The notes beneath the pieces are model-generated. The model saw only the letters and a list, made by a program, of their open reading frames with translations. It did no database searches and was not told the DNA's origin. Positions 1 through 64,000 of a stretch of DNA of 64,000 nt are shown piece after piece; position 1 is the stretch's first letter, and each line of letters starts with the position of its first letter. Source of the stretch: Bugula neritina (taxonomy: Eukaryota; Animalia; Bryozoa); NCBI GenBank assembly GCA_964035545.1, contig OZ037765.1, positions 24,551,504-24,615,503 of the forward strand, written 5' to 3'. The position numbers and the translations under genes were made by a program.

Positions 1-1863
1 TTAGGACCTGCCTCTCCGGAAATGAACAAAACTATGGATTTTATATGCGTTTTAAAATATCTATTTGATAATAATATGGAAACAAAATTATAAGACAAGA
101 AAAACTATTACAATAACCAAACCCAAAAGAAATAACACAAATATATATATATATATGTATATCCTAGCGACCCTTTGAAATCCCGCTGCGTATAATATAC
201 TGGCAACAAAATTGATAAGCCTGCTGAACATAAATTTGGTATAACTTAAAAGATCAGACAATTCTAAGACAGTTCCTCAAACAACCTACGTAACTCAATC
301 AAATTCTTAATTTGAAAATATTCCTTCAAGTGTAATTTATGCAACTTCAAAGTAGATTTTCAATTCACAAGTACAAGTTATATAGTGATAAAACAAACAA
401 TAGATAAAATTAGTATATCACAAGAAAATATATCAAGTTACTTACAATGAAACTTCTCAGTCCAAAAAAAATTGATTAGGTTTAGATGTAATTGAGTTTC
501 TAATTAATAATTTCGCACAAAATATACTATGGCTCTTCTGATTATTAATTGCTCTTCTTATCGCCGATAATCTATTGCGGCTTCTGAGCTGCCTTTTATA
601 GTCGGGTTGTTTTGGATTTCTGAGGTTTGGGCGATGAGTCTAACCAGGTAAGTTGCTGGTTGGTCCGCAGGTTCAAGTCCAACAATGTGCTAACTGCTAC
701 ATGAGGAATTGTTGGTGACACCATCCCGGTATTGACCATATCAGGATCTCTAAGACTAATAAGTTATACCAGCATTATTTCTGCCATAACTCATAGCCTA
801 AAATATATGTTTTATAGCAAGAAAATATATTAATACGTATTAGTTGTTCACGTGTTGATTTTGTAGTTATTAGATTTTATAAGTGAAGTAAAACACCAGG
901 TTATATCAAATTTGTATAATTCATCAAGTATATGATAAACGTTAAATGTCATCTATATGTTAATATGATTGAATAATCATATACGTCCCGGTTTTATTCA
1001 TGTTTGTTTACCAATTAATGTTCATGTAAGACGGGGTTAAAATTTTACAAATCCCAACACGTGAACAAAACATGTATATGAAATTGTCCCTATACCACAA
1101 CTACTTGTATAATATCATATTACTAAACATACTATATCTGCATTATTCAAAGCGCTGTAAATCATACGTTTAGTATATTAATGTTTGAAGCAATTTCCAT
1201 GTAGTGTCATGACGCTTAGCTCATTTGCATATTTCAATTTTAGCTGTACTCAAGTTTCAAGTCCATTGCTTTCAGAATATGTATTCCACATTCTTTCTTG
1301 AATTTTGTAGATATACAGTGTAGTCTACATACCGTGACGGAATAGATATAATAATTTATAGTTACTTCAACCTGTCACAGCAGTCATCTCACTGAAAGTT
1401 TCAAGGAAGCAGGCAAGCCTCAGCACCAACGGCAACCATAATTCAGCAAGTTGGAATATCTTAAAGGTATAACTTGTGAAATACAGAAGTAAGAGTTAAG
1501 CATATAAAAAGGGAAGAAAGCCCTATACATCTACAGTTATTTACTGTTTCAAGAATAGCATATTTTCCAAGAACTGACTTTCTAGGAACTAAATTATAGT
1601 TTACCACCACTATATCAGGTTACATTTACTTGGTAAATTGTTTACCACTCATAGCCTACTCAAATTGTTGACTAAACTATAATCACTACCAGCATATTAT
1701 TCTCTGTAAATGTATTACATTATTGTGCAGTAACTACTCTGCCTAATACAAAACACTATGCATTTCTAATCTGATAATAATATTATCTCTGTAAATGTAT
1801 TACATTAGTGTACAGTATCTACTCTGCAAAAACACAAAATACTATGCATTTTCTGATCTGACA
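1..1863 (-). mobile_element. Non-coding interspersed element, copy 1 (cut by the window edge); inverted homolog of 17702-20640
   Basis: The reverse complement starts TGTCAGATCAGAAAA at 1863, matching TGTCAGATCAGAGAA at 17702. Colinear shared blocks include CACGGTATGTAG, TGTTCACGTGTTG and GATTTCAAAGGGTCGCTAGGA. The terminal ~85 bp is tandemly duplicated (1697-1863). Confidence 0.8.
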
Positions 1864-2224
1864 AGTATAATTATACACATAGTGATAGTATTACTATTCA
1901 TAATTATTGTTATACGTTATAACTATAACTATAAGTATAAGTGAAACTTCATGTTATTCATATTGTTATAGTTATACTTATACTTATAGTATTACATTAA
2001 TATTACTATTACTATTAGTATTAGTATTACTATTAGTAACACTAAATATAATACTATAATACTGATAGTAATACTAATAGTAATAGTAATAGTAATACTA
2101 ATAGTAATAGTAATACTAGTAGTATTACTTAGAGTATCATACAGTATAGCAACAAAGACAAGCCCGCTGAAACTATAAATCAATAGACAATACAGATACT
2201 GATAGAGATAAGTTATTAGCTTGG

Positions 2225-2332
2225 AGTTGGGAGTGATTGAGCGCAGCGGTTTAAAGTTCTTGAGTTTGGAGTTAGAATTCCAAACTCCTTAACTCGATAG
2301 CTACAAACTACTGCACTCAGTCACCCCCAACT
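2225..2332. repeat. ~110-bp near-perfect palindrome/hairpin (MITE-like)
   Basis: AGTTGGGAGTGATTGAGCGCAGCGGTTT pairs with AAACTACTGCACTCAGTCACCCCCAACT; inner stem GAGTTTGGAGTT/AATTCCAAACTC. Confidence 0.75.
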
Positions 2333-2394
2333 TGCAGCTGCTCATAAGAGTACTCGTGGTTTGCAAGAATGATAATAATTTTTTATGTATACTA

Positions 2395-2460
2395 CCCCGC
2401 AGCAGATTGGCTGCGCGAGCCCGGAAGTTTCATTTTATGGCGGGACTTCGAGACAGTTGA
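2395..2460 (+). promoter_or_regulatory. Housekeeping-type promoter motif cluster (CCAAT, ETS, YY1); target transcript unidentified
   Basis: GATTGG, CCGGAAGT and ATGGCG occur within about 40 bp in a local CpG-rich patch. Confidence 0.5.
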
Positions 2461-3227
2461 TTCAATGTCACTTTATTTTTAAATTCCAGTTGAGTTTTCA
2501 TTTTTCGAACAGTTATCCTTTAATTTAAATGTAATTTTTATCGTGTTTGCTTCGTTCACCATGTATATTGCCCAAATTTTTAAAGAAATCAAGCGTCAAT
2601 GTATTAAAGCCGCTGACCAGCTGAATCTCAGAGTCAGTCACAGTGACAGTGTTACTTTTTATTTTAGTGTAACACTTACTGTAAGACTAAGTGTGTTACT
2701 TTTGGTTTAACTTTTACTTAAGTCAAAGTGAATGTAAATGTTATTGTTTGCATGCTGATGCTGAGCCTGATGGCGATGCTCACGTTCATGCTCCTTCTGA
2801 TATAGTGATAGTGATACAAGTGGTAGAATGACGACTGCCTCTACGACTACTGGTACTACCAAAACAGCTTTCACACTCGGTGTGTTTACAAGTAAGTAGA
2901 TGAGTATAATTTAATAAATATAATGATTTATTGATTATTATCATGTAGTAAAACTAAAAGTGAAACTAAATGTAATTCCATAGTTTAAATCAATACCAAT
3001 ACTGCAATAGCAATAGACATAGTTATAGTAACACAAAATACTAAAATAATAGATATAATACTAATACTAATAGTAATAGACATAGTCAGATAATGATAAT
3101 CATATTGGTACTGATAGTGATGGTCATATTGATACCGAATTTGTTGTCCATAAACTAAAATTGTCTAGTACTAATGTTCATGTTCTTTCTGTTCTTGCAT
3201 GTTCTTAGATTATCTAGTAGTGGTAGT

Positions 3228-4833
<1,606 letters not shown>

Positions 4834-6111
4834 CTCATACTAATACTATTACTATTACTTTTAGTTATACTATAGTAACTGTAGTAAACTGATAAGGACT
4901 TTGATACTGTCAATACTTCAAGTTTAACTAATAATAATAACTGAGATTATGATTAATATTCTGACTATCATTATCATTGCTATTAAAGTTGAATGTTTAA
5001 ACGTTGAAGTTTAACGCCATATCAGTGATTAGGCTGTGCAGTGCATCAGCTATAAATAGCATGCAATGAAAGCTAGCTATAATTAGTATAGGTTTTATAG
5101 TAGAGGTGAAGTCAAAGCCAACCAGAAATTCATTTTCAAGCATTCTGAAATCCAAAATAATTTCAGCACATACTAGCACAGAATTCATCATAAAACAAAA
5201 TTGTTTAGGCACCCAACCTTTAAACAGTATGTAGATAAAAACTAATATAATATATAAGAATATTTTAATCCTGCAGAAGTGAAGTGTGTCAGAGATTCTT
5301 TAAGCAATATTTATTAGAAAATATTCTGGTTCAACTAGCCCTTCCTTAATTTAAAAAAATTCCGATTCTAATAGATTTGATGTTGATACTTGTATATAAA
5401 TTATTGTATCAATACCACTATGAATTGGCTACACAGGTTTACTTTGGTACAAAAGATATGTAAACAAGCAAGCTCCGCCTACTCTACTCTGTCATACTAC
5501 AGCCCTGCTGCTTCTAGAGATTTTGTAAGAATATGATTTGATATGAATCAAAAGGTTAACTGCACTTCATTTGTTCCTGGCTGAGGATCTAGATTTACTG
5601 TCACTCTTTCACTGGACTCCTAGCCACCTTAGTGTAGCCAGATTTTTGAATTGAAAAGCTGTTACATGCAAGTTGTTTTATATGTTAGTTATATCTTAAT
5701 GTGAATTCAATGATTTACAAAGTAATTAATAACATTTTCTCATACAAAATTACTTGGAGCCTGGAGGTTGATTTATAAAGTACACATATTTAATATGTAT
5801 TATGATAGTTATTATAATGTTATACTGCATTAATGATAGTTGAAATTAGTAATATAATCATAATCCTAGTCTTTAAGGTTAAGCTTACTGTCCTGCACTC
5901 TTAGTATCACTAATAGTATTATTTGAAAGCTTACGGTGTTTATTGTGGATGTTGACTGCTGCAGAAACTGACTACTATTTTCAAAATTTAAAAGGAAAAC
6001 ACATTCTTGGTGCAAAAGTGGCAGAATATGTAATACAATTTTTTTCAAATTGAAGGTAAGAAATGGGGTCATTTCAGCATTCATAAGCTGCACATAATAG
6101 CTTATGTGTAT

Positions 6112-6353
6112 ACACACGCACACACTCACACTCTTACGCACACACACACACACTCACACACACACACTCACACACACTCACATACACACACACACACTCA
6201 CACACACTCACACACACACTCACACACACACTCACACACACACACACTCACACACACACTCACACACTCACACACACACATACACTCACACACACACTCA
6301 CACACACACTCACACACACACTCACACAATCACACTCACATAATCACACACAC
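6112..6353. repeat. (CA)n/(CACACT)n microsatellite
   Basis: Directly visible. Confidence 0.95.
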
Positions 6354-8891
6354 AGCCATATTTATTCTAACATACATATATACATAAATCTACGATTGAA
6401 GAAATGTTCAATTATTCAAAGGTTTACACAGTCAGTACATAAAGCTCTGAAGTCATTGTTGTAGTTCCAGTTCTTTACATTTGGATAACCAGGTCATTAT
6501 TTTGGTTTTTTTTGTCAGGTATAACTAAAACTGATGTCTGTATTTAAGTAAAAAAGAAGATGTTTAATCAGATAGCTGAAACAAGTTGTTATTTATACTG
6601 CAATAAGTTATAAAAATCTAGAATAGCGTTTAAAATCATTGGGACTATTGCATAACTTTTTTATAAGTATACGCTACTATTAGGGATTTTTCAATAGGGC
6701 TTTCTTGTTTTGCGCAATAATACAAAAATTAAAAAGCTTGCAAATAGAACTAAAGCACTAGCTAAAACCATTTTTTATAAGGCCAAGTGAGTTAGACTAA
6801 TGAACCTTTGGAATATTTAGCTAGTCACCAAATTGACTACACTGAGTGGTTTAAAGTTAAGTTGAACATATTATTAGACCTGTCGATGTTAAGCCAAGTC
6901 TGTGCTAGGACTTGTATGATGGTATTGTTCTTGTCATGACCTCAGATTGTTCTTGGCAGTAAGCTACAGTGGTGTTGTTTAGTATAATTACTACAAATAT
7001 ACCTCACAAGTCCACGTGTTTAGGCCCTAGTTTGATCGAAGCTCTCTCAAGTTTTCTAAGATCATTATATGCCAGCATATTGAGTATTATCATAAAACTT
7101 GTTATTTTTTGGCTAGTCACCTTGCATTTTGGGTAACGGCCCTAGGTTTTCAGAGTAAACTAAGACTTAAACTGTGCAGGTAATAGAAATACACCCACAT
7201 GATCAAACAGGTGTATAGAAATTGTAAATTGAAGTTGTATTTATCTCAAAGTATAGTCATTCTAAAAATATTTTACTATGCAAAGGTGCATATATTCTCT
7301 AAAACACACCTCTGAGTTAAAGAAATGTTGATGCTATAATATACATGTAGGCATAGCAACCAGACTAGTGAGTTAAGAAGTTGAACTATTGGGATGCATA
7401 TTTATGGTGTCTGAATGTAGCATTAACTTTATAATCACTTGCAATCTTAACAAATCCAGACTCACTGCATGGCTCTTTCTATAATTATTGTTGGTTTATT
7501 CTATTTATACAAAAGAATTTGTAAAATGGTGTGCTAGACAAGCTAGCAAAGTTATACTTACAGACTATTAACCTATTTGTAAATTGTAGACACATTAAAA
7601 TTATTTTAGTGTTGCCGTAATATAACCTGCAATTATGCAGTACTGAAACTTTGCTGCAACTGGGGAAGCTAAATATGTAGTAACAAGCTCCTAAAAATCA
7701 TACATACACTCGGACACACACAACACACACAGGCATTTAAAGGCATGTGCAGGCACACACAGATACGTAATATAGGCATATATGCACAAATATACTAAAG
7801 GTTCTGCTTATTGAAATTAAAATATTTTGTTTAATTATGCCATGACTGAAACATTGATCAAAAAGTTGTTTGTTTAAACAATTGCAATAGCTTATCTTTT
7901 TACCTGCAATACTCATTTACAATCAATTCATTCTGTTGCAACAATTTTTCTGCAACTTGTACTCATTTGATGTTTCTCCCTTGGCAAATATATTTTATTT
8001 TTAGCCCATTTAATTCAATGTTTTGTGAGTAGGCTTATCCAGTTTTACTTGCTTAGTACTGAATTCTAAAGTTTGCAACCGGATTTAAAAAGAGATTAAA
8101 ACTCTGTATTTTGCTTTTTCTTACTAATTTAATATAATAATATTTATATAATAAATATTATATAAATATTAGTTTAGGCCTATATGTAATATAATATAAC
8201 TGCTTATAACTATAACTAATTTACTAATTAATTACAAATCCAGTAAGTGATGTAGAACCTTTCGAAATGATATGACTAAACATTTCACCACTAGTCACTA
8301 CTTAGCCCAGATAGCCTTTCTCAAGTTGTAAACATGTGTATCTTTTACTCAACTAACCCTTCAGGGTTGTATACCGAGTTTATGAGTTGTACATCATCAC
8401 CCAGCTGCTAGATAAGTAACTAGTCCATGTTATAATCACAAATCAGAATGCAATGCTCGTTGAACCAGCTGTAGTGGTAACGATTGTCTAGACTTAAGAG
8501 TATATTTTCAGTCATTATTTCTAATCGGAATTTTCAAGCATTGAATTTAGAAATATTAAAAATTGAGCTCAATGCTTTAAGCTTTAGATTATATGACATT
8601 AGATAATGCACATGGCAAATGCTGTGCAAATATTTCTAAGAAGCATGCAGTTCCACTTGGACTTGCAGGATTTTATATAGGTTATAATAGTGAGATAGTA
8701 AAGTGGTACAAACCCCTGATTGGCTGGATTTTACATGGTTTAATGTATGATTGTTAGTTAAAGTATATTTAAGACTAGACCACTGATTCAGCTCAAGTGA
8801 CTAAAGTTCTATTCTTTAGCGAGATCTGCCATAGTGAGAGCTTCTGACAGCGTACTGTTTTATCTTTGTATTCAATCCAACCAAATTCAAG

Positions 8892-11800
8892 ATGGTAAGT
8901 ATCATTCGAACCATACATTACAATTAATTAAACCTCATGTTTTACATTCAAATTTTTTTTCCTGGTGTCAGTTAGTGGAGATTCAATACGCAATGTTTAT
9001 AAATATTACATGTGAAAATATTTAATTTTGACTTCATTAGACTTGGTTTCATGCAACTTTAGGTTTGATTTTGATGCAAAGATACCAGTTATATAAACTT
9101 AAAAAATGATGTAACTCAATGTCCCCAACATATATTATATCTTGCTGGTGAATAATTCTGATGTGTAAATAACCTGTTAAAACTGGGTTTCATTAGTTTT
9201 ACTTTTTTGTTTCAATTTTTATAGTTTAATTGGGTACTTGCAATGTGCAAAAATTTCAGTTATTGTCAATGTAGAAGGAATTTCCAATTCTAGGTGAACT
9301 TCACTGTAGACCAAATCCGTGAACTCATGGATATTAAGACAAACATTCGAAATATGTCTGTGATTGCTCACGTAGATCACGGTAAATCTACTCTCACAGA
9401 CTTACTGGTCAGTAAAGCTGGAATCATCTCGTCTGGCAAAACAGAAGAACAGCAATTCACTGATACTCGCCAAGATGAGCAGAATATTACCACCAAATCT
9501 ACGTTAGTAAAACACAATAACCCTCTTTATGTCTTAGTGAATTGTTATGTGTTACATTGAAATATCATCATATATTTATATATTTTATTAGGATTATGAT
9601 ATGCGCTAAAAATTTCAATATGCAATTTAGTATTTGTATCTAATGTACCGTGAAATACTTAGTGATGGAATTCAAAGAGCAAGTTTGCTACCACATAGTA
9701 AACTTTATTTTTCAATTTAATCATAATATGCATGTGTATCAAAGATCTAGCTTGTGTTGGTTGAAAAAAATATAATAATCTCAAAACACAAGCTACTGAA
9801 TGTTATTTTTCTCTAGTTTAGATAACTTCTTTTGAATTCTTTATGTATCTGTGTAAAAAAATTTTCAGGGCTGTCTCTATGTACTATGAGCTTTCAGAAA
9901 AGGATTTAGATGCCATTCAGCAAGAAACTGATAAATCTCATGGGTTTTTGATCAACCTTATTGATTGTCCTGGCCACGTAGACTTTGCAAGTGAAGTCAC
10001 TGCTGCTCTTCGAGTTACAGATGGGGCCCTCGTGGTTGTTGATTGTGTGTCAGGTAATTTTCCCTTGACCTACAAAACATTATTTTTCACTTTCACTTTT
10101 TTATTTAGAAGTTGATAAGTTTTACTTCAAGAATGTCGAGTTGTCTTAATACAGGAAGTTTAAAAATTGGCGACTTGCCACCTACATAATATACTAAAAA
10201 ATTTATAACCATCAATAGCTAACCAAATCTGAAATAGTGTGTAGGTAACTTTAGACCTCATAAGGCTTGAGTAACAACAACATTCAAAGGGCTACTAAAA
10301 GTTGAACTGATTCTTATAATATATATAATGCTCTTCAGTTGTTTGTCAGCACAACGCTAACAAAAATTACAGTAGTTTTTCAATCTTCAATTGCTTCTTT
10401 CTAATATGTTTTTTGTCTCTTTAGGTGTCTGTGTACAAACAGAGACTGAGACTTGAGAAATCAAAAAGAGCAGATAAAAAACTGTTTTATCTTGTAGTTT
10501 TGGCAAAGTGGTTTATTAAGATATACTGTTAAAATTCAATAAACAATTATTTTAGGTGTCTGTGTACAAACAGAGACTGTAATGAGACAGGCCATTGCTG
10601 AGCGGATTAAACCTGTGTTGTTAATGAACAAAATGGACAGGGCTTTTTTGGAAATGCAGATGGGAGCTGAGGACATGTACCAAGCTTTTCAGCGAATCAT
10701 CGAAGATGTTAACGTGATTGTTTCTACCTATTGTGAAGAGGATGGACCTATGGGAGATATTCAGGTGTGTAGGCCATCTTTAATTGGTTTGTGGTGAGGC
10801 CTTGTTGCCTTAGTTCAAGTTGTATGTTTCTATTTCCTGCATTACAGGTCAGCCCAGCAACTGGAGCTGTTGGCTTTGGGTCCGGACTGCACGGATGGGC
10901 ATTCACCTTGAAACAGTTTGCTGAAATGTACAGTTCCAAGCTTGGTGTTGATGAAAAAACGCTGATGAAGAAGTTGTGGGGAGACAGTTTTTACAATGCG
11001 GAAACCAAGAAGTGGGATAAGACCGATGCTGGTGGTGGGAATAGGGCTTTCTGTCAATTTATTCTGGATCCAATTCTGAAAGTATGCGGAGTGTTGGGAG
11101 ATCGATCGTGCTTTTTTAGTTTTGTTAAAAAGCATTAGCTTTTGCTTGCATTTTAATATTAGGAAATAGTTATGTCATCACATGTGCTGTGCTTCTGGTT
11201 GAAGTTTTGGATATTGCACTATTTTTACAGTTCAGTCTGTGCATATAAAATTGCCTTTATACCTTCACGATTTTCGGTCAGAATTTCAATTTGGCCGGGT
11301 TGAAATTTCACTGAGTTGCATTGCATTGTAAAAGCCACTCATAAAAACTTTTGTACTGTGATAACTTAATCGGCCAATTTTAGAATAGGAGTAATAACTC
11401 CTTGTAAACATCGTTATTTAGTTATTACTTTGGCGATTAGACAACGTACTTATACGGTTATAATTATATAGCCTACGCCTTCTCAGTTATCGCTTTTATG
11501 CTGTCCGCTTCACTAATTAACGACGTTTACAAAGGGCATCAAGTAGCTATTATGCGAGTCAAATTTCAATTTCAGAAAGTGAGCAACCGCATCAATATGA
11601 TTTCAAAGAGTTTCAGTTTGACTATAAAGGGGTACCCGGACAAGCCTTATTAACTTAAACTCGGTACTTTTTTCAGCAGAGTTATAAACGCAACTAAATT
11701 CTTTGTCCTATCAACTAGCCTACTAAGGAAATCCTTTCTAGTTGATTATAAAAGTTCTGCACTGTCAAATCAGCAAGTAGCGTGATAGATTTGTGATTTG

Positions 11801-14800
11801 GAAAATTAACCAGAGAGCATAACTCCTTGTCTTAAGGAAAGAGAGAGCAGAAAGGTTTCCAGGTGTAGATAGTCTTTATTTCAGCAGAAGATATAGTATA
11901 AAAGTCAGTGGTGTGGCCTTGGGGAGCTCTAGCGGTAGATTGCTCTACACTAGAAAACTCACCTCCTTTTATACTCTAGAAGTCGAAGGCTGCAGAAGTT
12001 CAGACGCCCCGACTTCTAGAATATTTTATCTGATCATCAGTCAAAATCATGCACCTCGAACTTCAAGAGCCCTAAATCGGTTGCCCTGAAATCCGGGACT
12101 CTCGACCTCAGCCGAGATCGAATTTAAAAAAAGAAAGCGAGCTGTATAAAATATAGTTACAAGAGAAGACAATTTTAAAGTTAACACCAAAGTCTACTGC
12201 AGTATGTCACATGGAAGAATGATAATTTATTTTATTTGAATAAATTCTATACATGGTACAAAACATTTTTTTTTATGAATGAAAAATATGCTAAAGGCTG
12301 TGCTGTTTTCTCTGAACATAATGGCTATGTGTTTCCAGCTCATTGCCATCTTCTTGAAGCCAATGAACTTTTTCGCAGAACAAAATTTAAAGTTTAATTT
12401 TGAGCATTTTTTCATGGTTATAAAAAGCCTACAATTGTGATTTTATCTCCTCAATAGTTCGTCATATAAGTCGGTTTTGTTAAATATTTTTAGTTTGGTT
12501 TTGCAGCACAGTTTTTTAGTGTTTGTGGTAGCTATATCATGGTTTAAGGTCTTCAGCACCACTATGGAAGGCACTAAAGAAGATGCCCATAAGCTGATCG
12601 AGAAAATGGGTGTCAAGTTGACTGGAGATAATAAAGATTTGATAGGAAAGCCTTTGATGAAAGTGGTTATGAGAAAGTGGCTACCTGCCGAGGATGCCAT
12701 GCTTCAGATGATCACAATGTACCTGCCTTCACCTGTTACTTCCCAAAAGTACAGAATTGGTAAATATTTTTACTGTTTGACAGCTTTTTGGTTTTGCTGT
12801 TCATTTAAACATTTCGACTATCTAATTTTTTGCCTGTGTAATTACCTTCACACTACTTTAGTTAGGTTCCTGGATTTTTTTCTCTTCTATATCTTAGTTA
12901 TAGAACAGCATGTAAAACTTTGTATTGTGAAAATCATAAACGTCTTATCTTGAATGAATCAGTTTTTAAGTAGTGATTTGCTGTTGGTTTTTAGAACTTC
13001 TGTATGAAGGACCTAATGATGATGAGATTGCTGTTTCCATGAAGAGCTGTAACCCTAAGGGGCCAGTAATGATGTATGTGAGTAAGATGGTGCCAACATC
13101 TGACAAGGGCAGGTTTTATGCTTTTGGCCGAGTTTTCTCGGGAACAATTGCAACTGGACAAGAGTGTCGTATTATGGGCCCCAACTATGTCCCTGGAAAG
13201 AAGGAAGATCTTTATGAAGAAAGTATTCAAAAGTAAGTACTATTGTACATTATAACTCAATTCACACTGCCCAAGCTCTAGATGCAGGCTAATTGTTGAT
13301 GTATTCATATAATTCAGAACTGTCTCTATGATGGGCCGCTATTTTGAGCCAATTGAAGATGTGCCATGTGGAAACATTGTGGGATTGGTTGGAGTGGATC
13401 AGTACTTGGTTAAAACTGGAACTATTACCACATTTAAAGATGCTTACAATATGAAGGTTTGTTTGTTATTCTTATATCCAGTGCTACTCATTGAGTTTAA
13501 AAATGAAATGAGTAGTTTTTTAAACTGTTGCTAATCTTGTATATATAGTTTGAATAGACATGCAAGTTTTACTTCTATTGAATAAAGTTACTAATTGTGC
13601 TTGTGGTAGCGAATTTAAATTGTTTCTTGTTGCCCCATAATTCCCGCTGCTGCTATGCTTTGAGCGCAAATCAAAAAATATTTTGCTGCAACTTTCAATT
13701 GTGGTCTATGGCCAAGGTAGATGACAATAGATTGGTTTTTCTTGGTAATTTAAAAAAATACCATTTGTATTTTAAAATACACCAACAACATAATATTTTG
13801 TGCAGTGAACATAACTTATTGTAGATGATGAAGTTCAGTGTACACCCAATTGTTCATATCGCTGTTGAATGTAAAAACCCCTCTGATCTCCCTAAGCTAG
13901 TTGAAGGCCTAAAGAGATTGGCCAAGTCTGATCCTATGGTTCAGTGTTGCATTGAGGAGTCAGGTGAGCACATCATTGCTGGTGCTGGCGAACTTCATTT
14001 AGAGATTTGCCTGAAAGACTTGGAAGAGGACCATGCTGGTATTCCTCTCAAGAAATCTGATCCTGTTGTGTCATACAGAGAGACCGTTGCAAAAAATTCA
14101 AGCATAACTTGCTTGTCGGAGTCTCCTAATAAGCATAACCGATTATTTATGACGGCCTCTCCTATGCCTGAGACTTTGCCTGAAGTCATTGAAACGGTAT
14201 TGTCTTTATTCATCGATTCATGCAATACAACACCTTCAACTTTGCTAGTGACATCAGTGTTTCTCAAGAGCAAATTTTGGTCACATGTGGAATTTCTGTA
14301 GTAAATTTATTCACTTGCTGTAAGAATAAGAACTACTACATAGAACCCCTGGCAAGCTTCATTTATCCAGCTTTGAAACATTTATATATAATATTCTTAG
14401 CTCACTGCAGGCTATTCAGTGATTGTACGCTCAAACAATTTTGTTCCATATTAAATTTTATGCCCATGCTGACTTTCATTGCATGCTATTCCTAGCTGCT
14501 GTAGCACACTGACTCCCCGTTCACCGATTGCCTTACCTTACGCCATAACAGCACAAACAAAATGGCGCAGCTGTTATGTTTTGTCAACAGGCTGTGACCA
14601 GTCATAATAAGGCTAATTCTTGTCTGCGCTGAGTTGTGCGGCTTTGAATATTATTAACTTATTTGTCGAAACATTCTTCTCAAAGATATGATAGAAATGC
14701 TATTGACTAGATAAAGCAATTGAAAGAAAATATCTCTGTTAAATACATGTGTCTTTAAAATAATTGTGCAAACTAATTTGAATAATAAATATTTAAACCG

Positions 14801-16577
14801 TCTAAATAATTTTTAGGTTTTTGTTTGCGTGCTTTTGTGATTAGGGAAAGCTAGACTTTTAAGCTGAGTTTAATTTAAAGAAGCCGGATAAAGATTTTTT
14901 AAGCTTTTAAAACTTTTGAATTGGTTAAATTAAATCAACAATAAGCGATTACGATAAACTAGCGAAAATATTATTTTAATTTTAGTAACAGTTCAACTCT
15001 ACCCAATGCGAGCCTGCCTTGTTTTTTTTAATTAAGCACGATTCAGCCCGGATGTTACCAAATAGGGCGGACATTTGCTGTTAAGGCGTATGGCAATGTG
15101 TGAACAGGGGTTATGATACCACAGACACCAGAGCCAAACGAAAACATCATCAGCATGAGTACAAATTTATTATAAAGCAGTATTGTTTAAGCATGCAACC
15201 CTCAAACAATCCGTAAGTACTGCAAGAATGAAGTGTGTCAAAGATTCCCAAGTATCATTTCCCAAATTTGTGCACATCCATGATTTGTATAAAAATATAT
15301 GTTATCTTCTATAATTTTGCTTTATATGCAGGGACTCTGTTTGCCATATATTTAGGGAGAAATAAACCAAAAACAAGATGCTGAAGAAAGAGCCGGCATA
15401 CTGGCTGAAGCGTTTGATTTTGATATGAACGATGCTCGTAAAATCTGGTGTTTTGGTCCCGATGGTACAGGTGCAAATATGCTTGTAGATGTCACTCGTG
15501 ATGTTCAATGTTTGAGTGAAATTAAAGATAGTGTTGTTGCCGGCTTTCAGGTATAATTATTTTTATCTGCATGTGTAAATAACGTTTTGAGATTGTTTGA
15601 GGTAGGTTATTTGGAAGAAAAATTTATTCTATGCAGCTTATCCATCCTTAATGAAGTTTTAGTGTAGACTGATGTGCAACTTTGCTTTAGCAAGTAACAT
15701 AAATATGCTATATTTTACAGCAGTAATACATTAGTTGTTTCACGAGATTTTATTCGTCATTTTCACAATCATCCACCATTCTGATTAAGTGGGCCACCAA
15801 AGAAGGCGTGCTGTGTGAGGAGAACATGAGAGGTGTCCGGTTTAACATTCATGATGTCACTCTTCACGCTGATGCTATACACAGAGGAGATAGTCAGATC
15901 ATCCCTACCACAAGAAGATGCTTGTATGCCTGTCAGCTGACTGCTCAGCCCAAACTTATGGAGCCTGTGTACCTTTTTGAAATCCAGGTAATGAGTTCTG
16001 CCGCAATGTTGTGCCTATTTGTTATATGTGGATCTGATACGTTCAATTGTTTCAAGATGAAACTGGTTTTGATATCTTTTAACTGAGCCTAATTTAGTTA
16101 TCACTCAGTTCATTTTTTCATCTTCTTTACTTTCAACAAACTATTGTGTAATTGCAGTGTCCTAATGCAGCTGTGGGAGGCATTCATAGTGTTGTGGGCC
16201 AGCGGCGTGGGAAAATTGAGAACGAAAACCAGTTGACTGGCAGCCAGCAAGTGATTTCTGGTTTTTTACCAGTCAATGAGTCCTTTGGTGTGTATGGGTG
16301 TTGTCTATCACTCTTTGTTTGCATTATAGTTAGAAGCAACTGTGAAGAACAAAACTGCATTTCTCGTCCTTTTGTTTTTGTAGGGTTCACATCTGCTGTA
16401 AGAAAAACTACTGGTGGGCAAGCTTTCCCACAGTGTGTGTTCAATCATTGGCAGGCTATGCCCGATGATCCTTTGAAACCATGTTCTAAGTCTGGTGTTG
16501 TAGTTCGTGAAATTAGGGAACGTAAAGGCTTACAAGAACTTGTACCTGCCCTGGAAATTTTTAATGACAAATCATAA
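8892..16577 (+). CDS. EEF2: Eukaryotic elongation factor 2-like, divergent paralog (13 coding exons, frame open throughout)
   Basis: Exons 8892-8894 (ATG|GTAAGT), 9294-9502, 9869-10053, 10556-10764, 10848-11081, 12549-12759, 12995-13232, 13318-13456, 13825-14196, 15356-15550, 15790-15987, 16159-16287, 16384-16577. Motifs [61 protein letters not shown]. Confidence 0.9.
14515..15110. mobile_element. MITE-like insertion in an eEF2 intron
   Basis: Imperfect terminal inverted repeats: CCCCGTTCACCGATTGCC..TACGCCATAACAGCA and TGCTGTTAAGGCGTATGGCAATGTGTGAACAGGGG. A weaker outer inverted repeat lies at ~14425-14471 / ~15150-15195. Confidence 0.55.
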
Positions 16578-17141
16578 TGTTCATGCTGTGCCTGCCATCG
16601 TGCACAAGGAGATGAGTTTCAAAATTCGTTTTCAAAGCACTACTTATTTATTTTATTATATTTGCTTTTCCACAGCTAGTTGTATCATGGATGCGTTGGT
16701 TTATTTATTTATTTAATCAATAAATTAAATCAAAAATTAGATAATGTGGCCCATTTATTTGCCGAAGGTAAATGTGGTGGAGGGAAAGGCCCAGAATCGT
16801 CAGCAACAAGTCAGTCAATTTACATTTTTCTGTGGAGAAGGTTACACTTTTTGTATTGGGATTTTTAACTCACCTATAGTTATCTTCTCTTGTCATTACT
16901 TGTATTAAGGGTGCACAACTCTGTTCAAGTATAATAGTTGGATTGATATAAATGTAGTGGCCTGAATGAATGCAACAAGCATAAAAGAGTGTGTATAAGA
17001 GAGAAAAGTGAGTGAGGATTGTGGACGAAGAATTGAGAAAGGAAAATAAAGATAAAACTCTTGTATATGAACGTAATGAAATGTCTTAGTGAGTGCTAGC
17101 CCACGATCGTAGACTTCAAAGCACCACCGTCTTTCATACAC

Positions 17142-17290
17142 CAGGGTTGGGGTCAATTACATGTGGATGTTCTTAATTTCAATTACAAAAAATTGTCAAT
17201 TATAATTACATGCAGTTGACATAAACGTAATTAATTACAATTACATGTTAATATAATGAATTACAATTACTTTTTGTTCTCATGAGTGAC
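17142..17290 (+). mobile_element. Possible left end of a hAT-type non-autonomous element; no right end seen
   Basis: CAGGGTTGGGGTCAATTAC followed by an array of AATTAC motifs. Confidence 0.4.
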
Positions 17291-17701
17291 AAATAAAAGT
17301 TACATAATCTCACTTCTGACGTCCCAACTGTGGTGGCTCGTGGAGCTACCAGCAGCGTAATAACGGGAAATGTTATTTCCCCCACGGGGTCATAGAGATG
17401 ACCCGAAACAACAAACAACCAATCAGCAGGACTGACAGTTCTTAGTAGTAGCTGCTTCCCGCGATTTAGTTAGTTGAGTTTAGGCTGGTGAACTGTGTAG
17501 ACTGGAATATTGTAATGGATTTCAGTAATGCAATTAATAATTAGTTTATATATCGATCGAAAGGGTCGACTCTATGTTATCTTATTGTGGAGGTCGACTA
17601 CATCGACTCCCAGCCAAAGTACATCTTATGGTCGACAGTGGCACCAATAATACCAGCCAATCACGAAGGACTGTTAATTGATAGCAGGTGGAGCTAGCTA
17701 G

Positions 17702-20640
17702 TGTCAGATCAGAGAATACACAGTACTTTATATTTTTGCAGAGTAGATACTGCACAGCAACTTGATGTATTTACAGAATGATATGCTAATAGTGATTATG
17801 ATTGAAACTTATGGTTTGAATATATGTGCATAGCTTAAAAGCTTTAGTAAAGCAGTGGAAAAGAAACTCAAACTTTATCATGGCCTTGCAAAATTTACTG
17901 GGGTAGACTCCAGCATGGCTTTGCAAAATAATTTACCAGGTATATAGCAATAGTTTTCTACGTAGCAAATACTTATTTTATTGACGAAAAAGGAAAACGA
18001 TAAAACGGATGCACCCTCATTAGGAGGTTTGCATCCTTATAAGGACCGACATCAAGATGGAAAAAAAATGTTTATTTTATGAGATCGGAAATGTTAAGGC
18101 AGTTGCATCTTCATTAAGACCTACATTAAGACTGAGAAAATTATTTGCTAATGTACATAATAGAAATATCAAATAGCCTCATTGCTATGAAGCTTGCAAG
18201 AACTGTGGGAATATTTTCACTAAAAGTTAGAAGTAGAGTTTCTATTAGTTATGTCATAAGTTGTTAAGCTAAAGTGTTGATATATATATCATTATTTTCA
18301 GAAAATTCTTTAAAAGAGCTATATCCTTGATGGAAGACATGATTATACATGTACTGTCCTTTGTGTTTAATTCTTACTTCTGTACTTTACAAGTTATGTC
18401 TCTGAGATATTCTGTCAGCTCTCTAAAATATGGCTTTGGCGATGCTAAGGTTTGTTTGAGATTTCCAGTAAAATGGCTGCTGCAACAGGTTGATGCAATT
18501 ATAAATTCTTATATCTGCTCCACCACGGTATGTAGGCTACAGTCTATCTACAACATCCAAGAAAGAATATAAAGTACATTCGAAATTATATGATACATGA
18601 GGCCCAGTAATTAAGTGAAGTTAAAAGCTCAAATGTACAAGTTTGGAGTAAGTTGAATATTTGGTCTCGCATATAAATTGCTTGATGCATTATTTAATAT
18701 ATGACACATGGTTTTATAGCTTCTTTAGATAATGCAAATGATATTATTTAATAGTGTGGCTTTTAGATAAATAATTGTGTTAGGATAGCACCACATGCCA
18801 TGTTCACGTGTTGAAATTTGTAATATTTACTTAAAGTAAAACATTAATTGATGAACAAAAGGAGATGAATAAAAAGCTGAAACATATGACAGATGCTGTT
18901 CATAAATAGAGATACACATATGTATATGTGTAAATATTTATTTACATTAACATATAGATGATATAATGTTTTAAAGGCTTAATAAATTATTTGACATTGA
19001 TCAGCCCGTTACAAAGGTCAACACGTGAGCATCGGGTGATATATTTTATGATATTAAAGTTTTAAATGTTATTCTTTAGATTAAGAATTACTGTACAATC
19101 AATGGTGATATAAGCCTACAACATACAAGAAATGAGCCAATGATAATAGATCCTTCTTACGTCAATCCCTATCTTAAGCTGTAAAGCTGCCAACATACCT
19201 GGTCAAGTTCTACGTCAGTCTGCCGCCGGTTTTCATTGGCCAGTTATCGTCGGTATCCGTAAAATCTGAACCATTGCCAAGAAGATTTAGTATAAGAGGA
19301 GCCAAATTTCTGAAAATAGAAGAGTATTGGATGGAAATTGGAGGAAGTATTGGATGAAGATATTATAGAAGATAAAAGGCAGCTAAGGACAATCGGAGTA
19401 TAGGAAATATAGTAGCAGTAATAATTATATTAAGTGTTAGAAGGAGCGGCAGGAAAAAGCTGACTGACTAATACAAACACTAACAAATATATTGGTTGCA
19501 GTAAGTAATATTACAACTTCATGCTTAAGGGTATCGCAACTTCTTTTATTATTTGAACTAATAAGTGTATTAATTTTTCTTTTGAAAGCAGCACAAACTT
19601 GTTGAAGAAATTTTGTTTGAATTGATCTATTAATTTCTTTTAAGCAGCATAAATTATTTGAAGAGAAACTGTTGATTTGATTTACTGATTTTAAAGCAGC
19701 ATAAATTTATATTTAAATTGAGAAATTTATTTCTAGTTTACACAAATCTATATTTGGGAAATGTTTGGATTGAGAAAGTATTTGAATTTTTAAAGCTGCA
19801 TAAATTTATATTTGAATTGAGAAATTTGTTTCTAGTCTACACAAATTTACATTGGAGAAATATTTGAATTTTTAAAGCTGCACAAATTTATATTGGGAAA
19901 ATATTTGAATTTTAAAGCTGCACAAATTTATATTTGAAAATTATTTGGATTGAGAAACATTTGAATTCTAAAGCTGCACTAATTTATATTGAAGAATTTA
20001 TGTCAAGACTGCATGAGTCTATGTTAAAGCAAATATTTTATTATTGATGTTTCAACTACAATTCTCATTGTGTATTTAATTCTGTATAAGTCTTTTCTAT
20101 CCCAATTGTCAAACTTAGCTATTTATGTTGCTAGTATAACACAGCAAGATTTCAAAGGGTCGCTAGGACAATCTTTGTTTTGGTTCACTCTTGTAATATT
20201 TTGCTATTGTGATTTGCTTGCTTTGTCATTATCATTAAATAGATATATATATATTATACAACACGCACATAATTATATTATAATTTCAATTCTTCTGGGG
20301 GAGCAAATCCCAAATTTGTCTCACAGAATATTAGCCCGAGTGCTAACCATTACACAATATACATAGAACCGCATATATACATTACTACATGATTTCCAAA
20401 CCATAATATTTGTCGAGCAAAGATAACTCTTATCTTTAATTAATTAACTGCAAAATTATATAGAAATTTTGAAACTAAAAGCTAATGAATAATTTCGCTT
20501 CATTGTAACTGACCAGTCTGACTAAATTAGAAGTTCAATTTCAATTGATTCAAAATTAATAATTTAGCTATATAATTATAAATTACAAAATTTACCCAAA
20601 ATTTATAAAATAATAATATATTTTAAATTTTTGTTCGACA
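17702..20640 (+). mobile_element. 2.9-kb non-coding element with TGTC...GACA ends inserted in the Gypsy 5' LTR (copy 2)
   Basis: Flanked by CTAGCTAG on both sides (17694-17701, 20641-20648). Removing it restores colinearity with the 3' LTR. Homologous to 1-1863. Internal ~38-bp tandem array at ~19580-19990. Confidence 0.85.
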
Positions 20641-20868
20641 CTAGCTAGGTGGAAGCATGCTGAGTAGCTAGGGCAGAGCAGCTTAGGACTTGGTTTAGAG
20701 TAGTTGTGTACATAGTGCTCGGTATTATGTAATCGTATAATTCATGTTAGTAGTAATTCAATTCTTGTATCTTGTAAATAATAAACTTGTTATAACGTAA
20801 ATAACCTGGTGTAGTAACTTTGTATAAGTCGACCCACATAATATAGTGAATTGAGAAATTCACTACAG

Positions 20869-20888
20869 TGGTGGCAGCGGTGGGATTC
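20869..20888 (+). promoter_or_regulatory. Primer-binding site, tRNA-Leu
   Basis: TGGTGGCAGCGGTGGGATTC, one base after the LTR, is complementary to the 3' end of metazoan tRNA-Leu (GAAUCCCACCGCUGCCACCA). Confidence 0.85.
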
Positions 20889-20928
20889 CACTTTGTACAA
20901 ATGCTCCTAGCCAGGGAGTAGAAAGAAG

Positions 20929-21803
20929 ATGGCTGACAAGGACGACGCGCCCGGACAGGAACCTGTAGCAGTAGAGGAGGATCACATAGGCGGCCCAGCG
21001 CTGCCTATGGACAGGTACCACTTGCGGGCTCCCATCTTCTCAGGAGAAGAAGATGTGGAGCAGTTCATCACTGAGTTCAGTGATGTGGCGGCCATCTGCA
21101 GATGGCCGAATAGGGTTACTCTGATCCAGCTACGGTTATGTCTGACAGGGCCGGCTAAACCCTATGGGATAAGCCCGAATGTCGGTGACATATTTGAGGC
21201 ATTGAGAGCTCGGTTTGGATTAACCGCTCAAGGTGCTCGCGTGCAACTCCAGGGGCTTAGGAGAAAAATATTAAGACTAACCTGCGAGAGCATGCGACCG
21301 TAGTCGAAGGGCTGGCACAAGTCGCCTATGGCGACTTGCTTGCTAATAGTCGACAGAGCTTAGCACTGGATGCATTCCTCCAGTCTATTAACAACCTCGG
21401 GTTGAAACAGCATCTGCTGGTGGCTGAGGTTGAGACCATGGAGAGAGCTCTAAGGCTTGGAAATGCCTATTTCCAAGCCGACAGTGCGTGCCGGTCTGGT
21501 ACGACAATACAGCAGGTCAGAGCAGACGACGACGTGTCGACGTCGCCGGCAAAGACAGCTGTAAATGTCACCAAGGCAACAGCCAACGAGCCGACTAGCT
21601 TGACCACAAACCTGGTTCGAGAGTTGCTAGCTGAGATCAGGCAACTACGCCAGCAGTCAACAGCCGAGCGACCCAGAGGGTCGTTGACAGCTGTCGACGA
21701 CAGATGGCGCCCCGTATGCTGGGGCTGTGGTAGGGGTGGGCACTTCATGCGAAGTTGCCCCCATGGTAGAGGGAGGCAGTTAAACGGCAACGGCCCACGG
21801 TAA
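20929..21803 (+). pseudogene. gag: Gypsy gag (frameshift near 21270)
   Basis: APIFSGEEDVEQF capsid-like start and CCHC knuckle CWGCGRGGHFMRSC. Confidence 0.85.
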
Positions 21804-22199
21804 CTTCCGCCAACCGTGGGCCCCGGTTTCACCCTCCAAGGCAGAGGCCAAGGCCCAAACCCCACCGGGTGAGGAGGTCGCCTTCGCCAGAGTGGCAAGC
21901 TCCAAGGAGAGTTAGTAGGCCGCAAGGCCAGCCAAAACCTCCGGCTTGGGCACTCTAAAACCGCTTTGAAGGTTTGCCTGATGAGGGAGTGTACGACGAG
22001 TAGGAGCGAAACAGTGATTTCCCTCGGTTGCCCACACGAGCACCAGTCCGAGAATTCACTCGGCCGCCCGTGTGTGAGCAAGACCGAGATGTAACCTGCT
22101 TGCCCACGCGACGTCGACGACCCCCTCGCAACCGAAAAGCACAGGTGTATCCCCAACTCCATGCACATGAGGTGTCGCCTCAAGAGGCGAACCACTCAG

Positions 22200-25100
22200 T
22201 GAGCGCTCAGCTATATGGAAGCAGTTATTTCCTCCCCAGCAAGCTTGCCGGCAAAGCTGTCACATTCCTGTTGGATACTGGGTACACCACAAACTTACTG
22301 AGTTGGCGTCTATTCTCAGTGCCAGGGACAGGGCTAGCCTAGAACCATATGAAGGGGAGCACGGCACGTTAGCGGACGGGTCATGTATTCCTTTCTATGG
22401 GGTAATTCAGTTGACTGGTAGAGTCCGTGATCAGACGATCAGCGAGGCCTTCATCGTCAGTCAACTCAAAGAGGACGCCATCTTGGGCATGCCATTTCTG
22501 AAGCGACACAGGTGCTACATCGACTTTAACAAGTCGGCGGTAGTGATGGCCGGACGTGAGCTGGCCTGTGTCGACCGATTTGGCCGACCCTTGGTGGGGG
22601 GAGTGCAGGTGGTACAGCGCTGTACTGTACCTGGGCGCTCCCGTGCTACAGTTCGCTGCAGAGTGAACTGTAGGGAAATCTCCGAGCTAGGAGTGGTGGA
22701 AGGTGCACTGGGGGGCGTCCAGCTCGCTAACAGTTTGAATAGACTGGATGAGCGGGGGGAGTTCCTGGTCCAGTGCGTGAATCCTTTCACGGAGCCGGTA
22801 GAATTGCCGGCTGGGTCTCTAGTGAGGAAGTTCCACTCCGTACAGGAGGAGGATGTTGGGCCCGCACTGGAGACAGCGGACGAAGCCCGTGGGGTACTAG
22901 AGACGGCAGGGGGCCGGTGCCTGAACACGTAGCGGAGTTGTACGAGGATGCCTGTGATGGCTGCGAGAGCAAGCAGAAACGCCTGGTGATGGCGCGGCCA
23001 CTCTCCGAGTACAAGGACGTGTATAGTTGCGGCGACCATGACATGGGTCTGACTAGGGCTGTCTGTCATGAGATACTCCTGGCGGCGAAGGCGGCACCGA
23101 TTCAGCAGCCGACCCGCCGGTTAGGTCCTGAGAAAGAAAGAGAAGTGAGCCGACAGGTGCAAGACCTTCTGAACCGGGACCTGATTGAGCCAGGCCATGG
23201 GGCCTGGAGTTCTCCAGTTGTCCTGGTTCGGAAAAAAATGGGAGCCGGAGGTTTTGCGTTGATAATCGCAAGCTAAACAGCGTGACCATTCAGGACGCTT
23301 ACCCTCTCCCTAGGATCGATGAGTCGCTCGATGCCTTAGCTGGTAGCAAGTTCTTCAGTATGTTGGACTTGTTAAGAGGGTATTGGCCGGTGCCCTTGAG
23401 TCCTGAAGCACAGGACAAGGCTGCATTTATTACGGGGGATGGGCTCTGGAAATGGAAGGTGCTGCCATTCGGACTTACGTCTGCACCGGCTACCTTCCAG
23501 CGACTCATGGAGCAGGTCTTGAGTGGGCTACACTGGAAGACCTTGCTCATTTACCTCGATGATGTCATTGTCATCTCCCCCGACTTCGACACACAAGTCA
23601 GTCGACTCAGGGAGGTGTTTGACAGACTTCGAGCTGCTGGTCTGAAGCTCAAGCCCTCTAAGTGTGCGTTACTGCAGCGCCAGGTCTAGTACCTCGGCCA
23701 TGTGGTTGGTCGAGACGGGGTCGCCACTGACCCCGAGAAGGTACGGGCTGTGAGGGACTGGGCTGTTCCTGTCGACCTCCCTGAATTGCGGGCATTCCTG
23801 GGACTGGTAGGGTACTATTGTAAGTACATACCAAACTTCGCAGAAATTGCACAGTCGTTAAATCGACTGACAGCAAAGGGGGTGCGATGGCAGTGGACAC
23901 AGGCCGAGCAGAAGGCATTTGACCACCTGAAGGATTGCCTGGTGGAAGCACCCATCTTGGCGTATCCTGACCCAGCAAAGGAGTACATTTTGGATACTGA
24001 TGCCAGTAACCATAATGTGGGGGCTGTGCTGTCGCAAGTCCAAGATGGTCACGAGGTGGTGGTGGCTTACTATAGCAAAGCCCTGTCGGCGCCTGAAAAG
24101 AACTACTGTTCAACCAAGAGGGAACTCCTGGCAGTAGTCAAGGCGGTCAAATATCTTAGACCATATCTGGATGGGCGTACAATCTGACTACGGACGGGTC
24201 ATGCGTCTTTGATATGGCTGTGTCGAGGGGCTGAACCATCAAGCCAAGTGGCGCGCTGGCTGGAAATTCTGGCAGAGTTTTCTTATCGGATCGAACACCG
24301 ACCCGGTAACAAACAGGGTAATGCCGACGGACTCAGCCGCCGCCAGGCAGATGGGTGTAAGCAATGCCAGAATGTCAAGTGCAGGAATGGTGGACCCCCT
24401 CGCTCGGACGTTGAAGAACAGTTGGGGAAAGCGGGTGTATACAGCTGGGAGGAAGGACAACTTCTGTCCGAATCCTCTAATGAGGCTGGTAACAACCTTC
24501 ACGCAAACCCCACGCTGCTCAGGAACGTCAAGAAGATGTGTCGGCTCCAAGCTACTTTACCAGGGGTGGTAGCTGACCTAGTCCGGGCCAAGAAGGAGGG
24601 ACGGCGGCCGAGTGAGGCTGAGCAGCGGGTGAAGAGTGTAGAGTTTAAATACTTCTGCGACCGCTGGGACTCTCTCCAGTTTAACAGCGATGGGCTGCTG
24701 ACGATAATGTTAGCAGCCGGCACCAATTGCCGTGAACGAGAGAGGGTAGTCTGTCCGTCCGCTCCGAGGTGGGAGTTGATCTGGGACACCCATAAGCAAG
24801 CTCATGCAGGAAATGGACGAGTGACTAGGTGTCTTCAACTCCAGTGGTTTTGGCGCGGTATGACCCGGGATGTCCGACTTCGGGTGCGGAAGTGTGAGGT
24901 AAGCCAAGCTAGTCAGCATGGCCGCTCCACTGAGACCGCAGGGAAGCGTCGCTTCCATGCTGGTCGTCCGTGGCAGGTAGTTGCTGTAGATCTGGTAGGC
25001 CCCATGCCCACAACAGTGAGAGGTAATAACTGGATACTAGTATTAACTGACCATTTCACGCGGTGGGCTGATGCATTATCTATTCCAGATGCGTCGGCCC

Positions 25101-26275
25101 CTCGGTGGCCAGAGCCTTGGATCAGCAGGTATTCTGTTATTTCAGCTTGCCGGAGCAGATACACTCTGATCAAGGCGCCCAGTTTTAGTCGCAACTTATG
25201 AGCGATCTCTGTAAAATGTGGGGGGTAAGCCAGAGTCGGACGACCCTGTATCACCGGCAAGGGAACGGGGTTGTGGAGCGGAACAACCGAATGCTAGGGG
25301 ACTCACTTAGAAGCCTGCTTATCGGTAGGAGCCAGGAAGGGTGGGACTTGGTGTTGCCGCAAATTATGCGAGCTTACCGTAATACCCCTCACTCCAGTAC
25401 ACTGGAGACCCCTAATTTTCTCATGCTGGGGAGAGAAACCTGGGTTCCTGAGCACGTAACCTATCATGTTCCGGCTCCAGAGAGCAACGTCCACGGTCAC
25501 GTGGACGAGCTCGTAAAATGCATGGGGACGGCTCACAAGGTGCTACGTGAGCAGCAATGGCAAGTCAGGAGTGGTGACTCTGATGACTCCCCCCCCCCTT
25601 GTATAAGGTGGGAGACTGGGTCTGGATGACCAGTCATCGCCGGCGGCGCAGACAGGGGGCTAAGTTGCAGCCGAAGGTTTTTATTGCGCGATTAAGGTGA
25701 TGCCTAATGACACATAAAGTGGAACGGTCTGGACAAGTGTCGATCCAGAACGAAGCACGGCTGAAACCTTACTGGGCGAGTCATGATGCAGCAGGTCAAG
25801 CACCTCCTCTCTTAGAGCCCGCTAGACACCTTCCTATGAGGGGGCGAGGCATGGTGTATAAAGAGAAATAGAGGAGATACTGCAAGATCAGGAAGGAGCG
25901 GCCGACGCGCCGCCCGACTCGCCTCCCGACTCGCCTCGGCCACTTCCACTCCAAGAGGAGGAGGCCGACATACTGGAAAACAATTCAGAGCCGGCCCCAC
26001 CACCAGTGGAGCCGGCCGACGGGCCTATCGCCCCGGATAAGATGGCATTTCCTCAAATTCATAAGGAAGGGGCAGCTGGGAGGGGACCACCCGTACTGGT
26101 GGATCCCCCCCGTACTGGCAACACCACCCGTGGTGGAAGGGTCACCAGCAGCAGCAAGTTCCCCAGTAACGTTGGAACGTAGTCAACGTACCAGGGCGCC
26201 ACCATCTTATTTAAGAGACTTCTTGTGCGACTTGGTTGACATGCACAGTATTTTGTAACATGTTGACATGGGCAA
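22200..26275 (+). pseudogene. pol: Gypsy pol (protease, RT, RNase H, integrase) with several frameshifts and stops
   Basis: FLLDTG; PFGLTSAPATFQR and YLDD; DTDAS..GAVLSQ; VAVDLVGP, DHFTRW, NGVVERNNR; C-terminal RSQRTRAPPSYLRDFLC. Confidence 0.92.
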
Positions 26276-26493
26276 AGAAGTCTGGGGGGCGAGGTAATTG
26301 ATAGCATGCTGCCCAGTGGCGGATAGAATAGGTCCGCCGGGGGTCAGCAGAGCAAAGCCAACTAAATAGCGTATAGGGTGTTACATAACCACTCTAGTTG
26401 TGAGCGCTCTTTTCAATTGCAAACAGGCAGCACGTCTTTTTGCAGTGATCAATTTGGCTACTACGAGTCCTAAGAAAACAGATAGCAAACATT

Positions 26494-27704
26494 ATGTCTA
26501 ATGCAGCAACTGTTTTGGAGGGTAAGTCTACTGGAAATTCTATATTAATTAATTAGAATTTACTCTGGTAGCGATATCAGTCTCGCTTTATCATAATGAT
26601 AAAGTTGAAACTCCTATCAGTTGATACGTCGATGATTAGAGTGGGACAGTCAACTCAACTGATTGTGTGATCAGTGAGTGGCAGACTGTGTGACTTAGTT
26701 ATCAGTATTGTATTGAAACAGGAGTTCCACGCATAGAGTGTGATTTAAACAATAGATGAATTTAAATACTCTATTGCAGGCGAGACTGAGTCTGTATCTG
26801 ATGAGATACAGGCACTGCTTGACACACCGGCCACCAACTGGGATAGCATGTCAGAGACAGGGATGGACATGCTGTCCGACATGCACCTGTCGACGATGAC
26901 GGACTCATCGACAGTGACGACCAGACATACTGCCATGCAATTAGACCTCACTGACTTGACTGAGATGACTGACCAAACTATCGCACTACCCCAAGCATTA
27001 CTACGACGAACAAACTGGACTACTCGACGGACACGCACACTGATACAGGCATTGATAGGGACTGACCACAATCAACAGTGCGCTGAATGCAGACGGACTT
27101 TCTCGACTATGAAGCAACTAAAAATACACATACCGCAACACTTGACTGTAACTTTCTGTCCCTGTGGAGTCCACCACTTCTACAGGGACGCTTTACTGCG
27201 ACACCAAAGGACCCAGAACTGTTATGTCGGACATCTATCATAGTCGACGCTGACTCATACACTGAATTTGGAGACTTGATCCTACCACATGTGACTGACC
27301 CGGACCGAAGACAGACGCTACTAGACCAGCTCCCCGCCACCCGACCGACAGTAGAAAGCGACTCAGACGCAGACACTCAGCCCCCAGAGACTACGACGAC
27401 AACACATACTTCAGACGTGACCACACAGCCCCTCCGTGTTATTGTGACCCGCACTGGACGCACGATAGGAACAGACTCACAACCTCTAACTACAACCATC
27501 TCTTATGTACCTAGTCGCCAGCAGAGGAAAAGAAAAAGTACTGGTAGTGCGACTAAGGAGAACATTAGCCCTGACCAGTCCCTACTGACAGACATCAAGA
27601 AATTACAGCGACGTTTGGCTCGTCTCTGTAAAGAGCAGAAGAGGGCGACTACTGAGTTAGCTAAATTGCAGACACGACTCGAGAGACGACTGGCAAAAGA
27701 GTGA
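26494..27704 (+). pseudogene. Gypsy-borne spliced accessory gene: C2H2 zinc finger, basic NLS-like patch, coiled coil (one frameshift near 27240)
   Basis: Exon 26494-26521 (MSNAATVLE, G|GTAAGT) joins in frame at TTGCAG|26780 to the 26848 ORF containing CAECRRTFSTMKQLKIHIPQH. It continues in ORF 27087-27704 with RKRK and a heptad-like C-terminus. Confidence 0.65.
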
Positions 27705-28375
27705 ACCGTGGAGCTGTTCCCCTTCCCCCCCCCCCTCTTTTCTACTAGGACTGTGTGTCATGATGTAAATAGACTATGTGTAACTAAATAGATCGTGCGT
27801 AATAGAATTTTTCTTATCTCGTGTGTACGTATACTTATTCTGTCATGTATATTCTTTTTCTACTTTTTTTTTATATAATTTTTCGTTAGTAATTCTTCCA
27901 TGCCTAATTTAATCATAGAGTGTACCTTTCGATAGGTGTGGAGAGTGTAGTGGATTTTAGTAATGTAATTAGTAATCTAATTTATATATCGAAAGGGTCC
28001 ACTCTATGTCATGTTATTGTGGAGATCGACACATCTTACCCAGCCGACATGCATCTTATGGTCGACAGTGGGACCACTAATGCTAGCCAATCAGGAAGGA
28101 CTGTTAATTGATATCAGGTGGAGCTAGCTACGCGTAGTGGAAGCACACTAATTAGCTAGTCGAACAGAGCAGCTTGGGACTTGGCATAGAGTAGTTGTGT
28201 ACAAAGTGCTCAGTATTATGTAATCGCGCAATTAGTTTAGTAGTTTCCTTTATTGTATCTTTGTAAATACTAAATTCTATATAACGTGAGCAACCTGGTG
28301 AAGTAGCTTTGTATAAGTAGACCCACATAATAATATAGTGAATTGGGAAATTCGCTACAGTAGTCTACCGGTATG

Positions 28376-30338
<1,963 letters not shown>

Positions 30339-32841
30339 CCGGTATGTAGAGAATAGAAAATACGGCCACCATTGCAAGGTTGTGAAAAACAAAACCAGTA
30401 CATTAAGGATAGGCAAGAAATATTTTCATAAAACTATAACAACATAAAAAGGAAGAAAAGGATGATGGTAAGAAGATAGAGCTAAATTTCTAAATGGAAG
30501 CACAAGTCACAACTTGCATATAATAATAGTATTATAATGTTGCAGTTGGAGTTGTCGGCCTTACATTAGTGGAATGGTTTTCGAAGAAGCTTGTGAACCT
30601 AAGAAGTGTGAAAAAAGTAGTGGTTGGAGTGGTTTATGAAAGATGTTCCACCGGAACATTTTTCTTGTGCAGAAACCTAAACTATTGTCGTGTATCATAT
30701 GATCTAATGCAGGATGATTGCGTTTTATTTGTTATCGATCGACGATCCAGCTGGCAACTGATCCAGTTTCACTGACAGTCTTTGTTTTACTTTTATTTTA
30801 AGTTAGCACTTACTTACCTTGGTATAACAGATAGAGTGTTTAAATAAAGTGTTGACGTTAATAGGGTGTTAAACGCAAGTTATTTTTAAATATTTATATA
30901 CCTATAGTTATAGTTATACTTACATTTATCGGTTGAGGTTCTTTCTTTGACTTTATCATCATTATAGTTTAGGGATATACTATTACTATTACTAATAGTA
31001 TTAGTATTACTATTAGTAAAAGTATCAGTATTGCTATTAGTTACTATTAGTATTAGTATTACTATTTTTTGTTCTAGTTCTAGTAATACTTGTACTTATA
31101 GTTATACAGTTATAGTTATACTTATTAGTTATTAATATTAATTAAGTATTAACCTATAGTTATACTTATAGTTATTAACTCTTATACCTAGTCTTATAGT
31201 TATGCAGTTATACTTATACTTATTAACTAACTTTTAATTATACTTATACTTATTGTAATACTAATAGTAATAGTATTACATTTACTATTACTATTAGTAT
31301 TACTATTAGTATAAGTATTACTATTAGTTATACCGATAGTGATACTGATGGTGATGCTATTACTATTAGTATTACTGTTACTATAACTATTACTATTACT
31401 CGTACTCATATCACTATGATTACCATAGTGGTGCTGATTGTCATGCTTATTGTAATCAAAAATGAAAGTCCACGATGACTATTAGTATTACTATTAGTAT
31501 TAGTATCACATTCACTCTGATTATGGGTATCACAATGACTAAGTATAATTCGTATAAGTACAAGTATAAGTACAATGCAAATATATTTTCCTATTTAAAA
31601 TTACTTATAGTTATACTGTAGTTATTCTTATAATTAATGTTATACTCAACTTAATCTTATACTTATAGTTATGGTAGTGATAGTTATACTTATGCTCAAC
31701 GCTGATCTTATATTTATAGAAATACTAATAGTAATATTAATACTCTAATACTAGTAATAGGTAGTAATTTTAATAATCATTCATTTATTATTATTGCTTG
31801 TTTCAAGTTTAACTTACTTTATAAACTTAAACTAATAGTAATACTAAATTTCTTGAAGTAAAAACAATAGTTATTATTATAATATACTTCTGATTTCTGA
31901 GCTATGATATTAATATCCAAGTGGTAGACTTTTTTATGTAATTGTAGTTTCTAATAAATAAGTATATAAGTTGATGCTGGTAATTGCAATGGTTCTACTC
32001 ATTGATATTAAAGTTAAACTTAATTTTATCTCATTTGAGAAAGAGTGTTCTACTCATAGGTTTTGGTTTTTCAAACAAAGCTTAAAAAACTAAAATTAAT
32101 GCAATTGAATTGGTTGACTGATAATGAAGATGCTTATTGTAGCAAAAAATTACAAGTTTTTCTAGTTATTTTTATAATAATTATTATTTGTAAAATAAGA
32201 ATATGTTTAGGTTGGCTTAGCCTTTAGCATACTTGCCTCATAGACAAAATAGTGTAAAGTTAATTGTGAGATGAGAAAGTTACTAAATTAAAATGTAAAT
32301 ATTCTTGTGCGACTGTGTGTACATTTGTTGATATAAATATATTCGGCAGAAATGATTGCTGTCAGACACTTGAACATGTAAGCAAATACTTGATAGTTGA
32401 TAGCATCTATAGCATGTATGGATACGTTCCATTATAGTCGAGTAATTAGCATTGCACTGAGGTTATTGAGAACCAATTACCACTGACTATCGTAATTAAA
32501 CTAGGAAGAACATTAATTACGAGAACAGTTATGATGCCATCATGTTGATACTTGGTTGCCTGTCACAGCTGTCTCAGCAGTTCAGTTTTTGTTTGTTTGT
32601 GAAAACTTATGTAATCTGGGGTTTTAATAACAGAACTTTTCGTGGTATATTAAAGCAACTCCCTATATTCACAGTTATGTACTTGAATAAACTTGTTTTT
32701 AATTATAGTAATAAAATAGACCTTTATTTTGAATTTTGATAAAAAAAAGTTGTGTAATTAACCTCTTTTAACAGCATTATTGATTTATTTTGCAGAACTA
32801 AAAAAGATAATAGTTAGTTGGGAGGGTGCAATACACTCACC

Positions 32842-35800
32842 ATGGGATCTTTAATGCGAAGTGAGCAAATGGTTTTATGCCAGCTCTTTCTTCAATCTGA
32901 GTCTGCATATTCTTGCGTATCAGAGCTGGGTGAACTCGGACTTGTACAGTTTAGAGATGTAAGTTAATAGCAGCTTTTACTAAACTTTTATATTCACAGG
33001 TAAAGACTTGCTTGAATCTGGTGCTTATTGGAACTAATTTTCTTTTCAATATTTCTTCTACAGCTTGTCTGCTTTTTGCTTGTGTTCCAAGTATAGAAAT
33101 CCCAAGAAAATCTCGTGGATCTTGCTTATTCTTGGGATTTGCCCAGTTCATCACAGTTTATATATTACAGCTTAACCCAGATGTTAATGCCTTTCAAAGA
33201 AAATTTGTAAGTGAGGTGAGAAGGTGTGATGAGATGGAAAGAAAGTTGAGGTATATTGAAAGAGAAATTAAGAAAGATAAAATACCAGTACTAGATCTTG
33301 GTGACAACCCTGACGCACCCGCTCCCCGAGAAATGATTGATTTAGAGGTAAGCCAATAAGTTATTCGAATTTATTTAAAATTAAAAAAAAAATTATATAA
33401 ATGCATTCTGGTATAACAGTTTATAAGCAACCCACGACAGCCTCGTACAAATGTATTTTCAGTTGGTTAGTTACAAGAATGAACTACCAGTACAGGCCAG
33501 AATCTAGTTGTCCTTACTATCTTTATTCTATTATCAACTATTGCTTTAAACATTATTTTATCAGTATATCTTGTTGAACTTGTCATCACGTGCTATGATC
33601 TGCATTAGTCATGGTTATTTTTATAGATAAAAACATTGCTAAATGGTAGTATATTGCTCGCTCTATACTTGGGAATCTCAATTGGAGCAGTTTAAGAATT
33701 TAAATGACATGTTGAATACCTCAAATATTTTTCGTTTTTATCTTAGGCCAGTTTTGAAAAACTTGAGAATGAGCTTCGGGAAGTTAACTCAAATAATGAA
33801 GCCTTAAACAAGAATTTCTTGGAGTTGACGGAGCTGAAGCATATTTTACGAAAAACTCAACAATTTTTTGATGAAGTGAGTTGATGTTATCAGCTTTTTA
33901 CGTTCTAGTTGGTGACCAGTCAATATTTATTGAGTATTAACATTAGGGTAGTGTAATGCACTAGTACAGTAGATATTACACTGTCATGCTTTATCAGCAT
34001 GTCTGTCCATGAACCTACAGCAATCAATGCATGTAGCTATGCAAGTCTAATGCCTATAGATCAATGCGTTTTAGTGGTCCATTTTCTTGAACAGTTTCAG
34101 TGGTTAGTAGCAGCTATGTACATGTATATGCAATTAACTGTGATCAAAGAAACGTGATTAGGCTCCAACAATATCAATAGTTTGTTACAAATTTATCTGC
34201 CATAGTTTTCTTTTTGAATGTCTGAATTAGTATTACTTAGTATTAAATTGGGAGACTGTGGTGATATATATATATATATATATATAATTTTGTCCTGGTC
34301 ACAATAATTGACATTGAGTTTGAAGAAGTTGGGCTAAGGGCTAATAATTTTTAGTTTTTTTGTCAGTTTTCAATAACTTTTTAATAGGTTTTTATAAAAA
34401 TTGAGAGGGATGGGCAGTAAACTAACATTCATTATTCCCAATACCTTGATCATCAATTGATAGGCAACCAGATTTGTTGTTACCACATGGCAAGTTGAAG
34501 CCACTACATCCTAAATTATTTAAAGCATTAGTAAACTGTTTGAGCTCCCAAAAAGTTTAATATGACTCTACATTCTTTTATGTTCAATTAAATTTTACTT
34601 GATCTTCTCACATTAACTAGTGATTTGCATCAGAAGGATATGTTTTTAAATTTTTATAGCTTTCTGCTGAATTAAACTAATTATAATTAGTGTGCTCTTT
34701 TGCTCACCCTGATCTTATTACCTTTTCTACTGGCTGTGGCTAGAATATATAATATTTTTGCTAACAAATAGTTTATAGGACTTTACAGCTATTATTGGGA
34801 CTGTTAGGATGTAGTTTCAAATCTGGGTGTGGGTAGTGCACATGTTTAGTGAATGCAGGTTGACACTCAGAACCGAACTTTAAGGACTGTTGATGATGAG
34901 CGTACGGGTTTGTTGTCCCCTGATAACTCGGTATCTGCAGTCGGTCAGAGACTAAGGTAAGCTGGCCTGATTACCGAGGCGGCTGTTTCATCAGACCAAC
35001 TGACAACAGTTAAACTCTAACCTCCTCTCTTCTCTTACGACTTTTTTCCTACTTATATTTAATTAGATGTGTCTTTCTTTGTCGTCAATAGCATGAGAGA
35101 AGCCTGCAGGCTGATGCTCAAGAGGCATTGGTGCATCAGGATCAACTAGAGCAGCAACAGCAGGCTCTGCACCTGGGGTAAGACTATGTTTTGCTGGCAT
35201 AGAGTAACCGTGGCAACCTATGTGGATATTTTTCTTCTACTTCTCGGAATGCTCTGTCTATTACCGTCGGCACATTAAGGCACTGTCCCTCGTAGTGTAC
35301 CGCATGTCCAGTAATTCATATCCCTTTTTATAGCATGGCTTTCGGTGTTGTCAGTTGGTGTGATGGATCATAGCCTTCCTTGGTTTGCTAACAATAGATA
35401 TTATCATCCTTACAACTTTTTTTCATCTCAATGAAGTCATAACAATGTAGCTGACCTCCCAGCGTATACATGTATTTAGCTTGTAATCAAAGTTGGCACC
35501 AGATCAATCTTATCTTAGCATTCTTATGTTCAATCAATGTTGTATATTTTCTAAGTGCATTATATACTGTACAGTATACAGTATACAGTATACTTCCTTC
35601 TTACCATACTAATATCCTGTTGTGGAGCCCTTACTGTCATCTTTCTACTATAAATTGCAATATGTTATAAACAAAAACTGAAAATTTGGATCTTTTTTTG
35701 TTCTTTAAATGCCTACCTTATGTGAAAGTTGTTAGTATTATGTTTACTGACTCCAATTTTTTCATGTCTATTTATTTGATTACTTATAGTTTTGTGGCTG

Positions 35801-38800
35801 GTGTGATATTGAGGGAAAGAGTCCCTGCCTTTGAGCGAATGTTGTGGCGAGCTTGCAGAGGGAATGTGTTTCTCAAACAGGCGCAGATTGATGTTCCCTT
35901 GTCAGATCCAGTGACTGTAAGTAATTTGTTACTTCACAATATCTGTTTATTAAAATAACCTGCTTTAGGTTATCTGACACATTTTTATTGTCTGAAATAT
36001 TTTTGTAAGACTTTCATTCCTGTTTTAGCATAGGTAATTTATTAGTTTGTGTAATGTTATAAAATGTAATGCTTTTTACGTCACTTTCTCTGTGCATTGC
36101 TTATTTGGTTTTTCTTTGACTGTAGGGGGACGAAGTCTGGAAATCAGTCTTCATCATCTTTTTTCAAGGAGATCAACTGAAAACAAGAGTAAAAAAGATC
36201 TGCGAAGGATTTCGAGCTACTCTTTATCCCTGCCCAGAGTCAGCTGCTGAGAGGAGAGAAATGGCTATGGGAGTGATGACAAGGATTGAAGACTTGAAGA
36301 CTGTGGGTTGAAAACTTCTGTTTTGTAATTTACTTTTGTTTGTAGTATATTATATGGTTTAATCAAAACAAACTTCAATATTTGTTTGTGTATAAAAAAC
36401 ACCAGCTGATATGATAATAGTTGACCTACTGCATTATAAAGTTACTTACTAGCGACCGCAGTCTTCCCATGTGGAATTATGATTAATATGTTATTGGTTA
36501 GCATAATTTAAGTATTAGAAACTATTTATGTTGTCAGCACCCCCAAAGGTGTCTAAAAACGAGACACATTCCCTAATATGCTGAATAGTGACTGGTGCGC
36601 TAAGAAAAGTTACATATACATACATTTGGCTGTAGGTGCTGTCTCAAACAACTGATCACCGACACAGAGTACTTGTGCTGGCAGCTAAGAACATCAAGAA
36701 CTGGTTCATTAAAGTGAAGAAGATTAAAGCCATATATCACATGTTGAACATGTTTAACCTGGACGTCACGCAGAAATGCCTGATTGCAGAATGCTGGTGT
36801 GCAACAGCTGACCTTGACAAGGTTCACCATGCTCTGAAGAGGGGACAGGTAATCCCTGCCAACTGTTTCAATACAATAGATTCAATAAATACAGTGCTCC
36901 CTCCATATCTCACGAATCCATTTCTCACGAAAGTCTGTCGGTCATGAGAAAGGCTTGAACCCTTTGTTTGTGGCCTATGTACGTGTGTATAGGGATCAAA
37001 TGGTTGAATTTAATGGATCTGTGAGTTAATCCTGGTATTCTGCTATATCAGGAGTTGAGGTTTCGGGACCTGCAGCTTAGTGAGATATGGAGAAAGCACT
37101 GTACAATAACTGATTCATGTATTCTTGAATGTAAATGTTTTACAGGAACGAAGTGGCAGCAATGTTCCGTCTATTCTCAATAGAATGGCTACTTCTCAGA
37201 AGCCTCCAACATTTCATCGAACTAATAAATTCACCAAGGTGTTTCAATCCCTCATTGATGCATATGGAATTTCTAGCTATCAGGAAATAAATCCTGGTAT
37301 GTTATTGTTTTTAAGTGTTGAAAAACATATTTTATATTTAATGGTTGATATTTGATATTCTATCTTATAAAAATGTTGTACAATTTTAGCTCCGTTCAGT
37401 ATCATCACGTTCCCATTCCTCTTCTCTGTGATGTTTGGTGATTTCGGACACGGATTTATTATGTTCCTGGCTGCTTTATGGATGGTTTTACGAGAGAGAC
37501 AACTTCAAGCTAAAAAGTCGGACAACGAAGTATGCATACTAAATACCCTAATAAAGATTAAATTTTGTCTTTTCTAAAAAAGTTTTAAACGTGAATTTGA
37601 ATTACTGCGGTATCCCCATCCTTAGCACATGCACATTTAGTGTATGGGCACACATCTTTCTCTCATTATTGCAGTTTGCACTATTTGATTAATTCTGTTT
37701 CAGATTTGGAACATGTTCTTTGGAGGGAGATATCTCATACTGATGATGGGGGCTTTCTCGGTGTATGCTGGCCTGCTTTACAATGACATCTTCTCCAAGT
37801 CCATCAATGTATTTGGCTCAAGCTGGAGCGTTCCTTCTGGCATATATTTCTTCAATGATTCTGTAGATAATTGGTTAACAAGTGCAACCTTAGAACCCAG
37901 CCCTTACCATCTGATTGAGAATTCATCTGGCAGATATTATTTGCCTTACAATGAAACAACCAGCTCCTTTTCTGGTTCTCCCTATCCATTTGGGTTGGAT
38001 CCGGTGTGTATATTCGTACTTAACATTAGTAGTTAGAAATGGTATTTTTAGTTTGAATGTTCTTGTAAGATATTTTGGATTTATGATGATTAGTTACCAT
38101 TTATATTAGAGTACTAAATTTGAGAGAGATGTAACAGTAAAAGCAAGCATTTTTTTAATTAGTTGAAATATTCTGAGGAGGTTATTTACACTGCTGATGG
38201 TTCTAATGTTTAGGATAATAGTCACAGAGATGCTGTTGTCAATCACAAAAGCCTAATTAATCTTCATTGCTTTGAGTCTCTAGATCCTTAGGAGTTGGGA
38301 TTAGTACTTGTATTTAATTATAAGAAGCAAATTTCAATTGTCTTCAGTATTTGTTGTCCAAACCTACATACTTGCATACCTACATACTTGTTGTTTCTGT
38401 TTAAGGTATGGGCGATTGCTACTAACAAACTGACTTTTATAAATAGCTTTAAAATGAAGCTGTCCATAATACTGGGAGTTATTCACATGATGTTTGGAAT
38501 ATGGCTTGGACTGCTTAATCACACGTAAGCATTGTTCCAGTAAGATTTGTTTACTATAGCAGTATGGGCTGAGTTTTTCCTTGTCATTTTACACTGGTCT
38601 AGTTGACATGTACACTGGCCATTAGAGAATGAATTATTCAGTTATAGCTCAGATAATATTGAAAACTAATTGTGAGGTACTCATTTGCTGTGATTCCATT
38701 AGCAAACCAGTTTAGAGTTATGATTGTGAGATAATATTTCACGCTGAACATACATATAAGCTGCATTATATTATCGTTCAGCAGAAGTTATTGAAACATC

Positions 38801-41800
38801 AGCATTGACAGGCTCAATGGAAAACTTTTCTGCGAAGAATATTTGACAAGCTTGATTTGCTGCTATTTGTCCGAATAAATGGTGCTACTAGTAACTAGAG
38901 TGTTTAACAAATTATTGGAATTTAATTCTCACATGCTAGCCACAGGCTACACCCTGAACCACAATGTACTTTTGTAAATTTAATTATATTTTCATACAGC
39001 TAGTAAGCATGCTATATTAGTACTATTAGGATACTACAATAGGGTTGTGTGGTGCTATAATAGTCTGTTTTATTTGATTATTTATCAATGGTCAGGTTCT
39101 TCAACCAAGCTATCAACATCTTCTGTGAATTTATTCCTCAAGTCCTTTTCCTCAGCTGCACTTTCCTTTATCTCGTTGTTGAAATTATCTACAAGTGGAT
39201 TTCATGGAGTGCCAGAGAGCCAAATCTAGATACTCTTACCGGTTGCTCTCCTAATCTTTTAATTGGTAAGTATCCTCATTTATATGATATTCGGTTTTCG
39301 ATACAATGTTTAGGCTACAGCATTTGTAAATTTGTGAAAAAAAGTACTTATTTTGCTGCCATATTTTCATCACTCACTTATTACACAGGGATGATCAACA
39401 TGTATCTTTTCACTGGTGGTCAGTACAATAACACACTGGATCCTATCACCAATGTTAACTACACATGCAGCTCTGCCAATCCACTTTTTGGTCAAGAAGG
39501 GGTAAGGATATATACTAATAAGTGTATTATATATTGTATAAAATATACTACTTCAACTCTTCTATCTCTTACTAAATGTCTGTTTTAGGAATTTGTGCAA
39601 AAGTTCCTAGTGATAATTATAGCAGTGTGCATACCTTGGCTGCTGGTACCCAAGCCCTTTCTGCTGTGGAGACGTGGGGTGAGCAAGGTAGACGAATCTT
39701 TAGTACTTCAGTGCAACATTGTATATTTATTCTAATGCCTGTCCCTTTTCCACTGAATTGTGGTGTACAATTCTAGCAAGTATTATAACTTTCTAGTCCT
39801 GTTTTAGGTTTAGAGACTCTCCACTTGTCAATTTGTAAATTTCAGACTTTTTAGCAAACAGAATTGTCAAAATTTTAGAATAGTTCTCTTACACTTTAAT
39901 TTGGTGTGCAAACTGAAATTGAGCACTGCTTGTTTCCTATAGCTTGAAATTAGGTAAACTTTTTCAGCTCCAACTTTAGCTAAAACGTATAGATTGATTT
40001 GGGCTGGCACAAGCAGTTATAAATTGGCACTTTTCATTTACTCAATTTCAGATATCAGATTTTATGCCTGTGTTATATTTTTGTTTATAAGAAAACGTCT
40101 AATAGACACATTCAAGCCGAAGGTGATATAATCGGTGACAGAGAGGAGATAATTCACCATGATCATTTGCAGATTAGTGATAATAATGATGATGCTCATG
40201 AAGAAGAGGTAGAATATTTATGTCATTTGTATTGACAGGCAGTAAATTAGTTTATCTGAACTTATGTCGCTAGACAGAGTCAGCTGAACAAATTTACTGG
40301 CTGTCCTAGTTTATACTTAGTTGTTAAAAGACTCACCTGTTCTTATGTATAGAAGTCATTCAAACCTACACATCAGCAGCAGGCTGAGCTTGATGACGAG
40401 CCAGTCAGCAATGGCTTGTTTGCTATGCATCAGGCAGATGAGCTGCTTAGAGCAGAGGGCTTTGGTGCAGATGTACCAGAGCAGGAGGAGAAGGTGATCT
40501 TGTGAGAGTAGCAGCTGTGTTATTGGTTGTAGATGTCTATGTTGTACAGTGCTTACTGTTTGAGTACCATCTGCTTTTGCATCACTTAAATGCTTTTTTC
40601 TTTCCCCAACATTATAATTTTTCACCCAATTGCTTGAAAAGTTATGTTTTGTGTTTGATTTGTGTTATTATTTGCCATTCTTAACAAGTTGCTATCCCAG
40701 CAAGTTGAAAGTACGTAATTTTAGAACCAATTGAATAGTACAACAATTTGTAGTCTTGTCTGGTTTTTTCTCGCTATATTTTGTCTTGCTCTATATTCAG
40801 CTTTGTCTTCATCAACTTAATTTCTGGCTATGAAGTGTCACTGTTGTATCATGTTTATAATTGGTGAACATTCACACTTAATGTATAATAAGCTGTTGTA
40901 GTTTGCAATGTGATCTTCTTTAATATAGATTATGCTTTGTCTTGCCTCTGCTATTCTAGTTTAAGCTGTTGATTTGTTTAACTTCCCTTCATATCTAGTC
41001 AGAGGCTACTTTCGTAATTTTGCAAACTACTTATTTGTAAAGTTGAAGGTCTTACGAAGCCCAGTTTAGTATATTTCAAGCGAAGAGATGGTGACAGTTG
41101 TGGACATTAGGTTGTTGTTTTACTCATTCAGCTCTCACATGAGTCATAGCAAACTACTGTCTGGTTAGATAGAGCTTGATATTTAACCCTTGAAATAAAT
41201 GCAAATAAAGCAGTCTGTCTAGGGAATGTTAATCACTCCATAATCATCAAGATGCTTAGTACCTGCAATGTAGATCTCTACACTGATATGTAGAAATAGT
41301 AATACTAAGGATACTATTTTTTAGGAATCAATCGGAGATATTGTGGTGCATCAAGCCATACACACAATAGAGTTCTGTTTAGGGTGTATTTCCCACACCG
41401 CATCTTATCTTCGATTATGGGCTCTCAGTCTTGCCCATGGCCGTAAGTACTTATCAGCATTTTATATTTTAACAAGTAATTTTCAAACCAATTATGTTTA
41501 TTTTTTGGCATTACTCAATGTTACTATGATTGTTACCAGGTTACAAGTGTGTTATAACATATTTTCTATAGAACTATCTGAAGTCCTGTGGTCAATGGTG
41601 TTGAAAATTGGCTTTACAATGAATAGTGGATATTTGGGGGCTGTAGTTATTGTGGCTGCTTTCCCTTTTTGGGCATGCCTTACTGTTGCTGTGCTGCTGG
41701 CAATGGAGGGCTTATCCGCTTTCCTCCATACCCTCCGTCTGCATTGGTAGGTTATACTGATTTTTTTTTCATGAAATGTATTTCAATTGGGTGTTTCAAT

Positions 41801-41972
41801 TTCATTTTCAATTCCTCTTTGTAATTGTGCTTTCTCAAGCTTTTGTTTGTACTTAAAAATATATTGTACTATTTGCAGGGTGGAGTTCAACAGCAAATTC
41901 TATAAAGGTGAAGGGTATGCTTTTGAGCCATTCACTTTTGAACACCTTTTAGATGATACGCCAGTAGAATAA
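32842..41972 (+). CDS. ATP6V0A1: V-type proton ATPase V0 subunit a (116-kDa; a1/Vha100-1/unc-32-like) with two alternative exon clusters
   Basis: Exons 32842-32958, 33171-33347, 33747-33875, [34859-34956 or 35092-35177], 35790-35916, 36126-36302, 36636-36848, 37146-37296, 37390-37529, 37704-38003, 38406-38524, 39096-39265, 39389-39501, 39589-39687, [40092-40208 and/or 40353-40493], 41325-41442, 41572-41746, 41879-41972. Motifs [10 protein letters not shown] and [16 protein letters not shown] (essential Arg present). The a1 label is an approximation. Confidence 0.93.
36892..37101. mobile_element. 210-bp Tc1/mariner(pogo)-type MITE in a V-ATPase intron
   Basis: TIRs CAGTGCTCCCTCCATATCTCAC / GTGAGATATGGAGAAAGCACTG, with TA on both sides. 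Confidence 0.85.
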
Positions 41973-42537
41973 CTATCCTTTACTAGTAGCTCTTTAGTAA
42001 CATAACTGTTCGATATTCACGTATGTAATGTCAACCTGTGGAACTAGCCAGTGTGTCCTATTCAATACCACTGAGCAAAAACAAGGGCACCTTGATAAAT
42101 ATGAAACATATCAAGTGTCTTTTATGTTGTTTTAATTATTGTCCTACTCTAACAATATATTTATGTCATAGAGTTGTAATGTATCTATATATTTTGTTCC
42201 TACTAACTTGTCAACGTTCATTAACCATTTGTTAGTTACAATATTCAAGTACAGAATAAATAAATGAATAGTTTCTATTTTGATATATTTTATTATTTAT
42301 TATAATTAAAAATGCTTGTATAAATTATGCTGTTTAATGCAATGCATAATTCAAGACTGGGCTAAAAAAAATGGTCATATCACAAAAAAATATAATGCAG
42401 CTAAAAATTATGCACATTTTATGCCCCCCCCCTTCCCATAAATATTATGATTTAATAATTTTGTGTATCATATATACTCCTATTTAACATGGAAAATTAT
42501 GGTCATCACAAGAGAGTTTAAGTAATTCTTCATTATA

Positions 42538-45500
42538 CTAATCCCCCATCATCCAAAGCAATCTGCCATCACAATTAATGGTAATGTGATTTTCTATCAC
42601 TTCATTTGAGGTGCTAATTAGTGCCCCATATTCCATAGGTTCACCATCTGTAAAGTTACATGAAAAGCCTAGGTATATACATTTGCTTTCATATTAAATT
42701 GCAAAGTGCTTTGTCAAAATTGGATTGACTGCATTATTCTCACTTAACTAAATGTATAATCTTTACAGCAATATTTTTCATCTAAGATATTTCAGGATAC
42801 ATATATATACCTGTTCCACAAGTTAGGCATGTATACTTAGGTTATTCACTCACCTAGGTTCCACTTGAGTCCAGTTGTTTTGCTCACTACTGGCTCAGAA
42901 ACCGGGACTAGCCCACACCATTTAATCACCTCTAGATCAGATATATAGATGTGATGCTCACCCTACATTAAAAGAATATATAATCAAGTATAAACTAGAA
43001 CATATGTAATTGAAGGTTCAAGTGTAGTAACTAATACAGCATGCAATAGTGTTGGGTTCATATAGCAATATGCTAGAATTTTGAGAAGAGACGCTAAAGA
43101 CGTAGATTTCCACTGCATGGCAATTTTATTATTAAATGGCCATAATTTACTAGAATACTGTTCAAGTTGCACACTTTGGTACCATATAGTCTAGCTAGCA
43201 CTTGAATATTTCTGAGAAATCCTGTACTTGGATGCTCAAGGTTATACACAGAACCCAACCTCTGCATAATTCAGGAAACATAAGTTGGGTTTATTTATTT
43301 TGATTGTATTTACACCAAAAGTGTACTGAGATGACCACAGCACCATTTTTGTATTTGTATTGCAGTTGAATTTTACGCATACAAAATTAAAAGTATTGTG
43401 TGAAAGCTGAAATTTGAACAAAGTTTTTATGTCAAATATTTGACTAGAAGCAAAATTGTATACCTATTCCCTGAACTTTCCTCCCAAAATTTAATGAGCA
43501 ATCAATTATCTGATGTAAAATTTCACATCTGCTCCTCCTTCATATCACAATAAAAAAATCTGCTTGTTTAGTGTGACAAACCTGGTTAGTGTTACTGTGC
43601 TATGCTACAACACTATATGAATCATTAGTGATGTCAAAATGAGCATAATCATAATTCTTAAATCAGGGTCTATCAAAAAGTTAAATAGGTTTCATTGAAT
43701 ACAAAAAACCCAGTGCACTCTGATTTGACAAAGGTACAAGTTCTATGTGCTGTTGATTTAGCAAATAATATTACAGCACAACAAACTATAACTATTGACA
43801 TTATTTACACTCAATGGCAAGCTTTGAATGTAACATCCATTAATGGTTAAATAATAAAAGATTGCTCACAGGGTTAAGAAGAAAGGCTTGCTGATGATTC
43901 CCTATCATATAGATGGGTGAAGGAGTAAACGTCTTGGCTTTAATCAAGGTATTCACATTAGAGAACATGTGATCAAGTCGATGGCCAAATGCTCCAAAGA
44001 CTAAGATTCTGTCCACCTACAGCAATCAACATAGCGTAACATTACAACATGTAATATCTACATACTATAATAGGCTACAAAGCCACATTGCATATCTCTA
44101 ATGCCAACTAGATATACAACTGGGAAGAGATTTCTCTGATTTTCAGTACAAACCAGATCCAGTAACTTATTATTGCTATTAGAGAGTATAGAGCATTGGC
44201 TGGGTAAGTTAGAAAAAATATGCCACCAAAACACCTAAATAGAAATTCTCGAGCCTTTGCCAAATGTTATCCATCAAAAACATTATATAAACTGCATCGT
44301 CTATATATACTGTTACAGGATAACTATGTCAACTCACTTGCATACTCTTAGACTTCAATTCTGAATCAACAATTTGCAGACACTTGAAAAAGTCAGTTTC
44401 ATCCTGATTTGGGGTGTGATGGAAGGAAACTCCCTGCATATATAGAAACATCAACCATACATAATGCAACGCAGTCCTATGAGGAGCTTGAAAAAATGTT
44501 AGAAATGCAACAGGACAAAGTGACAGTATCTTTTACGGAGGCAAACATATTTGTTCAATTGAATAGCATAATTCATAGTGGCATTCTGAAAAATGATAAT
44601 TTAGCACATAATGCTAAACTTCACTAAATTCACTAATTTTTACAGCAAAATTTTCCATTTTACTACAAGCTAAAGAAATTTGCGGCTTTGCTTTTTGGCA
44701 AATAGCTTATTTTAGTAAATAAATTTACAAATTACAAGTCTACAGTTTTTGCCTATAAGAAACAATTGGCAGCTATCAACTAGCTAATCATTTATATCTA
44801 ATGTCAACTGCAGGAACAGACAACTCTAATTTACTTACTTTCGATTTAAAGAAGTCGGCAACATCAGATCTACATGAGTCGAAATCTCCAGTAATGAGAT
44901 GCGGCAAGGCTTGGTTTTCTTTGCCCAACTTATCAAATATAAAATTAGTACCGCCATCGACAGCTACTCTCAAACTTGCTACAAGATAAAATTACCATCC
45001 ACTTGGCATATGCCAAACAATATCTCCCATATCACAACCTCGAATAACTTGACCTACTTTGCTGCCTTTTCTATGGCTGCATCAAAACAACCTGCAAGTT
45101 TTAAATTTAGTTTTGCTTAATAACATGTATTTAATGCTGCATAATAGTTCAACCATTTGCCCAACCTTTTTGATGACTTATATAGTATTTAGAACATCTC
45201 AACAAACAATTTCAACAATTCAGTTTCAACTAAATGCATAAGTATTTAGTAGAGCACTTAATGTATACTCACCTGTATTCCACGCTTTCTTAAAGACTTC
45301 TATGTCTTGATGCTGTTCACCATTTAAAACAATGATAGCATGTGTACCTAAAATAAAGCAATAAGAATAAATGAAACCAGCACGAGATGATTACTAAAAC
45401 TACTATTGAATTTCTTAATGATAAAGATGAGACAGTACAAGTAGTCTGTAATATATAAAGAAAAGCCCAATTTGTTTTGAGAAATAAAAAACAACAGTGC

Positions 45501-46461
45501 CTACTGTGATGTAGCATCTAAAGAGTATACAAGTAGTATCATTCGTACAGCAAGAAATTGATAAACTCTTGCATTTGACAAGTTATAACACCAGAAAAAA
45601 TTATTATCATTAGGACATAATACTGTATGAAAACAAAATTTAAACTCAATGAACCAGAGATACTTAGACTAAATAAAGTACTGATTAGACAATAGGAAAA
45701 ACTAAAAAATGGTTTTCATTATTTGTATACCCTTTAAGCATGGTTATAATATTGTGAGCATAACTGAAAGATGAAAGATTGCCGTGGAACTTGACGAAAC
45801 CCTTTAATAAGCATATACAATTTTGAAAATAAATTTTAAAATTTCAACAATGAAAATCATTTTTAATAAATATATATACCTTGTCTACTTATCTATCCAC
45901 ATGTTGGAATATATAAAAAAAGACAAATATTTCGATAACACCTAAAAGCAAAACATTTCAGTTAAAAATACTATTGATACTACTAACAGTAACTTTAAAT
46001 TATTTTTGTGATCAATATGCACACACTTTTACTTACAATTAAATAACATATAACTATAATTATATTATATACTATTACCACGATTTTACTATTGCAATTA
46101 TGATAACCATTACTAATATGTATCATTTATCATTTTTCTATTAAAATAATGATTATATTTAGCTATGATTATTCACCATAAATATTATCGCTATTGTCAT
46201 TACTATTATTTTATTAAAAGAACATGAATACTTTTTATTCTTGTAATTGGCATTCAGTTAGCTTGAAAATAAATTGAATAATATTTAGCTTACTACTAAT
46301 ACACTGCTTTCACATACGAAAGGAAATCCTTTACCTGAAAAACTACTATCTGTTTTTGGTGAGTCAATTGCATCTGAGTTACTGTGGCAACTTGAAGGAG
46401 AGCCCATTAGATAGATATTAGGATGCCAATGCTGTACATTGCCACAGCCAATACCTTCCAT
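42538..46461 (-). CDS. TPK1: Thiamin pyrophosphokinase 1
   Basis: Seven exons (~46461-46335, 45347-45273, 44978-44839, ~44433-44338, ~44016-43870, ~42962-42854, 42648-42538). Motifs AVDGGTN, LITGDFDS, QDETDFFKC, RLDH, TGLKWNL, ISTSN. Confidence 0.9.
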
Positions 46462-47029
46462 AACAACTTTATTAGAAAGAACACACTTCTACAAAAAGAT
46501 TAAATTTTAATTCATAGCGGCACTACATTAAATTCAATACAGAGAATATACAAACTGCCATCATAACATTAACAATATCACTTGAAGAATTCATTGTAAC
46601 TTTAAGAACAAGTGAGTTAGTAACAGTAGCTAACAATAACAGTAACTCGCTAAGTTCAACTTTAACACTATCATTGTGATTATTTAGCTACTGTGTTAGA
46701 CTTAGTGTAACACCAACAGTAAGTGTAACAGTGACACTAACTTTGACAGTATAACTATAAGTATCAAATTTGTATTATTATCATATTTATATTATCATAC
46801 TCATACTCATACTGCCATAGTGATAGCCATACTTTCACTGATATAATTACTGTTAGTATTACTAACAATTATGAGTATCAAGATAAATATCATGATCATT
46901 TAATATAAATCTGAACATCAATAAAATATCAATATGAGTAACATTTAGACTTAGAGCTAGTCTTATGAATATGATTTGAGACTCAGACTTTGTATCTGTA
47001 TCTGTGTTGAGTCTCTAGACACTCAAGAG

Positions 47030-47245
47030 GAAAGAGGAGACCTTCACAGAGGAGTGTTATGAAGGCGTGACTTCAGAGATTCTAAGGTCTCGTATTGTCT
47101 TAGGAAGGAAACTATTAAAGTATATGTTAGAATTTGTTAGTAGTGAATGAGGCATATGTCTGCACATGCTACGTGTTAGCATAGATGGACAATTTGTTAG
47201 TTCTTGGAAGGTATTATTAAATTTAATGTAGTGGTACGAGCAACG
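47030..47245 (-). mobile_element. 3' fragment of a CR1/L2-type LINE
   Basis: YFNSFLPKTIRDL resembles the C-terminal SFFPRTIRDWN motif of LINE ORF2. Confidence 0.5.
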
Positions 47246-47559
47246 ACTTAGAGTCAGTATGAGTATCAGCATCACCATCAGTATAAGTTAGAGTACAAGT
47301 ATAACTATGAATATGACCATCATTATAGTTACACTTACATTATCACAGTCAGTTTCATTCTCACATTCAGTTTCACTCACTCTCAGTCTGAGTCTCAGTG
47401 ATTCACACATTGACATTCTGCCATTTTGATTCAGTATCAGTATGAGTATGAGCAAGTCACAAAGTGATTGAAGTATTATTGCAATACTTAATAAATTGAT
47501 GCTATTTGTGACACAAAATTTAATTTTGGGGATTAGCTCACATTTCAAATTTAGGATGG

Positions 47560-47920
47560 TGCTAAATTTAATTCTTTACAATCGGGTCATAGAATTTATA
47601 AAAATCATAAAAAATAATATCGCAATCGCGGGGTATTGGCCTTGACCGTGCTTCAATATACTTTTAATCACTGAGCTGGAACAGACTAATAATTATTGAG
47701 TTCATTGCTTTTAATAATCATTGTACAACGCTAATAGGCCGTTTTGTGTAGAAGCAAAAACATCTTACATGAAGAACTTGTGCTAATTTTACACACATGA
47801 ATTTCGCTAGGAAAGCACCAACATAATTATTATATTTTTATATCTAGGACTAGTCTCTAGCTGGTCAGTGACTGACTACAAATACATGTTTGGCAGACGC
47901 TAGGGTTTATAAATATTGCA
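47560..47920. promoter_or_regulatory. Probable bidirectional promoter TPK1/DTWD1
   Basis: CpG-containing unique island between head-to-head genes, flanked on both sides by periodic low-complexity tracts. Confidence 0.5.
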
Positions 47921-49401
47921 TCTGTATGTTACAGACTTGCAGTCATATAAGTTCTAGTATACCTGCACCGATATACTGATGTGTTACCACAATACATAGT
48001 CAATGTCAATGTCATACTCATAGTCATAGTGATAGTATCACTAATACAGTAATACTATTAAATAAATATAATTACTATTACTAATAGTAATTATATTTAT
48101 TATAATTGTTGTTAATATTATGGATATCATTAGACATTATGATTATAATTACAATAAAGTGATTATGGGTTTATCATTGTGATTATGATTGTCATTATAT
48201 TCTGATAATGATTATTATTAATATTAGCAATATTATAAAGGCGTTTAAATCTAGGTTTGTAATTATTCATTTACATTTTGATTGTAATTATTATTATGAT
48301 TAATTATTATTTTATAATAATCCTATAATTAAATCAAATGATGAATGAATTTAAAGATAATGATCATCTGCTAGTAGTAGTACTTCTATTAAAAATATGT
48401 TCTTTATCAAGGTTATCATTATGATTATTATGATAATTACCATTGTGATTATTTATTTATCATTAATTGATACATGGTGAATAATATTCACTTATTGTTA
48501 TGTTGTAAATAGAGTTAGACCTTGGGGTTTACAGATATGCTAAGTAGTGGTATCCCATGCTAATATACTAACAGACAACAGTAAATTAATACGACACAAA
48601 GTAAAACTATTCATGCAATTATATTTTAAACATATATTAGTGTGTATATGTATGTACATTGTATAGTGTGTAACTGTATTCTATGTAATGGCATGTATAC
48701 TTTATGTTGGTATTATTATTGTACTAACAGGTAGTATTGTTTATAGAAGCTTCTCCTCTTTAGTCACATCTGATCAGGACAGACTCCAATACAAAAGAGA
48801 TAAGGCATTTAGTTCTAAAGCTGCTACGTCAGTTCAGAAGGCTCTCTTCTTAATTACCCATTATAGCTAGATCGATACTTGACATAAAGGTAAGATAAGC
48901 GAAAGTGTCAATAAAATGTTGTAATCCATAGGCTAGAAGTTCATGTTACAGTGTGCCTTGTACTAAGGTCCATGTGTTCACATATGGGAAAGTTTGTATG
49001 CCGTTAATATACTAATTATTTATATCACTTCTGGCAATTGACTGTATGTCCAGTATCATGAAACATAGCCTCTACATGTGTCTATATGATATTATTATTA
49101 TGATACACTATGTATGGAAATAACAATGTGAGCATTCAATGCTAGACAATATTGAGCCCTTACTAACACTGCGATGTATTATATATTACTGTCAGTTATA
49201 ATATGATGCTTGCATTTTAAACTCTGTCTTTAACCAAAATATCAAACTACGTTCGACTACATTTAATTGAAATTTGAGTAGCCATACTACTTTTTGGTGT
49301 ATGTATATAATGTGCTTATGTTTCATTGCATTGTGGCAACTAGTTTAATATTGCTTATGACTTTATAATACTATGCCATTTTTCAATTTATTCAGGGCTT
49401 G

Positions 49402-50968
49402 ATGGATGAAAATCCATTCCCTGATTTATTCACACATGATGTTAGCATTATGGATATGGCTAAACAGAGAGTTACGTGTCCAGATTGTGGTAGAAAAAGA
49501 ATGTACTTCTGCTACTCCTGCCGCATGTATGTCAACAACCTTCAAACAGTCATGCCTAAAGTTGAGGTAATTATTTTGTTGTAGCCGCTTCAAAATTTTG
49601 TGTATGGGTATATGCTTTGGTGATTGAATTCTATATAGCTTACTGCTTTTTAACTTGAATATTTTCTTGCAAAATAACTCAAATTGTGTTAATATTGTTA
49701 GCATTTTTTCCAAGTAAAGTGTTGATCAACTACTTATATTTTGTATTACTTAATATATAGCCATCACTCTGAGTAAAAATAAAATTCTGATTTATTGATA
49801 CAGCTCAATACTCTATCAACATTGAATATATTTTAGCTGCCAGTACAGATTCACATTATTAAGCATACAAAAGAATTGGATAGTAAAAGCACGGCTGTCC
49901 ATGCTGCTTTGTTAGCTCCAACCCATTGTCACATTTACAGTTACCCGGATATACCTGAATATAATTCAGAAAGTGTAAGTAAAAGGTTGTTCAAGTTTCT
50001 TTTGATAGACTCAACTCTGTTTTCTTTTTCACCTATGTTATCTAGAATGAAGAGTTAACATTGAAATCAAAAGAGTATTACTTTCTTATATACTGATGGA
50101 CAATGTTAGGAGTTTACTCTCTAACTTATTCTTTCACCATAGTGAGCTTTTGAAGTAGCAATGGACTTATTATGATAGGGCTATACATGAAAATGTTGTG
50201 CAGCTATATGTTGTATTTATCTCTATGTTGTATGTGTTCAAGTGTTTAGAAGACAAATGTACTATTCTGACATTACTTGTATAACATAATCTTTTTTTGA
50301 AAGTATGTAAATTCAAGCCAGTCTGCTTGAGTAAAATGAAAAGTTAAAATTTATAAGTCTTTCGTAATGTCAACCAGCTTGAATTCATGATTATGGTTTG
50401 ATTTGTTGTTCACTAAGAATTTCTGTATACAGGATGTTGTGGTGTATCCATCTGAAGACTCAATGACAGTTGCAGACTGGGCTAAGTCATGGTCTTCTAG
50501 CTCTACAGCTGTTGACACTCCTGGATATCAACAACAACAACCAGCTGTGAGAACAATTATTTTTATTGACTGTACGTGGACACAAACTCACTCCATCATT
50601 TCATCTCCACAGCTCTCTGGTATGACTCCATCACTTTTACCAATCATAGCATCCTGCATCATTATTAGTAATGCTGTATAATATATGGTGTTGTTACACT
50701 GTAGCTTCATGTTGCAGGGCTCGTTAGAATATCCATGTGCGACTATCATACACAGTTCTGGAGGCCAAATGGCGCAAAGAGAGGAACTACTTATTTGTCT
50801 ACTATTGAAGCCATATATTTCTTTCTTCGGGAATATCATACAACTTATCTAAATCTTCCATATGATGCTGAGTATGACAACCTTCTCATGATATTTAAAT
50901 TTATGTTTTTAAAAATTAAAAAGTTTCATAATGGAGGAGATAATCTTAAAGCTTATAGACAAAAGTGA
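49402..50968 (+). CDS. DTWD1: DTW domain protein 1 (tRNA-uridine aminocarboxypropyltransferase)
   Basis: Exons 49402-49566, 49837-49974, 50433-50619, 50718-50968. Motifs CPDC..RMYFCYSC, KSTAVHA, FIDCTW (DXTW), TQFWR, LSTIEA, YDNLL. Confidence 0.92.
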
Positions 50969-52033
50969 AACAGCTGCACACCTTGTGAGTACCTGTGTAG
51001 ATTTATAATATGTTATTATTTTATATTTATGTATTTTTAAATATAAATATTAAACAACTAAAATTTTGCTTATGCTTACTTTTCTATTATTTTCTCGAAA
51101 AGATGCTCATCAATGAGAAGTGTGATGATTATTCTTATTGTCTTACCACAAGTTTAAATTATTACTAAGCAGTTATTCGAGAGCACAACTGTAAACTAAA
51201 GCAAGTTAGCCACAGTAATGTACCATAAGGCGTAGCGTGTAGGTGTGCTGTGCAACTGTAGATATGTGTATATATGTGATTCGAGATTGTGCAAAACTAT
51301 GTATAATGTGATATATTGAGAATTATTACATTAGAAAGTTCAGCCTAGAGGTCAGGGTTGTGGATCACAGTCATATAATCTAGAAACCTTGCATCCTCTA
51401 CAGCCAACCAACATAGCGCATGGAATGTCTTAATATTACAGAGCGAGATAAGAACAGAAGTTTACCTCGCAGCCAAGCAAAAGCAATGATACACCAACCC
51501 CTCTACACTAAACTTGTGAGATAATTGAACGCAATATAAATTATACAAAATCCCAATATATCACCAACACAATATTAGGGAATTTTCTTACTTTAATTAC
51601 AATTTGGATGAGACATTATTTGTAACATTCCTAGATTTAGTTAACTTGTCTTAGTTAATATAGCTGAACAATGTAAATGTAATTGAAAAAACTCCACAAT
51701 TACTACAGTTGTAGGTAAAAGAAGATTTTTTTGTCCACAATTTCTGTGGTTACTTCATGTCACCTTAGTAATAAATGATGAGCAAATTTTAATATTGATT
51801 TATACAAGTATATTGACATGATATTTACAAGTCACAATCTATTTAAGAGCACATCTGCATAAATATGAGTAGTGAAGCCTGAATAATATAAAATCCAGCT
51901 CATTTAAAATAAATGAGAATGACAATAGAATTAATATAATGCGTTGTAATATTAGTTTACAAGAATTGGTATAATGTAGTCAATAAGAAAGTCAAATTAG
52001 TAGATAATTTATGATCTGAGAGATAAAAACAAG

Positions 52034-55000
52034 TTAATAATAAGGGCGGTTGTCTCGAGGGTACTGATTTCTCACAGGGTTTATATTATGGGAACCTGGT
52101 AGGACTGCTCGTGGAGGTGGTGGAGCTCTAGAACTCGAGTGTGATGGATTTGTTGGGTGCATCGGGTACGATGGCACGCTGGCCACAATACCACCTGTGA
52201 GAAAAACCAGTTTTAGTAAATGGTGCATATAACAACCTAATGGAGCAACTATGTGTTTTGTAGAGAAAACAATAAAATATAATACTTCGCCTCAAGCATA
52301 TCAATTTAATTTCAAATTTAAAGATTATTTCATTTATGAGATTTCGTACATCAGCAAGCATTGATTTATGACTTGAAATTGCTAGCAGAACTAAATAACA
52401 CAATTTATTTCAGTGCTATTCAAATTTTTTATGCTACAAAACGTTGAAGCTGACCTCTGTATGCAAACATAATATTGTCTTAATATTGAAGCTTATGCAA
52501 GCACTTTACCTTTTGTGGGGTTCAAAGCACGCCTTGGTGCTGTCAGCTGGGGCCCTCTAGAGTTATCTGCGACATTATGTGGGTGAACTTGACCTATATT
52601 GTGACCTAAAATTTGGAAAACATGAGCATTATTATAGTAAATATTAATCTAGAATTTTCATTACAGCTACAACCAACTCGAGTTGCAATCAAAGATCTAT
52701 AATTATGCTTTATAGAAGATCAACACTAAGACTACTCATGCCACTCCAATAAAATGTCACAACACACATATTGAACATTCAAACTTGCACACAGCATGAC
52801 TACCATTGCATTACTAACGGTTAGGGTAGTTGTCAGATGAAGACTTTTGAATAGCAGCTTGTGACTGAAGCTTCACCATCGACTTATTGCTACCTTGAGG
52901 TTGATGGTGAGGATATGGGGAGTAAGATTCCTGGCCAGGTGGTTGGTATTTGCCACCTCCATAAATATTGCCTGCAGGATTATTCTATAAAAACATATAC
53001 CTGCTGTAATCATATGAGTAATAATCCTCTGACACTTGGCTAATCGTACATCTTTCAGGGAAAATATTCATTTAGCCATTCAAGACAGTTGCATATTATT
53101 AGAGCTAGATATACTAGTGTCGTCTCAATCCACAGCCAAATCAAAAACCGGTGAAGGTACATTTCACTCACACTTAGTTAGAATTTGATAGGAATAAGTT
53201 TGAATGATTAGACATGGCCATCTTATGCAATCCATTACTTACAGAGTGTACTTGATGTCCAATAAGAACTAGCAGTCTACGTCAGTACTAACTTCTATTT
53301 TATAACCTCTTAAATAAATACATGTATTCAAAACCCAAAATCGCCATAAATTTTTTTAAATCAACCAAAGGGAAATTGTAAATAAAACCTAAAAAAATGA
53401 AAGTGCATTTTATCATAACATTTCTTAAATCTATTCTAAATATATAACCAGAGTTGGAAGACTCGTAGTAAATAATTATGGTAATATAACTTGTAGACAC
53501 ATAATTATGGGTTTCAATTATTCATTTATTTGACAAGAGTAAGTAGCTTCAAGAACACTCTCAAGTGCTGATGAATTACATTAGAATACTGTCTAATAAT
53601 TTCACACAAATGCAGTTACACAGGTTAGTTGACGCGAAAAATTGTATGGATATACAAGATCGTTTGGCACAGTAAAAAGATATATGCTCCATACTGTTAA
53701 AAGTAATGCAGTATTGAGAATAAGTAATGAGAAAAATCAAAAGTTTAGTTCACAATACCTGATGAAACTGGAAAACATTAGCCCCGCCAACATTAGGTGC
53801 TGGTGAAGGACTCCGGCGTTTTACAGAGCTGGTAGTTGGTGGGGGTGCAGTGTTATGGCCAGATGCAGAAGGCTAAAAATAAAGCCAGGTTTTGTCTATG
53901 AACAACAGATAAATTCTGTGATATACAAACTAGAAAACAACAGTATTTATACTGCATTTGTGGTCAAACCTGTGGCAAAACATGGTGAGGAGCATGTTTA
54001 AACATTACAGGTCGACCCATATGTCCAGTACCACTAAGAAAATGTATAGCAGGATTAGGCGCTCCTGATTGACCACCAGTCAAATATAGCTGAGTTTCAT
54101 GCTTCTTTTCATTGACTTTCTTAGTGTTTTCGGTTTCTAATATCCGTTTCAGCTGAGCAAACAATTTAGACTTTTCCTGTATCAAATACATCAGATATTA
54201 TAGTACTAAGACACAGAATAAACAAAACGTATATCTATCAAAAAACATTCTAACTGTTTTAATCACAAATTGTAATTATTCATCAAATACTTGTGTTACA
54301 TTTTCCAACAATATTGAAGAGACTTCAATAGTTGCTTACTGCCTGTCATCACTAAAAGTTCTGAAGAGTTACTCAAACGTAAATACGTGTGCACCAAAAA
54401 CGTATTTTATATTAAAGGAAAGGAAATAAAAGCATTCTTTAAAGTTTCAAAAACACTTTGTTTGATATTATTGTGGAAAGTATCTTTACAGTGTAAAAAA
54501 CGCTATGTATCGAACAAACGGTGCAAGTTGGCAGAAAATCTTTCGTAAACAATGAATTATAAACACCGTTTATTTTATTAAGCATATGTGTACAGAACTG
54601 TATCAATGAAAGATAAAATTCTCCCCAATGTAATTGAACTACCTTCCGAAGATCTTCTAATTGTTTTTCTAATCTAATAAGTTCATCTTTTGTTCGTTGA
54701 AGAGAATTTTTGTTTTCATTTTCCAACTTTTTTCTTCTTTCTACTTCCTTTCTTTGTCTTTCCAGAGCTAAATCAGCTTCCTTTTTTAAAATAAGAGAGC
54801 AATACTTTTAATAAAATTGAGGTTCTAGACATTACAATCTACTATCAGATTTTCATATTTCACCTGACAAAATTACCCATTAATAGTAGACAAAGTTGCC
54901 AACTATTGTACAACCTTTACAATTGTTAGTACCAAAATTCAAATGCCCAATACTTGGTAAGCAAATTATTTTTAAAAACTAAAAAATAATATTTAGTCAC

Positions 55001-55313
55001 ATCATAAACTGTCAAGAAAAATAAACAATGGAAATCAATTTTAAACTGCTAATTTTAGAACATAACTAATTTAATTATTGATGTATATCGATAATTGTTC
55101 GGTTATATACAGAAGAAACCCCTAAGTTTTAATTTCAGTAGGGTGAAGAAAACTTATATGTAGCAAGTAAGCAAGTAAGCAAGTAGCAATGTTGTAATGC
55201 AGGCTTTGCGATACCTGTTCTAATTTTCGTTTTTCTCTTTCTCGCAATATATGCCGTTTTAAAGCCTGATACGTAGTGCGAGTCATTTTTCTTCTTTCTA
55301 TAAGAGCTGGCAT
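52034..55313 (-). CDS. GPS2: G protein pathway suppressor 2
   Basis: MPALIERRKM..ALKRHILRERE and EKSKLFAQLKRILE match the GPS2 N-terminal coiled coil. Exons 55313-55215, 54780-54643, 54176-53970; four further Pro/Gln-rich exons are approximate (~53872-53759, ~52999-52894, ~52605-52510, ~52194-52034). Confidence 0.85.
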
Positions 55314-56219
55314 GATGTTTGCTATAAAGAAAATTAATATTACAGATGAAAAATAACCCCTGAAATAAAAGTTACAGTTACGATTTTGAATCTTGCAATA
55401 ATTGTAATTAAAGTTTATCTTTCATAAAGTACAATTAATAAATGACAAATTTTAAGGCAAAGAGATTAGTTGAATGTTTGAACGATCAGATCGACCTGTA
55501 CATATATTCATATTCATGTTGTCTTTGATATTGATATATCATAGCCGTCATATAAGCCATAGCTATACTCATGGAGTCATGTTTTATAATTCATATTTAT
55601 TATTAATTTGAATATTATAATTATTACTACTATTGGTGTTTCTATTATTATAACTATAACTATAAGTATAAGTATAAGTGTAAGAATTACAAAATCATCA
55701 GCATTAGCCTACTATGACTATCAAAATCACTGTGATTAAGATTACCACAGTCTCTATCACCATCAGCATCACTCTAATTATATGAGCATGACTATCACTA
55801 TGACATTACTATGAGTATGACTATGACTATGAGTAACTCAGTATCAGTATCGCTGACAGTGAGTGTGACTGCAATTATCACATTCATTCATCACTGTGCA
55901 GTGTAACACTAACTGTATGTAAACATCAAACTCAAAGCTAATGTCACTCAAAGTCAACTGTCAATGTTACTGCGAAACTGAATGTCTCAAAGTCAATCTC
56001 AATCTAAATCTGCGACAGTGTGAGACTGAGTGACACTGGCCGTGACTCAGACTGTGAGTTTGTCATTTTGATTTTATTTCTTTTTAGCTTTTAAAACTTT
56101 TGTGACTCCATCAAATACTAAATTTATTACCAATAGTAATACTTACACTAGTTACTTCCAATATTTTACAGTTAACTGCTAATTTATAGTAACAATACCA
56201 GTTTTACCATTACTAATAA

Positions 56220-56700
56220 AACATCGATATCGTAACTAGAATAAATTCGACCTTCAAAAGTTAGGTTGGCGTTAAAATGTAGAACTTTTCTTGAATCACA
56301 AAACAGTTAGTTAGCCGTTTTTCACTAAACATCAGAGCAATTTGGGGGAAAACACGAAGGTCATTGTCAAAGTGCACTTTCTATGTTGAAACACCGAGGC
56401 TATAGAGTATTGTTTCCACGCCTTTGGCATAGAGTTGTCTCACCTAATAATTTTATGAATCTGCAGTGGAAGCAGCTCTTCAAGTTCATTCCTTTGCATG
56501 GAAGTCGTCAAAAGAAGACTTTTTATTTTAATAATAACTAATAGTAATAGTAACACTGTGTAACCACGGTAAACTTCACGTCTCACCATTAACGGATTAA
56601 TTTTATTACTTTATAGTCATTGTCTTAACTCACCTCGTAGAAAAGAAGCTCTGTTGCCTGTTGCACTTTGACATCAATTTTTAATTTGCCTGAGGCTTGG
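56220..56700. promoter_or_regulatory. Probable bidirectional promoter GPS2/PIG-L
   Basis: Unique island between head-to-head genes, flanked by periodic tracts. Confidence 0.5.
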
Positions 56701-56775
56701 GTTTACTTTGGGTTTAGGGCTAGTCATACTAATACTAAATTAAAATTTAATACCAATACTAATAGTAATACTATT

Positions 56776-57390
56776 CCCCCTCTCTCTCTTGCAGTCAGTC
56801 GATACGACTATGACTGTTTTATGGATTAGGCTTAAATTTGGTTGCAGCTCTCCACGCAGCTCTGTTGTCAGCTGTCTGCTGCCATGAACTCAAGTTTATT
56901 GCTCTCCATTTCATATTCCTCTTAGCAACATCTTTAAGTCTGAGTCTAGGTCGCCCTGTATTTCTTTTACCCTCTTTCAGCTGAGAGTAGAGCAATTGTC
57001 TTGGTAGCCGGCTATGTTCCATCCTGTGCACATGGCCTAGCCATCTCAAGTTCTTTTCTATAAGGATGTCGGCCATGCTTGGCAAATTGGCACGTCTTAA
57101 TATTTCTTCATTCGTAACTTTGTCATACCATTTTACAGCCATTATGTCTCTCAGTTGCCTCATCATGAAAGCGCTTAGCTTCTTCACCTGTGTCCTGTAT
57201 ATTGTCCATGTTTCTGCTCCATACAGCAGGCTTGAGAGCACCACCGCTCTGTAGACTTTACACTTTACCCTGATGGATACATGTCTGTTGTTCCAGAGTC
57301 TCTGCTGTAGCTTACCGTAAGCCGCACTTGCTTTGCCTAGTCTGTTCCGTAGCTCTTTATCTATTTTTGCCGTACAGGAAACAATGCTAT
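56776..57390 (-). mobile_element. 5'-truncated RTE-clade LINE
   Basis: LLYGAETW, VTNEEIL, LRWLGHVHRM, RLPRQLLY and GRPRLR are typical of the RTE ORF C-terminus; short (GA)-rich tail. Confidence 0.88.
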
Positions 57391-58329
57391 TACTAATACT
57401 AATAGTAATACTAATAGTAATACTAATGCCAATGGTAATTGATAATGATCATAATTATTTGTTAAATTTATCAACATTAGTTATTAGACTTCATTATTAG
57501 TTATTTACTTATTATTTATTACTATTAGTATTACAGTGAGTATTAATTGGTATTCTAATTCGGTATTTCAGTTTGTAGTACTAATACAGTGGTACTGTTT
57601 GTGTTGCCAACAGCAACTGTCTCTGACTCTCTCAGTTTAAGTCACACTCACTGTTACTGTTAGTGTTACACTTGGTGCTTACAGTGTTAGTGAGTCTCAT
57701 TATGGTTCTGGCAGTCAGAATCTCATGATCCTGGACATACTTATAAATTATAATTATACTTCGTTACAGTGATACTCATACTGAGTCTGATGATCATACT
57801 TATACTGATTCTCCTGATGATAGTCACAGTAATATTCATACTCATTATGATTAAGTGATTATTATTATGAGTATGCTTCATAGTCGTACTCAACCTGATA
57901 CTTGATAGGCGTGTTCATAATCCTAATGATGGTCATCACTATGACTATGAGCCATCAAATATTAGCTCTCAGTTTCAATCTTTCCTCAAAATTGGCTTAT
58001 TAAAGTACTAATAGTAATATTTGTGCAACTACCTAAATATCTCCTAGAAAACTTTAAGGAATAGTCTTGCCTTTATCCAACAGTCAAACTGTCAGATTGT
58101 TCCAGGTAGTTAGGTCAAAAAAATGAACTTTTAGGTGGGCACAACTCTTAATAATAAATTGAGAATCATAGATATAGGAAAAATGTCTGTTGGCTAATTT
58201 GAAAATTTAGATGGATTTGCAAACTATGTTACTGATATTATTTGTTTACTAACATTACAAATAATTAGCGGTTATATTTGAAGACAGAAAATTTTGTTGT
58301 TGACAGGGTCATAATGTGAAGCAAATCAC

Positions 58330-59049
58330 ATGGAGACAGTCAGCTTGCTGATCATCTTTGGTGGATTGCTGGCTCTACTGATAGTATTTTTTATATCTAG
58401 CAAGCTTCAGCCAGTCGGCTCCATTACCCAACACAAGTCTGTGGTAATTGTAACAGCTCACCCTGACGATGAGTGTATGTTCTTCGGACCTACAATAGTC
58501 AATCTTATACATCAGAATATTGAAGTTCATGTCCTTTGTTTGTCAACAGGAAACTTTTATGGAGAAGGAAAAACACGAGTCAAAGAACTTTATGCTAGTT
58601 GTAAAGCCTTAGGTGTAGATACTAACAAATGTAGCACAATTGATGATACTAGTCTAGCTGATGGAGACACTATATGGAGCAAAACTCAAATACAGTATTA
58701 TGTAGCTGAATACGTTCAATCTCATAATATCTCAGCAGTGGTAACATTTGATGAAGGGGGTGTAAGTGGTCACCCCAACCATATAAGTATTCCAGTGGCT
58801 TTAAGTAATAGTCTTCCAAATTTGACTTTATATAAGCTCACATCTGTCAATATATTCAGAAAATACATTTCGATTTTTGATATAATAATTGCACTTATCT
58901 TAGGAGAGGAGATATGTTGGCCACCTTGGCAGTTATTGACAGCTCCATTTGTAGCAATGGCCAAACATAAAAGCCAGCTCATGTGGTTTAGATATTTGTA
59001 TATGATATTTTCTAGGTACATGATATTTAATACTTTCCAACAGTTTTAG
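58330..59049 (+). CDS. PIGL: N-acetylglucosaminyl-PI de-N-acetylase (single coding exon)
   Basis: N-terminal TM segment, AHPDDECMFFGP, TFDEGGVSGHPNH, HKSQLMWFRYLY. Confidence 0.95.
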   Translation: METVSLLIIFGGLLALLIVFFISSKLQPVGSITQHKSVVIVTAHPDDECMFFGPTIVNLIHQNIEVHVLCLSTGNFYGEGKTRVKELYASCKALGVDTNKCSTIDDTSLADGDTIWSKTQIQYYVAEYVQSHNISAVVTFDEGGVSGHPNHISIPVALSNSLPNLTLYKLTSVNIFRKYISIFDIIIALILGEEICWPPWQLLTAPFVAMAKHKSQLMWFRYLYMIFSRYMIFNTFQQF

Positions 59050-59488
59050 CTAAAGTAATACTTTGCAGCAGTTGGGTCTACAGTATTGTTGAGACATGTA
59101 TTCTAAATAATTAACATAATCCAATTGTTTTGTGTAGTATTTTTGTTGTTTTTTATATCGTTTAATTCTTGTGTGTATGAAACTTTACTAGATTTTATCA
59201 TTTATCTGCTCTTGGCATTAAATGCTATAACAGATTTGCATTAATAAATAATTCATCAAGTATTGAATGTAATGTTATTGGTTGCTAATGTGCCTCACAA
59301 TTCTATTGTAATCCTTATAATAGAATATTGTTGAAGTGTTGTTTTATAGGCATTGTGTACAGCACAATTGTCCTAAGACCTCAATTATAAGTTATAATAA
59401 TATTTTCTAAGTGGCAGCTGTGTGCCTAATAAACACTCGTAAGAAGTTAGGTAATCCTGTTGCATGGCTGTAGACCTCAACTTCAATC

Positions 59489-62400
59489 ATGGTGATGCAA
59501 GGGCTGATGAAGATATTTTTATTCATTTTTAATGTTGTCTTTGTTGTAAGTATAGCATATGTGATTCAATCGGTATGATTTAGATAACTGGAGTTATTTC
59601 CTGTGTTGTTACCGCCAGGAAATTGATTATCTTTTTTGGAATGTTTCTTTTAGCTCTCTTTAAATTTGTCTGATAATATATATACAATAATTTCTAATTA
59701 ATTTGGACATTTATGGTGTAACAAGTTAGAACAAGAATGTAAAACTGGTTCAGGTATTCAAAACTTCAAACTAGTTTAAAAATAAAAGTATGCTATACTA
59801 TATTAAATAAATAGTTAAAATTTACTTGATGTACTTTGGTGAGTTCCATTCTTTATTCAAAAGTACGTTATGTCGCTCAACAATCTTTCTAGGTCTAACA
59901 TTAGTTATATACTACACTGCACAATGACTTTCTTATAAAGTTTATAAATTATAGAGAGTATGTTGATATCCTAGAATTGGTTGTGGGGTCTCTTCAGATG
60001 TGGGTGATTATGGAGAGATTGAGAAAGCCTGTGTTCTAGGTTAGAAATATAGCAATAAAGTTGCAGTTCTAGTGGGACCTTCAACCTGCTGTAAAATCAT
60101 AATTTTTTACAAAGAAAATTGAAGAACTTGGGCTCTTGAAGTTTTTCCACTGCTGCACCTAATTGTCTCTGCAGCTGTGAGTAGTCCATGGGCATGTAAG
60201 TAAAAATATAATATTGTTATGAACTATTACTTAGATAATCGGGGTGACAACTCTAGCTATTGGCATATGGGTTAAAGTGGATAAAAAGCATCTGTTGGAG
60301 TTAACCAAAAATGTCAGTGGCACAGATCTCAATGAAACCGACGTTCCATCACTGTTGGACAATGTTGTGACAGCGCTCATAGTTATAGGAGCATTTCTTT
60401 TTGGTTTGTCATTTTTCGGTTGCTGCGGAACACTGAACAATAAAAATAAGCTAGGGAAACTATTTCTCAAACTAGTAAGTATAAATTTTCATAAATAGGC
60501 AATAGCGTATGCTAACATGGCTTTGTGGCTGTTATGTTTAAACAATCTTTAGAGTATTCCCTGAATAATATCTGTAAGAATAATGTTTCAACTTTCAGTA
60601 AGCACTGCTCAAGTTAGTTTTTTATTTGTCCAACTTTGATTTAAATCATTTAAAAGGTTTAACATAGATTTAAATTTATGCATCCCACTACAAATTTATG
60701 GTTTGCAGTAAACCAAAATTCTTGGCAGCACCAGAACGTCCAAACCAAAAGTTGTTTTCTAATTATTCAAGGAATATTTTATTACAATCTCACTATAGGC
60801 CTATATAAAAATCTGTACATACTGTGAAGCAGTGCAGCTTCTCTTTGTTACTTCTAACCAACCTGCTATAAGGTTTTATTGAGACTTCTTGAAAAGTGAA
60901 CTATATTTTTTCTGTTATTATCCAAAATTGAGATCAAGTTGAACAAAACGGTTGAAAATTGCTGTCTACATCATAAATTAGCAAGTATTTATTAACTTTT
61001 AAATTTATAGTGGGTGCTATAAATATACGGATGCAATAAAATATTATAGTGTTTATTGTCCAATCACATAAATACGTGCTTTCTATAGTAATGCAGCATT
61101 CTATAGCAATTCATTATTTATATAGGCTATACACATTGAATGCTAGGTGTTTTGTAATATAAATTATAAGATCTCACCAAGGAATACCGTGTTGAATAAA
61201 TATGAAAGAAAACAAATTGTTTCACACCTTCACAAAAATATTGTGTAAAGTTTTAACCTCCTGAGTTGTTTTAGCAAAAAGCTAACTTTTGTTATATAAG
61301 AAAATTATGCTTTTCAGCAAATACTATTCTAGACAATTTAAAATGTGGTATTTGGAACTGTTTGCTCTAATTTGGGCTTTCTAATTCATGTCAAATTGTA
61401 TTTTTTTATATATAACAAGTTCTTTCAGCGTGGAATAAAAGTTATAGCAATTAATATCTATGCTTTGCTTGTTCAAAAATTTTGCTAAGTAAGATATTGC
61501 AGAATTATCTGAAGCTTCTCCAAATATTATTGTGGTTTACAATTTATTGCCATGAGATTGCAGACTTTTCTCGTTAGAAACAATATTGTGCTTGACTTTA
61601 GTGTACATTGTATATTTGAATGGATGTATGCAGAACTAACATTCTAATGCTTATATGTGACATATAGTTAATAGATCTTATATTCTAAATATTTGTATTA
61701 GGACTACAATTGACATATTCCTCTGTTTGTGAAATATTTCTAATAACATATTATATTATATTGAAAAGAATTTCTGCAATACGATGGTTCATTGCTGCAT
61801 GGGTGATGCAGTTGTAGGGAACACTGTTGTAGCATGCATATGTTTTATTTTGTAGCTTATTATACAAGCATATTGTATATTTCTACTGCATCATGAATTA
61901 TATATTAACTATAATTAATACATATCTTTCAATAACTCCTTCAGGTAATGTTTTCCTTGAATTTGAGAGCATCTTTTGGCTGTCGTTGCAAGAAACCTTT
62001 ATTATAAAACACTGTAAATTGTAGTACATAGTAAAAAAGTATAGTGCTATATAAACTTTATTTTTTGTTTATGTTTTAGTACTCCACGGTGGTTTTAATA
62101 TTGCTCATTTGTGAATTGGCTGGATTAACAGTTGCCTGGTTTTTCTTTGATAAACTAGACAATAAAATGATATTTTATTTGGACAATTCATTGAAAAATG
62201 TGTATAATGGAACCTTTGTACCTGGAGCTGATGATGTAGGATTTACCTACTCCTCTAGAGGGAGTGCCATTACTCTGGCTTGGGATATAGTTCAATTGCA
62301 GGTAATTGTTTTATTATAAAGCCAAGAAACAGGAATAAAAGTTTGAAATATTATCACTGACTAGTATTATTATGGTGAAACTCATTAGTTGTGATATTTT

Positions 62401-63342
62401 ATAAAGGAATTTGGTTTATATAATCAAGCTATATATTTTTGCTGTTGTCCAAGTGTGCAATGTACACACGCGAACACACACACACGCACACACACGCACA
62501 CACACGCACGCACACACACACACACAATAGTAACAGTTACACTGTACAATTGTTCACGCAGTACGACTGCTGTGGGAGAGCAGGTGGAGCAGACTATTCA
62601 AATGAGACTCTGCTGTGGCACTCATACAGAGATGTTCAACTGTCCTCTGGTGAAGTCAAAACTTTGGTTATTCCTCCAACTTGCTGCATTGTTGAAGGAG
62701 GCTCAAAGCAACTGATTTCTGATTTTAAAAAGACTGAAGACAGTACTGCCTCTGTGTTTACACTGGAAACCCCTGAATGCCCATACTCCTTGCCTGAGCC
62801 AGATTTTGATGTAAGAATTTTACTAATCTCTCAGCAGCTACATCATTTTATTTTCTGTTAAAACATTATTATAATTAGATCTAAAGGTCTGCAAAATATT
62901 CGCATTCAATGAGCAAATAGTGATGAATGTTTGTTTATAATTATGCACTGAGCCAACATTGAAAGATGAACAAAATTATTATTGTTCTGCTTTGTACAGG
63001 GTTGTTATGAAGAAATAAAAGACGCCATTAAGGACAACAGTGTTATTTTTATTGCTATTGGAAGTGCAACGTTGGGTGTTCAGGTAAAAGCTTGTAATGT
63101 ATATTACTTGTTAATTTTGCTCCCAGTTGACTAAATAGTTTATAACACTATAGACGTTAACTATAGTTTCCTAGCCTTTTAATGCTTTCTCTGATCACTT
63201 GCTTACCATGCAAAAACTGAACCAAGTCAATTTATTGTTGCAGCTTCTTTGTGTGCTCTTTTCCTTTTGCTTGGCCAAGAAAGATGACAGTCTAGTAGAC
63301 CAAACAGAAGTCTTGGAATTAGATGAAAAAACTTTAGATTAA
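59489..63342 (+). CDS. Tetraspanin with an enlarged large extracellular loop
   Basis: Exons 59489-59545, 60235-60474, 62080-62301, 62562-62810, 63000-63083, 63244-63342, all phase 0. Motifs KIFLFIFN, FFGCCG, CCG, PPTCC, GCY. Confidence 0.88.
62462..62527. repeat. (CA)n/(CACG) microsatellite
   Basis: Directly visible. Confidence 0.9.
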
Positions 63343-64000
63343 AAACAGTCAGCTTATATTACAAAGTGAATACATAGATATAATTTTAATAACAGGTCAA
63401 CTAATTTTTACAATTTTATCTTTGTATTTTGAATTTATTCCATGAACATAATATTATTATATTGATAAAACAAGCTATTATTTACTCATTGCATATTTAT
63501 ATTCATGTAGTAAGTCAAGAAAAGAATTTTAGCCAAGTTGATATTAAAAGATTATAAGTGAACATATGTTTTTATATGATCATGTGTGAATAAAAATATT
63601 TACATTCAAACACAAGTGCATTTACTGCTTCTAAACCATAATAATGTGGAGTTGAACAATTATGTTTGTAAAATCATCAATGCCATAAAATATAACAAAG
63701 CTATACTTATACAAATGTTAGGTCTAATGCCTAACTAGATTTGATTATCAAAATGTGATTTGTTAAAGAATTATTTTACCATCGATATTCAAAATGTATA
63801 GAGCTGTGAAATGTTTTTATGAAGCAAAAAATCAAACTACATATAAAAAGCAACTAACTTTAGACTCAGCTCAAAAGTAAATTCAATATCCGATTGCTTT
63901 TGGTGAAACTGCATTTCAGAAAAATAAAATCTTAAAGTAGTTTGTAGTTTGACTTTTCCACATATGTTAATGGATAGTAGAAAATTATGTAATGAATAAT

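Follow-up and report, generated by a model that had tools for sequence, protein, structure and literature searches.

The window, a 64-kb stretch of Bugula neritina DNA to which all coordinates refer, contains a full-length eEF2 copy on the + strand at 8892–16577, and no other eEF2 was found within these 64 kb. As proposed originally, its 13 exons join in frame without an internal stop, via 12 GT-AG introns, into 2517 nt with an open frame for a product of 838 aa plus stop. The product passed a sequence-family test for eEF2, with domains G, II, III, IV and V in order. Descent from a bacterial EF-G was rejected, as the best matches of exons 2 and 3 were solved eEF2.

Upstream, a candidate non-coding exon on the same strand (5638–5766, donor GT at 5767–5768) may begin further upstream still, and the putative leader contains four upstream ATGs. 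The 30-letter loose end of a low-depth contig from sequencing run X9 corresponds to 5638–5667 at 26/30 letters (next best 21/30). A pyrimidine tract and acceptor AG (8818–8819) open the segment 8818–8894, which comprises part of the 5′ UTR and the ATG of exon 1 (8892–8894, ATG|GT); matches of X9 record 24 and run X6 record 16 to the window both start at 8820. Exon 2 (9294–9502) encodes G1 GKST, S38L and a remodelled switch I with a 6-nt in-frame deletion (about 9432–9500), including the kept G2 Thr67 codon (9489–9491), and exon 3 (9869–10053) encodes G3 DCPGH and VDFA. A short stretch at 10420–10449 duplicates the exon 4 acceptor and, if used, would lead to a stop after 10 codons. Exon 4 (10556–10764) carries G4 NKMD, and exon 5 (10848–11081) the G5 region GSGLHG and presumably also the G′ subdomain. 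Exon 6 (12549–12759) includes G328E, private to the window lineage; exons 7 (12995–13232) and 8 (13318–13456) encode domain II and its end, and exon 9 (13825–14196) domain III with SVHPIVH and loop 2 (ESPNKHN). Domain IV occupies exon 10 (15356–15550; Y652C and N654S, both also in the Bugula protein P0007) and the diphthamide loop exon 11 (15790–15987), where the codons of His696 (15880–15882) and of G699D and G700S (15889–15894) lie within H715 to G719 of human numbering. Domain V, the fastest-changing part, follows in exon 12 (16158–16287) and ends, with the C-terminus and stop, in exon 13 (16384–16577). An AATAAA at 16719–16724 (+) is the likely polyadenylation signal.

Altered residues in an otherwise canonical eEF2

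Animal eEF2 is nearly invariant. The window copy is altered at 29 of 375 near-invariant sites, compared with at most 6 in 141 full-length eEF2s, a maximum biased low as the same sequences define the near-invariant set. As an independent control, the Bugula canonical piece P0009 was altered at 0/184 such sites; over the same range the window copy was altered at 14/185 and P0007 at 16/185. The reference set of canonical eEF2s (bryozoan P0141, Watersipora P0127, Bugula P0009/P0140/P0260 and the 858-aa human chain) shares with the window copy its length, domain order, intron positions, G1, G3, G4 and G5, the G2 Thr, HxDxxHRG and SPNKHN. Identity to the bryozoan canonical eEF2s is about 80%. Differences from the canonical form are few in exons 6 (3/70 residues) and 7 (3/79) and many in exons 12 (18/42) and 13 (25/64). 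The copy differs from the set in a two-residue switch I deletion with loss of Arg, the 29 near-invariant changes and replacement of the GG after HRG, and also in low transcript depth and a probable new upstream exon.

All motifs quoted in the original prediction are present (DEQ--NITTKS, DCPGHVDFA, TDLLV, LPAEDA, MYLPSP, SVHPIVH, SESPNKH). MYLPSP, however, had been listed as a change, and the aligned bryozoan canonical eEF2s have it too. The switch I deletion likewise stands, whereas the reference given for it, DEQERCITIKS, does not, the canonical form of this lineage being DEQDRCITIKS (P0260). Given the extra letters in the canonical copy, the simplest account is a D65N substitution together with deletion of Arg-Cys. 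Switch I was full-length in all 268 other motif-bearing proteins compared, and the window copy is two residues short. DSPGHVDFS (176/176) and KSPNKHN (246/246; window ESPNKHN) were equally uniform among the motif-bearing proteins compared, and HRGGGQ was found in 223/226 proteins. Two further changes had escaped the earlier list, namely HRGGGQ to HRGDSQ in the diphthamide loop at His696, and QYLNEIK to QCLSEIK.

The switch I Arg, part of the RGITI consensus, probably has a functional role; a literature search on this residue in EF-G gave no data. In the window copy the G2 consensus R-G/C-I-T-I of a full-length switch I is replaced by Q-N-I-T-T, with the Thr kept. The other G boxes are all present, G1 GKS/T (GKST 31), G3 DxPG with the catalytic His (DCPGH 103), G4 NKxD (NKMD 157) and G5 (GSGLHG 213), and DCPG fits the DxPG form of the G-box consensus (PMC3150367). 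The suggestion that the protein is GTPase-impaired is therefore weakened by the retention of every G-box catalytic residue, but draws some support from the lost switch I Arg. In domain IV, the diphthamide loop HxDxxHRG, as defined in PMC6143161, is retained (HADAIHRG at 691–698), although the GGQ that should follow HRG is not found (HRGDSQ). Loop 2 SPNKHN at 576, the loop 3 Glu (CLSEIK) and Arg697 are also retained, while the loop flanks carry K575E, Y652C and N654S.

A divergent lineage within bryozoan eEF2

The closest relatives of the window copy were Bugula neritina proteins, including the divergent P0007 (KAF6032980.1) at 86% identity, with which it shares 40 of 90 derived residues and forms a sister pair. 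The tree (P0009,(window,P0007)) had support of 86/88, with 100/99 for the divergent pair, and the window copy nests inside bryozoan eEF2. These comparisons make P0007 most likely the ortholog. P0007 is annotated as ordinary eef-2, matches the EFG II-V Pfam models, and differs in its own invariant-site changes and in a model that lacks exons 1–4; the canonical gene is fragmented in the same annotation too. Lineage-private hits at invariant sites across aa 203–838 numbered 11 in the window copy and 10 in P0007. No description of P0007 was found in the literature. Whole-genome duplication was considered as the source of the copy, and a term search of a bryozoan WGD preprint (10.64898/2026.09.16.752000) gave no mention of Bugula or eEF2.

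Another bryozoan-type contig (L019) contains an open, eroded eEF2 copy with 18/254 invariant sites altered, including residues adjoining the diphthamide His, and the loop 2 Lys lost. A single origin of the window copy, P0007 and L019 appeared in 0/200 bootstrap trees, but was borderline by AU test (p = 0.058); a duplication predating the divergence of the sampled bryozoans was not rejected (AU p = 0.24). Among 120 of 7533 matches listed for the C-terminal part of P0007, no further divergent-type protein occurred (others ≤66–67%), and among 120 of 1841 matches listed for exon 2 there was no short switch I, only full-length types. The best 80 of 539 metagenome relatives (about 37/64 parts) included no Bugula-like contig, the best reaching 77% DNA identity.

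Presence in sequencing runs and retention of the frame

Five of nine listed sequencing runs (X1, X2, X3, X6 and X9) were compared. The DNA run X1, perhaps the source sample and so not independent of the window, contains contigs identical to the window (of 8 listed pieces, 7 show 0 differences and one shows 1; depth 107–119) and also a second copy with 6 extra letters in switch I, at a depth of about 130–140. The predicted DNA-level duplication with introns kept is thus upheld by a canonical copy in the same run; furthermore, the Bugula canonical and divergent gene models lie on equal-sized contigs. An assembly or sequencing error in a sole eEF2 gene, raised in the original prediction as a way for it to fail, is virtually impossible: the window sequence recurs letter for letter in X1, which also contains the canonical copy, the deletion type occurs in four other runs, and P0007 shares derived residues.

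Retention in related lineages, proposed as a check, was indeed observed, as exon 2 without the 6 letters recurs in X2, X3, X6 and X9 (4/4 runs compared; at most 3 samples), the lineages behind which are about 11% diverged from the window in introns. The X2 deletion copy is colinear with window introns 1–2 (98 substitutions in 1078 nt), whereas introns 1–2 of the canonical copy in X2 gave no alignment to the window. Exon 2 differed at 5/209 nt vs 38/344 in a piece of intron 1 (p = 1.2e-4), and the remodelled switch I part at no more than 3 of 103 nt (p = 0.003 at 11%, 0.014 at 9%). Gene conversion by the canonical copy cannot account for this conservation of switch I. A single X2 contig for exon 3, with 9 differences from the window, suggests that DCPGH/VDFA could be confined to the window lineage, bearing in mind that contigs can merge close copies. 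One check of whether the 11% figure suits P0007 was consistent: 100 nt of exon 10 in X9 showed 11 differences, and P0007 differs there at 8 residues.

None of the listed runs is recorded as RNA; X6 and X9 were taken as such by guess, and GT-AG joints at exon borders support this. X9 record 24 lacks intron 1, with a GT-AG joint, runs through exon 2 ungapped and has a loose end corresponding to exon 3. Splicing of intron 2 may be incomplete in X6, since a divergent-type contig (record 19) continues from exon 2 into intron 2. The depth of the divergent transcript was about 40–90 vs 5000–25000 for the canonical form, contig depth being a poor measure. Low depth, the X6 read-through and the lineage-private invariant-site hits all count against the explanation favoured below, as do the lack of exons 1–4 in the P0007 model and the possible confinement of DCPGH/VDFA to one lineage.

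Constraint was tested at the protein level with simulations. Window and P0007 differ at 19/254 invariant vs 70/382 other sites (p = 1e-4; within-exon permutation p = 0.00035), and in exons 10, 12 and 13 alone at 5/58 vs 44/114 (p = 3e-5). Conserved sites were spared about threefold, at a protein rate about 5–6 times that of the canonical sister, and the neutral substitution pattern expected of a pseudogene was not seen in this protein-level test. Neutral simulation at 11% divergence, a value taken from X2/X3/X6 from which the P0007 lineage may differ, gave 144 differences and 6.5 stops, compared with 89 and 0 observed. With the intron indel rate, 27–34 disabling changes are expected, and 9–11 even at one third of neutral time (P(0) 1e-4 to 1e-5), yet none was observed; stops, frameshifts and broken splice sites were absent from the window copy and from 636 colinear P0007 residues. 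New residues were also used by other eEF2s in 37/115 cases vs 16 expected. Exons 12–13 had an excess of differing residues (38/107, where neutrality predicts 24; P = 0.001 at 11% divergence), although this region was picked post hoc and P rises to 0.02 at 13% and 0.11 at 15%.

Because the frame is kept and conserved sites are spared, the window copy is, on sequence grounds, a constrained but fast-evolving paralog and not a plain pseudogene. The alternative of an incipient pseudogene is disfavoured by the open frame, the sparing of conserved sites in two lineages and the spliced transcript. Overall amino-acid change was about 0.6 of neutral, a very large share for a functional translocase, which speaks against the reading preferred below.

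Possible roles of the second eEF2

Our preferred reading, to which we assign a probability of about 0.5, is an intact, spliced eEF2 duplicate that likely serves as a minor, cell-type-restricted elongation factor with slow or weakly GTPase-coupled translocation. The duplicate would have gained an upstream exon and a promoter of its own. With G1, the G2 Thr, the G3 His, G4 and G5 retained, nucleotide binding would persist, and binding to both GTP and ribosomes is predicted for the protein; its coupling to the ribosome would be weakened by the missing switch I Arg-Cys, and G699D, G700S, Y652C and N654S around His696 may reduce diphthamide modification. By analogy with flies, our guess is that the cells using it are germline. 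A more far-reaching version appears doubtful: that a second cytosolic eEF2 with a dedicated role, its switch I and decoding-centre loops rewired, arose one or more times in bryozoans as a diphthamide-free EF-G2 counterpart with little GTP coupling for special cells or microbial attack, its domain V positively selected.

A redundant duplicate in slow decay is unlikely but quite conceivable. It would have no function of its own, being held by weak selection against truncated or misfolded, dominant-negative products, with patchy gene conversion of the middle exons by the neighbouring canonical gene. Low transcript depth, the X6 read-through, the stray exon 4 acceptor, the four upstream ATGs and the lineage-private hits all fit, as do exons 6–7 near the canonical form and exons 12–13 far from it, which patchy conversion would yield. 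However, even one third of neutral time predicts disabling changes that are absent, constraint persists in exons 10, 12 and 13, far from canonical, the switch I specific to this copy is conserved in its own right, and a similar copy persists in the L019 lineage. We consider it improbable that the copy is a reserve eEF2, poorly recognised by ADP-ribosylating toxins of microbes or by small-molecule inhibitors, that sustains translation under attack. Human G719 changes presumably confer toxin resistance, and a literature search for G719D gave 0 occurrences. G700S, Y652C and N654S are common to the window copy and P0007, L019 is also altered beside His with the loop 2 Lys lost, and the exon 12–13 excess would suit such escape. 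Human G717R, two residues from the diphthamide His, is a precedent, abolishing diphthamide and giving toxin resistance (PMC13012071). Yet the G717 equivalent (G698) is unchanged, the exon 12–13 excess is post hoc and fades at 13–15% divergence, and the switch I deletion is left unexplained.

Still less probable is a GTPase-dead storage factor that would clamp the dormant ribosomes of eggs, larvae or resting zooids. The shortened switch I and relaxed domain IV tip residues would fit, and zebrafish and Xenopus dormant egg ribosomes contain eEF2 (bioRxiv 10.1101/2021.11.03.467131). In the same preprint, however, the vertebrate role is filled by a general, broadly expressed eEF2b; the window copy keeps all G-box catalytic residues, and storage needs near-stoichiometry with ribosomes, yet transcript depth was low in the runs compared.

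An in-frame copy with altered switch I and diphthamide loop is a natural variant for asking to what extent eukaryotic translocation can proceed uncoupled from GTP hydrolysis, and why diphthamide is required. Were it merely a decaying duplicate, it would chiefly be a caution for bryozoan phylogenomics and annotation.

Bacterial EF-G2-type paralogs are reportedly the subject of Han et al. 2023. As with EFG II / EF-G2, some of which are weak translocases, the window copy is a second copy beside a canonical factor (PMC3150367; PMC12172202), with G2 RGITI relaxed and G1, G3, G4, G5 and Thr/Ser kept (PMC3150367). EFG II / EF-G2 is an ancient bacterial subfamily, whereas the window copy is a young animal cytosolic duplicate, hence an analogue and not a member. 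Domain IV loop changes in an EF-2 paralog also occur in archaeal aEF-2p and parabasalid EF-2 variants; in aEF-2p the loops and His are lost, co-occurring with dph gene loss (PMC6143161). In contrast, the window copy retains His, Arg, the first Gly, the loop 2 core and the stabilising Glu. An aEF-2p-type paralog was rejected, as loops 1 and 2 of domain IV, including His, are present. Drosophila testis-enriched translation factor duplicates are likewise divergent second housekeeping copies, although flies have one eEF2 only (PMC5354226). According to PMC4342817, where cytoplasmic translational GTPases are duplicated in animals the products are nearly identical isoforms, and EFL1/Ria1 and Snu114 are eEF2-derived paralogs with new jobs. 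The latter arose by duplications before the eukaryotic ancestor and are far more distant, whereas the window copy nests in bryozoan eEF2.

Gene structure and coexistence with a canonical copy

The gene at 8892..16577 (forward strand) is a full-length, open eEF2 with 13 exons and 12 GT-AG introns (2517 nt, 838 aa), as the original prediction had it, and its reported wealth of near-invariant substitutions was confirmed, with 29 of 375 such sites altered. The near-invariant set was defined from 88 dereplicated non-bryozoan and seven bryozoan full-length eEF2s. The maximum among 141 full-length eEF2s was six altered sites, a figure biased low because the same sequences define the set, and P0009, a Bugula canonical piece outside the defining set, had none of 184 altered. 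Switch I is two residues short, a shortening found in 0 of 268 other fetched motif-bearing proteins. MYLPSP, previously listed as a change of this copy, proved ordinary in bryozoans, and two changes were absent from that list: HRGGGQ to HRGDSQ beside diphthamide His696 (human G718 and G719, by alignment) and QYLNEIK to QCLSEIK. The copy falls within the eEF2 sequence family and lacks two canonical-translocase features, the G2 consensus and the GG after HRG.

The 64-kb window contains a single eEF2 copy, the divergent one. Exon 9 is nearest, among named proteins, to Bugula neritina eEF2 models (P0007 91%, P0008 and P0009 88%), which suggests B. neritina or a near relative as the source. Contigs identical to the window (depth 107–119) were recovered from DNA run X1, which may be the source sample, together with a second eEF2 copy (depth ~130–140) with six extra switch I letters and Ser38; hence the altered residues are genuine, and the window copy exists alongside a canonical gene. 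This disposes of the earlier concern that a sole eEF2 had been misassembled, and leaves an artefact of any kind barely credible. In the B. neritina annotation, the divergent model P0007 (KAF6032980) and two canonical pieces (KAF6032976 and KAF6032977) have near-adjacent accessions and are placed on contigs of equal size (267,345 nt), which points to local duplication. P0008, a canonical-type model on an 18-kb contig, goes out of frame right after HRG, probably through an assembly slip or as a haplotig.

Several smaller features were also observed. At 10631-10654, the gene departs from the canonical copy by a cluster of six non-synonymous differences, and the motif NKMDRAFLE matches the majority eukaryote form (NKMDRALLE) rather than bryozoan NKLDLAILT. 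The acceptor of exon 4 has a 30-nt duplicate at 10420-10449, which lies 131 nt upstream of the true site and is skipped by a contig from run X3. Introns 5 and 9 carry high-copy repeats (11176-11703 and 14344-15135; summed depth ≤6e5 in DNA runs).

Retention in other lineages and transcripts

Exon 2 without the six letters was present in all four further runs compared (X2, X3, X6, X9; at most three samples). The deletion-type copy of X2 is colinear with the window across introns 1 and 2, an alignment of 1078 nt with 98 substitutions and 33 gap letters; by contrast, these introns of its canonical copy gave no alignment to the window at 80%. Introns diverge by ~11% between the window and these lineages (38/344), but exon 2 by only 5/209 (p=1.2e-4), with two of the five synonymous (9365, 9380). 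P0007 shares 86% protein identity with the window copy over 637 residues, and 40 of 90 derived residues. In trees of aa 434–838 with 14–20 chosen rows, P0007 is sister to the window copy (100/99) and the two group next with the Bugula canonical copy (86/88), with path lengths of 0.29–0.34 for the divergent pair vs 0.05 for the canonical; an older origin is compatible with the data (AU p=0.24).

Runs X6 and X9 were treated as RNA from GT-AG joints at exon borders, no run being recorded as such. X9 record 24, at depth 40, lacks intron 1, matches exon 2 ungapped and has end letters that read as exon 3. A deletion-type X6 contig (depth 89) continues into intron 2. Canonical X9 contigs reach depths of ~5700–6700, a hint of low expression of the window copy, as contig depth cannot rank expression. 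Low-depth contigs of both runs start matching at 8820, where a pyrimidine tract and AG immediately precede; the loose end of the X9 contig agrees with 5638-5667 in 26 of 30 letters, with a GT at 5767. These matches suggest a putative non-coding exon 3 kb upstream with four upstream ATGs. Homology to the canonical copy begins only at ~8815, so the duplicate likely has its own promoter. A pure (CAG)n tract of ~1.6 kb (3230-4840) precedes this candidate first exon by 800 nt.

Constraint and possible function

Between the window copy and P0007, 19 of 254 invariant sites differ compared with 70 of 382 others (p=1e-4), a contrast upheld under within-exon permutation (p=0.00035). It is also seen in exons 10, 12 and 13 by themselves (5/58 vs 44/114), where fresh gene conversion is no explanation since these exons are very distant from the canonical copy. 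Neutral simulation at 11%, a divergence taken from runs of a lineage possibly other than that of P0007, predicted 144 differences with 6.5 stops; 89 differences and no stop were observed. At the intron indel rate (8–11 events per 765 intron letters), 27–34 disabling changes are expected, and a third of that still gives P(0) of 1e-4 to 1e-5. Residues found in other eEF2s are over-represented among the replacements (37/115 vs 16 expected). Middle exons are far nearer to the canonical copy than end exons, a pattern that constraint or patchy gene conversion may explain. Counting against constraint are a substitution rate ~0.6 of neutral overall (~0.33 at invariant sites) and private changes at invariant sites in both lineages. 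Exons 12–13 exceed neutral (38/107 vs 24; P=0.001 at 11%, 0.02 at 13%, 0.11 at 15%), a lead only, as the region was chosen after inspection. Slow decay of the duplicate is the strongest competing account, though an unlikely one; our verdict is a real, constrained, fast-evolving eEF2 paralog. By the tests applied, the copy belongs to neither aEF-2p nor EFG II, and a pseudogene is disfavoured.

The suggested GTPase impairment stands only in part. G1, G2 Thr, G3 DxPG-His, G4 and G5 are all retained, which gives no indication of a dead GTPase. DCPG agrees with the published G3 consensus DxPG, and the RGITI Thr coordinates Mg (PMC3150367). With its Arg lost and its length reduced, switch I is similar to G2 as relaxed in bacterial EFG II paralogs, some of them described as weak translocases (PMC12172202). 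Of the domain IV tip elements defined in PMC6143161, the copy keeps the His, the Arg, the first Gly, SPNKHN and the stabilising Glu, with neighbouring residues altered. A change at human G717 reportedly blocks diphthamide (PMC13012071); the equivalent position is unaltered. We assign a probability of roughly 0.5 to a minor elongation factor in which the altered switch I would weaken coupling, the changed tip neighbours would probably reduce diphthamide, and use would be confined to a minority of cells. A back-up eEF2 evading antagonists appears doubtful, and a ribosome-storage factor (bioRxiv 10.1101/2021.11.03.467131) slightly more so. Germline use of the minor factor would be a guess by analogy with Drosophila, which has testis-enriched second copies of translation factors, yet a single eEF2 (PMC5354226). 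We found no published description of such an eEF2 copy in a search with thin coverage of subscription journals; P0007 is labelled plain 'eef-2' in databases.

A second bryozoan-type case and neighbouring genes

Among the best 80 of 539 relatives in the metagenome scan, L019:149-3900 holds another divergent bryozoan-type eEF2, with exons 5–13 open (its switch I exons lie off the contig) and intron positions as in the window copy. It alters 18 of 254 invariant sites, mostly different ones, loses the loop 2 Lys (SPNLHN) and is changed beside the His (HTDGSHRGGGQ). None of 200 bootstrap trees grouped it with the window copy (AU p=0.058, borderline), though a few residues, such as M477 and V432, are common to it and both Bugula-type copies. 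Two readings fit: a duplicate of independent origin, or an old ortholog. L001 and L019 come from one public assembly and have similar coverage; L001 carries a tandem pair of near-identical canonical bryozoan-type eEF2 genes (296-7776).

Elsewhere in the window are LTR-retrotransposon-like remains with broken frames (20900-26300; reverse transcriptase domain 23189-23686), a V-type ATPase 116-kDa (a) subunit gene (32955-41750, +), a DTW-domain exon (50391-50681, +), G-protein pathway suppressor-like exons below the Pfam cut-off (54439-55421, -) and a single-ORF PIG-L gene (58315-59049, +).

Follow-up and report, generated by a model that had tools for sequence, protein, structure and literature searches.

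A spliced accessory gene, probably for a nuclear double zinc-finger protein, in the env position of a Gypsy element from Bugula neritina

Regulatory accessory genes are a hallmark of complex retroviruses, and the locus described here raises the question of whether a Gypsy element in an animal genome carries such a gene in the position of env, and what its product might do. The window, i.e., the whole stretch of 64,000 nucleotides that we analysed (Bugula neritina contig OZ037765.1, positions 24,551,504 to 24,615,503), is animal-type DNA of about 33% GC around the element. On one side of the element lies an elongation-factor-G/2-like gene (host exons 13825-16577, EF-G domains by Pfam) and on the other a V-ATPase a-subunit gene (exons 32955-41750, Pfam V-ATPase 116-kDa subunit). 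Elsewhere in the window, a host exon at 58315-59049 has a Pfam match to PIG-L, and about 1.7 kb at 3155-4946, open in all six frames, with 58% GC, a strong AT skew and no Pfam match, is a simple repeat. The element itself has two LTRs, a site for primer binding (PBS) and a purine tract enclosing gag and pol, as expected of Ty3/Gypsy, and consists of the following parts:

17511..17701, forward strand: left part of the 5′ LTR with its TG start, holding three exact and one near GTCGAC palindromes
17702..20632, no strand: later insertion of about 2.9 kb that splits the 5′ LTR
20633..20867, forward strand: right part of the 5′ LTR with its CA end
20869..20886, forward strand: PBS, presumably for tRNA-Leu; the identical 18 bases follow the LTR in a distant locus, L067
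20929..21803, forward strand: gag, with one frameshift and a weak CCHC knuckle
22171..26258, forward strand: pol (PR-RT-RNase H-IN), with several stops and frameshifts, a basic integrase tail and a stop at 26256-26258
27947..28359, forward strand: 3′ LTR, preceded by a purine-rich tract, which places the gene discussed below within the element

The order of pol is supported by Pfam matches to RVT_1, RT_RNaseH and Integrase_H2C2, in sequence, and the protease, which has no Pfam match, was assigned by motif alone. The insertion at 17702-20632 is AT-rich, with direct repeats of 40-100 nt at 19689-19992 and no ORF of 130 aa. With gag and pol repeatedly broken and 350 of 405 aligned bases identical between the two LTRs (86%), this copy is dead. 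The flanks at 17506-17510 and 28360-28364 hold no matching target-site duplication, so that LTR divergence is unusable for dating, and two copies may have recombined to form the element. Just 3′ of the 3′ LTR, a MITE-like element (28433-30295) has inverted arms of 312 nt that are 91% complementary and a (TA)n-rich core.

The gene of interest, ORF3, occupies the env position between the integrase stop (26258) and the 3′ LTR, with the following features:

26436..26445, forward strand: putative upstream acceptor, also visible in a sister's loose end; partner donor not found
26446..26521, forward strand: exon A, with ATG at 26494 followed through nine codons plus one base
26522..26779, forward strand: GT-AG intron of 258 nt, phase 1
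26780..27704, forward strand: exon B, encoding an acidic, Thr-rich N-terminus, the core domain, a basic cluster and a C-terminal helix
27079..27222, forward strand: tandem fingers C-x2-C-x12-H-x3-H and C-x-C-x12-H-x5-C, within a predicted compact domain of about 110 aa
27525..27536, forward strand: RKRK, a predicted nuclear localisation signal
27583..27701, forward strand: C-terminal amphipathic helix, a predicted coiled coil

The putative upstream acceptor, TTTTTGCAG, ends at 26445. The donor after 26521 reads G/GTAAGT and the acceptor before 26780 reads TTGCAG, and joining them in phase 1 leads in frame into the ORF at 26749-27243. This donor is the sole GGTAAGT within the 7,078-nt internal region and scores highest of the GT sites at 20633-26780 in a simple matrix. 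GC content is 35% in the intron, 50% in exon B and 57% in the pol tail. Exon B of the window copy has a single frameshift near 27240. The initial annotation, made from the letters of the window, had proposed the acceptor at 26446, the ATG at 26494, the donor at 26521, the 258-nt intron, the acceptor at 26780 and the in-frame joining, and every one of these coordinates was confirmed; the fingers, RKRK, the C-terminal helix and the one frameshift are likewise present as it claimed.

Is this intron really removed? We aligned the contigs of four public runs (X1, X3, X5 and X6) over 26425-26860 at 80% likeness; some runs containing the element are labelled “symbiont metagenome.” Exactly 258 nt are skipped in two of the four runs, X1 and X3, which come from two studies and contribute one contig each, with 46 and 30 letters, respectively, on the short side of the joint; the joint does not occur in X5 and X6. 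It was marked “between: not known” and placed from 26523 to 26782, two bases to the right of the prediction, an offset to be expected, since in sisters a GT opens both the intron and exon B. X1 may be the very run from which the window comes; X3 is tentatively taken to be DNA, and if so, its joint-bearing contig is a copy made from spliced RNA. A contiguous gene call on a 1,546-nt JGI contig (P0184) runs through the nine exon-A residues directly into an exon B that is 72% identical to the window's, and is the one protein among 50 of the family to carry the exon-A peptide. In six of the 50, whose calls start inside the intron, [IVT]-A-G-E spans the acceptor, and the letters upstream diverge. 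Intron-keeping forms thus number 6 to 1 over intron-less ones where the N-terminus tells, as required by the premise of the initial annotation that sense-strand introns outlast retrotransposition only where genomic RNA escapes splicing. The ATG, the GT and both AGs are untouched among the 40 of 75 variant rows listed, which is a hint at most. Judged from these sequences, the 258-nt intron is genuine, and some copies have lost it at the predicted borders.

The gene had also been called “multiply spliced.” One intron is demonstrated, by the 258-nt skip and by P0184, but a second splice is conjectural: for the acceptor at 26445 no donor could be established (candidates score at 24899 and 26294), no joint reaches this acceptor cleanly, although it is present in a sister, and the joints ending at 26454, among those listed, are non-canonical. 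Within the intron, the stretch 26575-26619 is covered by contigs far more deeply than the adjoining sequence in each of the four runs, and it may be a motif common to another repeat.

ORF3 is not peculiar to this broken copy. A search with exon B yielded 24 relatives among 36 candidates, and a profile search 43 relatives among 7,838 candidates, many of them open proteins of 274-312 aa that span the window's frameshift; many relatives at 60-90% identity keep the frame open there. In the 5′ part of exon B (26780-26830), eight of the 10 variants listed are synonymous, where chance would give 22-28% (P 1e-4 to 1e-3), a count that rests on 40 of 75 variant rows and is not a dN/dS; read in the other two frames, 2/9 and 0/9 are synonymous. 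At the sequence level, what the initial annotation had named as speaking against its reading did not appear: the region is present in sister copies, with a continuous frame and splice borders in use, and the variants listed lean synonymous. We are confident that ORF3 is an accessory gene under selection, which is spliced and encodes a nuclear zinc-finger protein.

The core of this protein is the double-finger domain, whose profile gathers 169 clusters (50% identity) at E ≤ 1e-3 and 60 at 1e-10. Across 94 aligned cores the zinc ligands are conserved at 93-100%, within a pattern of W..T...I, C-x2-C, R-L-x2-H-x2-Q-H, F-C-x-C-G, R-D, H-Q and V-D. Finger 1 has the classical C2H2 pattern C-x2-C-x12-H-x3-H with its F and L core, and is modelled as a beta-beta-alpha fold. 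Finger 2, described at first as atypical, does have C-x-C with a variable last ligand, and the linker TGEKP is absent; the idea that it is a decayed finger was ruled out, as C-x-C-G...H ranks with the best-conserved segments of the family. In Pfam the window's domain falls under every cut-off, with C2H2 at 17.2 bits vs. 25.2 (cut-offs 25-27; PF00096, PF13894), and so do P0025 and P0030; only P0042, with two domains, just passes one model. Our domain profile in turn matched a C2H2 array at E 1e-7, and the Atlas search returned only unnamed clusters and low-share C2H2 clusters.

AlphaFold2 predicted for a natural relative, P0011, one compact domain of about 110 residues (pLDDT 91.9, pTM 0.82), in which additional conserved helices and a strand wrap the finger pair. 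Most of the top structural hits are tandem C2H2 pairs bound to DNA, namely Kaiso, SALL4, ZBTB38 and ZBTB20, at Z 3.5-3.9 and rmsd 2.3-2.8 over 50-57 residues covering the finger pair only. No match was found at Foldseek E ≤ 1e-3 or Z ≥ 5, and the domain as a whole has no solved counterpart in these searches. In the model of P0025 the flanks are disordered and a C-terminal helix follows. The sequence upstream of the domain is net acidic in 43 of 47 relatives and that downstream net basic in 55 of 64, with a basic cluster downstream in 51 of the 79 that are long enough. A terminal heptad helix occurs in 30/48 (3.8 after shuffling), and a homodimer modelled for P0179 scored 0.31, with the mark at 0.32. 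An acidic-helix motif is found in six of 15 long relatives, with a pattern that was derived from these same sequences and has one match within an integrase. Ten of 115 proteins (P0030, P0034, P0040, P0044, P0049, P0053, P0118, P0122, P0123 and P0173) share a [PA]-Y-K motif in the disordered region upstream of the domain.

An Env protein was considered for this position and dropped, as neither signal peptide nor transmembrane segment is evident. Over 19-residue stretches, hydropathy peaks at 0.69 and 0.09 in the two frames of the window and at 0.54-0.96 in 12 relatives, nowhere above 0.96, which agrees with the non-Env assignment made at first.

What, then, would such a protein do? The combination of an acidic N-terminus, a finger pair, a nuclear localisation signal and a coiled helix is the layout of an activator, and the reading we favour, with slightly less than even confidence, is that the ORF3 protein enters the nucleus, binds repeated sites in the LTR and activates transcription of the element, by analogy with foamy-virus Tas. 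Unspliced RNA would serve as the genome and as the gag-pol message, and spliced RNA, beginning either in the 5′ LTR or from an internal promoter (both equally possible), would give ORF3; most genomic RNA would escape splicing, as the excess of intron-keeping copies suggests. The finger pair would read DNA, the acidic N-terminus would recruit co-activators and the C-terminal helix would oligomerise, with the GTCGAC palindromes of the LTR as the candidate target. Against this, the structural matches are weak, confined to the finger pair and uninformative on function, and C2H2 fingers bind RNA and protein too. Moreover, CERV, the product of the C. elegans Gypsy/Ty3 element Cer1 and the sole tested Gypsy protein with such a layout in the literature consulted, is dispensable for transcription (PMC10309623).

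The 5′ LTR holds four exact GTCGAC (17565-17636 and 20828), against 0.05 expected (0/5000 simulations), a motif that was picked after inspecting the sequence. The 3′ LTR, with sites at 27997-28066 and 28317, has one exact GTCGAC (P 0.03) plus worn counterparts; seven more lie in gag-pol and none between pol and exon A. Repeats in LTRs are often host-factor sites. The LTR of the distant locus L067 repeats another hexamer, GACCGA/TCGGTC (GACCGA five times), though the R and RD of the fingers are conserved. The hexamers of both LTRs contain CpG, and the top structural rows include two readers of methyl-CpG, Kaiso and ZBTB38. This would suit an anti-silencing protein acting at CpG-containing, possibly methylated LTR sites, where it would hold off host repression and would not recruit activators. 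However, these two rows are tied (Z within 1) with fingers that do not read methyl marks, and no enzyme domain was found to go with the fingers, and we give anti-silencing only a slim chance.

The strongest rival to transcriptional activation is RNA export in the manner of CERV or Rev, whereby the spliced product would bind the element's unspliced RNA and carry it out of the nucleus, so that the intron survives retrotransposition. CERV, the one tested Gypsy precedent, is needed for export of genomic RNA (PMC10309623), and the ratio of intron-keeping to intron-less forms given above means that most genomic RNA must exit unspliced. An NES-like pattern at the N-terminus of 13/21 window-family proteins (2.2 expected) points the same way, but the members of one family are not independent, and outside it there is no enrichment (9/71 against 6.2 expected), for which reason we dropped the NES as a family-wide feature. 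Intron-less copies do occur, so the intron is not strictly protected; the top structural matches are DNA-bound pairs; and distant elements have the domain in long unbroken frames, of 726 aa in L067 and joined to Pol in P0173, with no intron visible. We regard export as possible but rather unlikely, and activation of the LTR remains our preferred reading.

The distant elements bear on a further question, namely where the domain came from. A related-locus search in viral and metagenome contigs confirmed no relatives. A degenerate pattern gave eight viral and 84 metagenome loci, and one of these 92, L067 (CAJIBL010000229.1), is a true member. Its domain lies in a frame that is open for at least 726 aa, immediately before a purine tract, an LTR-like stretch, an 18-base PBS identical to the window's and a gag related to the window's gag; from this arrangement it follows that the domain is Gypsy-borne far outside the window family. 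ORF3, LTR, PBS, gag and the start of pol stand in tandem or circular order in L067, and its ORF3 has an internal duplication of 145 nt.

In P0173 (ENA), RNase H, integrase, an SH3-like tail and the finger domain are joined in a single frame of 1460 aa, and among the 47 relatives with at least 100 aa before the fingers, six from about four lineages of the tree have an integrase-tail-like motif in frame upstream, separated from the domain by 109-454 open codons. The domain and the integrase tail share an open frame in P0173, P0123, P0117, P0108, P0128 and P0095. These fusions speak for integration targeting or chromatin tethering, in which an ancestral Pol tail, a counterpart of the chromodomain, would now act in trans from a separate gene. 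The tail motif is a pattern of our own making, though, and Pfam confirms pol domains in P0173 alone; a search for relatives of 840-2395 aa found none among 7627 candidates, which is weak evidence. Furthermore, in the fused forms the integrase tail is followed by a Met and an acidic segment, so that they may be expressed separately, and in the window family the integrase has its stop while ORF3 uses a different frame with its own ATG and intron. Tethering seems to us distinctly unlikely, if less so than anti-silencing.

A third setting of the domain is found in bryozoan genes. Named members were present in three of the 30 clusters looked up, every one of them bryozoan. The Watersipora gene models XP_067940963/4 contain two tandem domains, and the Bugula models KAF6037488 and KAF6040922 also carry the domain. 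P0202 and P0206, of Bugula type, combine one kind of host-like first exon with two different domain exons, whose contiguous counterparts, P0029 and P0026, show acceptor-like residues at the join. Host-like first exons with psi-K-x-E motifs are seen in P0202, P0206, P0172 (Watersipora) and P0198, and such an exon ahead of the domain exon fits use as a chromatin or transcription factor. In a quick tree, from which 33 of 146 rows were omitted as near-duplicates (23 of them window-family), bryozoan sequences are scattered among element-borne ones, and one Bugula sequence is sister to the window family with support 90. It is possible that bryozoan hosts repeatedly co-opted the domain exon, the direction being tentative because the context is known for few rows. 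The same gene models and the sister sequence might instead suggest that ORF3 is an incidentally captured host exon with no function. This is already largely refuted and very improbable, given the synonymous bias, the many open relatives, the identical slot in the very distant element L067 and the scattering of the bryozoan sequences over a tree that also contains element-borne ones.

In total, three layouts of the domain were observed: fused to Pol, spliced separately and placed behind a host-like exon. As a whole, we consider it conceivable, if doubtful, that a widespread animal Gypsy lineage encodes its own sequence-specific transcription factor, that the domain moved from the Pol tail into a spliced gene and that bryozoans repeatedly wired the exon into genes of their own. 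If this is true, Gypsy elements would count as “complex” retroelements that show Tas-like autoregulation, and would also supply hosts with new zinc-finger factors. The three layouts make both the origin of accessory genes from pol and the donation of zinc-finger modules by retroelements to hosts testable, and the LTR palindrome is a concrete candidate target. No description of the double-finger domain, of its range or of the three layouts turned up in the literature that we searched, which did not extend to Repbase, Dfam, GyDB, subscription journals or supplements, so that a prior annotation is possible; the accessible portions of two annelid LTR surveys make no mention of “zinc” (PMC8556966; PMC8220671).

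How does ORF3 compare with known systems? Chromoviruses carry a chromodomain at the C-terminus of integrase, and the distant families that put the finger domain in the Pol frame behind integrase resemble them in this respect; however, no chromodomain match was found in the window's integrase tail or in P0173, and in the window family the domain belongs to a separate gene. With host C2H2 pairs such as those of Kaiso/ZBTB33, SALL4 and ZBTB20/38, the predicted beta-beta-alpha pair can be overlaid at rmsd 2.3-2.8 over about 50 residues, whereas the ORF3 domain stays below the Pfam cut-offs, lacks TGEKP, has a C-x-C finger 2 and is wrapped by extra elements. Foamy-virus Tas/Bel1 offers the analogy of an accessory gene near the 3′ LTR for which, here, a role as a DNA-binding LTR activator is proposed. 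Tas belongs to the Retroviridae and is reported to bind an internal promoter as well as the LTR (PMC517496), whereas the only candidate here is the LTR palindrome, with none between pol and exon A; homology is not implied. Extra ORFs in the env slot are common in plant and fungal elements, and share with ORF3 the slot and conservation across copies, with that of Bagy2 also spliced and their function mostly unclear (PMC7264820). As far as the available text of that source goes, the sense ones are env-like, some with transmembrane segments, and others are antisense, whereas ORF3 is sense, soluble and two-fingered.

The closest parallel is CERV, which is spliced, has its C-terminal half encoded in the env slot and carries, besides a zipper and a basic NLS, a Cys-rich region and a candidate NES (PMC10309623). 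A Gypsy element whose env slot holds a spliced accessory gene for a nuclear protein other than Env is thus already known. The initial proposal of an element-encoded nuclear regulator like those of complex retroviruses stands insofar as ORF3 is element-borne, conserved and spliced, with parts that fit; the analogy itself already has its Gypsy precedent. ORF3 and CERV are alike in being spliced non-Env products of an env-slot ORF with a predicted NLS and zipper. CERV is a protein of 517 aa from five exons that share their frame with gag, and is reported from nematodes only (PMC10309623), whereas ORF3 has its ATG in a small exon downstream of pol and its relatives are widespread. CERV, with H, M (ring-forming, Cys loop) and G-protein-like domains, has a C4-like loop, whereas the core of ORF3 is a C2H2 plus C2HC pair; fold searches gave no match to a G domain, and the ORF3 model has no room for one. 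Beside CERV, the only tested Gypsy case found in the literature, ORF3 adds another candidate, apparently unrelated to it and far more widely distributed, and CERV is a precedent for the type of gene and not for the domain.
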